This document shows positions 1 through 64,000 of a DNA stretch of 64,000 bases, piece after piece. The notes beneath the pieces are model-generated. The model was not told the DNA's origin, searched no databases, and saw nothing but the letters and a program-made list of their open reading frames with translations. The position numbers were made by a program, and so were the translations under genes. Source of the stretch: Nitrospirota bacterium (GTDB lineage Bacteria; Nitrospirota; Thermodesulfovibrionia; Thermodesulfovibrionales; UBA9159); assembly GCA_963699545.1 (NCBI GenBank), contig CAVOUE010000003.1:320001-384000 (forward strand). The letters run 5' to 3'. The stretch's first letter is position 1, and every line of letters starts with the position of its first letter.

Positions 1-26
1 CTGAAATGAAGAATGAGGAGGGAAAA

Positions 27-102
27 TGGTGGGCAGTCGCAGAATCGAACTGCGGACACGAGGCTTTTCAGGCCTCTGCTCTACCGACTGAGCTAACTGC
101 CC
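27..102 (-). tRNA. tRNA-Phe(GAA)
   Basis: Reverse complement GGGCAGTTAGCTCAGTCGGTAGAGCA-GAGGC CT GAA AA GCCTC-...GTTCGATT...CTGCCCACCA folds as a 76-nt cloverleaf with encoded CCA. Confidence 0.97.
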
Positions 103-199
103 GTGCTATCAACTATAATCATTGGCGCTTTTTGTTGTCAAGGATGGTGAAGGAATACGCGTGCCTGTCGTCATTCCTGCGACGAGTGAAGGTGGCGTA

Positions 200-1730
200 A
201 TGGAACTGAAAAAGAATGTAGGCGCATATGGACCGGCAGCCCTCTCCGGCGTTTTACTCATTCTTGCCTTCCCCACCTTTGATCTCTATCCCCTGGCATG
301 GGTCGCCCTTGTGCCCCTTCTCGCTCTCCCTCTGGGACAAGAAACCAACAGCGGCTTTCATCAGCGGCGTGATCACGGGTGTCTTCTATTTCTTCGGCAC
401 CCTTTATTGGATATACCACTCCATCACGCATTATGGGTCGCTGCCTCTTCCGCTCAGTGTCGGCCTGGTCGTTCTGCTCAGTCTCTATCTCGGGCTCTAT
501 CCCGGCCTGTTCGCCCTGATCTTTTCCCTCAAGATCAAGACGTCACGGCTCCCTGCACTCCTGCTGGCCCCTGTCTTCTGGGTAACACTCGAGTTTATCC
601 GTGCTTACGCCCTCACCGGCTTTCCCTGGTCGAGCATAGGATATTCCCAATACCGTTTTCTCTACGGCATCCAGTTTGCTGACATCACAGGAATTTATGG
701 CGTCTCTTTTATCGTGCTTGCGGTGAACGGCGCCGTTGCTGATGTGTTCATAGCAAAAAGACGAAGGGCTGAGATGCCTCTTTTCCCCTTGACCCACACC
801 CTCGCCGGCTTTGTCGCCTTCGGTACGGTCCTGCTTCTCATTTTCGGCTACGGATATTGGAGAATTCACCAGGAGCGCCCCGGAGCGTCCCTCAGGGCAA
901 GCATCGTTCAGGGGAATATCGAACAGGACAGGAAATGGGCGCCGGCCTATCAGGAAGAAGTCACGGCCATATACAGGGAATTGGCCGCCGCTGCTGCTGC
1001 CTCATCCCCTTCTTTGATCATCTGGCCGGAGACCGCTGTGCCGTTTTATTTCGGCTACGATGCTGCCCGTTCGGATGCTCTTGTGGCGTTCCAGCGCCAG
1101 TTGAATTCCTATCTCCTTTTCGGAAGCGTCATGGTGAAGAGCCCTCCTTCCGCGCAGAATCCCGCACTCCTCACCAACAGCGCAGTGCTCCTTGACAGGG
1201 AAGGAAATGTCTCCTATATTTATGATAAAATACATCTTGTCCCCTTTGGAGAGTATGTTCCCCTGAGGAGTCTTCTTTTCTTTGTCGACAAGCTCGTTGC
1301 CGGCATCGGCGACTATGAATCGGGCGACAAGGTGATTAAGGCAAACACGGCTGTCGGCAGTTTCGCGACCTTTGTCTGTTACGAGATCATATTCCCGGGA
1401 CTTGTGAGGAAATTTTATTCCAGGGATGGGGATTTTATCGTGACGATTACCAATGACGCCTGGTTCGGGAGGACCACCGGTCCTTATCAGCACTTCAGTA
1501 TGGCTGTTTTCAGGGCGATAGAGAACAGAAAGCCGGTGCTCCGTGCCGCGAACACCGGCATTTCCGGTTATATCGACAGCAACGGGCGAATTTCCCGCGT
1601 GACCCCACTCTTTGAAAGACGGGTGGAAACCCTTGATATCAGGACGGACAAGAGCAGGAGCTTCTATTCACGGTACGGAGATATATTCTCCTATCTCTGT
1701 ATTGTTGCCCTGCTCCTCTTATTACTCTAA
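200..1730 (+). CDS. lnt: Apolipoprotein N-acyltransferase (+1 frameshift near 323-329, probably a sequencing error)
   Basis: N-terminus MELKK...LAFP..LAWVALVPLL continues in the +1 frame into the 228..1730 ORF. Motifs: GFPW, QGNI, IIWPETA, YDKIHLVPFGEY, VCYE, NDAWFG, RAANTGIS. Confidence 0.93.
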
Positions 1731-1747
1731 AAAATTGGAGGTATGGT

Positions 1748-2858
1748 ATGCTGCGCATTGACGAAATAAGGCAGGAACTTCTCAATCTCAGGCTGAAGAC
1801 CGAGGCACTGAGAGGTTATCTTTGATGTCCGGGGGCTTAGGGAAAAGATAGAACACCTCCAGAGCGAACTTGCCCTGGAGTCCTCCTGGACGTCACCGCA
1901 TCGGCTGCACGAACTGCAGAAGAAAAAGGCGGTCCTCGAAAACATCCTTTCCCCTTTTGACGCCGTTGACGAAAAACTCTCCTACCTGGAAAATTCCCTG
2001 GATATCCTGGAAGAAGAAGGAGGAGATGCCTTTTTCAAAGAGATCCATGAGGAGATAGAAGACCTCAGGGAGTCCATTAAGACCATAGAGCTGAGACACC
2101 TTCTTTCCGGCGAGATGGACATCAACAATGCCATCATGACGATCCATCCAGGCGCAGGGGGAACGGAAAGCCAGGACTGGGCGCAGATCCTCATGAGGAT
2201 GTATCTGAGATGGGCCGAAAAAAAGGGGTTCACCACCCAGATCATTGATCTTCTGCCCGGTGAAGAAGCAGGAATAAAAAGTGTCACCATAACGGTTTCA
2301 GGCCCTTACGCCTACGGATATCTGAAAGCGGAAGCCGGCGTTCACCGCCTCGTGAGGATATCTCCCTTTGATGCGAACAAGCGCCGACACACCTCCTTTT
2401 CTGCGGTCCTCATATTTCCCGAGATCGAGGAAGATATGGATGTGAATATCAATGAAGATGATTTGAAGATCGATACCTACCGGGCGTCGGGGGCGGGCGG
2501 GCAGCATGTGAACAAGACATCTTCCGCCGTCAGGATTACCCATCTGCCCACGGGCATTATTGTGGCCTGCCAAAATGAACGGTCTCAGCACAAGAACAAA
2601 GCCACGGCAATGAAGATTCTAAAGGCAAGGATATACGATCTTCAGCTGAGGGAGCAGGAAAAAAGGATGGAAGGCATTGTTGGGGACAAGAAAGGCATAT
2701 CGTGGGGAAATCAGATCAGGTCCTATATCCTTCAGCCTTACCGGCTTGTGAAAGATCACAGAACCGATATCGAGGTCGGCAATGTGGATGCGGTTCTTGA
2801 TGGGGATATTGATAGATTTATCGATGCGTACTTGAGGGAGATGAGCAAGGTGGCGTAG
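1748..2858 (+). CDS. prfB: Peptide chain release factor 2, programmed +1 frameshift after codon 25
   Basis: ATG at 1748 gives MLRIDEIRQ...RGYL-stop. The +1 frame from 1824 is open into the 2115..2858 ORF, which has the SPF tripeptide and GGQ motif. Confidence 0.96.
1811..1826 (+). promoter_or_regulatory. RF2 autoregulatory frameshift site (internal SD + CTT TGA)
   Basis: AGAGGT-TAT-CTT-TGA-T; CTT at 1820-1822, TGA at 1823-1825. Confidence 0.93.
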
Positions 2859-2860
2859 TG

Positions 2861-3190
2861 CTCTTCTTCTACTTTTTATATAAGTATTATAGAAATAGTA
2901 GTAGGAGCGGTTAAAAAGTGTGGAGAACCGGAAGAGCGAGGAAACAAGCCGGGGGGAAAAGGCAACGGGTGTGGATAGTTCGGGTATTTTTCATGCGTCT
3001 TTGTTAAATGTTTTTCCCAATTTCAGTTCGACACACGTTCTTCACAGGCAGCCTTCAATCTTCTTGCCAAGGGGGTGGGGATAAGGTATAATATTTTGCC
3101 CACAGGGGGGTAGTTATTAACACGTTGTTAGTAAGTTGTGAATAAAAAAGGCCCTTTTAAATAATACTGATCTTAACAGCGCCAGGGAAA
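2861..3190. other. oriC: Probable replication origin oriC
   Basis: AT-rich tract 2871-2895 and TAG triplets 2890-2904 (DnaA-trio-like). DnaA-box-like 9-mers at 2919-2927, 2970-2978, 3038-3046, 3076-3084, 3114-3122, and a consensus TGTGAATAA at 3137-3145. Directly upstream of dnaA; the dnaA-dnaN gap is only 12 bp. Confidence 0.8.
3064..3092 (+). promoter_or_regulatory. Sigma70 promoter of dnaA with a DnaA box in the spacer
   Basis: TTGCCA-N17-TATAAT; TGGGGATAA (3076-3084) lies between the two boxes. Confidence 0.75.
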
Positions 3191-3192
3191 CC

Positions 3193-4524
3193 ATGCCTTT
3201 GGAAGACATATGGAATAAGAGTCTCTCTATCATCGAAAAAAAAGTGGGCGCCAATGCATTTGAGCTCTGGTTCAAACCCATTAAGCTCACCCAGATGAAA
3301 GAACAGGTCGCGACACTGGAAATTCCCAACAGGTTTTTCAGGGACTGGGTGGAAGACTATTACCCCAATCTTATCAGCGAGGTCATGGAGGAGATCGTCG
3401 GGTCTCCGGTAACCCTGAAGTTCAAGATAGCGGAGAAAGAAGATTCTGCGATCAAGAAGATCGATGCGCGTCTTGAGGGGCGGCGGCAGCGACTTGCCAG
3501 CAAAGGGATCTATCTGAATCCGAAGTATACCTTCAGTAATTTTATTACCGGACAGAGCAATCAATTTGCCCACGCTGCTGCAGTAGCGGTGTCGGAATCC
3601 CTGGGGATGGTATACAACCCCCTGTTCGTTTACGGCGGGGTCGGCCTCGGAAAGACACACCTCATTACCGCCATCGGCAATAAGGTTGCGGACAAAAGGC
3701 ATGATTACAATATTCTCTACGTTTCTTCGGAACAGTTCACCAACGAATTCGTAGCTGCAATGAGACATGGGAAAGCCGAAGAGCTCAAGGGGAGATACAG
3801 GAACCTCGACCTCCTCCTCATTGATGACATCCAGTTCATCGAGGGCAAGAGCGGAACCCAGGAGGAGTTATTTCACACCATTAACGCCCTTTACGAGAGG
3901 CAGAAGCAGATTGTGCTCTCCAGCGACAGGCCCCCGAAGGAGATCAAGAATATCACCGACAGGCTCAGGTCGAGATTCAGTATGGGTCTCATCGCGGACA
4001 TACAACCGCCCGAGGTCGAACTGAGGATGGCGATCATCCAGAAGAAAGCGGAGACGGAAAGGATCCATCTCACGAGCGAGGTGATCTATTATCTTGCCTC
4101 GAAGATCAAGTCCAATATCAGGGAACTTGAGGGGAGTCTCATACGGCTCGGCGCCCAGGCTTCCCTCACCGGCGAGGCCATTGATGTCCCCATGGCAAAG
4201 CACATGCTCAAGGACATCATCTCGGACGAAGACCGGCCGGTAACCATTGACCAGATACAGAAGACCATCGCGGAATTCTTTTGCATCAAGCACCAGGAGA
4301 TGAAGTCGAAGAAGAGGACAAAAGAGATCGCGATCCCCCGCCAGGTCGCGATGTATGTCTGCAAACAGCTCACGGAGTCGTCCTTGAGTGATATCGGAAA
4401 GAACTTCGGAGGGAAAGACCATGCCACGGTCATTTACGCGTGCAGGCAGATCGAAGACAGAAGGTCGAAGGATGAAGATTTCAATAAGAAGATCGAAAGT
4501 CTCTTAAAACGGATAAAAGGATAG
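3193..4524 (+). CDS. dnaA: Chromosomal replication initiator DnaA
   Basis: YNPLFVYGGVGLGKTHL Walker A, LLLIDDIQF Walker B, FGGKDHATV domain IV signature. Confidence 0.99.
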   Translation: MPLEDIWNKSLSIIEKKVGANAFELWFKPIKLTQMKEQVATLEIPNRFFRDWVEDYYPNLISEVMEEIVGSPVTLKFKIAEKEDSAIKKIDARLEGRRQRLASKGIYLNPKYTFSNFITGQSNQFAHAAAVAVSESLGMVYNPLFVYGGVGLGKTHLITAIGNKVADKRHDYNILYVSSEQFTNEFVAAMRHGKAEELKGRYRNLDLLLIDDIQFIEGKSGTQEELFHTINALYERQKQIVLSSDRPPKEIKNITDRLRSRFSMGLIADIQPPEVELRMAIIQKKAETERIHLTSEVIYYLASKIKSNIRELEGSLIRLGAQASLTGEAIDVPMAKHMLKDIISDEDRPVTIDQIQKTIAEFFCIKHQEMKSKKRTKEIAIPRQVAMYVCKQLTESSLSDIGKNFGGKDHATVIYACRQIEDRRSKDEDFNKKIESLLKRIKG

Positions 4525-4536
4525 TAAGGAGGTCGT

Positions 4537-5637
4537 ATGAAGCTGAGCATTTCGAAGGACGAGATTCAGGAGAAGCTGTCGAATATCCAGAACATCGTGG
4601 AGAAGAGAAACACCATGCCGATCCTCAGTCATTTTCTCCTTGAAGCGGGGAAGAAGGGCACGCATATCGTGGCAACGGACCTCCAGATAGCGATAAAAGA
4701 GCCTCTTGCGGCAACGGTCCAGAGCGAAGGGAAACTCTGCATCCCTGCCAGGAAACTCTTCGAGATCGTGAAGGAGGCGGAGGGAGATATCACCATAGAG
4801 TCCGAGGACGAAACGTGGATAAAGGTATCCTTTGGAAAATCCCGGTTTCGACTTGCCTGTCTCCCCTCCGGGGAATTCCCTGCATGGCCGGGGGTGGAGA
4901 GCGCCGCGGAGATCCGGTTCAGCATAGACGCTCTCTCGGAGATGATCGAAAAGACCATTTATGCCGCAGGGGAAACGGATACCAGGTACACGCTCAATGG
5001 CCTGTTATTTCATATAAAGCCCGGGGACGAGAATATCATGGTCGTCGGAACGGACGGACACCGTCTCGCCCTTCTCCGGAAGGGACTGGAGGCAAAGGTC
5101 ACGGATGAAAAAAAGGTGATCGTGCCGAGGAAGGCGGCGGCCGAACTGAGAAGGTTCTTTGGCGGTTCGGAGAGCGTTTCTGCTATAATAGGAAAGAACC
5201 ATATTCTCTTTAAAATCGGGGATGTCCATTTCCTGGTGAGGCTGATTGAAGGTTCGTATCCCAACTATGAGCAGGTAGTGCCCCCCTCCAACGAAAAGAA
5301 GGTCGTGGTGAGCAGGGAAGACTTTCTCAGAACACTCAGGAGGGTGTCCATAATGTCCAGGGAAAGGAGCAATGCCGTGAGGGTCGATATTGCGGGTGGC
5401 GCCCTGGCGGTCTCCTCTTCCAATCCCGACATAGGTGAGGCGAGGGATGAGATAAGTGTGGAATATGGAGGGGAAGATATATCCGCGGGCTTTAACGCGC
5501 GGTATCTCATGGATGCGCTGGGGGCCATGACCGCTGAGAGGGTGGTCTTTGCCCTTCAGGACCCGCTGAGCCCCACCCTGCTGACGGAGGAAGGGAAAGA
5601 GGAGTATAAGTGCGTTGTCATGCCGATGAGGATTTAG
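4537..5637 (+). CDS. dnaN: DNA polymerase III beta clamp
   Basis: ATDL, GTDGHRL, YPNYEQV, FNARYL, C-terminal VVMPMR; follows dnaA. Confidence 0.98.
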   Translation: MKLSISKDEIQEKLSNIQNIVEKRNTMPILSHFLLEAGKKGTHIVATDLQIAIKEPLAATVQSEGKLCIPARKLFEIVKEAEGDITIESEDETWIKVSFGKSRFRLACLPSGEFPAWPGVESAAEIRFSIDALSEMIEKTIYAAGETDTRYTLNGLLFHIKPGDENIMVVGTDGHRLALLRKGLEAKVTDEKKVIVPRKAAAELRRFFGGSESVSAIIGKNHILFKIGDVHFLVRLIEGSYPNYEQVVPPSNEKKVVVSREDFLRTLRRVSIMSRERSNAVRVDIAGGALAVSSSNPDIGEARDEISVEYGGEDISAGFNARYLMDALGAMTAERVVFALQDPLSPTLLTEEGKEEYKCVVMPMRI

Positions 5638-5656
5638 CCTTGGCGAAATAAAGAAT

Positions 5657-5720
5657 GGGTCAAGGGGTCCGGGATGCACGTGGTCACAGTGAGACGTGAA
5701 CCCCGGATCCCCCGAATCCC
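5657..5720. repeat. Imperfect hairpin built from 8-bp periodic units
   Basis: gggtcaag/gggtccgg... versus tgaacccc/ggatcccc/cgaatccc; the GGGGTCCGGG and CCCGGATCCCC arms enclose an inner CACGT/ACGTG pair. Confidence 0.5.
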
Positions 5721-5746
5721 TTCGATTATTCTGAAGCACAAAATAA

Positions 5747-8168
<2,422 letters not shown>

Positions 8169-8211
8169 CAGCGAGAGCTATAGCTATGATGGGTACAGGG
8201 AAAGCTCAGTC

Positions 8212-8725
8212 TCAATCCCACCAGAGAGGGTGGGGGCCGTATATCCAGTAGCGTGACGGGGGATAGTGATACGATTCTTCCTCCCATAGGTGGTATCTGC
8301 TTTATCTCGAAAAGGGGATAGGCGAACCCCCCCTCATCCGCAGCGCCCTTGTGCATCCGGACAAACTCGGCCGCAAGAGTGAACTTCCTCCCCTTATAGT
8401 AGATCAGCGGATCGATGGCACCACTCCCCTTGGGAAAAGCGGCGAGATATCCCTCGCCCTCGTTCCCTGTGAGGTAACCCTGCGAATCGACTGATACGTA
8501 AATGGCCTCTATAAGGGACCCTTCCGGTGTCACAGTGGTGCCCGTAATGATCCCTCCGAGGATCATCAGTTTCCCCTTATAAAGATCAGGGTGCGCCCGC
8601 ACCTCTAACAGCGGCACGTTCCTGATGCCCGTGTCCATGAGGTCATTCCTGATGACAGGGGCGCAGCCGGCAAGAGACACGCCGGCGAGGAGCAAGAGTA
8701 TCGGTACGATAGAGGCCCTTTTCAT
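8212..8725 (-). CDS. Slp-family outer-membrane lipoprotein (+1 frameshift near 8293)
   Basis: Lipobox LAGC, GG.I, DPLIY..GR..T, YPLF motifs. Removing one C gives a C-terminus IHLWEE..YPPSRYW..PLWWD with stop at 8212. Confidence 0.7.
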
Positions 8726-8908
8726 GTTCTTAGTTTACCATGATTGCCGTGCGGAGTTTGCAGCCCGTGAATTTTCACCACTATCAAAATCCCAACAGTA
8801 AGTGCGCAAATCTCCTGTTTTCGCCCTTCTTGGTGATACTATAGCATACAGAAGACGGTCGATGAAACGGGATACGAGTCAGTACAATAACGACTTTTTT
8901 ATTGCAGG

Positions 8909-8928
8909 AGATACCCTGCAGGGTATCT
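8909..8928. repeat. Perfect 20-bp palindrome AGATACCCTGCAGGGTATCT, related to the hairpin at 46581-46613
   Basis: Read directly; arms match those of the 46581 hairpin. Confidence 0.8.
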
Positions 8929-9028
8929 TTACTTTCCCTCTCAAAAAGAGCGTATTTTTGGCTCTAAAATTTCTGCCGATGTGTTAAAATAACTGGATTT
9001 AAGAACGAGAGGAAGGGGATCCATTTCG

Positions 9029-11439
9029 ATGGCAAAGGTACCGGTAAACATAGAAGAGCAGATGAAGGTGAGCTACCTCGATTACGCCATGAGCGTGATC
9101 ATCGGACGGGCGCTGCCCGAGGTGAGGGATGGGCTGAAACCCGTCCAGAGGAGAATACTCTATGCCATGTTCAAGGAAGGACTCCTCCCCGGGAAGAAGT
9201 ATTCCAAGAGCGCCGGTGTCGTCGGAGAGGTGCTGAAAAAATATCATCCCCATGGCGATTCTGCTGTGTACGACGCCATGGTGAGACTTGCACAGGACTT
9301 CAACCTGCGGTATCTGCTTGTGGACGGCCAGGGGAATTACGGCTCTATTGACGGGGATCCCGCTGCTGCATACCGGTACACCGAGGCAAGGCTTGCAAAG
9401 ATCGCGGAAGAGCTCCTGGCGGACATCGAGAAGGAGAACCGTAGACTTCACCCCAAATTTCGATGAAACAACCGAAGAGCCGGTGGTGCTTCCTTCCAGG
9501 ATCCCCAATCTCATCATCAACGGCTCCTCAGGGATTGCCGTGGGCATGGCGACGAATATCCCGCCCCACAATCTCGGCGAGATCATTGACGGTCTGGTGA
9601 TGCTCCTGAAAGACCCGAATGTTTCTGTGGAGGATCTCATGACCGCAGTGAAAGGACCGGATTTCCCCACGGGCGGAATAATCCATGGCACCACCGGGAT
9701 AAGGGACGCATATGAGAGGGGCCGGGGGATCATCAAGGTCAGAGCAAGGGCGAGGATCGAGCGGGAGCATAGGGGTGGAGAGAACATTATCATCACCGAG
9801 CTCCCCTATCAGGTGAACAAAGCAAGGCTCATAGAGAAGATGGCAGAACTCGTGAGGGAAAAGAAGATAGAGGGGATATCCGACATAAGGGATGAGTCCG
9901 ACAGGGACGGCATCAGGGTCGTCCTTGAGCTGAAACGCGGCGAGATGGCAGAGGTGGTCCTCAATAACCTCTACAAGCATACCCAGATGGAGACGACCTT
10001 CGGCATCATCATGCTGGCCATCGTCGGCGGAAAGCCAGAGGTCCTGAATCTCCAGGCCGTGCTGAAACACTTCCTGCGTCACAGGAAAGATGTCGTCCTC
10101 CGGAGGACACGGTATGAACTGAGAAAGGCGGAGGAAAGGGCCCATATTCTCGAAGGACTAAAGATCGCCCTTGACCATCTCGACGAGATCATCGCCCTCA
10201 TAAGGGCATCGAAGAGCCCTGAGGAGGCAAGACAGGGATTGATGTCCCACTATCCTCTTACCGAGATCCAGGCCCAGGCGATCCTGGATATGAAACTCCA
10301 GAGGCTCACCGGTCTCGAGCGCGAAAAGATCATCGCCGAGTACAAGGAAGACGCTGAAGGAGATAGAGAGACTGAAGGCGATCCTGGGAAGCGAAGCCCT
10401 GGTTTCGAAGATCATCAGGGACGAACTCCTGGAGATAAAGACAAAGTATGCGGATGAGAGAAGGACGGAGATCTCCGAGGAGACGAAAGAGATCACCATT
10501 GAGGACCTCATCACTGAAGAGGAGATGGTGATCACCTTTTCCCATCAGGGGTATATCAAACGGAACCCCCTGAGCGCCTACAGAAGCCAGAGGCGTGGAG
10601 GCAAGGGGCTCATGGGCATGGAGACCAAAGAGGAGGATTTTGTTGAGCAGCTTTTCATTGGCTCCACCCACGACTATATGCTCTTCTTCAGCAACCTTGG
10701 ACGGCTCTACTGGCTCAAGATATACCAGATCCCCGAAGCGGGGCGCGCGGCAAAGGGCAAGGCCCTCATCAATCTCCTTTCCCTCTCAGAGGGGGAGAGA
10801 ATAACCACAGCACTCCCCGTGCGCGACTTCACCGAAGGCTATCTCGTGGTCTTCACCAAGAACGGCGTGGTGAAGAAGACCCTTTTGGAGGAATACAATA
10901 ACCCCAGGGGCAAAGGGATCATCGCCGTGACCCTGGAGGAAGGGGATGAACTCATTACGGTGAGGAAGACCGACGGAAGGAGCGACTTCATCATCGGCAC
11001 GAAGGAAGGCCTTTCCATCAGGTTCAATGAGGAGGATGTGAGGCCCATGGGAAGGACCGCCAAGGGTGTCATCGGTATACGCCTCCTCAAAGGGGATGAG
11101 GTGGTTTCCGCGGAAGTGGTCGAGACGAACACCGCGCTGCTCACCGTTACTGAAAAGGGGATCGGCAAGAGGACAAAGCTCGAGGAATACCCTGTGCAGG
11201 GGAGGGGCGGAAAGGGTGTCATCTCCATAAAACTTACCGAGAAGGGCGGAAAGGCAGTCGGCCTCATGCAGGTGAGGGACGAGGATGAGGTGGTGATGAT
11301 CGCCAATACCGGAAAGCTCATCAGGACCGTCGCCGGCAATATCTCCATTCACGGCAGGAACACCCAGGGGGTGAAACTCATGGATATGGAAGAGGGTGAC
11401 CGGATCGTGAGCATGGGCAGGGTTGCAGAAAAAGATTAG
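9029..11439 (+). CDS. gyrA: DNA gyrase subunit A (+1 frameshifts near 9436 and 10348)
   Basis: [24 protein letters not shown], GyrA-box QRRGGKG and C-terminal pinwheel repeats spread over three consecutive +1-shifted ORFs. Confidence 0.97.
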
Positions 11440-11474
11440 CTGAGAACGTGCGCCGTCCTCCGCACGCTACACAG

Positions 11475-12060
11475 TTACAGTCTTCCCTTCGTGCTCGGCA
11501 GCCCTCTTCTCGCCGGGTCTATCGAAACAGCCTCTCTGAGGGCCCGGCCGAATGCCTTGAAGATCGCCTCGAAGATGTGGTGGTGGTCCCTGCCGTAGTT
11601 TACGATGACATGGAGGTTCATCATGGCATGGTTCGACACAGACCGGAAGAAATCTTCAAAAAGCGAGAACTCCAGTCCCCTCGCTGTGGCACGGGGCTGC
11701 TTCACCTTGTAGACAAGATATGGTCTTCCGCTGAGGTCGATCACCACCTGCGCGAGACTTTCATCCATGGGGACAGTCGCAGTGCCGTACCGCCTGATCC
11801 CCCCCTTTTCTCCCAGGGCCTTCTTGATGGCGTCTCCGAAAACAATGCCCAGGTCCTCCATGAGATGATGATAGTCTATCTCGATATCCCCTGATGCCCT
11901 GATGTCCAGGTCTATCTGACTGTGAAAGGAGAGAAGGACGAGCATATGGTCCAGGAAGGGGATGGAGGTGTTGATGGTGTTCTTCCCCTTTCCGTCAAGG
12001 TTCATGCTGACGGAAATGTCCGTTCTCCTTCGTCTTTCTCCCGACCCTTGCCTTTCTCAT
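11475..12060 (-). CDS. hisB: Imidazoleglycerol-phosphate dehydratase (+1 frameshift near 12025)
   Basis: MRKARVGRKTKE-TDI N-terminus, FLDHML, IDYHHLMED, PMDES, HHIFEAIFKA, PSTKG. Confidence 0.93.
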
Positions 12061-12197
12061 GCATCGCCTCCTGTACGAGCTGGGACTTCCCTCTCAATAG
12101 CTCAATTATACATGAACAGCCCTTAAAATGGCAGGGAACCAGGGGGAATGATGTATAATCTAGGGCAGGCAGAAAAATCACATCCATGGAGTCAAAC

Positions 12198-12800
12198 ATG
12201 AAAACAATACGCTGTATCCTTTTCATCATGTATCTTTTTCTTATCGCCACCCCCGCGGCAGAAAGCGCCGATGCCCAGTTTTATTTCGACAGAGGGGGGA
12301 ACTACCTGAACGAAGGACAGATTGACAATGCCATCAAAGACTACACCCAGGCCATCTCCCTCAGTCCCAAGTTCGCCGAGGCATACTACAACCGGGGCCA
12401 GGCATACTACCGCAAGGGACTCTATGACGAGGCGATCGGTGATTTCAGCAAGGTCGTGGACCTCATGCCGAGCAGTGCGGAGATATATAACCTTCGGAGT
12501 CTTGCCTATTACAAAAAGGGCAGGTACCTTGATGCTATCGATGACGAGACAAAGGCCATCTCCCTCAATGCAGGCTTCGTTGTCGCCTACCATAACCGCG
12601 GCATCGCCTATGCAAAGAACGGGCAGTACGACGAGGCCATTGCCGACTATAACAGAGCTCTCAGCCTCAGGCCGGACTATATCGAAGCCTATTTCTCTCG
12701 GGGTGTTGCCTATGTGAGAAAGGCATCATCTGATTTCCAGAGGGCGTGTGAAAAGGGGAACAAACTGGCCTGCGATAACTTCAAGCAGCTTTCACAGTAG
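12198..12800 (+). CDS. Exported TPR-repeat protein
   Basis: Signal peptide followed by about five 34-aa repeats (AYYNRG...A..DY..AI.L.P). Confidence 0.88.
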   Translation: MKTIRCILFIMYLFLIATPAAESADAQFYFDRGGNYLNEGQIDNAIKDYTQAISLSPKFAEAYYNRGQAYYRKGLYDEAIGDFSKVVDLMPSSAEIYNLRSLAYYKKGRYLDAIDDETKAISLNAGFVVAYHNRGIAYAKNGQYDEAIADYNRALSLRPDYIEAYFSRGVAYVRKASSDFQRACEKGNKLACDNFKQLSQ

Positions 12801-12840
12801 CAACGAGACGAACAGACCAAAAGGCAAAGAAAAACCTGGA

Positions 12841-12871
12841 AGCTGAGAGCTGACAGGTACAAGCTCTCAGC
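12841..12871. terminator. Hairpin between convergent genes (possible bidirectional terminator)
   Basis: GCTGAGAGCT...AGCTCTCAGC inverted repeat between the TPR and sigma stop codons. Confidence 0.5.
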
Positions 12872-12877
12872 CCTTTG

Positions 12878-14326
12878 CTATGCTGCTGTCAGCACCTTCA
12901 GTGCCTTGAGTCGTGAAGGATGTTTTAGTTTTCTCAGGGCCTTAGCCTCGATCTGCCGCACCCGTTCCCTGGTGATGGAAAGATGCTTTCCCACCTCTTC
13001 GAGCGTGTGGTCCCTGTCAACGCCTATCCCGAACCTCAGGCGTATCACCTGCTCCTCCTTAGGATTCAGGGTTTTGAGGAGCCCGATCATGTTCTCGGTC
13101 AATTCACCTGCCTCCGAATTGTCGAAGGGCGACAGGGCGTTCTTGTCGCCAATGAAGTCTGCCAGTTCAGTGTCCTCATCACCCACCGGGGTCTGGAGTG
13201 CAATGGGGTCCTGCACCGACCTGAAGGCCTCTTCGACCTTCTGGGGAGTAACGCCGAGGTACTTGGCGAGTTCGTCATTGTTCGGCTCCTTGCCGAGCTG
13301 CTGAGAGAGTTCCCTGGATGCCTTGGTGACCTTGTTGTAGAACTCCATCATGTGTACGGGAACCCTTATGGTCTTTGTCTGGTCGATAAGCGCCCGGGTG
13401 ATGGCCTGCCGTATCCACCAGGTTGCATACGTACTGAACTTAAAGCCCTTCTCATACTTGAACTTGTCCACCGCCTTCATGAGGCCGATGTTCCCTTCCT
13501 GGATCATGTCGAGCAGGGAAAGTCCCCTGTTCACATAGTTCTTGGCTATATTCACCACCAGTCTCAGATTCCTGGTTATCAGTTCATTTGTTGCTCCATC
13601 AACCAAGGCCCTGGCCCGGGAGATCTTTTCCCAGCGGGATCTCAACTCCTCAACCCCGGTTCCGGCTTCAGATTCCACCTTCTTGTAGGTGGCCCGGATC
13701 CTCTGTGCAAGGGCGGAGAGCTTTAAAGGGTTCATCCCCTTGTTCTTTTTTCCCCGTATCAGTTTCTGAAGGTCTTTCAGTGTGCCATATCGGGCGATCT
13801 CCCTGTCTGCCGCAGCAATCCTCTCCATAAGGCCATCGAATATGCTCAGGCTCCTGTTGAGGGCCTCTTCAGACCTGTCCTCTTCCTCTAATTCGAGGAT
13901 CTCCGCTTCTTCTTCCCCGACATGTTCAGCAGCCAGGGCTGATTCAACCTGTTTGTAAAAGGGGAGCGTACTGACAAGATCCCGTATGATGCTCTTTCCT
14001 TGTTCAAGCCTTTTTGCGAGCTCTATCTCTTCAGCCCTGGTAAGGACGGTGATATTGCCCATGGAGTGGAAATAGGCCTGCACAAGGTCCTCAGTCTTTT
14101 CGTACGCTTCGCTCTCTTCTTCTCCGGGAACCTCTTCCTCAAGAGCGACTGCCTCTTCATGGGATACGACTTCGATACCCATATCCTCAAGAAGATCCAG
14201 CACCTCTTCCAGTTCGTCGGGAGAGGAAAACTCCGAGGGAAGGGCATCATTTATCTCGTCATAGGTCAGCGTCCCGCGCTTTTTGCCCACATCAATTAAT
14301 TCTTCAAGGAGCTCGGTCTTGTTCAT
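12878..14326 (-). CDS. RpoD-family sigma70 factor (regions 1.1-4), probably a paralog
   Basis: NLRLVVNIAK, QEGNIGLMKAVDKF, KFSTYATWWIRQAI, TLEEVG...TRERVRQIEAKALRKL. Region 2.4/3.0 is divergent (LIDQTKTIRVPVHMMEFYNK). No dnaG upstream. Confidence 0.9.
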   Translation of the reverse strand: MNKTELLEELIDVGKKRGTLTYDEINDALPSEFSSPDELEEVLDLLEDMGIEVVSHEEAVALEEEVPGEEESEAYEKTEDLVQAYFHSMGNITVLTRAEEIELAKRLEQGKSIIRDLVSTLPFYKQVESALAAEHVGEEEAEILELEEEDRSEEALNRSLSIFDGLMERIAAADREIARYGTLKDLQKLIRGKKNKGMNPLKLSALAQRIRATYKKVESEAGTGVEELRSRWEKISRARALVDGATNELITRNLRLVVNIAKNYVNRGLSLLDMIQEGNIGLMKAVDKFKYEKGFKFSTYATWWIRQAITRALIDQTKTIRVPVHMMEFYNKVTKASRELSQQLGKEPNNDELAKYLGVTPQKVEEAFRSVQDPIALQTPVGDEDTELADFIGDKNALSPFDNSEAGELTENMIGLLKTLNPKEEQVIRLRFGIGVDRDHTLEEVGKHLSITRERVRQIEAKALRKLKHPSRLKALKVLTAA

Positions 14327-14627
14327 GTTCTCACCGTTGTATCCTTCCCCTTGATGCACTCTGCAGAGCACCAAGTTTTCCCTTGTAAGATATGCATACC
14401 TTTCTAAGATAGATTATATCCAAATATTATGAAGAAAGCATGAAATTAATGAGGCAAGCTGTAACCAGCCGATATTTAGTCGCTTTTTGCCAATCTTGAC
14501 CTGCATGAGGGCTATGAACCGTCAGTTCTGAACTTCGAACCAGGGGAGTGATGAGCCATAAAGCGCGTGACGCTTTGCGGTCTGTCCGGAGGTGTGGTAT
14601 ATTGTTAGAAAAGGCAAAGGAGGGCGT

Positions 14628-14738
14628 ATGGCAACAGCAAAGGCAGTAAAATGCTCGGCAAAAACCAAAGAAGGAAAGAAGTGCAAGAACCCGGCAAGCG
14701 GGAAGTCTAAACTCTGCGCAACCCACAAGAAAAAGTAG
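14628..14738 (+). CDS. 36-aa basic C3H zinc-finger-like microprotein (below the ORF-track cut-off)
   Basis: SD AAGGAGG; translation MATAKAVKCSAKTKEGKKCKNPASGKSKLCATHKKK; hairpin downstream. Confidence 0.75.
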   Translation: MATAKAVKCSAKTKEGKKCKNPASGKSKLCATHKKK

Positions 14739-14768
14739 CGGGGACAGGTCCATATCTCATCCAGTGGT

Positions 14769-14801
14769 CCCTTCGCTGCGGTCGTTTCCCGGGGCGAAGG
14801 G
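14769..14801 (+). terminator. GC-rich hairpin after the microprotein gene
   Basis: CCCTTCGC...GCGAAGGG arms followed by a T-rich tract. Confidence 0.45.
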
Positions 14802-14933
14802 GGATGTATTTATTTCTGAAGCCTGAGGGAATACTCTGCCCTGTTCTATTAACTATTTCAATTTCAGAAGCGCAGGGTTTTTTTGCGCCTGACGTTTCAC
14901 CCTTTACGATTTTTTCGCTGCAGGAGGTGAACT

Positions 14934-15249
14934 ATGGAAGAATTCAAAGGCGTTTCTGTTGTCAGGAAGGCGAATATCTATTTTGACGGAAGGGTCACCA
15001 GCAGGACCGTCCTTTTCGCTGACGGCTCCAAAAAGACGCTGGGGATCATGCTCCCCGGCGAGTATGAGTTCAACACTGGAGAACAAGGAGCTCATGGAGA
15101 TCATGTCAGGGGAACTGGACGTGCTGCTTCCGGGAGAGGCGGCAGGGAAGACGATAAAGGGCGGAGATGTCTTCGAAGTCCCTGCAAGCTCGAAATTCAG
15201 GCTGAAGGTCAAAACACTCACCGATTACTGCTGCTCGTTCCTGAAGTAG
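14934..15249 (+). CDS. ppnP: Pyrimidine/purine nucleoside phosphorylase, YaiE family (+1 frameshift near 15081)
   Basis: [29 protein letters not shown], then ELMEI..G...FEVPA.S.F...DYCCS. Confidence 0.9.
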
Positions 15250-15313
15250 CGGCCTGTTTTCCCCCCCTGTTTTGGGGTACACTTGAGGAGAAAGACGTTG
15301 AAAGGAGGAAAGG

Positions 15314-15808
15314 ATGAAAACGTTTGTATCGTGCGGAATGATAAGTGCGGCACTGGTCTTTTTTCTGTTCATCGCGGGTCCGGCAGGCGCGCAGGAGGAC
15401 CACGGACCCGCGGGGAAGAAACTGTTTACGAAACATTTCCAGGAAACACTCTTCGATGTTACCGGGCGTGCCTCATACAGCGTGGAGGTCCTGCTTGATG
15501 AGAAAGAGTACAAGATAGGGAAGGATGTGATCGGCATTGTGGTCCACGATGCCCATGATGAGGATGTGAAGGGGGCGGAGCTCAGCATTGTCCATAAGAA
15601 CCTTTCCAGCGGCAAGAAAGCGCCCGGTACGCTGACCGTGGCGGACAAGGGCAGCGGTCTTTATATTGTTTCCGGGCTCAACCTTCAGAGAGACGGGCGG
15701 TGGGAACTGACAATAACGGTAAGAAAGGACGGCATAGAAGACCGTGCGAAGTTTGTCCTTCCTGATGCGCTGAAGGATCGTGTGCCGAAGGGCAGATACT
15801 CACCCTGA
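15314..15808 (+). CDS. Exported YtkA/FixH-like Ig-fold protein
   Basis: Signal peptide; DV.GA..., G.Y......L...G.WEL.I.V pattern; SD AGGAGG. Confidence 0.6.
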
Positions 15809-15842
15809 AGATGCGGGATGTGAGCGAAGAGCTCTGGACTCT

Positions 15843-16373
15843 TTATGTCTTACGGTCTTTTCTTGCGAATCTCTTTACGAGGCTGATCGTCCACGTCATG
15901 GTGAAGAGGATATATCCGCCAAAAAGGAGGAAAAACCAGTCCCCCAAGCCCCTGCGCCAGCCGAGGTTCACCCTGATGGCGAGGTGCATGGTGCTCATCA
16001 AAAAAAAGAGCGTTGCGGACCAGAAGCCTGTCATATACTGCATGAGGGTTGCTACGGATTCGGCGCGCCGCTCCGGCGAGAGCCAGTAGTCCTTATTCGG
16101 AAGATTGATGAGGGAAACCGGTATCTTTGTGGAGGAGAGCCTCGTTGCTGTCTGGATGACCGCCATGAGGATCACCATACCGGCATAGATCGCGAAGAAG
16201 ACAGCTTTGCCGGACCAGCCGTTTGGCCTGCCTGAACCGTTGAAATGGGAGGCCACCCGCTCCGGAAGGAGAGGGTAGTAATAGATCATGTGCAGTACCG
16301 CGGACACAACAAGCAGCCAGAAAAGCTTTTCCCCGACCCTCCTGTCTTCACTCTCCCGCATCGTCCCATTCAT
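15843..16373 (-). CDS. DUF1648/SdpI-like membrane protein
   Basis: YP.LPERVASHFNGSG.PNGW motif, INLPNKDYW, four hydrophobic segments; start placed downstream of tRNA-Leu. Confidence 0.75.
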   Translation of the reverse strand: MNGTMRESEDRRVGEKLFWLLVVSAVLHMIYYYPLLPERVASHFNGSGRPNGWSGKAVFFAIYAGMVILMAVIQTATRLSSTKIPVSLINLPNKDYWLSPERRAESVATLMQYMTGFWSATLFFLMSTMHLAIRVNLGWRRGLGDWFFLLFGGYILFTMTWTISLVKRFARKDRKT

Positions 16374-16395
16374 CCGGATGGACACTTCCCCTGCA

Positions 16396-16482
16396 TGGTG
16401 CCGGTGGTGGGAATCGAACCCACACGAGGTTGCCCTCACCGGATTTTGAGTCCGGCGCGTCTGCCAGTTCCACCACACCGGC
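16396..16482 (-). tRNA. tRNA-Leu(CAA)
   Basis: GCCGGTGTGGTGGAACTGGCAGACGCG-CCGGA CT CAA AA TCCGG, long variable arm, GTTCGATT...CACCGGCACCA. Confidence 0.97.
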
Positions 16483-16555
16483 TTTTTAGTGATTGTAAAG
16501 GATTTCCTCCTCGATGGTCAAATGCTCGTAACCCTGGTTGTGTCATTGGACCCTC

Positions 16556-18370
16556 TTATTTAGAAATAGAATTGAGAGATTGACGGGCTCGATAATGGTT
16601 AAGCTCTATTCTCAGAACAGCTTCGAATTCCCGGCGTGCACCGTTTATATCCCCTTTCATAATATAAACCTGTCCGAGATTATAGTGGGCATCAGGAAAA
16701 GCCGGACTTTGACTCAGGGCGATATGATATTGTTCCATCGCTGCATCGAGCATCCCCTTCGCTGCGAACGCGTTCCCTAGGTTGTTATGAGCCTCGGGGA
16801 AATGGGGTTGCAGACTCACCGCAACTTTATAGAGTTCCACCGCCTGAGCGATCATGCCGATGGCCATGTAATCTATGCCGAGGTCATAAAAGGTATGAGC
16901 GTCCCTTGGGTCGAGTTTTGCGGCGATAAGGTATTGTTGAATGGCTTTATCATACATGCCTTTTTCATCGTACGACCTCCCTAAATTGTTATGAGCATTT
17001 ACATCACCCGGAGATTTTCTCACGGTATCCTCCCATAGACTTATACCGCTTTGCCATACCTCGTTCCGCGCGTATGTACCAAAAGAAAAGGACACAGACA
17101 TAATGATAAGAACTGAAATCACTAATAGATGTGCCTTCTTGCTCTTAACCTTCTCTGAGAGCAGGTACATTCCGCAGACTGCGGCAGGAAACAAAACAGT
17201 GGACGGGAGATAGACCCTGTACTCGTTGATAAACAGCGGCAGCGGGATTACACTTGACTCAACAGACAGGGCAATAAAGAATCCGAATATCCCGAAACTT
17301 ATCAATCGCAATTCAGGCTTTATCCGTGAACGGTAGAGGAGATAGATGCCTGAACATATGATCGCTGAAAGCAACAGAAAAGAAAGAAATACCCGCTTGT
17401 CAAAGAATGAATGGAACCAGGGATACTCATAATAAAAGTTCTGGTTGACCGGAAATAGTAAAAGTCTTAAGTAAGTGACTATAACCCTGAATTCTGTAAA
17501 GAGATAAGACGATCTTGAGATTCTGCTGAGCCCTGACGCCGCTGAATCTACATGCCTGATCACTGCGCCAATTCCATCCATAGGTATATCATGAGCCATG
17601 TGTGCCAGAGGAATGATCCCCATCGTAAGCAGCAAGGGCGCTAAGCGAAATATCCTCCTCTTCAGCGAATCCTTGAAAAAGAAGGAGTCATAAAGGGCAA
17701 TCACGATAGGAAGAGTGAAGGCATTCTCTTTTGTTTTCATTGCCATGACCGCAGAAATAATAGATAATGCATAGAAAGAATACCGTCCAGTGCGTCTCTC
17801 GGAGAGTCTGGATTTCACATATGTTGTGAGCGAGAAGAGATAAAAGAATGTTACGAGTGAGGCAAGCCGCTGAAAGATATACGTTACAGCTTCAGTTTGA
17901 ATAGGATGAGAGATAAAAAACAGCGCCGAAAATAAAGCTATAACTCTTGAATGTGCCTTCAGATGAGACTCACCCAGGAAGGGCGTATTGAAGGTCAGGA
18001 TTACAAAAAAGTAAAGGAGAAAAGCGTTTAGGACGTGAATTGACAGGTTGACTATATGGTATCCCATGACGTCAAGACCATGTATGGCATAGTTTAACGC
18101 GAACGTTAAGAAACCTATGTAACGTGTCTTAAGAGCACTGTATTGCTCAAGCCCTGTTGCTCTGGATGGTTCAACGAAATAACTGAGATCTTTAACAATG
18201 GGGTTATTTTTTATCAGACTATCTTCGTCACATTGGAACGGAACATTGAATGTGTTGGAGTAGATGATCAGACCTGCCGCGCATATCAGAACCAGGTGAA
18301 CAACAGTTCTGTTTAAGAATCCAGGTCCCAGAGAACTAGTCTCCATTAAAGCGTGTTTGATACGGGCCAT
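16556..18370 (-). CDS. TMTC-like multi-TM (GT-C-type) protein with C-terminal TPRs
   Basis: YH.VN..IH, HPIQTEAVTYI.QR, TKE, EYRVYLP, RN.VW....LWED followed by about four TPRs; AT-richer than flanks. Confidence 0.8.
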   Translation of the reverse strand: MARIKHALMETSSLGPGFLNRTVVHLVLICAAGLIIYSNTFNVPFQCDEDSLIKNNPIVKDLSYFVEPSRATGLEQYSALKTRYIGFLTFALNYAIHGLDVMGYHIVNLSIHVLNAFLLYFFVILTFNTPFLGESHLKAHSRVIALFSALFFISHPIQTEAVTYIFQRLASLVTFFYLFSLTTYVKSRLSERRTGRYSFYALSIISAVMAMKTKENAFTLPIVIALYDSFFFKDSLKRRIFRLAPLLLTMGIIPLAHMAHDIPMDGIGAVIRHVDSAASGLSRISRSSYLFTEFRVIVTYLRLLLFPVNQNFYYEYPWFHSFFDKRVFLSFLLLSAIICSGIYLLYRSRIKPELRLISFGIFGFFIALSVESSVIPLPLFINEYRVYLPSTVLFPAAVCGMYLLSEKVKSKKAHLLVISVLIIMSVSFSFGTYARNEVWQSGISLWEDTVRKSPGDVNAHNNLGRSYDEKGMYDKAIQQYLIAAKLDPRDAHTFYDLGIDYMAIGMIAQAVELYKVAVSLQPHFPEAHNNLGNAFAAKGMLDAAMEQYHIALSQSPAFPDAHYNLGQVYIMKGDINGARREFEAVLRIELNHYRARQSLNSISK

Positions 18371-18614
18371 CAGGAATAAGATACCATATACTCACTCCTT
18401 GGCGGCAACATCTATCGCCTCAATGTTTTGCTTGCGAAATCCTCGGTAATCAATGAATGAAATTGCCGCGGCTTGCTTGGAAGTTCGGCAATTTGTGTGT
18501 TTGTGGAAGGCCTCGGCTCTTTTCGGGCGAGGGGAATCAGCCTGCCATAAGGTAACAAAAAGTTGGCCTTTCACAACCCTTGATTTATCATCTTTTATCC
18601 TATATCCTTCATGT

Positions 18615-20186
18615 ATGAAAGAAGAGTACGTGGACTTTCTCGTCATCGGCAGTGGTGTTGCAGGCCTCAGAGCTGCCATAGAATTGGCGCCGCATGGAAC
18701 GGTCCTCATCGCCACAAAGGATGTCCCCACGGAGAGCAGTACGGAATATGCCCAAGGAGGTATCGCCGTTGCCATGAGTGACGAGGACGAAGTGGGGATC
18801 CATCTGGAAGATACCCTCAAGGCCGGAGACGGTCTCTGCAACGAAAGTGCGGTGAAGATCCTGGTGGAAGAAGGGCCCTGGCGGATCAGCGAACTCATCT
18901 CATGGGGAGCAGAGTTTGACCGCGAAGGAACAAAGCTCGCTTTCACAAGGGAAGCGGCGCATTCCAAGAACCGTGTCCTTCACGCACAGGGCGATTCCAC
19001 AGGGAAGGAGCTGGAAAGGGTGCTCATTACCAAGGTCCGTACGTACAAGTCCGTGAAGAAATACCCCTTCGCGTTTACCGTTGACCTGATGGTCAACGGC
19101 GCTGAATGCGGTGGCGCATATATGGTGAAGGACGGGGAGATCATCCAGCTCTTTGCAAAGGCGACCATTCTCGCCACCGGTGGAGCCGGGCAGATCTATG
19201 AAAGAACGACGAACCCTGCAGTGGCTACGGGGGATGGAATGGCTATCGCCTTTCGGGCCGGGGCTGTTCTTGAGGATATGGAGTTCGTCCAGTTCCACCC
19301 CACGAGCCTCTACGTGCCGGGAGCGCCCCATTTTCTCCTGAGCGAGGCGATGCGTGGAGAAGGAGCTGTCCTTAAGAATATCCATGGAGAACCGTTTATG
19401 AAGAACTATCATCCCTCTGCGGAGCTTGCGCCCCGGGATGTGGTATCCCGCGCAATTATATCCGAGATGGTCCGTACAGAGAGTGCCCATGTGTACCTCG
19501 ATCTGACCCACCTCGACAAAGAGTTTGTGAAGAAGAGATTCCCCCGCATTTACCTCACGTGCAGGATATACGGCATCGACATTGCGGAAGACCTTGTCCC
19601 TGTTTCTCCTGCGGCCCACTATATCATGGGAGGGATCAGGACGGATCTGAACGGTGCGACCAGCATAAAGGGTCTTTACGCTGCCGGAGAAGTTGCCTGC
19701 ACAGGCGTACACGGGGCAAACAGGCTGGCAAGTAACAGCCTTCTCGAAGGCCTTGTGTTTGGCGCAAGGGCGGGAATTGCCGCTTTGCAGCACGGCTCGG
19801 GAGGGCGGATGCTCGGAAGTCCGGAAACCCGGGGACCTCATCCTTCATGCTCGACCCTCCCACGCTTCAGCTCCTCCTATTTAAACGGTATGAGGACTTC
19901 CCTGAGGAGGCTGATGTGGGAAAAGGTTGGGATCATACGTTGTGCGGAGGCGCTGTCCATAGCAAAGGACAGCCTTTCACAGTGGGAACCTGAAGTGGAT
20001 GAGGTCTCGGTCACGAGAGAGGAACAGGAACTGAGAAACATGCTCGCTGTTTCCCGCCTGATCACTGACGCGGCACTTGAAAGAAAGGGGAGCGTCGGGG
20101 CGCACTTCCGGTCGGATTTCCCTCTCAGGGGTGATGACGGCAACAGGCATGTTCTTTCGGAAAAAGGAAAACTGCTGAAGCAATGA
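18615..20186 (+). CDS. nadB: L-aspartate oxidase
   Basis: GSGVAG FAD motif, YAQGGIA, EAAHS..R.LH, QFHPT, LLSEAMRGEG, PAAHY.MGG, GVHGANRLASNSLLEG. Confidence 0.96.
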   Translation: MKEEYVDFLVIGSGVAGLRAAIELAPHGTVLIATKDVPTESSTEYAQGGIAVAMSDEDEVGIHLEDTLKAGDGLCNESAVKILVEEGPWRISELISWGAEFDREGTKLAFTREAAHSKNRVLHAQGDSTGKELERVLITKVRTYKSVKKYPFAFTVDLMVNGAECGGAYMVKDGEIIQLFAKATILATGGAGQIYERTTNPAVATGDGMAIAFRAGAVLEDMEFVQFHPTSLYVPGAPHFLLSEAMRGEGAVLKNIHGEPFMKNYHPSAELAPRDVVSRAIISEMVRTESAHVYLDLTHLDKEFVKKRFPRIYLTCRIYGIDIAEDLVPVSPAAHYIMGGIRTDLNGATSIKGLYAAGEVACTGVHGANRLASNSLLEGLVFGARAGIAALQHGSGGRMLGSPETRGPHPSCSTLPRFSSSYLNGMRTSLRRLMWEKVGIIRCAEALSIAKDSLSQWEPEVDEVSVTREEQELRNMLAVSRLITDAALERKGSVGAHFRSDFPLRGDDGNRHVLSEKGKLLKQ

Positions 20187-20215
20187 ACGGAAGGCGGAGC
20201 AAATCTGCTTCCGTT
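20186..20215 (+). terminator. Hairpin after nadB
   Basis: AACGGAAG...CTTCCGTT arms. Confidence 0.45.
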
Positions 20216-20330
20216 TCAATTACCGGTGGTGTCCTGCAGGTTGAATGGTATCCTCCGGTAATTCATACTTCCTTCATAAGCGTATGTCATAATCGCCTCA
20301 TGATAACTCAACAAAAAGGAGGGTAGGAAG

Positions 20331-22253
20331 ATGAAACGGCTAAGGGCGGTTCTATGTGCATTGATATTTTCCCTTATTCCTGCATATTCCTATGCGGCGT
20401 CCCTGGGAGATATGCGGATAGATTACCTTGACGGAGATGTCCAGGTAAAGACAGCGGACACGTCAGAGTGGGTCCCCGCTTCCATAAATATGCCGTTGAT
20501 GGACGGGGATGCAGTATGGGTCCCTGAAGGGGGGCGGGCGGGGATCCAGCTGAGGGACGGCACCTCTGTGAGGCTTGCTGAAAGTTCCTCCCTCGAGATA
20601 CTCGCCATTGGGGGTGATTCTTTTCAGTTTTACCTTTCCGTCGGGCATGCGTTTGTGAATTTCAGAGGACAGAAGGGGGCCCTCTTCCAGACGGATACTC
20701 CTGTGTCTTCCTCCCGCGCCTATAACAGGGCAAGGTTCAGGATCGATGTCTCCGACAACGGCTTTACCGACGTGTCGGTCTTCACCGGCGTGGTATTTAC
20801 GGAAGGAAGAAACGGGAGAACCAAGGTGACTGCAGGCAATATCCTTTCCATCGGAGGAGACACATATGCAGAACTTGCTCCCCTTGGGCCGGCTGATGAT
20901 TGGGAGCGGTGGAACGATGACATGGACAAAAAGCTTGAACAAAGATATAGCACGCGCTATCTTCCCAGTGAACTGAGCGCCTACAGCTATGATTTCGACG
21001 AATACGGAAAATGGGTAAACTCTGCCGATTATGGGTATGTCTGGATACCTACGGCGGTCTCTGCAGGATGGTCGCCATACAGGTTCGGCAGATGGACCTG
21101 GATAGGAGGAGACTACGTATGGGTCTCGTATGACCCATGGGGATGGGCACCATATCACTACGGGAGATGGGCTTTTGGGGCATCCACCGGATGGTGTTGG
21201 GTGCCGCCTGCACGGGGCGCTGCTTACTGGGGTCCGGGGTATGTCGCCTGGGTGAACACGCCAACGTATGTGTCATGGGTTCCCCTTGCACCGGGGGAGA
21301 TCTATTACGGACACGGCTACTACGGCCCGCACAGTGTGAATATAACCAATATCAACATCAATACGATTCATGTCACGAATGTATACAGAAACTCGCATGT
21401 AAACAATGCTGTCACCGTTGTGCATCGTGACACATTTGTGAGCGGGCGGCATGTGGATGTGAACGTCAGGGAGAATCCGTTCCTTAGCCAGAGGGTGAGT
21501 GTGGGAAGACCAGACATAGCCCCCACACGGGCGAGCTACATGCCGGTGGTTAAATCCATTTCGGCTTCAAAAGAGCCGCCCCGGGCGATCAGACAGATCG
21601 AGGTGAATGAATTAAGGCAGAGCCGTCCAGTGGTAAAAAACCCAAACGAGTCTGTTCTGAGGCCTGGTGCACCGGCGAGACAGATGGCGGTAACCACTGT
21701 CAACCGGCCGAGACTGCCGGGGGCAGCGGTTCAGCCTCAGGGATTACAGCCGAGAACAACAGGAAGAGAGGTGCAGCGAGGCGGCACACCACCGGCTGAC
21801 AAGGGCACAAGAGGTACGGAGGTGCAGCGAGGCGGCACACCACCGGCTGACAAGGGCACAAGAGGTACGGAGGTTCAGCGAGGCGGCACGCCACCGGCTG
21901 ACAAGGGCACAAGAGGTACGGAGGTGCAGCGAGGCGGCACACCACCAGCTGACAAAGGCACAAGGGGTACGGAGGTGCAGCGAGGCGGTACACCACCAGC
22001 TGACAAAGGCACAAGGGGTACGGAGGTGCAGCGAGGCGGCACACCACCAGCTGACAAAGGCACAAGGGGTACGGAGGTGCAGCGAGGCGGCACACCACCA
22101 GCTGACAAAGGCACAAGAGGTACGGAGGTGCAGCGAGGCGGCACACCACCAGCTGACAAAGGCACAGCCGGAAGGCAGGGTGCTTCACAGCAGAAGACAC
22201 AGGATAAGGAAAAAGAGCAGCCTCAGGAGACCGGGCCGGCAAGAGTGCGGTGA
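20331..22253 (+). CDS. Exported FecR-like + DUF6600-like (WxPY/YGRW-rich) protein with a repetitive C-terminal tail
   Basis: Signal peptide, FecR-like N-terminus (N.PL..GD.VW), YG.W...YG.VW.P, PWGWAPYHYGRW. Confidence 0.8.
   Translation: MKRLRAVLCALIFSLIPAYSYAASLGDMRIDYLDGDVQVKTADTSEWVPASINMPLMDGDAVWVPEGGRAGIQLRDGTSVRLAESSSLEILAIGGDSFQFYLSVGHAFVNFRGQKGALFQTDTPVSSSRAYNRARFRIDVSDNGFTDVSVFTGVVFTEGRNGRTKVTAGNILSIGGDTYAELAPLGPADDWERWNDDMDKKLEQRYSTRYLPSELSAYSYDFDEYGKWVNSADYGYVWIPTAVSAGWSPYRFGRWTWIGGDYVWVSYDPWGWAPYHYGRWAFGASTGWCWVPPARGAAYWGPGYVAWVNTPTYVSWVPLAPGEIYYGHGYYGPHSVNITNININTIHVTNVYRNSHVNNAVTVVHRDTFVSGRHVDVNVRENPFLSQRVSVGRPDIAPTRASYMPVVKSISASKEPPRAIRQIEVNELRQSRPVVKNPNESVLRPGAPARQMAVTTVNRPRLPGAAVQPQGLQPRTTGREVQRGGTPPADKGTRGTEVQRGGTPPADKGTRGTEVQRGGTPPADKGTRGTEVQRGGTPPADKGTRGTEVQRGGTPPADKGTRGTEVQRGGTPPADKGTRGTEVQRGGTPPADKGTRGTEVQRGGTPPADKGTAGRQGASQQKTQDKEKEQPQETGPARVR
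21768..22166 (+). repeat. Coding tandem repeat, 51 bp x 7.8 (EVQRGGTPPADKGTRGT)
   Basis: Eight in-frame units that differ only at synonymous positions. Confidence 0.97.
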
Positions 22254-22353
22254 AACAGGGAGAGGTTCTTAACAGGGTAGAAGGGAATAGCGGTGGAGAT
22301 CTCCCATTGTGGAGAACCTCCGCTTTTTTTCGGCCGGACAGGCAGGTCAGATG

Positions 22354-23721
22354 TTAAACTTTCTTATCGGGAACGTCAGGTGCCGTCTGGATCTTATATG
22401 CCTTGATCTTCCGGTGAAGATTGCTTCGCTCGATGTCCAGTATCTCAGCCGTTTTCGATACATTCCAGTTATTGTCCTCGAGCTTCTTCGCGATAAAGTC
22501 CTTTTCGAAGGATTCTCTCGCCTCCTTCAGCGTGCTGTACGTGAAATAATCGGAGCCTTCATGTCCTTCCGTGAGGATGAAATCCTTTGCGGTTATGACG
22601 GGAGAAGGGGTCATGATCACGAGCCTCTCGATCAGATTCTTGAGTTCTCTGATGTTACCCGGCCAGGTGTGTTGTTGAAAACGTTTTATCGCTTCAGGCA
22701 CGATCTTTTTTGGCGGCCGTCCGTATTCCGCTGCGAGGGACTGCATGAAATATTCCACAAGAGGAGGGATATCCTCCCTGCGTTCTCTCAGGGGCGGAAC
22801 GGCTATGGGGATCACGTTAAGTCTGAAGAACAGGTCTTCCCGGAAATTGCCTTTCCTCACTTCTTCCTGCAGGTCTTTGTTCGTTGCAGAGATGATCCTC
22901 ACATCGACTTTAATGTTCGCGCTTCCGCCCACCCGCTGAAATTCCTGTGTCTCGATAACCCTCAGCACCTTCGCCTGTGTCTGAAGAGACATATCACCGA
23001 TTTCGTCGAGGAAGAGTGTTCCCTTGTCCGCCAGTTCGAACTTTCCCTTCTTCTTTTCGAAGGCGCCGGTGAAAGAGCCTTTCTCGTGGCCGAAAAGCTC
23101 ACTCTCGATCAGTTCATGAGGCATAGCAGCACAGTTCACCTCCACAAAAGGCTTGTCCGCGCGGCTGCCCATACCGTGCAGGAGCCTTGCCACCAGCTCT
23201 TTTCCCGAACCGCTCTCGCCGGTTATGAGAACCCTGCTGTTACTCTGTGCCGCCATCTCTATCTGGCCTCGAAGCTCTTTCATGGAGGGCGACTCTCCGA
23301 CAAACTGCCATTTCCTCGTGAGGTTTTCCTTCAGTTCCTTGTTCTCTCTCTCCAGGGCGCTCCTTTCGAGCGCCCTCCGTGAACTGAGGAGAACCCTTTC
23401 CAGGGACAGCGGCTTCTCAAGGAAGTCATACGCCCCCATCCGGGTGGCTTTTACGGCAACCTCGATATTGCCGTGTCCTGATATCATGATCACCGGGATG
23501 TCCCGCTTCAGCGATTTTATCTCCTGCAGTGCCTGGATACCGTCCATTCTTGGCAGCCAGACATCCAGGATCACGAGGTCAGGCGTCTGCTCCTGTATCA
23601 CCCTGAGGGCATCTTCCGCTGTTCCGGAGCTGACGACACGGTACCCTTCATCCTCCAGAATACCGGAAAGGCTTTCCCTTATTCCCTCTTCGTCGTCAAC
23701 AATGAGAACTACAGGCTCCAC
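22354..23721 (-). CDS. ntrX: NtrX-like sigma54-dependent response regulator
   Basis: REC domain, [31 protein letters not shown], Fis-type HTH; downstream of an NtrY-like kinase. Confidence 0.85.
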
Positions 23722-23722
23722 C

Positions 23723-25754
23723 CTATCCCTCCTTTATCGGCATTTCGACGGTAAACACTGTTCCCCTTGGCATGTTGTCCCGTACGCGCAAATAACCCAT
23801 GTGCTCCCTGATGATCCTGCTGGCAATGGCCAGGCCGAGCCCGGTCCCTTCTTTCTTGGTGGAGAAGTAGGGGAGAAAAAGCTTGTCCTTGTCTTCTTCC
23901 CGTATGCCCGGACCGTCATCAGCCACGTCGATGAATACCCTGTTTGCAGGGACATCAAAACCCACCAACACCTCTATATTACCGCCATTGCTCATAGCCT
24001 GGGTCGCATTTTCAAAGAGATTTATCAGCACCCTCTTGAACTGTTCCCCGTCCATGTCGACGAGCGGCATGTGCTCCGGCAGAGAGACCTTTATGGAAAA
24101 ACCCCTATAGCCCCTGTAGAGGTTCACCACACCGTCTATTATACCAGCCAGGGCAGTGGGTGCTTTATTTATTTCGGGCATCTTCTCGAACCGGGAGAAT
24201 TCGTCCACCAGTTTCCTCAGACTGTCGACCTCTCTGATGATCGTCCTCATAGAGCCCTCAAAGATCTGGGGAAAATCCTCGTCTTTCTGTTCCCACTTCT
24301 TCAGCATCCTTTCGGTGGAGAGCTTAATGGGAGTAAGAGGATTCTTCACCTCATGGGCGATCCTTCTCGCCACTTCCTGCCATGCAAGGGCTTTCTGGGC
24401 TTTTATCACATTCGTGAGGTCGTCAAAGACCACCAGAAGTCCGAGGTATGAGGCGTTGTCCCGCAGCCCCATGATGGAGACCCGGAGCATGGTGCGTTTC
24501 CCCCTGATGGTCGCCCAGACCTCCTTTTCCACTGTCCGCAGGGTCTTCAACTTTATCCCCCGGATCATTTGCTGGAGGGAGTCCGACTGTATCGCGGAGA
24601 GGATCTCCGTATAGTTTTCTCCCGTGATATTCTCAGAGACGACACCAAGGATCGCACATGCGGCGTTGTTGATGGTGATGACTTTTCCGTCAGCATCCAG
24701 GCAGATAACCCCGCTCTGGATATTCTCAAGGATGTTCTCCATGTAGAGTCGCCTTCGGTCAGATTCGGTATAGGCTGTGTGAATGGACTCTTTGCTCTCC
24801 TTCAGTTCCCTGACCATATGATTGAAGGAGTTGATGAGAAGCCCGATCTCGTCATCCCGTTTCAGGCCGATAGCCACATCGAGGTTCTCCGGATGCCACC
24901 TGACCGGTCGCCTCTGCGAGCTTCTGGATCGGCTCGGAGATGCCCCGCGCGATCCTGAGTGACACCCACAGGGCGGTGAAGATAACGATGAGAGTGAAGA
25001 AACCGAGGAAAATGAGATAATTCAGCTTCAGCGGCTGTTTCCATGCCTCAAGCTTGATATAATCCTCGTACGCAGTCTTGATCTGTTCCACATTCCCGGT
25101 AATTTCCCTGGGGATATGGGATTCCACGATCAGTACTCCCCGTTGCCCCCCTGAGGATACATCCGGGACCACGGCGCGCACCGCATCTCCATTCTCCCCC
25201 GATATCACCTCAGTTCCTTCTACTCCGTCAAAAGCCTCTTTTATCACATCTGAGGGGTTTTCCGGCATCTCACGATATCGGGTCACGGAATATTCCATGG
25301 AGGGGGACCCTTTTGCAATTATTGAGTGAGCAGCCTCAAGGGTTCTCTTGCGTTCGATATCATAGATGGCCCGGGCGATATTCAGGGTGCTGTCAATGGG
25401 TTTCCTGAACTGCGGGGTGAACCAGCGGTCGATGTAATTCGTCACAAGACCGCTGGAGCCGAGGAACAAGAGCACTGACGGGATTGAAGTGAGGATAACG
25501 AATATCACCACGATCTTCGTCTTGAATCGTGAACCCAGGACCTTCTGCTTTCTTTCGAGGTAGAGCCTGGTGAGGGCTTTTGCTACAAAGAACATCAGGG
25601 TCAGCAGGGCAATGATATTGATGTTGAAGAGTATCAGGAAGATGACCTTTGTGGTTATGGAGAGGGTTCCAAGCCTGACAAAATGGAGTTCTACCGTGAA
25701 AACCAGCACAACGAAGAGGAGAAGGGCTGAAATGATCAGACCGAATTTCTTCAT
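23723..25754 (-). CDS. ntrY: NtrY-like HAMP-PAS histidine kinase (+1 frameshift near 24887)
   Basis: TM segments, HAMP split across two ORFs, AWQEVARRIAHEVKNPLTPI H-box, DDGPG, GTGLGL. Confidence 0.85.
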
Positions 25755-26308
25755 TTTTCCCTTCCCGCAGGGAGCACCGGAGAGTCCTTCTGTGCCTTGA
25801 AATCGTTCTCCGGAACAAAGAAGAGGAGATAGCCGATCACCGGCGGGAGCTTTCGCAAGCGTGATTCAACGGTAACTCTCACGAAATAGTCGGACTGCTG
25901 GAGCTCCCTGATATTCGTAAGCTTAAGGTCGGTAATGTTCAGGGCCCAGGTGATCATGGTGTCAAAACTCTTGAACCTCTTTTCGACGAGGGTGGAGCCG
26001 TCCAGCGAAGTGGCGACATGCTCCTTCTTGATGGGGTCGGACCTGAGGGTCTTCACAATTTTTTTCCCTGCGACGAATTCATCGGGCCATGTCTTCCAGA
26101 CCCTGAAGAGATCTATGAAGAACGTGATTTCCTTGGATATCCCGTTCTTCAGGTCGGTGAGATTCTTGTCGTCAAGTGAAAGCCCTGTACTTACCACGAT
26201 TTCGCTGTTCGCCACCCGTGCATCCGGGCCTATAATATCTGCCCCTGATACCCCGGCGGGCCGCAGTAACAGGGAAAAAAGAGCCAAAGAAAGAACGGTT
26301 CTCCTCAT
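25751..26308 (-). CDS. DUF4390-like exported protein
   Basis: Signal peptide, L.NGI...I.F.I.L.R...W.DE, LPP..; position upstream of ntrY is typical. Confidence 0.7.
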   Translation of the reverse strand: MRRTVLSLALFSLLLRPAGVSGADIIGPDARVANSEIVVSTGLSLDDKNLTDLKNGISKEITFFIDLFRVWKTWPDEFVAGKKIVKTLRSDPIKKEHVATSLDGSTLVEKRFKSFDTMITWALNITDLKLTNIRELQQSDYFVRVTVESRLRKLPPVIGYLLFFVPENDFKAQKDSPVLPAGREK

Positions 26309-26362
26309 ATAATGCTTGACATCTCCGGGGAAATGTATTTTCATTATACCATAACGAAAAAT

Positions 26363-26437
26363 CGTGACGCGGGATGCGTAATGCATGATGGGCAAACATT
26401 TTTTTGATCCCCGGCGGATTACGCCTCACCCTTCACG
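26363..26437. repeat. Inverted arrays of degenerate heptamer repeats
   Basis: cgtgacg cgggatg cgtaatg catgatg (26363-26390) and the complementary gattacg cctcacc cttcacg (26417-26437). Confidence 0.6.
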
Positions 26438-26456
26438 GGTTTCAGAAGGAGGCTTT

Positions 26457-26939
26457 ATGGAATTAAAGTCAGTGAAGATCGGGATACCGGAGGGCTGCAA
26501 CATCATACTGGGCCAGACCCATTTCATTAAGACCGCCGAAGACCTCTATGAGATCATTGTGTCCACGGTGCCTCAGGCCAGGTTCGGCATCGCCTTTACC
26601 GAGGCGTCGGGACCCTGCCTGATCAGGACGGAAGGGAATGACAGCGAACTCATCAACGAGTGTGTGAGAGCCGTGCAGGCCATCGGAGCCGGACATATCT
26701 TTTGCATACTTCTGAAAGATGCGTATCCTGTCAATGTCCTTAATCCCATAAAGAACTGTCAGGAGGTCTGCAGGATATATTGCGCCACTGCAAATCCCCT
26801 GGAGGTACTGGTGGCATCCACTGAGCAGGGCAACGGGATCACAGGGGTAATCGACGGTTTTCCTCCCAAAGGGGTGGAAGGTCCTGAAGACAAGGCCAGG
26901 AGAAAAGAATTCTTGAGAACCATAGGGTATAAACTGTAA
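26457..26939 (+). CDS. Adenosine-specific kinase family protein (DUF355)
   Basis: NIILGQTHFIKTAEDLYE, FGIAF.EASG, CATANP, GVIDGF.PKG, IGYK. Confidence 0.9.
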   Translation: MELKSVKIGIPEGCNIILGQTHFIKTAEDLYEIIVSTVPQARFGIAFTEASGPCLIRTEGNDSELINECVRAVQAIGAGHIFCILLKDAYPVNVLNPIKNCQEVCRIYCATANPLEVLVASTEQGNGITGVIDGFPPKGVEGPEDKARRKEFLRTIGYKL

Positions 26940-27016
26940 CCTGTTCTCCTCTTTTTGCAGCCTGGAATCTCAGGAAAATATTGAAAAATTACGGTCGTAT
27001 CTGGTAGTATTCCAGA

Positions 27017-27448
27017 ATGTCTGATGAGGTGAAGAGGGCCAGCCTGTTGCTCAGGATATTTGCCAAGGTCCTTGACTTCATCCTTATTGCTGCTGCGGCA
27101 GAAGTGGTACCCAAGGCCGGTTTTTATGCCGGATTGCTCTATCTCCTCATCAGCGACGGACTCTTCGACGGAAGGAGTATCGGGAAACTGCTCATCGGTC
27201 TGAGGGTTGTTTCCCTCCCCGGTGATGCGCCGTGTTCCGCGCGCGAGTCCATAGTAAGGAACGCTCCGCTGGGAGCAGGGCTTTTGCTGTATAGACTGCC
27301 GTGGATCGGCTGGATCTTTATCCTGCTCGTCTGTCTCGCGGAGTTCCTGATACTCCTCGGCAGCAAGAATGGAATGCGGCTGGGAGACGAGCTTGCAAAG
27401 ACAACAGTCGTTGAAAAAGTCAGACGTAAAGCTGCGCAGGAGGGATAA
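27017..27448 (+). CDS. RDD family membrane protein
   Basis: R..A..LD, SIGK...GLRV, RN, RLGD..A.T.V. Confidence 0.85.
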
Positions 27449-28479
27449 TGCTTTTCCATAAACTCGTCGGGATGTTTTCCAATGACCTTGCCATAGACCT
27501 CGGCACGGCAAACACCCTTGTTTTTGTCAAGGGGAAGGGAATCGTCTGTAATGAGCCTTCCGTGGTGGTGGTGAGGAAGGAAGACAAGAAGACGATCGCT
27601 GTGGGCGCGGACGCAAAGAGAATGCTGGGGAAAACGCCTGCAAACATAATCGCTATCCGGCCGATGAAGGACGGCGTCATCGCGGATTTTGATGCCACAG
27701 GGGAGATGCTCAAGTATTTTATCAAGAAGGTCCATAACAGAAAGAGCTTCCTCTCCCCGCGGGTCATCATCGGTGTCCCGTCCGGTATCACGCAGGTGGA
27801 GCAGCGGGCGGTGAAGGACGCGGCGCAGGCATCAGGGGCCCGCGAGGTATATCTCATTGAGGAGCCCATGGCGGCTGCCCTTGGAGTGAACCTGCCCGTG
27901 GGTGAACCCTCGGGGAACATGATCGTTGACATAGGAGGAGGGACCACGGACATCGCGGTCATTTCCCTGGACGGCATTGTTTACAGCAAGGCGGTGAGGG
28001 TTGGTGGCGATAAAATGGATGAATCGATCATTGCCTATATAAAGCGCAAGTACAATCTTCTCATCGGGGACCGGACATCCGAACTGATAAAGATCGAAAT
28101 AGGTTCGGCGTGTGTGGTTGACCCCGACGTGACGAAGACCATGGAGATAAAGGGAAGGGACCTCATTTCAGGCATCCCCAAGACCATTGTCATCACCGAG
28201 ACGGAGATCAGGGAATCCCTCCATGAGCCGGTGAGCGTTATCCTCGACACCATTAAGGTCACCCTGGAAAATACCCCCCCTGAACTGGCGTCGGACATCG
28301 TGGACAGAGGCATAGTCCTCGCGGGGGGCGGAGCATTGCTGAGGGGCCTGGATATCCTCATCAGGGAGGAGACCGGACTTCCTGTCATTGTTCCTGACGA
28401 TCCGCTGACCGCTGTGGCACGAGGGGTCGGCAAGATGCTTGACGAACTGGAGCTTCTGAAGAAAATCTCCATAACCTGA
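27448..28479 (+). CDS. mreB: Rod shape-determining actin MreB
   Basis: [42 protein letters not shown]. Confidence 0.98.
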
Positions 28480-29261
28480 TGTCCATTCGCCGCCTTTTCC
28501 CTCTTCTTTTGCTTGTGGTTATCGCCTTGACCCTCATGACCTATCAAAGCAATAAAGGGGTAATCGCACCCTTTCGGTTCGTCGGAGATTTCCTTCATCA
28601 TCTCAACGGGATCGTTCATTCCTTTTCGACCACTGTGGGGGAACCCTTCAGAAAAGTCATGCTGAGGGATGAAGAGAACAAAAGGCTCAGGACAGAAATG
28701 GACAGGCTCATCCTGGAGCAGCAGAGGTACAGGGATATCTTCTTCGAAAACATGAGACTGCGGGAGATGCTCGGCCTGCGGGAGAAGGAGAAGCGATACG
28801 TCGCCACCGCGCGGGTCATTTCACGGGGGCTTGACCGGTGGTCGAACACGGTGGTCATCGAAAAGGGCAGGCGTGACGGTGTTGCAAAGGACATGGCGGT
28901 CATCACCCCTGCAGGTCTTGTTGGCAAGGTGTCCTCGGCGGCGGACAATTATGCCTATGTACTTCTCATCACGGACCTTAATTTTTCTGCATCGGTGAGG
29001 ATACAGGAAACCAGAAAAGAGGCCATTCTCTCAGGGACAGGGGCAAGACGTTGCGTCCTCAAGTATGTCCCTCAGGAAGACGAGATCAAGGAGGGAGAGG
29101 TGGTCGTCACATCAGGCTTTGATGACCTTTTCCCGCAGGAGCTCCCCGTAGGATATGTCTCGAGTGTTTCGAAGAAAGGTGAGAGTATCTTTCAGGATAT
29201 CGAAATAACGCCGTTTCAGGATCTGAGACGACTGGATGAAGTGGTGGTCGTCCGGCGATGA
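28479..29261 (+). CDS. mreC: Rod shape-determining protein MreC
   Basis: N-terminal TM, EN.RLR..L coiled coil, GLVGKV, VVTSG....P...VG. Confidence 0.93.
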   Translation: MSIRRLFPLLLLVVIALTLMTYQSNKGVIAPFRFVGDFLHHLNGIVHSFSTTVGEPFRKVMLRDEENKRLRTEMDRLILEQQRYRDIFFENMRLREMLGLREKEKRYVATARVISRGLDRWSNTVVIEKGRRDGVAKDMAVITPAGLVGKVSSAADNYAYVLLITDLNFSASVRIQETRKEAILSGTGARRCVLKYVPQEDEIKEGEVVVTSGFDDLFPQELPVGYVSSVSKKGESIFQDIEITPFQDLRRLDEVVVVRR

Positions 29262-29710
29262 AGCTTGTGTGGTTATCCCTCAGCATTATTGCTGCGCTCA
29301 TTGTTCATTCGCAGATATCCCTCTGGGGAGTCGCACCAAACCTTACGCTCGTGGTGGCATACGCCGTGGGGATGTATAGCGGCCCAACAAAGGGAATCCT
29401 GCTGGGGTCGGCCGTGGGGATACTTGAGGACAGCGTCAGCGGGAGCATCCTCGGGCCCAATCTCCTCGGAAAGGGTATTACCGGATTTCTTGCGTCCTTC
29501 AGTTCCGGCAGCCTGTTCCGGTGGACACCGTTGCTGGGAATGCTCTCCCTGTTTGCCCTTACCCTGATGGACGGAGGGGTCGTTTTTTTATCGAGAACCA
29601 TGTTCGAAACTTCCCCCGCCTCCCTGCCGAGAGGGGTTGTCGCTGTCCTCATGCAGGGAGTTCTGAATGCAGTCATCGGAATTTTTCTAAGGCCGCGAAA
29701 TGTCGATTAA
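29258..29710 (+). CDS. mreD: Rod shape-determining protein MreD
   Basis: Hydrophobic 150 aa with PNL and G.L.D; lies between mreC and pbp2. Confidence 0.85.
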   Translation: MKLVWLSLSIIAALIVHSQISLWGVAPNLTLVVAYAVGMYSGPTKGILLGSAVGILEDSVSGSILGPNLLGKGITGFLASFSSGSLFRWTPLLGMLSLFALTLMDGGVVFLSRTMFETSPASLPRGVVAVLMQGVLNAVIGIFLRPRNVD

Positions 29711-31565
29711 CGGGAATTCCTCTGATAAGGTTCTCATCGCAGGATATATCATCATCGGTTTTCTCTTTATCTTGACCATTCGCCTGTGGCAGCTGCAGAT
29801 ACTCCAGGGAAGTGAGTACAGAAAACTGTCGGAGGAAAACAGGCTCCGTGTCGTAAAAATTGCAGCTCCCAGGGGGATCATGTATGACCGGAACGGCATC
29901 CCTCTTGTGAAAAATACGCCATACTATTCTGTCTCTCTCAATCCGCATGTGCTTGAGGGCATTGATGTTTCGAGCCTCGCAGAGCTGTTGAAGATAGACA
30001 GGAATTCCCTGGAGGAAAGAATAAAGGAGCATCAGAAGCGGAGCCTGTATGAGCCGCTCAGGGTCAAGGAGGGGCTTTCGATCAAGGAGATCGCTCTGAT
30101 AGAGGCGAGGCGTTCTGACTTTCCGGGGCTTGCCATCGATGTGGACGTAACAAGGGACTATCTCTTCGGGAGTGTCGGGGCCCACCTCATAGGATATCTC
30201 GGAAAGCCTAATGAGTTTCAGGCCCGGAGTCCCGATTTCAAGGATGTCCCTTCAGATGCGTTCATAGGACAGTGGGGAATCGAGCGGCTCTATGACAGGC
30301 AGCTGCGCGGGATACCCGGGGGAAAGATCATCGAAGTGGACGCCCTCGGTAGAGAACTGAGGCTCCTTAAAGGAAGATCTCCGACGCGCGGGGATGATAT
30401 ATGGCTGGCAATGGACATACGTGTTCAGAAGGAGGCAGAAGAGGCCTTCGGCGATAAGACAGGCGCTATGGTGGCGATGAGGCCGGACACTGGAGAGTTG
30501 CTCGCTTTAATCAGTAAGCCGTCCTTTGACCCGAACCTGTTTGCCAGGGGAATAAAGTATAAACAGTGGGAAGAATTGAACCAGAACAGGAGACTTCCCC
30601 TGCTGAACAGGGCATTACAGAGCCAGTATCCGCCGGGCTCCACTTTCAAGATCGTTACTGCCATCGCTGCCCTTGAAGAAGGGGCGATCGATGAACATAC
30701 AAAAGTGACCTGCAACGGGGGAATAGCATACGGCAGGTGGCACTTCGGTTGCTGGCGAAAGACAGGACATGGAACCGTTTCACTGCACCGGGCATTGGTT
30801 GAATCATGCGACGTCTATTTTTACGATGCAGGGAAAAAACTCGGAATTGACAAAATTGCCGCATATGCAAGGGAACTGGGACTGGGCAAGGAAACGGGAC
30901 TTGAGCTGGTAAAGGAGCGCAACGGGCTGATACCCGACACCAGGTGGAAGGAAGAGAAAAGGAACCAGCCTTGGTATCTCGGAGAAACGTTCAATGCATC
31001 CATCGGTCAGGGCTACGTTGCGGTGACACCGTTTCAGATGGCTCAACTCACCAGCACCGTCGCCAATGGCGGGTATATTTACCGGCCTTCCCTGCTCAGG
31101 ATGACGGACAAACCGGAGCCGGCAGGAAAAGCGAAGATCAAACAGGAGACCCTTGAGATGGTAAAGAAGGGCCTTTGCGGAGTGGTGAATGAAAACGGAG
31201 GAACCGGATATGTTGCCAAATCCTCCATGGTGAGTATCTGCGGCAAGACAGGTACGGCCCAGGTGGTGGGTCTGAAAAAGGACTCAAAATACCTCTCCGA
31301 GATGCACAGGGACCACGCCTGGTTTGTCGCCTTTGCCCCCTCTGAGACGCCTGAGATCGCGCTGTCGGTAATGGTGGAGCACGGGGGGCACGGCGGTGCT
31401 GCAGCGGCACCCATTGCAAAGAGGGCGATCGAGGCGTATCTGAAATCCGGCAAGCAGTCAGCCGCGCCACACTCTATGGCCGGGGATCAATCCCGAAATA
31501 CTGCGGCCCCGAACAAAAGACCTGTTGAGGACAGAAGCAGTGAAGATAGACAGAAGACTGATTAA
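29700..31565 (+). CDS. mrdA: Penicillin-binding protein 2
   Basis: APRG..YDRNG, SxxK (STFK), SCD, KTGT, DHAWF. Confidence 0.95.
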   Translation: MSINGNSSDKVLIAGYIIIGFLFILTIRLWQLQILQGSEYRKLSEENRLRVVKIAAPRGIMYDRNGIPLVKNTPYYSVSLNPHVLEGIDVSSLAELLKIDRNSLEERIKEHQKRSLYEPLRVKEGLSIKEIALIEARRSDFPGLAIDVDVTRDYLFGSVGAHLIGYLGKPNEFQARSPDFKDVPSDAFIGQWGIERLYDRQLRGIPGGKIIEVDALGRELRLLKGRSPTRGDDIWLAMDIRVQKEAEEAFGDKTGAMVAMRPDTGELLALISKPSFDPNLFARGIKYKQWEELNQNRRLPLLNRALQSQYPPGSTFKIVTAIAALEEGAIDEHTKVTCNGGIAYGRWHFGCWRKTGHGTVSLHRALVESCDVYFYDAGKKLGIDKIAAYARELGLGKETGLELVKERNGLIPDTRWKEEKRNQPWYLGETFNASIGQGYVAVTPFQMAQLTSTVANGGYIYRPSLLRMTDKPEPAGKAKIKQETLEMVKKGLCGVVNENGGTGYVAKSSMVSICGKTGTAQVVGLKKDSKYLSEMHRDHAWFVAFAPSETPEIALSVMVEHGGHGGAAAAPIAKRAIEAYLKSGKQSAAPHSMAGDQSRNTAAPNKRPVEDRSSEDRQKTD

Positions 31566-32661
31566 GAATTTTGATTGGGTCACCCTTTCCCTTGTCATCC
31601 TGCTTTCCATTACCGGGATAATGACCATTTACAGTGCGACGCGTTCTCCCCTTCCGGGAGGTGAGATGCCATCATATTACATAAGGCAATTTTACTGGCT
31701 TGTGGTGAGCATTATCGCCCTGATAGGGGTGGTGAGCTTCGATTATATCTGGCTGAAGCGGTTTGCCTATGCCTTTTACGGTATCGGCATTGTCCTTCTC
31801 CTGCTGGTCCTCTTCATGGGAAGGACAGGGATGGGCGCCCAGCGCTGGCTCAACCTCGGGATATTTTCCTTTCAGCCTGCAGAGGTATTCAGACTGCTGT
31901 ATGTGGTGACGATAGCCCGATACCTCAGTGAAATCCAGGGCAAGGTCGGGCTTGTCTTTTTGCTGAAAGCTTTTCTTCTGCTTTCATTTGTTCCGGTGGT
32001 AATGGTGATGAAGCAACCGGATCTCGGCACTGCGGTGATTCTCCTGCTCGTTTTTTTCTCGGTCGTTTCCACAAGGGGGTTACAGAAGAAAGTCGTTGCA
32101 CTGATTCTTCTCATCGGTCTCATCTCTGTTCCCTTCCTCGGCAATATACTCTGGGAGGGCCTTAAGGACTATCAGAAGAACAGGCTTGTTGCCTTTCTGG
32201 AGCCGGACGTTGACCCGGCCGGCATCGGGTATCACATAAATCAGTCGAAGGTCGCCATAGGCTCGGGCCATTTGGTGGGCAAAGGGTATTTGAAGGGGAC
32301 CCAGGGGCCTTTCCGGTTCCTCCCGGAAAAGCACACCGATTTCATATTCGCGGTCTTTGCCGAAGAATGGGGCTTTATGGGGAGCGTCATGCTTCTGGTC
32401 CTGTACCTTGCGTTGATTCTCCGGGGGCTCGACACCGCCAGGAAGGCAAAGGATGAATTCGGGCGTTTCCTTGCGATCGGTATTTCCTTCATGTTCGCCA
32501 TTTATTTTTTCGTCAACATCGGCATGACCCTCGGCATTATGCCCGTTGTCGGCGTGCCCCTTCCTTTTATGAGTTACGGAGGCACCTCGCTCCTTGCCAA
32601 TTTCATTGCCGCGGGGATGCTCATCAGCATACGGACAAGGCGGTTTGAACTGTTCTATTAG
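31540..32661 (+). CDS. rodA: SEDS glycosyltransferase RodA
   Basis: GAQRW, QPAE, QPDLGT, PEKHTDFIF, PFMSYGG; GTG start. Confidence 0.96.
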   Translation: MKIDRRLIKNFDWVTLSLVILLSITGIMTIYSATRSPLPGGEMPSYYIRQFYWLVVSIIALIGVVSFDYIWLKRFAYAFYGIGIVLLLLVLFMGRTGMGAQRWLNLGIFSFQPAEVFRLLYVVTIARYLSEIQGKVGLVFLLKAFLLLSFVPVVMVMKQPDLGTAVILLLVFFSVVSTRGLQKKVVALILLIGLISVPFLGNILWEGLKDYQKNRLVAFLEPDVDPAGIGYHINQSKVAIGSGHLVGKGYLKGTQGPFRFLPEKHTDFIFAVFAEEWGFMGSVMLLVLYLALILRGLDTARKAKDEFGRFLAIGISFMFAIYFFVNIGMTLGIMPVVGVPLPFMSYGGTSLLANFIAAGMLISIRTRRFELFY

Positions 32662-32712
32662 TAGAAACTGGGGATTTTTTGCCGTTGTTAAATTATGGTG
32701 AAAATAAATAGG

Positions 32713-32755
32713 AGAGCTGAAAATGATCGAACTCGTGACCTCTTTAATGCCGTTC
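32713..32755 (-). pseudogene. Degenerate tRNA-Ala(GGC) 3'-half fragment (att-like scar)
   Basis: 33/43 nt match, by manual alignment, to the reverse complement of the 3' part of the tRNA-Ala at 35430-35505. Confidence 0.55.
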
Positions 32756-32818
32756 TCGAGCTGAATACTGAGGGAAGCGGCTAAAAATACGAGAAAACAA
32801 AGTCACTATTCCTGTTCT

Positions 32819-33113
32819 CTATGCCTTTCGTGTTTCGATCTTAATAACTATCTGTGCATCAAGCGCGTCGCGATCTTCTTCAGTGTCGAAAGTTTGGGCA
32901 GCCCGTGGGTGAGGCCCTCGATCCGTGGAGATCGTCGACTGGGGCATGCCGGCCTTTTTCGCCACCTGCTCCTGGGTCATCTTTTTCCTCTGCCGCTGTT
33001 CGATGATGCTCTTTGCCAAGCTCGTATTCGGGGAGGAGCTTTTCATACTCCTTCCTGACGTTTTTGTTCTTCAGAAGTTCTTTTACGTGTTCCTCGTAAG
33101 TATTCTTTTTCAT
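32819..33113 (-). CDS. HTH-XRE antitoxin, HigA-like (three apparent indels)
   Basis: MKKNTYEEH..LKNKNVRKEYEKL.PEYEL joined to AKSII..R.RKKMTQEQVAKKAGMPQSTIS; directly downstream of the toxin. Confidence 0.75.
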
Positions 33114-33114
33114 A

Positions 33115-33468
33115 TTACACCTCCCTCGAAAGGTAATCCTTCATCCTTTCTTCGGCTGTTTCAATCTCCCGTTGCGGGGTCTTGTCCGTCTTCTTTGTAA
33201 ATCCGTGCAGGAGTATGAACTTTTTTCCCGTATGGGTGAAGTAGAGTATCCTGCTGATTCCTGTCTTGTCCTTGATCCGTATCTCAAACAGCTTCTTGCG
33301 ACCGGTAAGCTGTTTCACATACGGTTCCTTTACCAGAACCCCGTATTCCGTGAGCAGTCTGGTAATGAAGATATACTTTGCCTGACCTTCAGGCGAAAGA
33401 CCATCGACAAATTCCCTGACAGGGCATCTACCGTCAGCCGTCACATAGTATTCGATGGCCCAGTGCAT
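33115..33468 (-). CDS. RelE/ParE-superfamily toxin (Gp49/DUF891, HigB-like)
   Basis: W.IEYY...G.CPV.EF, EPYVKQL....LFEIR, RILYF, LLHGFTKKT.KTP..EI..A. Confidence 0.88.
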   Translation of the reverse strand: MHWAIEYYVTADGRCPVREFVDGLSPEGQAKYIFITRLLTEYGVLVKEPYVKQLTGRKKLFEIRIKDKTGISRILYFTHTGKKFILLHGFTKKTDKTPQREIETAEERMKDYLSREV

Positions 33469-33473
33469 GTTTT

Positions 33474-33502
33474 ATTATATAGCACTGATGCTATAAAGGC
33501 AA
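33474..33502 (-). promoter_or_regulatory. TA promoter with palindromic operator
   Basis: TTGCCT-N17-TATAAT-N5-ATG on the minus strand; perfect inverted repeat TATAGCA-ctga-TGCTATA (33478-33495) covers the spacer. Confidence 0.75.
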
Positions 33503-33815
33503 GGGCACTCTTTACGACGAACAAGACAGTCACAATATGCACGATCTAATGGGGAGTGGTATCCCTATGCGTTCAGCAATCAATGGCATCGTCGCGCCGA
33601 ACTTCTATGTCTTGCAACACCCCTGTGGTTTGGTCTGTCCCACCTGCAAGGGATTGAAAAAGATTATTGTTGATTGTTGTCCCTATTATCAGGGAGATTT
33701 TGAATAACATGATGAAGCATTAATCTATTGTGAATTTTGTTACTCCCTTGCATTACCATTTTGAAGTATGAGAAAATGACCATAACAGACAACATAAAAT
33801 TCATAATTAGAAAAC

Positions 33816-34427
33816 ATGAACATGAGTCTTTTTAAAAAACTGTTCAGTAGGACTAAACCTGAAACGCACTTGTCGCCAATGGCTGAAACTGCAACGAGCA
33901 TTGTAAAAGCAATTATAAGTGCATCATATTCTTGTTACGAAACTCTAAATCCAATGTTGCGTGTTGCAAGCGAAAAGGAAAACCCTTCTGCTGAAATTTA
34001 TGGCTACTTTGAGTACATCTATTTTTTTACTCATATTGTGATGAGATTTGCAAATGCAGAGTTGTCTTCTTATCAATTTGAGAGACTCAAGACTTTGGTA
34101 CTGCCTGTTATAAGTGAAACTGCAATTGACACCTTTAGATGGGATAACTTGCCATCGGACTACAAGCCAAAAATGGTAGATGAATTTGACCAACATTTTG
34201 AGAAAACAAATCAAGAATATTTGATGTGTGCAGAATGGTTGCCATCCCAGGGGTTGTCAGATAATAGTTCCATCTTCTCAAAAGTCATTAAGAATATATT
34301 TGATGTGTATGGTTATCCCCCCAATCATGCATTAATGAATATTGCCACAGGCATCGTGTCAAATGAACTATTCAAAATGAACATTCAGGCTTTAATATCG
34401 CAAATAAAACGGCAAGAGAAACTATAG
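33816..34427 (+). CDS. Hypothetical protein (AT-rich island)
   Basis: 203-aa ORF in AT-rich DNA, 6 bp upstream of the next gene; no motif recognised. Confidence 0.7.
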   Translation: MNMSLFKKLFSRTKPETHLSPMAETATSIVKAIISASYSCYETLNPMLRVASEKENPSAEIYGYFEYIYFFTHIVMRFANAELSSYQFERLKTLVLPVISETAIDTFRWDNLPSDYKPKMVDEFDQHFEKTNQEYLMCAEWLPSQGLSDNSSIFSKVIKNIFDVYGYPPNHALMNIATGIVSNELFKMNIQALISQIKRQEKL

Positions 34428-34433
34428 TCATAA

Positions 34434-35165
34434 ATGGAAAAAGAGTATAAGAAATGTTTTGTTGCTGTGCTTGATATTTTGGGATTTGAGGAACGCATTA
34501 AGAAAATCCGTGACGCTTCTCGCATACTTTACGACCTGCAACAGTTGAAAAAACTTTACGGGATAATGACAGATAAAGGACGACATGGGGTAAAAGGATT
34601 AATTATGTCAGACACCCTACTGCTATATTCAGAGCAAGATGACTTTGAGAGCTTCAAACTATTGATAGGGGTTGTTGCAGAGACTATTTGCGATGGTATG
34701 GGGTTAAGTACCACAAACATAGCCACACCATTCACACGCATGTTATTTAGGGGTGCAATATCTTACGGTGACTTTTGTATTGATGAGACGGAAACCCTAT
34801 TTTTTGGACCTGCATTCATCGATGCTTATCATTGGGAGAAGAAACAGGAATGGATAGGTGCTATATTAACGCCTGCCTGTGTTGACTTTATAAGGACAAA
34901 AAAGTTTATTGTCCAGAATCTATTAGTTGAATATGATGCACCGATAAAAACGACACCTATTGTGGATAGGGAATGCAAGAGTGATATTCATTCTCAAGTA
35001 TCCTTGTGTGTTTGTTGGGCAAATTGTTTTGCTTATAGAACACACACAAATTTGAAGCATATTACAATAGAAGAAAAATTTAAGCAAAAATGGGAATACA
35101 CAGAAAAGTTTTTTGAATACTGTCGGAAGAAATCGATGGATGATGAGAAAATTAAAGACAAATAA
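34434..35165 (+). CDS. Stand-alone class III nucleotide-cyclase-like protein
   Basis: FVAVLDILGF (first Asp), MSDTLL (second Asp), FRGAISYGD, FFGPAFIDAY.WE match the spacing of the cyclase palm fold. Confidence 0.6.
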   Translation: MEKEYKKCFVAVLDILGFEERIKKIRDASRILYDLQQLKKLYGIMTDKGRHGVKGLIMSDTLLLYSEQDDFESFKLLIGVVAETICDGMGLSTTNIATPFTRMLFRGAISYGDFCIDETETLFFGPAFIDAYHWEKKQEWIGAILTPACVDFIRTKKFIVQNLLVEYDAPIKTTPIVDRECKSDIHSQVSLCVCWANCFAYRTHTNLKHITIEEKFKQKWEYTEKFFEYCRKKSMDDEKIKDK

Positions 35166-35335
35166 AGAAGAAGAGATTTCCACCTTTGAGAATATCACCT
35201 TAGAGCAGACACACACCACAGCCTTGACAGGAACCAACCAGACAAAAACCAGACAATTACCCAATTTAAAACATTTGGGCTTATTGTTGCAAATCCTCAA
35301 AGTATGTTATTTTATATAGCATTGTAGTTCAGAGA

Positions 35336-35414
35336 GGGGCTGTAGCTCAGTTGGTCGGTACGACTCGTGCCGAGGAGAGCGGTCGATGCGACAGGTCGCC
35401 GGTTCTCTTCCGGT
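35336..35414 (+). other. tRNA-Ala mimic, left part
   Basis: GGGGCTG TA GCTC AGTTGG [TCGGTACG-ACT-CGTGCCGA] GGA GAGC G [GTCG-ATG-CGAC] AGGTC GCCGG-TTCTCTT-CCGGT; no local acceptor 3' strand. Confidence 0.8.
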
Positions 35415-35429
35415 GTAGAACATCAGTTT

Positions 35430-35505
<76 letters not shown>

Positions 35506-35516
35506 GACGATTGACC

Positions 35517-35762
35517 ATGCCTTTCTATGTTTATGTCCTCAGGAGTGAGAAAAGCGGCAGATCTTATATCGGCCATACTGCCGATCTCCCGAAGCGACTT
35601 GTCGAGCACAATATCGGAAAGAGCAAAGCCACAAAAGGGAAGGGACCATGGCGGCTTGTATATCGGGAGGAATTCGAGACCCGATCGAGGGCGTCTTATC
35701 GGGAACGGCATTTCAAATCAGTCAGCGGCAGGATGGAGCTAAAGAATAAGGGGATTCTCTAA
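35517..35762 (+). CDS. Small GIY-YIG nuclease family protein (81 aa)
   Basis: FYVYVL.S....SYIGHT.DL..RL.EHN.G....T....PW.LVY.E.F.....A..RE..FKS. Confidence 0.92.
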   Translation: MPFYVYVLRSEKSGRSYIGHTADLPKRLVEHNIGKSKATKGKGPWRLVYREEFETRSRASYRERHFKSVSGRMELKNKGIL

Positions 35763-35810
35763 GGAGAGCGGTCGTATCGACAGGTCGGTCGCATCGACTC
35801 AGCTCCACCA
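35763..35810 (+). other. tRNA-Ala mimic, right part
   Basis: GGA GAGC G [GTCG-TAT-CGAC] AGGTC G[GTCG-CAT-CGAC]T CAGCTCC ACCA; starts at the base after the GIY-YIG stop codon. Confidence 0.82.
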
Positions 35811-35950
35811 TGTATCCCAGTCTTTGTTACGCTTTATGCCCTCAAAGGAACCGATTCTGTCTTGCGCCGGAGAGGGACACAGTTTTCCTGCGAAGTATTA
35901 TGGCTGAATAACCCTTCAGTGGCCGTGATCCACTGCTGGTATCAAAAACC

Positions 35951-36142
35951 TTATTTGACCGCGACCAGAGCAAGTCCCAGTTTTTTCTCCAGATCCCTTA
36001 ACTGGGCTATCTCATCGTCTTTCAGGGGAGTGATACCAATATCCTTGCATGAAAAAGCGACGACGGTTTTCCCCATCTTCTTCTCCAGTGACTGGACCGC
36101 TTTGAGCTTCTCTCCGTCAAGCTGCGCAAACGTGCATAACAT
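35951..36142 (-). CDS. Small internally duplicated protein (63 aa)
   Basis: SD AAGGAGG; two copies of L..E.L..V..LEKK.G...VA. Confidence 0.75.
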   Translation of the reverse strand: MLCTFAQLDGEKLKAVQSLEKKMGKTVVAFSCKDIGITPLKDDEIAQLRDLEKKLGLALVAVK

Positions 36143-36244
36143 AGCTGCCTCCTTTTCTCTCAGCATAGTTGACACGGAGCAGGTTGTCAAGGTCCGTATG
36201 CGCACCCCCTTTGTCTCTCCTTGCCCCTTCGATTATAATAGTCC

Positions 36245-36844
36245 ATGTCCGCAGGAGAGGAAAAGGTGTGGGAAACCCTCGCAAGCCTCGACCCGGGTGA
36301 AGTGTGCAGGAGGACGGATTCGACCTTTGACGCGGCGTCAGGTCTCTACATGCTGAAATCCTTCGGCAGAGATTTTTCCGTTTTACCCGGGGAGAAGAAG
36401 ATATTCAGCCATTCACCTGACGGCGAGATCTTTTTGCAGAGACTTGGCTATTTTTTCAGACTCTCGGTCGTCGGGTATCTTGCCATTGCCAGGGACGTTT
36501 CTCCCACAGGACGCATTGTTACCCCGGTGAACATGAAAAGCGGACAGCTCTTTTTCAGGGGGTCACATGTTCTTCCCCTTGACAGGGTGGCTGATAGGTA
36601 CGGCAATGACAGGGAGGCGTTTCTGAAGAGAGGCAACGAACTGGGCGGGGAAAGGCTCGGGTACGGCGACGCTTCGGTAAAACTCCTGCCGCTTCCGCGT
36701 GTTGCCGTGGTCGCGATCCTCTGGACAGCGGACGATGAATTCCAGGCCAGGGCCGATCTCCTGTTCGATTCCTCCTGCGAGATCCAGTTGCCCATTGATG
36801 TTGTCTGGTCCATCGCGATGCTCAGCACGCTGGTGATGGTTTAA
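36245..36844 (+). CDS. DUF3786-like protein
   Basis: G..FFRGSH.LP, GDAS....PLPR.....LW..DDEF.A....LFD. Confidence 0.8.
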   Translation: MSAGEEKVWETLASLDPGEVCRRTDSTFDAASGLYMLKSFGRDFSVLPGEKKIFSHSPDGEIFLQRLGYFFRLSVVGYLAIARDVSPTGRIVTPVNMKSGQLFFRGSHVLPLDRVADRYGNDREAFLKRGNELGGERLGYGDASVKLLPLPRVAVVAILWTADDEFQARADLLFDSSCEIQLPIDVVWSIAMLSTLVMV

Positions 36845-36921
36845 AGCCGCACTCTTTTTGATGCAGGAGCCGGCATGAGCGCCCCTTGACAGGAATCTTC
36901 CCTGAAGGTTTTAATAGAAAG

Positions 36922-37716
36922 GTGGATTTGACCGATCTCAGCGCCAGGAAACCCCTGCTTACCCTGCTTCGGGTGCAATGCATCGTCTTCCTCCTTGTGC
37001 TCCTTGTTGCGTCCTGTTCTTCAAAGAAAGTGGTGAAGACTGACGAGACCTTTGACCCTGAGAGATCTCTTGCCAGAGGAACAGAACTCATTGAAAAGAA
37101 GGAGTACGAAGAGGCGCGCAAGGTGCTTCTCGAGGTGAAGAACAGGGACCTCACGAAGAAACATGCTCCCCTTGCACAACTGAAGATCGCGGATTCGTAC
37201 GTGAGGGAAGAAGAGTACGATGCAGGTATTGAAGAGTACCGGAAGTTCCTCGAGATGTACCCTGACCATAAGAATGCGTCCTATGCCCAGTATCAGATAG
37301 CCATGGCGTCTTTCGTCCAGATAGAAAGCCCCGAGAGGGGCTATGGCGCTGCAGCGAAGGCCTTGAATGAGTTCGAGAAGCTGAAACGGATGTTCCCCCG
37401 GAATCCATACAGGGAGATGATCGAGCTCAGGATCGAGAAATGCAGGAACACCATGGCAGACTATGAGTTCCTTGTCGCCGAATTTTACTTCAAGAAGAGT
37501 TCCTACACTGCTGCAGCGGGGAGGTTCCAGCAGCTTCTCACCAAGTTCCCCGATTACAAGAAAGGGCCCCTGGTCCTTTACCGTATCGCTTTCTGTTATA
37601 AGAAGCTCGGCAACAAGGATAAGGCCCTGGAATACTATACCCGCCTCATCGAAAAATACCCCAATGACAACGTCATTAAAGAAGCCAAGAAAGAGTTCGC
37701 CTCCTACAGTAAATAG
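36922..37716 (+). CDS. bamD: Outer-membrane assembly lipoprotein BamD
   Basis: Lipobox VASC, AQL.IAD.Y, F...YP.H....YA.Y, E..VA.FY.K...Y.AA..RF; GTG start inferred. Confidence 0.85.
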   Translation: MDLTDLSARKPLLTLLRVQCIVFLLVLLVASCSSKKVVKTDETFDPERSLARGTELIEKKEYEEARKVLLEVKNRDLTKKHAPLAQLKIADSYVREEEYDAGIEEYRKFLEMYPDHKNASYAQYQIAMASFVQIESPERGYGAAAKALNEFEKLKRMFPRNPYREMIELRIEKCRNTMADYEFLVAEFYFKKSSYTAAAGRFQQLLTKFPDYKKGPLVLYRIAFCYKKLGNKDKALEYYTRLIEKYPNDNVIKEAKKEFASYSK

Positions 37717-38353
37717 GGAATATTATCCTGCCTTTCTGAACATCGCCGGCCGGCAGTGCGTGATCATCGGGGGGGGAAAGGTGGCGGAAAGAAAGTGTTC
37801 GGGCCTTCTCAGAGCCGGCGCACGGGTGACGGTCATAAGTCCCGGGATCACCCGGTCGCTTGAGCGGTCCAGGGAAAAGGGACTCCTGAACCATGTCAGG
37901 CGCCGCTACCGGAAAGGGGACCTGCGAGCCGCCTTCGCCGTCATTGTCGCTACAGATTCGGAGGCGACGAACCGGCAGGTGGTGACCGATGCTGCCGCGG
38001 CTGGCGTCCTAGTGAACGTTGCGGATAATCCCTCCCTGTGCACTTTCATAGCTCCTTCCGTCCTGACAAGAGGGCCTTTGACCATAGCCATTTCAACAGG
38101 TGGTGTCAGCCCGGCAATGGCGCGCACCATAAGAAGGGAACTTGGGCGGATGTACGGTGCTGAGTTTTCAGGATATCTGAGGTTCGTGAAAGGAATAAGG
38201 AGAAGGGCGCTGAGAGAGATGAGCGAGAAGAGGGAGCGGGAGCGATTCCTGAAGGGACTTGCGTCAGAAGAGATGATGGCCCTCCTGCGCCGGCAGGGGT
38301 TTCGGGAGGCAAGGAAGACCGCCATGAAACGGTGGCAGGACCTACGACGATAG
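37714..38353 (+). CDS. Precorrin-2 dehydrogenase / sirohydrochlorin ferrochelatase (SirC/CysG-N); start codon not evident
   Basis: YYPAFLNI.G..CVIIGGGKVAERK, VNVAD.P..C.F..P, IAISTGGVSPA.A..IR. Confidence 0.88.
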
Positions 38354-38436
38354 CTTTGCAGAGGCCCGCTTTTTTTGCCGCTGAACAATGCCATGGCGAA
38401 GTGCAAAATCTTTTGCATGATGTATAATTAAAGAGT

Positions 38437-39189
38437 ATGCCAGATAAGAAGACCATAAGAATGACATCGAAGCTCGGTTCCGAGTTCGACTCAGAAGTGA
38501 TCGCAGGGAAAGAAAAATATCTTGTGCAGACAGAGGACTGCGGGGAGAAGAGACCTCTCATCATCACCCGCATATACTTTGGCGGGCAGATCTTGCTGAC
38601 GAGGAAGACCGACTACAGCGACATGCTCGATGCCTCTGACAGGGAAGCGAAGGTGCAGGAGCTTATGCAAAAACAGCACCGTCAGACTGTAAACTCTGTC
38701 AGGGGGGGTAAGTTTAAGAGGGCAAAGACCACTGCGGAGTACATTGAAGAGGCGAAAGAACTTCTGAAGGGCAAGAACAAGAGAAGCGCCCTCAGGGTGC
38801 TGAGCGACGCAGTGGAACATTACCCTGACGATCCGTTCATCCTCTCCTATCACGGTTGCCTTGATGCTATTGCCAACAAAAACTACAGGGAGGGAATCGA
38901 TGCATGTCTTCTGGCCATAGAGGTCTTGAAGAAGAAGGTGCCCTTCGGTGAGGATTCCTTGTTCCCTGTTTTTTATCTCAACCTTGGAAGAGCCTATCTT
39001 GCGTCAGGGAAAAGGAAGGAAGCCATGACTGCGTTTAACAAGGGGCTTGCCATTGACGCGCAGAACAAGGACATTCTGTGGGAGATCAGAAAGCTCGGCA
39101 TAAGGCAGAAGCCCGTCGTCCCTTTTTTGAAGAGATCAAATCCCATCAACCGTTACATCGGCATAATGCTCCACGCAATGAAGAAGTAG
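38437..39189 (+). CDS. TPR-containing protein
   Basis: N-terminal Y.VQTED domain; C-terminal TPR (FYLNLGRAYL); G.R..PV.PFL.RSNP.N. Confidence 0.75.
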   Translation: MPDKKTIRMTSKLGSEFDSEVIAGKEKYLVQTEDCGEKRPLIITRIYFGGQILLTRKTDYSDMLDASDREAKVQELMQKQHRQTVNSVRGGKFKRAKTTAEYIEEAKELLKGKNKRSALRVLSDAVEHYPDDPFILSYHGCLDAIANKNYREGIDACLLAIEVLKKKVPFGEDSLFPVFYLNLGRAYLASGKRKEAMTAFNKGLAIDAQNKDILWEIRKLGIRQKPVVPFLKRSNPINRYIGIMLHAMKK

Positions 39190-39229
39190 TCTGCTAGATT
39201 GCCCCCCGGACATTTTCCCCCGCGCTTGT

Positions 39230-39775
39230 CTATTGAGACTGAGCCATCTGCTTCAGGAGTTCCGCGATCTTCCTTGCGATCAAATCCGGCAGGAGATCCC
39301 TGTTATCAAGGGTTACCTCATGGATTTCAATATCTTCCCTCTTTTTTATCCCCAGGAGAAAATCATCGCCGCCAAAGGTGATGGTGCCAACAACGATATT
39401 CGGAGAGTCAAGGGCATGGAGTGCGGCCTGTCTGAAGACTTCAGAAAAACATTCCATCTTGCCGATCTCATCAAGTATGATGACATTCCTGCTGACGGGA
39501 GTGATGGAGGGGACGGCAATGGTCTCGATGTTCTCAATGCTTACTCCATAGCGTCTTATATGGAATCGAGACCTTATGTCCTGATGGGCAAGGTGCCCCT
39601 TTCCGCCGTCAAGGGTCCTCATCAGAAAGCCAACCCTTCGTCCTTCTACTCTCTCCTCTTCTGTGTAAAATCCATTGGCGGGAAAACCGAGATCCTGGAT
39701 CACTTTCTTGATGACGGTCGTTTTCCCTGACGAAGGCGCGCCCGTCAGGAAGATATTTTTCTTTACTGGGCTCAT
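39230..39775 (-). CDS. NTPase (THEP1/NTPase_1 family)
   Basis: IFLTGAPSSGKTT, GFYTEE.R..G.RVGF, IILDEIGKME. Confidence 0.92.
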   Translation of the reverse strand: MSPVKKNIFLTGAPSSGKTTVIKKVIQDLGFPANGFYTEEERVEGRRVGFLMRTLDGGKGHLAHQDIRSRFHIRRYGVSIENIETIAVPSITPVSRNVIILDEIGKMECFSEVFRQAALHALDSPNIVVGTITFGGDDFLLGIKKREDIEIHEVTLDNRDLLPDLIARKIAELLKQMAQSQ

Positions 39776-40028
39776 AGGAATAATTGTAACCGAAGGAGGG
39801 GATGAAGAGAAGTGAGGAAAGACCCTCCCGCTCTCCCGCTGATCGAGCCGACCTCATACTATAGAATTTAGATAGAGTGAAAGTGAAAAGGGCAAGGGTC
39901 TACTTCGCTTGATGGGATCCTTTTAATAATGCAATTACTGAAGCTTAAGTGCTGAAAGTTGTCATAATTGAAATAGCAGTGCCCTGCGCATGCCTCCCCT
40001 GGGCTTGTCATATGGGCCATATCGCGAC
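39745..40028. repeat. Island repeat copy 1 (75-bp core + modules A, B, C)
   Basis: 39745-39819 is identical to 41925-41999; 39821-39849 matches 45675-45703 at 27/29; 39979-40028 is similar to 45731-45781. Confidence 0.9.
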
Positions 40029-40046
40029 AGGAATCTTTAAGGGAAC

Positions 40047-40925
40047 TTAGGGTTGTGTAATCTTATTGATACGTTTAGACCGCTTATGCTCGTACATTGA
40101 TTTGTCTGCTTCTTGAAGAAGTACCTCAAGGGAACATGGGCTCTGGGGATCAAAGTGTGCTGAACCCATACTAATGGAGAGCACGTATCCTCTGCTTCTT
40201 GTTGAGTTTAGAGTTTCCAGGTCATTCTGCAATCGCGACGTAAGGACGTCGCTGCGTTATCCTGAAAATGTCCGTGCGGAGAGTACGACGAATTCGTCGC
40301 CGCCAACGCGGGCACTGATGTCAGCCTCTCGATAATTTTTCCTGAGGATATTCGCGATCTCTACTAACGCCTGATCGCCCTCAATATGACCATGCACATC
40401 ATTAATTTCCTTTAGGTCATCTAGATCAGCATAAAGGATATATATCCCTTTCTTGTTTCTTTTTGCTATCTTTAACTGGTGTTCAGCCAAAGCAAACAAT
40501 CCCCGACGGTTCAAGAGTCCTGTGAGGTCATCGGTAAGCAGAAGTCCACGGGTTTGTTCTTGACCTTCGGCATGCTTTATCCTTGCCAAGAGCTCTTTTA
40601 GCGTAAAAGGTTTCTTGATAAAGTCGGACGCTCCGGCTTCAATGGCTTTATCATAATTGAAATCATCGATATGTCCGGTCATGGTAATAACGATTATGTC
40701 AGGGCTAAGTTGCTTGACTGCTGCGGTAAGTTCAAGACCTGTCATGCCGGACAGTGCAATGTCTGTTATGACAATGTCGAAAGAGGTTTTGCCTAAAAGG
40801 TTGAGAGCCTCTTCGGCATTCGGGGCAGTCTCACAGTGATAACCGTTTATCGACAAACCTTCCGTGAGCACGTTGAGCATGATTTGATCATCTTCAACGA
40901 TCAGTATCGAGCTTATTTTATCCAT
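40047..40925 (-). CDS. REC-GGDEF diguanylate cyclase (in-frame TAA at 40257-40259)
   Basis: ILIVEDD/ITD/FIKKPF receiver, D.LTGLLNRR, RVGGDEF; the C-terminal SISMG...ADKSMY..K follows in the same frame after the stop. Confidence 0.85.
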
Positions 40926-40932
40926 TCCAGGG

Positions 40933-41843
40933 TCAGGAGTCACTGTCGGCTTCTTCAACAACTCCGTGGAAATTGAGCGAAGGGGGAGTGCCCCTTTTTT
41001 CGCTTGAGACTTTTACCTCGCTGGGTCTAGGCTTCAGCCTTGCGGTTGTGTGCCACCAAAGATTTGACCACTTCCCATCCGATCTTATTCATTTCAGCCA
41101 TTTTAGTGATTTCCTCTAACGCGGTCCTGTTGTCGTATGAGACAGCTCGGTAAGGCCTCGGGGAGATAAGAGCATCGTATACGTCACATACAACTATTAT
41201 CTCCACCATGCGGTCTGTGAGCTGTATCCCGCGGGGCATGCCTGAACCATCTTTCCTCTCGTGATGATCCCTCGCCACTATGGCGGCAATGTTCTTTTGG
41301 ATCCTTATGAAAATAGCTGAGAAGGACATATCCTGCAGTGGTATGATGATCTATGATGCTCTTTTCAGTCCTAGTGAGCGGGGTGACTTTTTTTAAGATA
41401 TGCAAAGGAATGCAGATTTTACCAATATCATGAGTAGGGCCAGTCGAAACTTCATTTATCCACTCCGGATAATCAGGCAACAGATCTCTGGCAATCAATG
41501 CAGAAAGAGCAAATACCATAAGGACGTGGCAATATGTATGGTAGTCGTTTCTCTTGAAATAATCCAGTGACTGCAAAACGGGAATGACGAGGTGAACCTT
41601 CTCCAGCATGGTCATGACTTCTGCAATTTTCTCCTGACCAGAGAAAATCAAATCGTATGGAGGTCTGCTTATTTGACGGAGCAGGTCATGTTTTACCATG
41701 CCATATTCGAGCAATGGATAGGTTTGATAAGATGTTGTCTTGCTTGAAGAGATCAAATCCTCTAACGTCTCCGTTGAAAGGACAGTGCCGGCCGGCAGCA
41801 ACAGTTGGTTATCCAATGTGTGAACAGGGTAATGGAGTCTCAT
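40933..41843 (-). CDS. HD-GYP-type phosphodiesterase (two apparent frameshifts)
   Basis: TYCH, THDIGKI, HHT..G, HHER.DGSGMP.G, CDVYDALIS.RPYR. Confidence 0.8.
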
Positions 41844-41924
41844 AGCATCCTTAAAAGGTTTCCGGTTCTATATTAGGCAAATGCTCGACTTTTTTCAATA
41901 GCATGATGTCAAGAAGAAAGCATA

Positions 41925-42140
41925 TCAGGAAGATATTTTTCTTTACTGGGCTCATAGGAATAATTGTAACCGAAGGAGGGGATGAAGAGAAGTGAGGAAG
42001 GGCTTTCCCGCTCTCCTGCTGACCGATTCTACCTCATATGAAGAAATTTGGGATAAAGTGGAAATGGAGGGGGCAGGGGTTCACGGCTTTTGGACGGAAT
42101 TGTATTAATTAACGAAGTTATGAAATTGAGATGCTGAAAT
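41925..42140. repeat. Island repeat copy 2 (duplicated promoter and first 10 codons of the NTPase gene + modules A, B)
   Basis: 75-bp exact match to 39745-39819, then decaying similarity to 39820-39957. Confidence 0.9.
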
Positions 42141-42179
42141 ATTAGCTCTCAGTGTATTAGAGCAGTTATGAAGACACTG

Positions 42180-42785
42180 TCAAGTGGGAGATCCCTCCGA
42201 CCGAGGCTCAGATAGCTCTTTTGCGAGTTTTTTCAGTTCTCTGAGTAGACTGGCTAAGGCGTCAAATTGTATGGATTTATCAGCGATGGAAACTCCATCT
42301 CCGCTTTGAGTCAGCATAAGCATGGGCATTCTACCTCTGACAAACCTGCCGTCCGCTATCATTTCATCCATATGCTCGACTATGTCTCGGATGTCAACGA
42401 AGGCTTTGGTATAACTGTTGATAATCTTTCTGGTTGTTCGAGGGATTGCTGGGCTTCCTTTATGACTTTTCAACCTGTCAATGAAGCGCAATGCACGCCT
42501 GACACTATGGATGCAAGTTTCCATATGTGCGACTGACCGGAAAAGAGCAGATAGGGGCAACAGTGCACCATCTCGCAGGGTTGCTACTTGCTGAAGATAT
42601 GAAGATCGAGCCTCTTCGTATTCAAAGACAGCTTTGTCCACGATTCGAATAAGATTGTGGGCGTAAAACCAGACTTGATCGAGGTCTTGCCTCCACCTCC
42701 CGATAAAAATGTTGAGGACGGTATCAGGCATTAGCGGCTCGTTGATAGAAGATAAATCGGGCATTTTAAGTTTAAGAGTGGCCAT
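42180..42785 (-). CDS. Hypothetical protein
   Basis: 201-aa helical-looking ORF containing an RDIVEH (Rx4H) motif, possibly HEPN-like. Confidence 0.65.
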   Translation of the reverse strand: MATLKLKMPDLSSINEPLMPDTVLNIFIGRWRQDLDQVWFYAHNLIRIVDKAVFEYEEARSSYLQQVATLRDGALLPLSALFRSVAHMETCIHSVRRALRFIDRLKSHKGSPAIPRTTRKIINSYTKAFVDIRDIVEHMDEMIADGRFVRGRMPMLMLTQSGDGVSIADKSIQFDALASLLRELKKLAKELSEPRSEGSPT

Positions 42786-42802
42786 TCGTCTGCTTTTTTT
42801 CT

Positions 42803-43027
42803 TTAATCGAAGCTATTTTCGTTGGGGGCGTGAGCGTTCAGCAAGTCAATTATTTCGTCCAGTTTGTCATTCATGGCCTCAAAGAATTGAGCTATAGTTG
42901 ACAGAATATACATGCCAAAAATGGCAGCAACATATAGCCGCCAAGGGTCAGGTAGTTGTGAGACGACTGCGAGGCCGAGGAAGAATACTATAAATTTCCA
43001 CCAACCTGCTTTTCTGATCTTTCCCAT
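42803..43027 (-). CDS. Small two-TM hypothetical protein
   Basis: SD AAGGAGG; two hydrophobic segments and an acidic amphipathic tail. Confidence 0.65.
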   Translation of the reverse strand: MGKIRKAGWWKFIVFFLGLAVVSQLPDPWRLYVAAIFGMYILSTIAQFFEAMNDKLDEIIDLLNAHAPNENSFD

Positions 43028-43148
43028 GCTCCCTCCTTATGCTCGAAGTTGTAGTGAACTCGGTGATGGTTGATCCATTTCTCTTCAAGTTTTTGTTTGA
43101 AATGTACAACTTCTGCGAAGTTCTGTCAACGAGAAGCAGACTATCTTG

Positions 43149-43197
43149 GAAAATTCGGGATAAAGTGGAAGGGGCAAGGGTTTACTGCGTTGGATGG
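43149..43197. repeat. Island repeat copy 3 (module B only)
   Basis: Shares GGGATAAAGTGGAA with copy 2 and GGGCAAGGGT with copy 1. Confidence 0.6.
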
Positions 43198-43408
43198 CGT
43201 ATCGTTGGTAAATCAGCTTATGTCTCTGAGACGTTGAGGACACCGACAAGTCGAGAGTTCATACGAAACCAAACTATGGCGGATTTCTGAAAGAAATTTA
43301 CGGTAACATCAGCAATCAGTCAGCCGACGGCCCTGCGGGTTGGCGACATTGCATTAGATCTCCGTAGTTCTTTTTGTTTTTCTTGGCAACGCCGCTATTG
43401 ACCATTTG

Positions 43409-45400
43409 CTAGGCAGGATTGGTTTTACCCTCCAGCCACTTACGGAAGCGCTTCGTTAACGCTATCTCTATTTGTGCACGCGTCTCTCCAACGTGACGCA
43501 GTACTCCAGCCAACTCAAGAAGAACGAAGACTACCACGCTAAGTCCGATGAAGATTCCAAAGGGGCCGCTATGAAACGGATGCATAACAATGAGCGCCAC
43601 CGCACCTGTCACAATGAAAATGGCCACTCCCCACTGCAATATATAGGACAGGCCTCTTGCCCAACTGCGGGCGCGGCCCTCCATTACGAGAGCCTGCTTC
43701 CGGGCACGTTCCGCAGATTCTCGATCAACAGTGTCTGCGCGTGCGATTGCCTCACGCTCCCTTGCTTGAGAGGCGGCAAGTTTATTTTCGTAATCTTCCG
43801 TTATTGTACGAACTCGGTCTTCAGCCTTTGCGGCGTAGCCCTCCCTGACTCTTTCGACAACTTCGTCCAAAGACGTTGCATCAATATCTTTGGAAGTGTC
43901 GTTTTCAAGCTCGGCATCTCTCAGTAGTCTATCTGACATCGAGGAAACGAGAATCGCTGTAACCTCATCGGAGTTAAGCCTATTAGATTCCTGTAATCTG
44001 TCAAGATGACGTAGAAACCTTCTCCATGTTCTCTGTGACGGCCGCAATGCAACGGAGCAGAGAGCCACGAGTTCCTGAACCTTGAGGTTCACGGCAAGAG
44101 ACGGCTTCTTCAGCCAAGCTATATTAGTGAGTGCCCGGATGTGCACAACTGGCGGAACTCCAGTTTCATGCTCATCTTCTTCCCACCAAAGTCTTGTGTT
44201 GAGAATAACGCGGGGAGAAGAGGTAGCGAAGATTGCTTTTGCGTCGTCCAGGCTTGAAGAACGGTGACCCTTCCGAAGAGTTATAGTTGCCGCGACACAG
44301 TCAACATCATGGAAAACCCGTGGCTCAAATTCGTCCTTTTTAGTCGGATCAGCAAGCCTGGCCGCGAGAGCTTTTTCTCCTGAGGTGTATTTATGTACAT
44401 GGGTTGGTGTTTGCATAATTTGGAATCCACTCGAACGGACTTCAATTTTTAACAGGGCTGACATCTCACGGACATCGCTTACCGAGTATTGCTGAGTAAG
44501 GAAATGTCGAGACATGGGGTCAGCTCGCAGCGATCGACGGCCTTCTGACGTGGCTAACCGGACTTCGAACATTGCGAGAATTCGCTGGATTTCCTGAATC
44601 GTCTTATCGAGGACTAGACATTGAACTCCATTCGCCTTTAGAACATCAACGCTTTCTCTCACGAGGGTTTGCATTGCCGTGCCCTCATAGCCAAGCGCTT
44701 GCCGAACAATGTTGCTGTCAAAAATCACGAGTAAATCCTTAAAGCGATGAGTTATTCTACTCATATCAGGCAGAAAAGCGGCGTGGTAAAGGACTAGCCC
44801 TTCGAGCATCTCACGAAGGATCTTTGCCAAAGTCGGGTCTTGATAAACACAATCGCAGATGAATGCGGCAATAGCATTCCGCTCTCTTTGCCCTCCACTT
44901 CTTGTCTCTGACAGTTTAGGAGTGCCTTCAATCAGCATTCCAACCTGCTCTTCATCGAGGAAGCTGAGCAGCATCTCCAGTGCAGCGTCTTCTGTTTCGA
45001 TTGTTATCCCGAACTTCTCGGAATAGAGTTGCAGAGCCCTTCCGAGGCGACGTTGCTCAGCTTCAATCTGTGATTTGCCACTAGCTACGTTTATCTGTGG
45101 AAGAGCTTGATTTGGATTCCGTTGATATCGACCTGCGTCACGCAGAAGGATTTTCTTTTTGATGAGTCGCTGTAACAGCGTCGTCATTGTTTGTATTGGC
45201 ATAGCGATTCCATGCCGCGTAGCCAGTGCTTCCTGTATTTCGCTGGCAATGAAGCTTCCGTTGAATTGCGTGATAACGTCGATAATCAGAGGAATGAAAA
45301 TACCCAAGTGATCGTTGCCCTCATCGAGCAGTGCTTTCAGATAGGCAACCGTCACCAACGCACCAGGTCGAGTTCTGAGATCCTCTATTGTTGTAGGCAT
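43409..45400 (-). CDS. 663-aa protein: wHTH-like N-terminus, PIN-like core, coiled coil, two C-terminal TM helices
   Basis: LVIFDSNI, T..EI, HD..C, IFATS motifs in PIN order; SD AGGAGG; hydrophobic pair near the C-terminus. Confidence 0.6.
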   Translation of the reverse strand: MPTTIEDLRTRPGALVTVAYLKALLDEGNDHLGIFIPLIIDVITQFNGSFIASEIQEALATRHGIAMPIQTMTTLLQRLIKKKILLRDAGRYQRNPNQALPQINVASGKSQIEAEQRRLGRALQLYSEKFGITIETEDAALEMLLSFLDEEQVGMLIEGTPKLSETRSGGQRERNAIAAFICDCVYQDPTLAKILREMLEGLVLYHAAFLPDMSRITHRFKDLLVIFDSNIVRQALGYEGTAMQTLVRESVDVLKANGVQCLVLDKTIQEIQRILAMFEVRLATSEGRRSLRADPMSRHFLTQQYSVSDVREMSALLKIEVRSSGFQIMQTPTHVHKYTSGEKALAARLADPTKKDEFEPRVFHDVDCVAATITLRKGHRSSSLDDAKAIFATSSPRVILNTRLWWEEDEHETGVPPVVHIRALTNIAWLKKPSLAVNLKVQELVALCSVALRPSQRTWRRFLRHLDRLQESNRLNSDEVTAILVSSMSDRLLRDAELENDTSKDIDATSLDEVVERVREGYAAKAEDRVRTITEDYENKLAASQAREREAIARADTVDRESAERARKQALVMEGRARSWARGLSYILQWGVAIFIVTGAVALIVMHPFHSGPFGIFIGLSVVVFVLLELAGVLRHVGETRAQIEIALTKRFRKWLEGKTNPA

Positions 45401-45661
45401 TCGCCGATATCCTCCTAATCTACTGCAACGTTATCTGACTTCATAGAACGCAACATCTTGTATGTATAAGTTTGATTTAACATAGATTAGACGGATTCTC
45501 TTATATCATAGATTCCGTATAGCATCTATATATGCCGCACTTGGCCCATTTTTTGGCTTTTAATGTGGATAGCGCAATGTCCCCAAAGGCGACTACCATT
45601 AATAACTTACACTTTTTCGAACATTTTGAAAAGCGCGGACTTCGGGAAGGAACGATTTCTG

Positions 45662-45781
45662 GCGAGGGAGGCGGGACCCTACCGCTCTCCCGCTGACCGA
45701 GCCAGAAGGGGGAGGACAGGCGCAAAGGGCGTGCCCTGCGCGTGGCCTCCCCTAGGATTGTCATATAGGCCATATCTCAAC
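45662..45781. repeat. Island repeat copy 4 (modules A + C)
   Basis: gaccctaccgctctcccgctgaccgagcc and gtgccctgcgcgtggcctcccctaggattgtcatataggccatatc match copy 1. Confidence 0.8.
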
Positions 45782-45823
45782 GAGAGATTTGCCAGGGCGA
45801 GCACGTCTCTTAATTGAGTCGAT

Positions 45824-46226
45824 CTATAGCCCGTTTTTTTGAAGGCTCTTAAGAGTTTGCCAGGTGTTGCTGCCTGGCAGACGGCACTGCCAAAAGATCA
45901 ACCCATTTACGGAGGTGCCAGTGATCGAATGAGCTGCAGCTGATGGAGAACTTGAATCTATCGCCATTTGCGACCAATGAACCGTTGTCGACCTTGCCCT
46001 CATAAAGTTTCCCCTTGTGAGGTGCTCTGAGTTCGGTGCCATGGGGGAGAGTAATACCTCTGGAAACCCAGGGGATGCCATTAAGCTTGGCGGGTTCTTT
46101 CGTCTTTGCTAACAAAGGTAGTTCAAGGACGCGTCTAAGAACACTGTTATAGGTGTCGGCGTCATCCGTGAGTAAACTTGTCAGCTTCTTGTAGACATCG
46201 AAATCAATCGGTATGGTTGTGTACAT
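45824..46226 (-). CDS. RHH-like + RAMA/DUF2924-like DNA-binding protein (+1 frameshift near 45948)
   Basis: TIPIDFDVYK.L...DTYNSVLRR, LP.GTELR, F.SPSAAA..ITG..VNG..FW; SD AAGGAGG and a TTGACA-N17-TATTAT promoter. Confidence 0.7.
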
Positions 46227-46470
46227 TGTCTTATCCTCCTTAATGTAATATATAGCGCTCAGCACTATAAGTTAATAATAGCAGTAAACGGAGATGATGT
46301 CAAGAAAAAAATGCGGGGAAGATTGTCTCCAGCTTATGGCACTACGGCTCGACGCGGGTCTTATTGCAGGGAAAGCGGTTTTCCTGCAATAACGGCGCAT
46401 GTTATTGCGATCTGGAGAAATTAGATTCGCTCAGCGTCAAGAAGATTGACGGGCGGCTGGACATCTGGAA

Positions 46471-46503
46471 TAAAAAGGGGATTACGGAATCCCGTAACCC
46501 CTT
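46471..46503 (-). terminator. Intrinsic terminator downstream of tRNA-Arg
   Basis: Minus strand AAGGGGTTACGG-GATT-CCGTAATCCCC-TTTTT. Confidence 0.65.
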
Positions 46504-46509
46504 GAAACG

Positions 46510-46615
46510 GATCGTGAGCGCATTCCCGCAGCTTTCTGCGGGGTGAGTGAGGGAATATAATAAGGACAATTCCCTGCGTTAAGATACCCTGCGGTTTCGC
46601 CGCAGGGTATCTTCA
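46510..46615 (+). mobile_element. IS200/IS605-end-like two-hairpin non-autonomous element (PATE/REP-like)
   Basis: Hairpins CCCGCAG-cttt-CTGCGGG and AAGATACCCTGCGG-tttcg-CCGCAGGGTATCTT ending in TTCA; sits between tRNA-Arg and its terminator; no transposase present. Confidence 0.5.
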
Positions 46616-46623
46616 TTTTAAAG

Positions 46624-46697
46624 TACCCCCTGCAGGAATTGAACCTGCGACACCAGGTTTAGGAAACCTGTGCTCTATCCAACTGAGCTAAGGGGGC
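46624..46697 (-). tRNA. tRNA-Arg(CCT), CCA not encoded
   Basis: GCCCCCTTAGCTCAGTTGGATAGAGCA-CAGGT TT CCT AA ACCTG-...GTTCAATT...AGGGGGTA. Confidence 0.95.
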
Positions 46698-46746
46698 GAA
46701 AGAAAGCTGAGAGCTTACAGCTGTCAGCTTACCGCAAATCAAAGAC

Positions 46747-47202
46747 CTAAGACTCCAGAATCTCGAAGACCTTCTTCACTGCGTCTTCTGCATTATCTGC
46801 CGGTATGACACCCTTGATGTCCCATGTTTCTATGCCGACTACGGGCTTTCCCATCTGGAGTGCAAAGGCTATCTCTGAAAGTGTTCCATACTCACCACCG
46901 ACGGCGATAACAGCATCCGCAGTGCGCGCTATAATAACATTTCTGCCGATTCCCAGTCCAGTTACTATGGGGATATCAATATACGCGTTTACGTCCCTCT
47001 TATGGTCCTGGGGAAGTATTCCGACGGTGAGACCTCCCTCTGTCCTGGCCCCTCTTGAGACCGCCTCCATGACGCCGGTGAGACCGCCGCAGACAACCAC
47101 GGCATCTCTTCCGGCAATCAATCGGCCGACCTGTTCAGCCTCCCTCAGAAGTCTTTTCTCGACCTTCCGTCCGCCGATCACTGATATCAGTTTCCTTGAC
47201 AT
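46747..47202 (-). CDS. TIGR00725/SLOG family protein
   Basis: ISVIGG, CGGLTGVMEA..RGA, TVGILP, RNVII, GGEYGTLSEIAFAL. Confidence 0.9.
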   Translation of the reverse strand: MSRKLISVIGGRKVEKRLLREAEQVGRLIAGRDAVVVCGGLTGVMEAVSRGARTEGGLTVGILPQDHKRDVNAYIDIPIVTGLGIGRNVIIARTADAVIAVGGEYGTLSEIAFALQMGKPVVGIETWDIKGVIPADNAEDAVKKVFEILES

Positions 47203-47212
47203 GGACACCATT

Positions 47213-47482
47213 TTACCTCTTATGTTTTCTCCTATCAAGGACTTCAGCGAGGAGGGGAAAGAGCAGGGAACCTCCAGGCAGGAAGAAGACTGCCATGACA
47301 GGAACGGCCCCCGATATGCCCCGCAGGTGGCCCTTCAGTTCACGCTTCTCCTCTCTTGTCCACGGAAGGCCTGTGTTCCGATGCTTCATGAGGAGCTGCA
47401 TAAGTCCCCGGACCTCAAGGACTTCCTTCAGGATGAACTCCCTGTTACCGGTGATGAGCCTTTTGATGTAGTTCAGCAGCAT
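47213..47482 (-). CDS. Small hypothetical protein
   Basis: GLMQLLMKHRNTG..WT.EE, LPGG.LL.P.LA..LDRR; start uncertain. Confidence 0.7.
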   Translation of the reverse strand: MLLNYIKRLITGNREFILKEVLEVRGLMQLLMKHRNTGLPWTREEKRELKGHLRGISGAVPVMAVFFLPGGSLLFPLLAEVLDRRKHKR

Positions 47483-47522
47483 CTCCCCCTGAATGTACCA
47501 GGACAGTGAAAGAAAGAAGAGA

Positions 47523-47599
<77 letters not shown>

Positions 47600-47648
47600 A
47601 TAGTGAGTCCCCCAAAAGTCCGCCGACTTTTCGAGGACTCCAGCCCAA

Positions 47649-47746
47649 TGGCGGGAGCGTGTGGGAATCGAACCCACCCTGCCCGCTTTTGGCAGGCAAC
47701 ACTGGATTTGAAGTCCAGGAGGGACACCAGAACCCTATGCGCTCCC
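47649..47746 (-). tRNA. selC: tRNA-Sec(TCA)
   Basis: 98 nt; CTGGA CT TCA AA TCCAG anticodon arm, long variable arm, extended acceptor stem, GCCA end. Confidence 0.95.
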
Positions 47747-47993
47747 AGGCATACATAATACTGCATTTGCCGATGTCCTGGCAACTACGGTTTTTTGCGG
47801 GAATCGTGAGTGGCGTGAAAATATTGCGAAACGATTATAAAAGAAAGGCGGATAGAAACGAGCGGTTTAGCTGAAAGCCGAACCGGAGGCCAAATTACAG
47901 AATGAGTCGGTTCAAATCCCTGTTGTTGAACAGCCCATCTTGCCGGTAGTGCGGCTCCGGGTCTTCTCCCTGGCAGGCCCGGGAAGCACTACG

Positions 47994-49277
47994 CTACTTT
48001 TTTCCGAGGGCTCTTTCCACGGTCTTTATGGCGCAGAACTCCCCGCACATGCTGCATACCTCCGCGACAGAGGGAGGAACCTGTCCTCTCCACTCCCTCA
48101 CTCTGTCAGGGTCAAAGCTAAGGGACATCTGTCCTTCCCAGTCGAGGTTCTTCCTGCACTGAGCCATCTTCCTGTCTTTCTCGATGGCGCCGGGTATCCC
48201 TTTCGCAATATCTGCAGCGTGCGCCGCTATCTTTGAAGCGATCACCCCCTCTCTCACGTCGTCAATGTTGGGGAGGCGTATATGCTCGGCAGGAGTCACA
48301 TAGCAAAGGAAGTCAGCACCTGCGGCACCTGCAATGGCGCCTCCTATGGCTGCGGAGATATGGTCATAGCCCATCCCGATATCGGTAACCAGGGGACCGA
48401 GCACATAAAAGGGTGCGCCTTTGCAGATCTCTTTCTGCAGTTTTATGTTCAGTTCCACCTGGTTCAGAGGAACATGTCCGGGACCCTCTATGATCGCCTG
48501 GACACCGGCAGCAAGGGCTCTGTCTCTCAGTTCACCAAGGGTGACCAGCTCTTCGATCTGGCTTCTGTCCGTTGCATCCGCGAGGCAGCCGGGCCTGAAT
48601 CCGTCCCCCAGGCTCAAAGTCAGGTCATACTTTCTCGCCATCTCCAGGAGCCTGTCATACTGTTCAAAAAGGGGATTTTCCCTGTCATTATAGATCATCC
48701 ATTCAAGGAGAAAAGCCCCCCCTCTGCTCACAACGTCGAGGATCCTTCTGTCTTCCTTCAGCCTCTCTATTGCCTTCCGCGTGACACCGCAGTGGACTGT
48801 CACAAAATCCACGCCGTCCTTTGCATGTCCCTCGATCACCTCGAACAGCTTATCGGGACTCATCTCTGCGATATGTCCGTGCCTTTCGGTCGTACTCACC
48901 ACGGCTTCGTAGATGGGGACTGTCCCGACAGCAACAGGAGACTTCTTAATGAGCGTGTTTCTTAAATCTTTAATAGCGCCTCCCGTGGAGAGGTCCATGA
49001 CCGCATCAGCCCCATATTTCGCCAGGACTTCAAGCTTCTTTATCTCCTCATCATAGGAAACCCTGTCTTTTGATGTGCCGATATTTGCATTGATCTTCGT
49101 CCTCAGCCCCCTGCCGATCCCGAGGGGGGTGATATCATGGAACACGTTTCTGGTGATAACGGTTACCCCTTCAGCAATGTCGGACGCAAGCTTCTGAGCG
49201 GAGGTGCCTTCGGCCTGTGCAACCGCCTCCATCTCTGCGGTAACGATCCCTTTTCTTGCCAGTTCTATCCTTGTCAT
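47994..49277 (-). CDS. thiC: Phosphomethylpyrimidine synthase
   Basis: TKINANIGTS, MDLSTGG, GTVPIY, SRGG, EGPGH, GYDHI, CYVTPAEH, CSMCG.FC. Confidence 0.97.
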   Translation of the reverse strand: MTRIELARKGIVTAEMEAVAQAEGTSAQKLASDIAEGVTVITRNVFHDITPLGIGRGLRTKINANIGTSKDRVSYDEEIKKLEVLAKYGADAVMDLSTGGAIKDLRNTLIKKSPVAVGTVPIYEAVVSTTERHGHIAEMSPDKLFEVIEGHAKDGVDFVTVHCGVTRKAIERLKEDRRILDVVSRGGAFLLEWMIYNDRENPLFEQYDRLLEMARKYDLTLSLGDGFRPGCLADATDRSQIEELVTLGELRDRALAAGVQAIIEGPGHVPLNQVELNIKLQKEICKGAPFYVLGPLVTDIGMGYDHISAAIGGAIAGAAGADFLCYVTPAEHIRLPNIDDVREGVIASKIAAHAADIAKGIPGAIEKDRKMAQCRKNLDWEGQMSLSFDPDRVREWRGQVPPSVAEVCSMCGEFCAIKTVERALGKK

Positions 49278-49296
49278 AGTTATTCTCCTCGCCCCC

Positions 49297-49938
49297 TCAA
49301 GAGTGATGGGGATCACCCACGGTTCTTAAATACCCCTCCGTTGCCCCTTTAATATCAGCCTCGCCCAGAATGCCGCTGATCAATGCAATCCCACGGGCTC
49401 CCGCATTCATTACTTCCTTAACCCTGCCGGGGGATATGCCACCGATGCCAAAAACAGGAAGAGAGACCTGTTCACTCACCAGGTGCAAGGCCCCTATTCC
49501 TACAGGCTCTCCATATTTCCGCTTGGAGGGCGTGTCATACACAGGTCCGAAGGTGATAAAATCCGCTCCTTCCCTCTCTGCGGTGCGTGCCTCCTCGGGG
49601 TCGTGAGTCGAAGCTCCGATGAATAATCTCCTGCCCACGATCTTTCTTGCCGCACCTACAGGGATCCCCGCCCGGCCGAGGTGTACCCCGTCAGCCTCCA
49701 CGCACATGGCGACATCAACTCTCTCATTGATAAAAAGCAGTGCACGATATTGTGCGGTGACTTCTCTCAGCCTGTATGCCAGTTCAAGGAGTTCCCGTAT
49801 CGGCAGATCCTTCTCCCTCAACTGGACAGCCCTTAAGCCCGCCTTCAGCGCATCCTCCACGGCAGTGATGAGCGATGAGTGACGCGCAATGAGTTTCCGG
49901 TCGGTGATCAAATATAAATTGAAATCAACTATGTTCAC
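49297..49938 (-). CDS. thiE: Thiamine-phosphate synthase
   Basis: LYLITD, VQLREK, INER.D.A, GVHLG, GASTH, GPVY.T.SK, GIGGI. Confidence 0.95.
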   Translation of the reverse strand: MNIVDFNLYLITDRKLIARHSSLITAVEDALKAGLRAVQLREKDLPIRELLELAYRLREVTAQYRALLFINERVDVAMCVEADGVHLGRAGIPVGAARKIVGRRLFIGASTHDPEEARTAEREGADFITFGPVYDTPSKRKYGEPVGIGALHLVSEQVSLPVFGIGGISPGRVKEVMNAGARGIALISGILGEADIKGATEGYLRTVGDPHHS

Positions 49939-49962
49939 TCATACCTTTTGCTGGTGCGGCAG

Positions 49963-50736
49963 TTACAGCATTCCCTCTATCGGACTGCTCGCTGTGGCAT
50001 AGAGCTTTTTCGGTATCCTTCCCGCTTTGTATGCAAGCCTGCCGGCGATGACCCCATGCCGCATAGCCTCCGCCATGGACAGAGGATCCCTTGCTCCTGC
50101 GATAGCGGTGTTCATTAAGACGGCGTCGCATCCCAATTCCATAGCGAAAGTGGCATCAGAGGCCGTTCCGACTCCTGCGTCAACAATGATAGGGACCTTT
50201 GCCTGTTCGAGTATGATCTTTATGTTGTACGGGTTTCTGATCCCGAGCCCTGAACCGATGGGTGCGCCAAGGGGCATCACGGCCGCGGCGCCCGCATCCT
50301 CCAGTCTCTTCGCCATGATCGGGTCGTCATTGGTGTAAGGGAAAACAATGAAACCTTCCTTTGCCAGTATCTCCGTCGCCGTCAAAAGTCCCATGGTATC
50401 GGGAAACAAGGTCTTTTCATCCCCTATCACCTCCAGCTTCACCATGTCCGAAACCCCTGCTTCCCTTGCAAGGCGGGAGTATCTCAGGGCATCTTCAACC
50501 GTATAACAGCCGGCGGTGTTGGGAAGTATCTTGTATTTCCGCGGGTCGAGATAATCAAGAAGATTTTCGGATTTCCTGTCAGTGATGTTCACCCGCCTCA
50601 CCGCCACAGTCACCACATCCGCACCGGATGCCTCGATCACTTTTCTTGTTTCCTCGAAATCCTTGTATTTCCCGGTGCCGATCCAGAGTCTGGACCTGAA
50701 CTCTATGCCTTTAATGATCAATGTGTCTTCCATCAT
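49963..50736 (-). CDS. thiG: Thiazole synthase
   Basis: [44 protein letters not shown]. Confidence 0.97.
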
Positions 50737-50944
50737 TCCTCCTGTGTTGTCCTCCACCAACAAAATAGACGATCTCTACGTTGTCACCGTCTTTGAGCCG
50801 GAAATCTTCGAGATCCCTTTTTTTGATAACCACGAGGTTCACTTCAACGGCAACCCTTTCAGGGACTATTTCCATTTCCCTTAACAACTGTGCCAGGGTA
50901 TGTCTTTCCGTGGTATATGCTTCCCCATTCACCTTCAGTTTCAT
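50711..50944 (-). CDS. thiS: Sulfur carrier ThiS (no stop codon after the GG motif)
   Basis: VNGE, VAVEVN, L.DGD.VEIV.FVGGG, then 12 extra residues. Confidence 0.9.
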
Positions 50945-50973
50945 GTCACGCTATGTCTGCATCTTGAGCAAAT

Positions 50974-51010
50974 AAAAAATCCTCTCTCCCGAAGGTCGGG
51001 AATAGAGGAT
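50974..51010 (-). terminator. Riboswitch-controlled intrinsic terminator
   Basis: ATCCTCTATTCCCGA-CCT-TCGGGAGAGAGGAT-TTTTT between the aptamer and thiS. Confidence 0.8.
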
Positions 51011-51030
51011 CATTCTAGCACTCTTTTTCC

Positions 51031-51119
51031 CATTCCCTACGCCGGAATTACCCGGATCAGGTTCAAGGGGTCTTCCCACAGATAAGGAAATTCTCAGGCC
51101 TTATGGCCTCCCCCAAGGA
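51031..51119 (-). ncRNA. TPP riboswitch
   Basis: GGGG...CTGAGA...ACCC.TTGAACCTGATCCGGGTAATTCCGGCGTAGGGAA upstream of thiSGEC. Confidence 0.96.
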
Positions 51120-51208
51120 TTACTTTATAATATACCATTCTTATTATTTTATCAAAGGTCCCGCTGCCACGCATTGACATCGGGATTGCCAAAGAGAAAT
51201 AATTAAAC

Positions 51209-52132
51209 ATGACGCCAAGATTTAACGCCTTCGGGCTTTTCCTCAAAAAAAGATTTGGTACCATTGTATACAAGGTGAACGTGGACGCCGGGTTTACCTG
51301 CCCTAACCGGGACGGCACCCTGGGGGTGACAGGATGCATCTACTGCAATAACGACAGCTTCAGGCCGTCGGAATGCAAGACCGAAATACCCCTCAGGGAA
51401 CAGATACGGAACGGGATAAAATACCTCTCGATGCGGTACAAGGCGAGCAAGTTCCTTGTCTATTTTCAGCCTTATACGAACACGTACGCACCGGTAGGGG
51501 AACTGGAAAGGATGTTTCGGGAGGCCCTTTCTCTTCCTTCAGTGATAGGCCTGGCCATAGGAACGAGGCCCGACTGTATCGATGAAGAGAAGATAAGGCT
51601 GCTCAGGGAGCTCGCAAAGGATCACTTTGTCCTGGTGGAATACGGATTGCAGTCGATCCACGACAAGTCCCTCCGGTATATCCTAAGGGGACACGACTAC
51701 AGGACCTTTCTTGAGGCGGTGGATATGACAAAAGAAAAAGGCATACATATCGGAGCCCATATTATTGCGGGCCTTCCTACCGAGACAAGGGGTGAGATGC
51801 TTGCCATGGCTGACGAACTCTCGACCATCCCTATAGGATTTCTAAAAATACATCAGCTCCAGGTGGTGAGAAATACCCCCCTCGCACAACAGTACCTGGA
51901 AAAGCCCTTTCCTACCTTCGGATATGACGAATATCTTGACTTCCTGGTGGATTTTATCGAACGTCTGTCCCCTGAGATCGTTCTCCAGAGACTGTTTGCG
52001 CTTTCTCCTGATGATATCCTCATCGCGCCGCAGTGGGGCAGGACCCGGCAGCAGATCCTGCGGGACATCAACGAACGGTTTAGCCGGAGGGAAGCGCTCC
52101 AGGGTTCAAAATGCCTCTGCTGCAAACACTGA
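51209..52132 (+). CDS. TIGR01212/YhcC-family radical SAM protein
   Basis: GFTCPNRDGT....GCIYC, YFQPYTNT, GTRPDC, RGH, KIHQL. Confidence 0.93.
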   Translation: MTPRFNAFGLFLKKRFGTIVYKVNVDAGFTCPNRDGTLGVTGCIYCNNDSFRPSECKTEIPLREQIRNGIKYLSMRYKASKFLVYFQPYTNTYAPVGELERMFREALSLPSVIGLAIGTRPDCIDEEKIRLLRELAKDHFVLVEYGLQSIHDKSLRYILRGHDYRTFLEAVDMTKEKGIHIGAHIIAGLPTETRGEMLAMADELSTIPIGFLKIHQLQVVRNTPLAQQYLEKPFPTFGYDEYLDFLVDFIERLSPEIVLQRLFALSPDDILIAPQWGRTRQQILRDINERFSRREALQGSKCLCCKH

Positions 52133-52162
52133 TCTTCTTCTGCTTCTCCTCCCCATTGAATC

Positions 52163-52405
52163 GTGCCTGATCTGAAGGTTGATTTGATTGCTTATTCAGG
52201 CTCGAGAGGGGAAGAGATTCCCCGTTCGTTCATCCTCTCCGGCGAAAAGATTGAGGTCGTTTCCATTCTGGGAAGGTGGATTGAAGAGTCATCTGTGGGG
52301 ACGGGAAGGAAGAGGTTCTTTCACGTCCAGGGAAGCGACGGATACAGGCACAGGGTCTATTTTGATGAGGCAAAGAAGGTATGGTTCCTGACCGATGCCG
52401 GATAA
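52163..52405 (+). CDS. Small hypothetical protein
   Basis: AYSG.RGEE.PRSF...G....V..I..RW...F.V...DG pattern; GTG start. Confidence 0.65.
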   Translation: MPDLKVDLIAYSGSRGEEIPRSFILSGEKIEVVSILGRWIEESSVGTGRKRFFHVQGSDGYRHRVYFDEAKKVWFLTDAG

Positions 52406-52419
52406 CCCTCAAGGCCACG

Positions 52420-52635
52420 TTAATCGAGGAGCCGGTAGCCAAGCTTCTCTATGCTCTCCCTGGAGATCTTTAGGACATCCTCTTCCATGATCTGTGAGTC
52501 ATCAAAGTCTATTACGATATTGCCATCCTCCGCATCAATGGAGTTTACGCCGTCCATCTTTCCGATGAACCTCATCAGCGCAAGGGAACATTCATCGCAG
52601 AATTCCTTCTGGACGTGTAACGAGATCTTCTTCAT
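52420..52635 (-). CDS. HMA-like small metal-binding protein
   Basis: CDEC motif, GV..I, IEKLGY; SD AGGAGG. Confidence 0.75.
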   Translation of the reverse strand: MKKISLHVQKEFCDECSLALMRFIGKMDGVNSIDAEDGNIVIDFDDSQIMEEDVLKISRESIEKLGYRLLD

Positions 52636-52709
52636 GAGCCTCCTCCTTCATGCGACATTATAGAGGTCAAAGGGGAATGGGTCAATCTCCTCCCAACTGG
52701 GAGGAAAGG

Positions 52710-53846
52710 TTATCCCCGGACAAGTTCGATGACCGTCACCTCAGGTGGGGATAAAAAGCGGATAGGTGGTCCCCATGTCCCCGATCCCCTGCTCACATAT
52801 AAAAGGGAACCCCCGCTGAGCTTTGCGAGTCCGGCTTCGTTTGGATAGTAAAGCCTGGTGGCGAGGCTGAAGGGGAATATCTGGCCCTTGTGAACATGTC
52901 CCGAAAGCTGAAGATCAAAAAGACGGGCGGCATCCCTTTCCACAAGGGGTCTGTGCTTGAGGAGGAGGGTAAACTTTTGCCGGGGAAGCGATGAAAGCAG
53001 ATCCCTCTCAGAAATCCCTGTTCCGGGGTCAAAGAGTTTCCCGGCAGGGTCGTCCACCCCTGCAATGTTGATCGCATCGGCTACAGTAACCCCTCTCCCC
53101 CTGAGAAGCGTGAAGCCTGCCAGTTCGGTGAAACAGCGGGAGTTTTCGAGCCCCGCATAGAATTCGTGGTTTCCTGTGACCGCGAATTTTCCGTATTTTG
53201 GCTCGATCTCTTTTAAGAGGTCTGAAAGGCCGTTCAGCTTACAGACCTGTCCGTCCACGAGGTCCCCTGTTGATACAAGGATATCCGGCTTCTCGGCCTT
53301 CACGATCTCAAGGATCCTCTGTAGTCTCTGTTCTCTCACAATGAGCCCGAGATGGACATCAGAGATCTGGACGATCTTCAGCCTGCCGACGTCCGCCGGA
53401 ATTTTTTGGGTCTTGACAACTATCCTTTCCATGCGGATATCCCTTGCCTCAAAATACCCATAGACTGCTATGGATAAGGAGATCAGAAGGCCGACGGAAA
53501 AAGAATGGCGTGCCGAAAGGGTGAAGGAAGAAGGTTCCTGTTGTAGAATGAGTCCTGACACCCACACCAGAAGCGTGAACACATCCATGACAAGGGAGAC
53601 GGAGAAGAACAAGAAAAGGACAGCTCCCCAGACAAATCCGATATGCGCCATAACCCGTGCAAAGAGCTCAAAACCGAATCGCTCGGAATAGCGCACAATG
53701 ACCGGGGCAAGGACCATGAGCAGCATGAAAAGTGCGAGGAGGATACCGGCGGCGGATCCGAACGCGAGGGCCGCCTTTGCCTTCAGGAAGGCATAGAGGT
53801 GTATGCCTCCGTAAACCAGGAAAAAGGTTACCAGGAAGAGTCTCAT
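52710..53846 (-). CDS. Membrane-anchored metallophosphoesterase (YkuE-like)
   Basis: SDVHLG, TGDLVD, TGNHE, LLKH.P, SGHVH.GQ, SRG.G.WGPP.R. Confidence 0.92.
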   Translation of the reverse strand: MRLFLVTFFLVYGGIHLYAFLKAKAALAFGSAAGILLALFMLLMVLAPVIVRYSERFGFELFARVMAHIGFVWGAVLFLFFSVSLVMDVFTLLVWVSGLILQQEPSSFTLSARHSFSVGLLISLSIAVYGYFEARDIRMERIVVKTQKIPADVGRLKIVQISDVHLGLIVREQRLQRILEIVKAEKPDILVSTGDLVDGQVCKLNGLSDLLKEIEPKYGKFAVTGNHEFYAGLENSRCFTELAGFTLLRGRGVTVADAINIAGVDDPAGKLFDPGTGISERDLLSSLPRQKFTLLLKHRPLVERDAARLFDLQLSGHVHKGQIFPFSLATRLYYPNEAGLAKLSGGSLLYVSRGSGTWGPPIRFLSPPEVTVIELVRG

Positions 53847-53967
53847 TCTGTTCCCTCAGGAAACGTCCTTCTCTCTTTAGGCATACGCCTTCTTATAGGA
53901 AATAACTGACTATCCAGATTATAGCAGAACCCGTTTGTTCTCTCTGAGCATGAGGGGAGAGGTGAAG

Positions 53968-54429
53968 CTATTTCCTGAATATCCTGTGGCACCTGACACA
54001 CGCGTCGAGGAGCCTGTGTGTCTGCCTCTGGATAACCCTCGCGTTGTTTTCCCTGGCCGCCTTGAGAAGGAGGTCGAGTTCGCGGTGGAATTTATTGTCC
54101 AGCCTGACAAATTCCCTGAAGCGTTTCTGGTTCCTGGGGAGCACGATCTTTGCCCCACCCTTGACCGCCTGCTCGACCTGCACCCTCACTTTGTTTGTCT
54201 CCTGGAAGGCCGGAACGATCCTTCCCGGTTCGTTCAGCACGATGGCATCCACCGTAACCTTGAGAGCGCTGTCAAGGGCAATCATCTCTTTCTGGATCAG
54301 GTTACCCGATTCCGACTGTCCACTGCCCGGTGCGATCCCGAAGCAGAAGAGCGCTACCATGCAACAGAACGCAAATACCACTGCCAGCAGGCACATCCCG
54401 TGAAGGCGATTATCGGGAGCGCGCATCAA
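53968..54429 (-). CDS. Exported cytochrome c'-like four-helix monoheme protein
   Basis: Signal/TM segment and C-terminal CVRCH..FR. Confidence 0.75.
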   Translation of the reverse strand: MMRAPDNRLHGMCLLAVVFAFCCMVALFCFGIAPGSGQSESGNLIQKEMIALDSALKVTVDAIVLNEPGRIVPAFQETNKVRVQVEQAVKGGAKIVLPRNQKRFREFVRLDNKFHRELDLLLKAARENNARVIQRQTHRLLDACVRCHRIFRK

Positions 54430-54893
54430 AAGGTTCCCCCGTGTCCGGCCCAGACGCCGAAAAAGACCGCTGCAAGACTCACTCCAAGGATGACCCAGTG
54501 AAATCTTGCCAGCAGGGCAAACACTCTTGTGGCGTCATATTTGTTAGGATCACTAAAGATTATCTTGAATATCCTCTTTTCGAACGTGAGCACGAAGGTG
54601 TAAAAGACCCATGCAACGAGCATAATGGAAACGCCCACCGTCTTCCTTGTAAAGAGCATGGTATGCAGGCCTGTCATGTATAAAAGGAGGAACCCGGTGA
54701 TTCCCGCTATCCAGGCGTAGTACCGAGCCTGTTTTGCAAAGATGCTTTCCACCCGCTGGAACATGAGGACCTTCTCAAGAGAATCACCCATCTGCAAGAG
54801 CATCGGAAAGATTATTATGGTTACAAAACTTACCCCGCCGATCCAGAGCACGACAACGGTGACATGGACAGCGGTGAGGAGAGGTGCGAGCAT
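54426..54893 (-). CDS. Four-TM CopD-like membrane protein
   Basis: H.....LWIGG..F, TG..L, C-terminal GHGG; SD AAGGAGG. Confidence 0.65.
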   Translation of the reverse strand: MLAPLLTAVHVTVVVLWIGGVSFVTIIIFPMLLQMGDSLEKVLMFQRVESIFAKQARYYAWIAGITGFLLLYMTGLHTMLFTRKTVGVSIMLVAWVFYTFVLTFEKRIFKIIFSDPNKYDATRVFALLARFHWVILGVSLAAVFFGVWAGHGGTF

Positions 54894-54974
54894 TATTGCC
54901 TCCTTTGAGATGGCTGATGGCTCAATTATATCATTTTACCGTGAGGAGGGGCATTCCGTACCGTCCGACGGTTT

Positions 54975-55713
54975 TTACCATGTGAGAGATGAGCGGGCAA
55001 GGGTCACTACAAGGACTTCTTCCGCCCCTGCTTTCATAAGGGCTTTAGCGCATTCCCTCGCTGTGGCGCCGGTGGTCATAACATCATCCACCAGGATCAG
55101 ACGGTGCTTGTGGAGCCTCCCTTTGACTTCAAAGGAATTCCTGAGGTTCCTGGCCCGATCCTTTGCGTCGAGGCCTATCTGAGGCAAGGTCTCCCGTTTC
55201 TTAAAGAGAAGGTTCCTATGAACCGGTATCCTGAGATGGCGGGAAAGAGGCTTCGACAGCAGAAGCACCTGGTTGAACCCTCGCTCCCTCAGAGTCCTGG
55301 TGGACACCGGCACCGGAACAATACCGTCCATATCCGGGATGGGAAGTTCTGTTAAGAGCTTCCCCATGGGTAGTGCGAGTCTTCCTCAGCCCTGAGAATT
55401 TAAGCAGATGGATGGCCTCAGACAGGGCACCTGAATAGAGCCCGTAATTCAGGACTGTGGAGAAGGGGGACGCATGGCGAAGGCATTCTCCACATCGTCC
55501 GGAGTATTCCGACACGAGCGGTGAGGCGCATATCGTACATGAGGGACCTGTGTAACGCCGAATGGATCCCCAGCAGCTGGCGCAAAGGGGTGCATAGGAA
55601 ATGGTATCAGTAGGATTCTTGCAGAGAGGACACGACGAGGGATAGAGCAGAGAAAAGAGGGAAGACGCTAAACGTAAGCCGTTACGTCTAATATAGCGCC
55701 GCATTTCCCGCAC
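54975..55713 (-). CDS. comF: ComF-family protein (+1 frameshift near 55382; start uncertain)
   Basis: YP..C..C, double zinc ribbon, VPVP, RGFNQ, LVDDVMTTGAT. Confidence 0.88.
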
Positions 55714-56198
55714 TTCGGGCTGAACTGAAGTCTTTCCTTTGGGACCTTGTTTTTCACGTGGCAGCCTTGACAGGACACGATAACGGATTCGGCGGTGCGG
55801 TGAGAGGTCTCTTCAGATTTCATCTCGGTCGCTTCATGATGGCTGGCGGCTGAACGCTCATGGTGTCCGGTGTCCTCAGGTTCATCGCTGGCCTCGAAAT
55901 TCTTGAAAAATTCAAGGTAATTCGGATCCCGTTCGACCAACTCCACTCCCATGCCATTTTTTAACATGCTGAGGGCAGTCTTTATTGTTCTTCTGACAAC
56001 GCCTTTGAGGAGGCTAACCTTACCGTCAGGCAGGTAGACCTCTATTTCGATGACACTGCCCGGGGTCAGTCCATGCTGCGTCCTTATGAAAAGGCCGGCG
56101 GATGAAAAGTCACTCGAAATGCCCCTGTATTTCAGTCCGCCCGATGTGAATGTTACTTCAAGTCTCTTCGTGAATCTCTGACAGTATCTTCGACGCAT
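55668..56198 (-). CDS. PilZ-domain protein with C-terminal zinc ribbon
   Basis: RxxxR (RYCQR) and DxSxxG (DFSSAG); CQGC..KN.VP......PKCGKC. Confidence 0.8.
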   Translation of the reverse strand: MRRRYCQRFTKRLEVTFTSGGLKYRGISSDFSSAGLFIRTQHGLTPGSVIEIEVYLPDGKVSLLKGVVRRTIKTALSMLKNGMGVELVERDPNYLEFFKNFEASDEPEDTGHHERSAASHHEATEMKSEETSHRTAESVIVSCQGCHVKNKVPKERLQFSPKCGKCGAILDVTAYV

Positions 56199-57488
<1,290 letters not shown>

Positions 57489-57598
57489 TTAACCCCTCGA
57501 TGAGAAATAAGCATCTGTCTCACTGAAACCCTGGTCGCCCGAATCGCCTCCGGACAACGCATTCCTGCTGTCGCATTCCCGTGAAAGGACAATCTGAT

Positions 57599-59179
57599 TC
57601 AGAGGGATACTACCTTTACGGAAAGGATATTCGGCATCTTCTTTATATCTTCCAGTTGAGCCGCTGTCACCGGTGTATCGATGCTCACCACCGATATCGC
57701 CATTCCCCCCGCCGCCTCTCTTCCAAAATGCATCCTCGCAATATTAATGCTGCATTTGCCAAGATAGGAACCGATATTGCCGATGACGCCGGGCTTGTCA
57801 TTATTATACATAAAGAGCATATTTCCCTCTGGCGCGATCTCCACGGGGAAATTATTTATCTTCACGATCCTTGGGTCCATCCTCCCCAGCAGAGTCCCCG
57901 CAAGATAGTTTTCCTTTCCGTTTATCCTCACCCTGAGGATGATCATGCTCTGAAAATCGCCTCCGTCGGCATTTTTCATCTCCTTGACCGCAATGCCCCG
58001 CTCTTTCGCGATAACGGACGCATTGACGAAATTCACGGTTTCTTCAAGGATCGGCGTCAGGAAGCCCTTCAGCAACGCAATGTTCAACGGCGCTGTGTTC
58101 AGCGACGACGCTTCCCCCCTGTACTCTATGGTCATCTCAGTGACAGCACCCTCAAAGACCTGAGCCGCAAAACTCCCCAGCTTCTCCGCAAGGGTCAAAT
58201 AGGGATGAAGCCTCAAGACCTGGTCGGCAGGCACTGAGGGGAAGTTCACCGCATTACGGATAACCCCGCTGATGAGATAGTCCACAACCTGCTCTGCGAC
58301 AGCAACGGCTACGTTTTCCTGGGCTTCTTCAGTGGCAGCACCGAGATGGGGTGTGCATATGAGATTGTCAAGGGTCAGGAGCGGGTTATCCCCCGGGGGT
58401 TCCTTCTCAAAGACATCCAGGGCAGCCCCTGCAACCTTGCCGCTCTTGAGGGCCTCGTAAAGGTCAGTCTCATTGACAATACCGCCCCGTGCGCAATTGA
58501 TAATCCTCACGCCGTCTTTCATTCCAAGGATGGTCTTCTTGCTGATGAGATTCTTTGTCTCCGCAGTAATGGGCGTATGCACGGTGATGAAATCGGAACG
58601 ACCGAAGAGTGCGGGCAGTTCGACTTTCTCGACACCCATCTCTTTTGCATTTTCTTCGCTGAGGTAGGGATCATAACCGATCACGTTCATTTCCAGGGCG
58701 AGGGCCCTTCGTGCAACCTGTTTTCCGATTGCGCCCATCCCTATTATGCCGATAGTCTTGTTGTAGAGTTCGACACCCATGAAACGCTTTTTTTCCCATT
58801 TGCCGTTTTTCATGGATGCCGTTGCCTGGGGGACCATCCTTGCCAGGGCGAACATGAGGGCTATGGTATGTTCTGCCGTGGTAATGGTATTTCCACCCGG
58901 CGTGTTCATCACCACGATGCCCTTCTTGGTGGCAGCAACCTTGTCCACATTGTCCAGTCCGGATCCGGCCCTCCCTATGACCTTCAAGCTGGTGGCTGCT
59001 TCCACGACATCTGCGGTCACCTTGGTGGCGCTTCTGATGATGAGCCCGTGGTATTCACCGATGCAGGCCTTGAGTTCCTCGGGGTTCATCCCTGTCTTCA
59101 CCTCAACGTCGAGGCCTGACTTCTTCAGTATGTCGATCCCCTGGGGGGACAAGTTGTCGCTTATGAGAACCTTCATCAA
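57599..59179 (-). CDS. serA: D-3-phosphoglycerate dehydrogenase
   Basis: IRSATK, GRAG.G.DN, GMGAIG, NCARGG, PHLGA.T.EAQ; ASB and ACT domains. Confidence 0.96.
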   Translation of the reverse strand: MMKVLISDNLSPQGIDILKKSGLDVEVKTGMNPEELKACIGEYHGLIIRSATKVTADVVEAATSLKVIGRAGSGLDNVDKVAATKKGIVVMNTPGGNTITTAEHTIALMFALARMVPQATASMKNGKWEKKRFMGVELYNKTIGIIGMGAIGKQVARRALALEMNVIGYDPYLSEENAKEMGVEKVELPALFGRSDFITVHTPITAETKNLISKKTILGMKDGVRIINCARGGIVNETDLYEALKSGKVAGAALDVFEKEPPGDNPLLTLDNLICTPHLGAATEEAQENVAVAVAEQVVDYLISGVIRNAVNFPSVPADQVLRLHPYLTLAEKLGSFAAQVFEGAVTEMTIEYRGEASSLNTAPLNIALLKGFLTPILEETVNFVNASVIAKERGIAVKEMKNADGGDFQSMIILRVRINGKENYLAGTLLGRMDPRIVKINNFPVEIAPEGNMLFMYNNDKPGVIGNIGSYLGKCSINIARMHFGREAAGGMAISVVSIDTPVTAAQLEDIKKMPNILSVKVVSL

Positions 59180-59188
59180 TCCTCCCGG

Positions 59189-60331
59189 TTACTTCATCAA
59201 GAGTTCTTCAGCAACTGCCACCCCCGAACCGAGTGTTATGGGGTATCCCATGGATTTCAGAACCATCTCCACCCCGGCAATTGCTGTAATGATGTCGAAT
59301 GTATCTGCATACCCTAAGTGGGCTATCCTGAATATCTTGCCTTTTGCCTGCCCCTGGCCGCCTGCGGCAGTGATGCCGTACTTGACTCTCAGATTCTTGT
59401 AGATCTCCTGACCATCAAGGCCATCGGGCGCCTTTATTGCGGTGACCGAGTCGCTCGGCGACTCTTTTGAGAACAGCTCCAGATGAAGGGCCTTCACCGC
59501 CGCCCGCGTGGCATTGGCAAGCCTCCTGTGGCGTGCAAACGCATTTTCAAGTCCTTCTTTCTGAAGAAGTTTCAGACATTCATTCAATCCTATGATCAAG
59601 GTCACCGGAGAGGTGAAATTCGTCTGGTTCTTGGCCAGAGATTCTCTCTCCTTCTTGAAATTGAAATAGAAATGCGGACACTTCGCGCTTTCGGCAAACT
59701 TCCATGCCTTGTCGCTGATCCCCACAAAGGCGAGCCCCGGGGGAAGCATGAGTCCCTTCTGCGAGCCACCGATCAGGACGTCAATCCCCCAGTCATCCAT
59801 TTTGAGGTCATGGGCAACAAGGGCGGAGATCGCATCAACAACGAGAATGGTGCCGCTGTATTTCCTGACGACTGAGGCAATGGACTCTATGTCGTGGTAG
59901 ACACCCGTTGAGGTTTCGGAGGCCTGAACAAAGACACCCCTTATGGAAGGGTCTGCCCTTAGTGCCTTCTCGATCTCCTCAGGTCTTACCGTGTACCCCC
60001 AATCGATCTTCATCTCCGTCACATCGAGTCCGTAGGCCTTGCATATCTTGGTCCATCTTTCACCGAAGTTCCCGGCATTAATGACGAGGGCCTTGTCTCC
60101 AGGGCTGAAGAGGTTGTTCACCGAGCCCACCATGCCCCCTGTCCCGGAAGAACAAAGGATGAGCACATCCTTTGTTGTCTGGCAAAGCCACTGAAGACCT
60201 TTCTTTGCCGCATCGAGCACAGGGAGAAAATCGGGTGACCTGTGATGAATAATGGGCATTGCCATGGCAAGCAGGGCTTCAGATGGCACGGGTGTTGGTC
60301 CCGGAGCAAGCAGATACCGTTTTAGCATCAA
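59189..60331 (-). CDS. Class V PLP aminotransferase (probable phosphoserine aminotransferase)
   Basis: APGPTPVP, HHR, SGTG, ETSTG, VDAIS, GSQKG.M.PPGL; co-oriented directly upstream of serA. Confidence 0.88.
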   Translation of the reverse strand: MMLKRYLLAPGPTPVPSEALLAMAMPIIHHRSPDFLPVLDAAKKGLQWLCQTTKDVLILCSSGTGGMVGSVNNLFSPGDKALVINAGNFGERWTKICKAYGLDVTEMKIDWGYTVRPEEIEKALRADPSIRGVFVQASETSTGVYHDIESIASVVRKYSGTILVVDAISALVAHDLKMDDWGIDVLIGGSQKGLMLPPGLAFVGISDKAWKFAESAKCPHFYFNFKKERESLAKNQTNFTSPVTLIIGLNECLKLLQKEGLENAFARHRRLANATRAAVKALHLELFSKESPSDSVTAIKAPDGLDGQEIYKNLRVKYGITAAGGQGQAKGKIFRIAHLGYADTFDIITAIAGVEMVLKSMGYPITLGSGVAVAEELLMK

Positions 60332-60513
60332 TTCCTCCTTATAACTTTACAACGCAGGGGCAAAGCGGGACGATAACTGTCTGGTAGTATCCTTATCCCC
60401 CTACGCTTTACTTTCCTCAACCCCCTTTTGCGGTCGTTTAGCATATCTTATGGAGCGCTCTTTGGTCAAGATTGCTTTACAAGCTTATGAAAGGATTAGT
60501 ATAATTAATAAAT

Positions 60514-61980
60514 ATGAAGAAAAAGGTTTTTGCAGGAATCGCCATCCTCCTGGTAGGGTTTCTCCTGGGAGGAGTTTCTTATTACATCATGGGGAAAATG
60601 ATTTCTCCCCCCTCTTTCCGCACCCCCTTTGACCCGAGGGTGCCCGGCCAGATGATCGAGACGAGCAGGGCCTTTTCCGAGATTGTGCAGGCCGTCTCCC
60701 CTGCAGTCGTGAATATATCCACCACGAAAACGGTGCGCAGGGATGCCTTGCCTTTCTCGGAGGACCCCTTTTTCGATCTCTTCAAGCCATTTCATGATTT
60801 TGGTCTCCCGAAGAAATGGAAAGAGCAGAGCCTCGGTTCAGGGGTGATCGTAACCGCTGACGGCTACATCATTACGAACAACCATGTGGTGGAAAAGTCT
60901 GAGGATATAAGAGTAACCCTCTTTGACAAGAGGAGTTTTCGTGGCAAGGTAGTGGGAGCGGATCCCAAGACGGATATCGCTGTGGTGAAGATCTCTGCTG
61001 AGAAACTGCCCACAATTCCCTGGGGTGATTCGGATAAATTGCAGGTGGGCGAATTTGTCCTCGCCATAGGCAACCCTTTCGGCCTCAGCCACACCGTGAC
61101 CATGGGGATCATCAGCGCAGTGGGCAGGGCCAATGTGGGGATTGCGGATTACGAGGATTTTATCCAGACCGATGCAGCCATCAACCCCGGCAACTCCGGC
61201 GGTCCACTTGTGAATATAAAAGGTGAACTTATCGGCATCAATACCGCAATTTTTTCGAGGAGCGGAGGGTATCAGGGCATCGGCTTCGCAGTTCCGAGCA
61301 ATATGTCCCGGCTTGTGATGGATCAGCTCATGAAACAGGGAAAGATCGTCCGGGGCTGGCTCGGCGTGACCATCCAGGACATTACCCCTGAACTTTCCCA
61401 GAAGTTCGGCCTTAAGAATTCCAATGGAGCCCTCGTAGGTGATATTGCCAAGGGCAGCCCGGCTGAGAAGGCGGGCATTGTGCGGGGCGACGTGATCCTT
61501 GAGTTCAATGGGAAGGAGATTAAGAGCGTCGGGAGCCTGCGGAATATGGTTGCCCAGAGCAAGGTAGGTTCCCAGGCGAAAGTGAAGATCCTCCGGAACG
61601 GCAAGGAATATGAAATGTCCGTTGTGATCGCTGAACTTCCCAGGGAGGTTGCCGGAGCCCCTGCAGAACCGTCGCCGGAGGATTTCCAGAAGAATGCCTT
61701 TTCCGGTATTACGGTAATGGACCTCTCAAAAGAGATCGCGAGGCAGCTGGGCCTCGGCGCAAATGAAAAGGGAGTCGTTGTGGTGAAGATCGAACCGGGG
61801 TCCACGGCTGATGAGGCCGGTCTTAAGAAAGGAGACGTGATTCAGGAGATGGACAGGAAAAGAGTGGGAGGGGTCGGGGATTTTAACAGGATAACCTCAG
61901 CCATAGAGCCTGGTGACACAACCCTGCTTTTCGTGAACAGGGGAGGGAGAAGGTTTTATATAACGATAAGAGGGTCATGA
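60514..61980 (+). CDS. degP: DegP/DegQ serine endoprotease with two PDZ domains
   Basis: SLGSGVI, TNNHVV, TDIAV, QTDAAINPGNSGGPL. Confidence 0.93.
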   Translation: MKKKVFAGIAILLVGFLLGGVSYYIMGKMISPPSFRTPFDPRVPGQMIETSRAFSEIVQAVSPAVVNISTTKTVRRDALPFSEDPFFDLFKPFHDFGLPKKWKEQSLGSGVIVTADGYIITNNHVVEKSEDIRVTLFDKRSFRGKVVGADPKTDIAVVKISAEKLPTIPWGDSDKLQVGEFVLAIGNPFGLSHTVTMGIISAVGRANVGIADYEDFIQTDAAINPGNSGGPLVNIKGELIGINTAIFSRSGGYQGIGFAVPSNMSRLVMDQLMKQGKIVRGWLGVTIQDITPELSQKFGLKNSNGALVGDIAKGSPAEKAGIVRGDVILEFNGKEIKSVGSLRNMVAQSKVGSQAKVKILRNGKEYEMSVVIAELPREVAGAPAEPSPEDFQKNAFSGITVMDLSKEIARQLGLGANEKGVVVVKIEPGSTADEAGLKKGDVIQEMDRKRVGGVGDFNRITSAIEPGDTTLLFVNRGGRRFYITIRGS

Positions 61981-62028
61981 TGCAGGAACGTAGGACCCAT
62001 CACGTCTTGTAGGGAAGGAGGTGAGATA

Positions 62029-63033
62029 ATGTTGCTTGTCATAAGGATAGCAGTCTTATCAGTGTTCGTATTGTCGGGGTATTTTATTGGTCTGAAGTAT
62101 AATGCATTTATTGAGGGAACCGCCCTTGGTCTCCTGTGCGGAATACTTTCGTTCCTTCTTGAGAGGGCGTTCAGGAAGGTTTCCCTGGGGAGGGTCATCG
62201 GCGCACTGGCAGGACTTCTCACAGGTATCGTTTTCGCAAACCTCATTCTCCTGCCTCTCAGGAGGATCATTCCTGATATATCGCTGGCCTCATTCATTCT
62301 GAATGCACTGTTGGGATATGGAGGGCTCCTCATGGGTCTGAAAAGGGGGGAGAATCTCACGCTCCCCGGTATTTTCAGGATATTTAAGGGACAGGACTCT
62401 GATGAGCATCTCAAGATACTTGATACGAGCGTCATCATTGACGGCAGAATAGCTGATGTCTGTGATGCCGGATTCCTGGACGGGATATTTCTCGTCCCCC
62501 AGTTCATATTGCAGGAACTCCAGCACATCGCTGACTCGCCGGATGCCCTGAAAAGAGCGCGGGGGAGGCGGGGGCTCGATATTCTCCACAGGGTACAGAA
62601 GATGGCCCATATTACAGTGAGGATAACGGATGAGGACTTCCCGAAGATCAAGGAGGTGGATTCAAAGCTTGTCGCCCTTGCAAGGGTCCATGATGCAAAG
62701 GTGATCACCAATGATTTTAATCTCAACAAGGTAGCTGAACTTCAGGGTGTTACCGTGCTGAATATCAATGAGCTTGCCAATGCTCTGAAGCCCGTTGTCC
62801 TTCCCGGTGAGGCGTTGCGGGTTTTCGTGATCAAGGAGGGCAAGGAATATAACCAGGGCGTTGCATACCTTGATGACGGGACCATGGTGGTGGTCGAGAA
62901 CGGCAGGAGGCTTATCGGGAAGAACGCGGAGGTCGCGGTCACCAGTGTTCTCCAGACCACTGCGGGGAGGATGATATTCTCCAAGCCGAAGGAAGAATAC
63001 GAACGGGAAGAGTTCAAGGCAGTCAAGTCATAA
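62029..63033 (+). CDS. PIN/TRAM-domain membrane protein (YacL-like)
   Basis: [43 protein letters not shown]; upstream of ispDF. Confidence 0.93.
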
Positions 63034-63042
63034 AGCGGACAT

Positions 63043-63750
63043 GTGCGCATGAAGGAAAACATTGTTGCCATAGTGCCGGCGGCTGGCCTGGGAACGAGGT
63101 TCAGCCCCGGTACCAATAAGCCCTTCCACATGCTCCTTGGCAAGCCTCTCATCGTCTGGTCCCTTGAGATCCTCGAGATGCTTCATGAGATAAAGGAAAT
63201 AATCCCCGTGCTGAAGGAGTCCGACCTGGAGACAGGTGTGGAGATCTTTGAGCGCCACAGCCTTTCAAAGGTAAAGAGGATCGCCCCAGGGGGAAAGGAG
63301 AGGCAGGATTCGGTATATAATGGCCTGAAGCTTGTTAAAGACAGGTCAAGCGTAGTGCTCATTCATGATGGCGCGAGGCCCCTTCTCGATGGCGCTATGG
63401 TGAAGACCGCTCTCAGCGCTCTCCCGGGTTTTGACGGCGTGATCGCAGGTGTTCCGGTAAAGGACACCATAAAGGAAGTGCAGGACAGCGTGGTGAAGAG
63501 AACGTTAAGACGTGAGACGCTGTGGGCTGTCCAGACGCCGCAGCTCTTCCTTTATGATTCCCTCATGAAGGCATACGATGCAGCGATGGAAGAGAATTTT
63601 TATTCGACTGACGATGCTGCGTTGCTGGAACGAAGCGGGGGCAGGGTCAGGGTGGTTATGGGGTCGTATTCCAACATAAAGGTCACCACGCCGGAGGATA
63701 TACCCTTTGCAGAACAATTGTTGCGGGAGAGGATGAAGCCCGGAGAATGA
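63043..63750 (+). CDS. ispD: MEP cytidylyltransferase
   Basis: PAAG.GTR, GG.ERQDSV, IHDGARP, QTPQ, TDD, NIKVT.PED. Confidence 0.95.
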
Positions 63751-64000
63751 GAATCGGTATCGGGTATGATTCCCACAGACTTGTTGCGGGGAGGAAGCTC
63801 ATTCTGGGAGGCGTCGAGATCCCCTTTTCTCGGGGGCTTCTGGGCCACTCCGACGGCGATGTGCTTTGCCATTCCATCATTGATGCCATCATAGGCGCTT
63901 TGGGAATGGGTGACATCGGGACGCATTTTCCGGATTCGGACCCGAGATGGAAGGATGCTTCAAGCGTAGAAATGCTGAAATACATCGTTGAACTCGTTCG
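63747..64000 (+). CDS. ispF: MECDP synthase (truncated by the window end)
   Basis: [27 protein letters not shown]...DA..GA...GDIG.HFPD. Confidence 0.95.

Follow-up and report, generated by a model that had tools for sequence, protein, structure and literature searches.

Why should six genes transcribed in the same direction lie in a row beside a tRNA gene, set apart by copies of one non-coding repeat, in a region that encodes no recombinase? The question is raised by a stretch of 64,000 nucleotides (contig positions 320001-384000, hereafter the window) from a Nitrospirota genome of the order Thermodesulfovibrionales. An earlier note, made from the sequence alone, saw a cassette-like array in which genes would be captured serially through conserved non-coding ends, by a recombinase acting in trans or by homologous recombination. 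Our analysis partly supports this interpretation. We consider it probable (about 0.6) that the island at 39794-46622 is a strain-variable, integrase-less and partly decayed mosaic derived from small integrative elements of the Thermodesulfovibrionales (Table 1). Since the repeats would be worn pieces of a unit belonging to those integrase elements, the array would represent a patchwork remnant and not a new cassette system.

The island occupies 6.8 kb at the 3' end of tRNA-Arg(CCT). In G001, a genome of the same genus, the flanks are syntenic (82-89% identity) with no island between them. In that genome only 35 nt lie between the end of tRNA-Arg and the sequence located 18 nt before the NTPase start, and this short gap identifies 39794-46622 as an insertion at the tRNA 3' end. 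The NTPase ortholog of G001 (86% amino acid identity) adjoins tRNA-Arg there too. In principle, a precise deletion of the island in G001 is a possible alternative. With G001 empty and other genomes carrying different cargo at the same tRNA (HicAB, Fic, AbiU2, PIN and PLDc_N), the variable hot spot proposed in the earlier note stands.

Between the NTPase gene and the tRNA gene, a non-coding repeat family with three modules (A, B and C) occurs in four partial copies. A repeat search recovered module A at 39811-39849, 41991-42029 and 45665-45703 (79-85% identity), module B as the pairs 39880-39915/43162-43197 (83%) and 42044-42063/43151-43170 (95%), and module C at 39979-40028 and 45731-45781 (81-86%), together with a longer repeat of 125 nt (39745-39869/41925-42049, 89%). 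When local alignments of the intergenic stretches (ig1 to ig5) were compared with 500 mononucleotide shuffles, the observed score was reached by none of them for the pairs ig1-ig2, ig1-ig3, ig1-ig4, ig2-ig3 and ig2-ig4. The stretches ig3 and ig4 have no module in common and 299 of 500 shuffles reached their score, in line with the module sets A-B-C, A-B, B and A-C. Search and shuffles thus confirm these sets as first read from the sequence, and all six cargo genes do lie on the minus strand. The ig2-ig5 score was also reached by 0 of 500 shuffles; from reading both sequences, we put this match down to a common promoter-like TTGACA stretch. In a blastn search with the five intergenic stretches against the 13-contig genome, A, B and C were found nowhere outside the locus.

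The copies are unequally preserved, copy 4 being in the best condition; its A hairpin (A4) is 88-95% identical to module A of the relatives G185, G205, L062 and G183. In copy 1 the 3' arm of the A hairpin has decayed, and of the GC hairpin found after C in relatives only a short stem is left, while C1 is 94-96% identical to the C of G012 and G183. The A hairpin is broken in copy 2 as well. Copy 3, which consists of B alone, can be aligned with the B module of G185 (L050:3545-3640) for some 90 nt, a score reached by 0 of 500 shuffles. Copies 1 and 2 match over 156 nt at 85% (blastn, E 3e-44). Within this match, 41925-41999 equals 39745-39819 at 75 of 75 positions, a patch that spans the island/NTPase junction and includes 31 nt from the start of the NTPase ORF along with the preceding 44 nt; beyond it identity falls sharply, the adjacent sequence being roughly 70% identical. 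This perfect duplicate, and the confinement of A, B and C to one place in the genome, would fit a purely local origin, in which native sequence upstream of the NTPase gene was duplicated, genes entered between the duplicates and no mobile element took part. We regard such an origin as highly improbable, as none of A, B and C occurs between the tRNA and NTPase genes of G001, A and C lie beside integrases in other families of the order, and the copies are only about 70-89% alike outside the 75-nt patch.

Table 1. Features of the island and its flanks (positions in the window).
Feature	Position	Strand	Remarks
NTPase (THEP1-like) gene	39230..39775	-	PF03266, E 5e-42; native chromosomal flank
Unit copy 1	39776..40035	-	C1 39992-40030, B1 about 39860-39965, A1 39805-39855
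RR-GGDEF gene	40047..40961	-	PF00072 and PF00990 on two ORF pieces
HD-GYP gene (40933-41843) and 89-nt promoter region	40933..41932	-	PF01966/PF13487
Unit copy 2 (B2-A2)	41925..42145	-	includes a second copy of NTPase codons 1-10 and the 44 nt before them
201-aa ORF (42180-42785) and 74-aa ORF (42803-43027)	42180..43027	-	one cargo block
Unit copy 3 (module B only)	43143..43229	-	from repeat search and alignment to B of G185
663-aa cargo protein	43409..45400	-	widespread uncharacterised family
Unit copy 4	45640..45790	-	C4, compact GC hairpin, intact A4 hairpin; best-preserved copy
138-aa cargo ORF	45849..46265	-	slot occupied by int or toxin-antitoxin genes in relatives
tRNA-Arg trailer	46478..46622	-	three-hairpin multi-copy element and terminator-like hairpin; absent from G001
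tRNA-Arg(CCT)	46623..46697	-	ARAGORN and Rfam; integration target

Two cargo genes are interrupted. The RR-GGDEF gene has an in-frame stop at 40257-40259, and at 40255 and 40274/5 relatives' contigs are shorter by 2+1 bases; the HD-GYP gene is frameshifted near 41300 and 41037, and an intact 302-aa ORF exists in G009, a genome of another genus. The source assembly is a metagenome-assembled genome in which indel errors are likely (gyrA is split). The HD-GYP block is 90% identical to that of G009 over 1002 nt, as against only 71% for thiC between the genera, and the GGDEF/HD-GYP block has other flanks at 40061 and 41919 in relatives' contigs (roughly 85-99% identity to the window). By these alignments, the HD-GYP block is probably a discrete transferred block. 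The 201-aa and 74-aa ORFs matched no family in Pfam, PADLOC, NCBIfam or PHROGs. The 663-aa protein has 191 homologues at E<=1e-5, with 45-66% identity among the best 120 of these 191, the window's own protein aside; the four records named belong to Bacteroidetes, Terriglobia, Chloroflexi and Acidobacteria, and the label 'predicted transcriptional regulator' is given to the protein by some sources. The earlier description of the cargo as defence-like was not upheld, PADLOC giving one weak match (LeoBC, E 7e-4, to the 663-aa protein). For the 138-aa ORF, the Atlas offers leads only (RAMA/SeqA_N-like clusters, 0.86-0.89). Promoter-like sites, which are consensus matches only and whose total of 11 is not above the 9.5 expected in shuffles, precede the 138-aa ORF (46303-46275, strong, 11/12 with TG), the 201/74-aa block (43129-43101, 10/12) and the HD-GYP gene (41898-41870, 9/12).

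The absence of a recombinase gene from the window, already remarked on in the earlier note, was borne out. None of six recombinase-type families or query proteins was found there, and all six PF00589 matches of the genome lie outside it. Of 59 non-overlapping ORFs of at least 100 aa, the scans took in all but five overlapping-frame ones (15843-16478, 35307-35711, 36822-37154, 46805-47509 and 63683-63985), and no recombinase or transposase family of Pfam or NCBIfam was matched, one of the scans reporting only matches at E<=1e-20. The Int, Rep and RHH proteins of relatives gave no tblastn match in the island, and HUH Rep is absent from the window's genome. The tyrosine recombinases that this genome does encode, located elsewhere, are 27-33% identical to the island integrases.

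Where, then, do the repeats come from? Modules A and C also occur in other genomes. Order-wide BLAST searches were made with copy 1 and with the G183 unit as queries (317 Thermodesulfovibrionales genomes each); the latter returned 16 genomes at E<=0.001, and C and/or A were motif-confirmed in 13 of these, belonging to families f1, f6 and f12; the blastn comparison suggested in the earlier note thus places the modules at a single locus in the window's genome and A and C in a scattering of others. Elsewhere they form part of a hairpin-rich unit of 120-330 nt, made up of the C core, a GC hairpin, a middle hairpin and the A hairpin; on one side of it runs a divergent RHH-(Xis)-tyrosine integrase operon, and on the other lies variable cargo. 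The backbone order is tRNA, tyrosine integrase, (excisionase) and RHH regulator, followed in the divergent direction by the unit and the cargo. The order and strand of C and A are kept in G183, G185, G198 and the metagenome contig L062, C is degenerate in G205, and module B occurs outside the window in G185 only. In eight genomes (the window's, G012, G183, G186, G198, G088, G226 and G223) the unit follows a complete tRNA-Arg(CCT) of the same strand at a distance of 0.65-2.3 kb on its 3' side. In G184 it sits, with int and Rep, between two tRNA-Arg 3' fragments 5.1 kb apart, and G186 has perfect 46-nt tRNA repeats at a spacing of 5.1 kb. A full-length tyrosine integrase adjoins the unit in G184, G185, G088, G223 and G079, and remnants do so in G183, G226 and G198. 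RHH homologues occur in G183, G185, G079 and G192, excisionases in G185 and G223, and a HUH rolling-circle Rep (PF23343) in G183, G184, G088 and G079, that is, in 4 of 14 unit-bearing loci (the 13 genomes and L062). The elements measure 4-5 kb, no transfer gene was seen in them, and their cargo slot holds HicAB (three genomes), Fic, AbiU2, PIN, PLDc_N or GIY-YIG. This element family appears to be undescribed.

On this homology, A and C are best read as pieces of the elements' hairpin-rich non-coding unit, and B as a further conserved non-coding module. The earlier view of the repeats as the ends of a recombinase-free cassette system gives way to one of backbone fragments of tRNA-targeting tyrosine-integrase elements. 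A single conserved junction site is not found either, for the four junctions differ in their modules. The copies do separate the cargo blocks; however, since the unit precedes same-strand cargo in intact relatives, whether a block is 'followed downstream' by its copy, as had been proposed, is a matter of block assignment. The earlier note also held that its proposal would fail if the repeats were fragments of a known IS or decayed gene. In spirit, as fragments of a mobile element, they answer to this, although the family itself seems to be new to the literature.

The island resembles genomic islands at tRNA genes, being located at a tRNA 3' end, absent from a close relative and variable in cargo, while in the relatives a tyrosine integrase and excisionase lie by the tRNA, whose 3' end recurs as direct repeats. 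Published accounts of such islands include the concepts of tandem accretion and decay and of integrative and mobilisable and cis-mobilisable elements (PMC3146451, PMC4891358). The window differs in having no integrase beside the tRNA, whereas the corresponding position in G088, G223, G184, G183 and G226 is occupied by a complete integrase or a remnant of one. Neither are there far-end direct repeats like those of G186 (46 nt, 100%) and G184, as no tRNA 20-mer recurs with <=4 mismatches in 39776-46600, nor att sites between or around joined elements; the internal repeats would be a structured backbone segment and not att sites. Having neither integrase nor att repeats, the window falls outside the definition of an accreted array or a cis-mobilisable element, and the absence of tRNA-fragment repeats argues against simple tandem accretion and calls for deletions at a later stage. 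As this genome has no intact element of the family, we infer integrase-mediated entry from the relatives. An ancestral insertion at the tRNA would have been followed by loss of the int module, after which homologous or template-switch recombination between conserved units may have brought in, swapped and duplicated cargo blocks. Homologous recombination at conserved non-coding segments, one of the two routes first envisaged, is indeed plausible in view of the module mosaicism and of the 75-nt perfect duplicate beside roughly 70%-identical sequence. Comparison between genomes adds a further sign of recombination, the loss of homology at either edge of C.

Co-oriented cargo separated by structured non-coding repeats also recalls integron arrays and CALINs. 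The unit, especially the C core with its variable hairpin, could be a folded site for a trans-acting recombinase at which cargo was inserted piece by piece. The 5' boundary of the C core is very sharp, coming right behind the stop codons of the unrelated genes HicA, Fic, GGDEF and the 138-aa ORF, and a variable hairpin then follows, which recalls attC; an edge of this kind would be expected of a site-specific or nick-type recombination site, and it counts against our preferred reading. Homology starts at (C)CGTTGAG, GTTAAG or GTTGAA in 11 of 12 aligned C copies, and in 8 of 12 the core begins about 10-60 nt after the stop of an unrelated same-strand gene or just overlaps the gene end. HicAB is present (G183, G186) or absent (G192b) exactly upstream of C, and the relatives' integrase is divergent from the cargo, as in integrons. 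The attC site is an imperfect palindrome with an inverse core and a core GTTRRRY at each cassette end. By eye, however, C starts GTTGAGA, GTTAAGA or GTTGAAA, which puts an A where the consensus calls for a pyrimidine as seventh base; the far end of the unit showed no complementary inverse core, and the B3 and B2 junctions have no C. Same-module flanks (B3...B2) surround one block only. The relatives' unit-linked integrases are not IntI, scoring 58.6 and 43.7 bits on TIGR02249 (cut-off 265) and 42.8 and 30.8 bits on NF011946 (cut-off 435), and PF00589 yields no integron integrase in the window. Integron cassettes are mostly promoterless and transcribed from a single shared promoter, whereas three of the four blocks here have promoter-like sites of their own, and the 75-nt duplicate takes in NTPase codons, which a site-specific event would have left uncopied. 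An integron-like platform is therefore decidedly unlikely.

The units fold far better than shuffled sequences on both strands (z -2.1 to -8.6), and the G183 sense strand reaches z -3.66, matched by 0 of 200 shuffles. They could be structured regulatory RNAs, leaders or small RNAs heading a cargo operon, and the window would retain several copies because each regulates the block that follows. Intact elements do have the unit on the same strand as the cargo, with a divergent promoter region on one side and the first cargo gene on the other. In G186 and G192b a small RNA of 150 nt is suggested by what comes after C, first a short hairpin, then CA-rich sequence and last a terminator-like hairpin with a T run, and G-U pairs at two positions are kept in 4 of 4 sequences. 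However, the antisense strand folds equally well or better in 5 of 6 units with RNA parameters and in 6 of 6 with DNA parameters, and hairpin covariation is weak (compensatory changes at 2 of 41 predicted pairs in four sequences and 3 of 17 in six). With Rfam 15 the unit went unmatched, both at E<=1 in window positions 36000-50000 and at E<=5 in seven relatives' loci. No convincing promoter precedes C, and the broken A hairpins of copies 1 and 2 and the reduction of copy 3 to B fit poorly with retained control. We consider an RNA role unlikely.

Under our preferred reading, the unit is most likely a cis-acting structured part of a mobile element, to judge from its position and folding. With DNA parameters, all 6 units examined fold more stably on the int/rep-sense strand. 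All 4 elements with Rep have the unit in one orientation relative to rep, which is just as constant relative to int. Our best guess, by analogy, is a single-strand-origin-like site (or leader element). In one account of rolling-circle plasmids, RS_B is a conserved recombination site inside an otherwise variable ssoA, and the sso is separated from rep by shuffled cassettes (PMC5703833). The unit is likewise non-coding, with long imperfect hairpins and one conserved block in otherwise variable sequence (ssoA, 150-300 nt; PMC5703833), and C could be the counterpart of RS_B. Elements of the pSAM2 type are described as combining int, xis and RepSA in tRNA genes (PMC3218068, PMC2440964); four of the relatives' elements similarly combine int with a HUH Rep that also matches RepSA weakly. 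The likeness to sso would be one of structure and not of sequence, and the hosts differ (Nitrospirota as against Bacillota or Actinomycetota), as do the elements in their small size and lack of visible transfer genes. Since Rep occurs in only 4 of the 14 loci, the single-strand-origin reading leans on that minority and on analogy.

Phage satellites and defence islands also have cargo hot spots. The relatives' conserved backbone with one slot, in which toxin-antitoxin and abortive-infection-type genes vary, is comparable, but the window's cargo has one weak defence match and no capsid- or helper-related genes were seen.

Finally, a bolder and rather improbable suggestion is that the C core and variable hairpin, with the A hairpin, form a new kind of cis-acting site in Nitrospirota chromosomal islands, active at a single-stranded or nicked-DNA stage. 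It might serve as an origin or a recombination site comparable to RS_B/ssoA or attC, at which unrelated cargo would be joined precisely. If so, such a site would let an island keep trading cargo after losing its own integrase.

The window lies in the core chromosome, near dnaA, dnaN and gyrB. In G001, the one same-genus genome that offers an empty site (the other has no match to the NTPase gene), both flanks of the island are syntenic on contig C90 at 82-89% identity, and the end of tRNA-Arg(CCT) lies 35 nt from the sequence found 18 nt upstream of the NTPase start. None of modules A, B and C, the non-coding repeats that occur in four partial copies between the NTPase gene and the tRNA in the window, is present in G001. 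The closeness of the tRNA and NTPase genes there, with syntenic flanks, therefore identifies 6.8 kb of the window as extra DNA at the tRNA 3' end. With moderate confidence, we read it as a mosaic island in decay, derived from integrative elements that target tRNA-Arg and form a family of which we found no description; the repeats are the structured non-coding unit of that family. The proposal in the earlier note of a hot spot for gene content at tRNA-Arg is supported, as the island is absent from G001 and the cargo varies between relatives. Directly 3' of the tRNA is a three-hairpin element of about 120 nt that looks REP/MITE-like; at least four more near-full copies, as well as partial ones, occur in the genome in both orientations.

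A repeat search of window positions 38000-48000 recovered all three modules where the earlier note had placed them (see table). For every pair of intergenic stretches expected to share a module, the local alignment exceeded 500 of 500 shuffles, as did that of ig2 with ig5; the alignment of ig3 with ig4, the sole pair expected to have no common module, was not above its 500 shuffles. Blastn of the whole 13-contig genome gave no copies of A, B or C outside the locus. All six cargo genes are on the minus strand, as had been reported. The absence of a recombinase gene from the window was also borne out: there is no match to the tyrosine recombinase profile PF00589, and none to recombinase or transposase families among the 52 scanned of 59 non-overlapping ORFs of at least 100 aa. 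The cargo had been called signalling or defence-like. Signalling holds for RR-GGDEF and HD-GYP; the defence-like label is not shown for the 201-, 74-, 138- and 663-aa proteins, to which Pfam, NCBIfam, PHROGs and PADLOC assign no family, weak matches apart (one in PADLOC), and for which only leads came from the Atlas. The promoter regions of the HD-GYP gene and the 138-aa ORF have in common the word ATGATGTCAAGAARAAA (plus strand), which on the minus strand reads as a TTGACA -35 box preceded by a T-rich tract.

The genome is a MAG (86.9% complete, 5.1% contamination). Its gyrA, an essential gene, is split into at least two ORFs, so assembly indel errors are likely and other frameshifts in the window are doubtful. 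The in-frame stop of the GGDEF gene and two frameshifts of the HD-GYP gene coincide with bases missing from relatives' contigs and may be artefacts. The prfB ORF matches only part of its model, presumably as expected from the programmed +1 frameshift of release factor 2.

Outside the genus, BLAST of copy 1 against 317 Thermodesulfovibrionales genomes gave short high-identity matches to C and A in other families. With the unit of G183 as query, 16 genomes matched at E<=0.001; C and/or A were confirmed by motif in 13 genomes of families f1, f6 and f12, and both modules are about 90% conserved across these three families. A single unit of about 290 nt is found in G183, G185, G198, G205 (where the C part is degenerate) and metagenome contig L062. 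It consists of the C core, approximately (C)CGTTGAGATATGGCMTATATGAYAARCCCAGGG, then a GC-rich hairpin of three helices, a middle hairpin that is conserved, and the A hairpin followed by TACTTCCTG. In the window, the unit is intact, though compact, in copy 4 (C, hairpin, A); the A hairpin has a degenerate 3' arm in copies 1 and 2, and little of the hairpin after C is left in copy 1. B, of about 90-110 nt, forms a module of its own, and its sole clear relative is in G185, 1.2 kb beyond A; short B-core matches (18-26 nt) in other genomes were counted as chance because only 2 of 11 loci had the motif at <=4 mismatches, both in unrelated contexts. A strict C pattern scanned over genome contigs hit six loci, all in Nitrospirota/Thermodesulfovibrionales and five of them already found by genome BLAST; the A pattern hit one metagenome contig, and neither pattern matched the viral contigs scanned. 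Derivation of module A from a displaced tRNA 3' end, or of the CT-rich stretch after A from the native G001 spacer, was rejected, as the alignments were not better than shuffles (local alignment, p 0.026 and 0.057, a 13-17-nt CT-rich match). We call the unit undescribed because Rfam, run on the window and seven relatives' loci, has no family for it, and a narrow literature search on Thermodesulfovibrionales integrases at tRNA genes found no description.

The context of the unit in relatives is that of integrase elements. In eight genomes it follows a full tRNA-Arg(CCT) of the same strand at a distance of 0.65-2.3 kb on the 3' side; its partner genes are on the opposite strand. Which genes adjoin the unit, on the 5' side of C or the 3' side of A, differs between genomes. 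In three compact elements (4-5 kb), the C unit occurs together with a tyrosine integrase, a small regulator and a HUH Rep (PF23343, with a weak RepSA match); these are integrative rolling-circle elements of small size in Nitrospirota. They are reminiscent of pSAM2-type elements but have no transfer gene; pSAM2-type elements, with int, xis and RepSA, are described from tRNA genes (PMC3218068).

Features of the island, of the genome and of related elements (G, genomes; L, loci or contigs of relatives; C1-C6, contigs of the same genome)
Feature	Where	Coordinates	Remark
tRNA-Arg(CCT)	window	46623-46697	
Island	window	39794-46622	extra DNA relative to G001
Module A	window	39811-39849, 41991-42029, 45665-45703	identity 79-85%
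Module B	window	39880-39915, 43162-43197	identity 83%
Module B	window	42044-42063, 43151-43170	identity 95%
Module C	window	39979-40028, 45731-45781	identity 81-86%
Long repeat, 125 nt	window	39745-39869, 41925-42049	identity 89%
Patch of 75 nt	window	39745-39819, 41925-41999	identity 100%
HD-GYP gene with 89-nt promoter	window; G009	40933-41932; L089:1497-2495	identity 90%
Common promoter word	window	41905-41925, 46295-46315	HD-GYP; 138-aa ORF
Three-hairpin element	window; C1, C5, C6, C3	46496-46622; C1:45456-45570, C5:447583-447699, C6:77324-77445, C3:240675-240787	
gyrA	window	9288-11439	ORFs 9288-10457 (model 134-439), 10525-11439 (model 498-797)
prfB ORF	window	2115-2858	model 114-353
Compact elements	G184; G088; G079	L052:7368-12512; L083:1041-5537; L086:340-4134	
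Region resembling a small-RNA gene	G186; G192	L053:1804-1951; L056:1992-2143	copies 94% identical
Unit 3' of tRNA-Arg(CCT)	window, G012, G183, G186, G198, G088, G226, G223		
Unit between two tRNA-Arg 3' fragments	G184		5.1-kb element
tRNA repeats	G186		46 nt, perfect, 5.1 kb apart
C near tRNA-Arg 3' half	G192		about 260 nt
Target tRNA-Leu	G185		
Target may be tmRNA	L062		weak 3'-end match (Rfam E 0.0085, 15.8 bits vs gathering score 47)
Tyrosine integrase, full length	G184, G185, G088, G223, G079		
Tyrosine integrase, remnant	G183, G226, G198		
RHH protein	G183, G185, G079, G192		99-107 aa
Excisionase	G185, G223		
HUH Rep (PF23343)	G183, G184, G088, G079		HSH and YxxKY motifs visible
Variable genes	G183, G186, G198; G012; G183; G088		HicAB; Fic; AbiU2; PIN
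Variable genes	G226; G184		PLDc_N and GIY-YIG; TPR protein; plus unknowns

The window island itself gave nothing in tblastn with the relatives' Int, Rep, RHH and excisionase proteins, and no tRNA fragment was found to recur in it; the genome's own integrases are located elsewhere and are 27-33% identical to those of the relatives' islands. The array therefore has the anatomy neither of tandem accretion, which would read att-element-att-element, nor of an integron, and the integrases linked to the unit in relatives are not integron integrases. A reading of the array as a recombinase-free cassette system finds no support, its repeats being the backbone unit of integrase elements.

Signs of recombination between units are seen where homology ends. 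Copies 1 and 2 are identical over 75 nt and then diverge sharply. The patch comprises NTPase codons 1-10, the 18 nt that G001 also has and the edge of the island as far as the A apex, which means that part of the junction between island and chromosome was duplicated locally within a unit that is otherwise diverged. Such a copy is expected of template switching or homeologous recombination, and not of a site-specific cassette event. Between genomes, homology ends at both edges of C: HicAB and C are common to G183 and G186, with different sequence after C, and C with the next 150 nt is 94% identical between G186 and G192b, with different sequence before it. In G009, of another genus, the HD-GYP match is an intact 302-aa ORF in a different context; the block is also 80% and 76% identical to a third and a fourth genome, and thiC is only 71% identical between the genera. 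This sequence comparison suggests that exactly this 1-kb block was recently transferred between genera. Relatives' contigs, mostly 85-95% identical to the window, also contain the GGDEF/HD-GYP block, whose flanks differ at 40061 and 41919 in one sequencing run; no single one of these contigs covers the stretch from end to end, and parts that they leave uncovered are uninformative. Words of the locus, at 5-7% of those sampled, came from no more than three DNA runs and, among the runs listed, from no RNA run. One of the contigs (X3) joins NTPase-A1 to a B resembling B3 (39857 to 43154); the joint does not prove a deletion form and is best explained by a relative in which the B next to the NTPase gene is like B3.

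What the unit does is a more tentative matter. Within it a block of about 35 nt is conserved and has a very sharp 5' edge; the hairpins that come next vary in sequence and keep their pairing. The elements bearing the unit encode a rolling-circle Rep in four cases. The closest described likeness that we found is the ssoA/RS_B arrangement of rolling-circle plasmids (PMC5703833), where the RS_B block is conserved in ssoA and is also a recombination site, and where cassettes are shuffled between sso and rep. We consider that the unit could be an sso-like or other DNA-stage site, with a probability of about 35%. A recombinase site is improbable, the 75-nt copy being of a kind that a site-specific event would not give. 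The unit could also act as RNA, as a leader or small RNA. Units are strongly structured on both strands (z -2.1 to -8.6 vs dinucleotide shuffles), and the int/rep-sense strand is the more stable in six of six with DNA parameters and five of six with RNA parameters; covariation is weak in the small set of sequences available. A preference of the RNA for the sense strand, seen in G183, was not upheld across the six units. We regard this RNA reading as rather unlikely, and likewise that the unit is something else altogether. A region of about 150 nt in G186 and G192 looks like a small-RNA gene: after the C core come a short hairpin, then a CA-rich stretch, then a hairpin resembling a terminator.

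By itself, the locus is ordinary, an island at a tRNA gene. Its interest lies mainly in the unit. What is new is a non-coding unit without Rfam match that marks the cargo slot of widespread 4-6-kb integrative elements carrying int, RHH and sometimes Rep. Were it no more than a leader or a relic, the island would be a well-documented case of decay. Should it prove to be a site of recombination or replication, it would account for the continued exchange of toxin-antitoxin, abortive-infection and signalling genes by islands without an integrase, and the C core would give a sequence handle on cargo slots in uncultured Nitrospirota.
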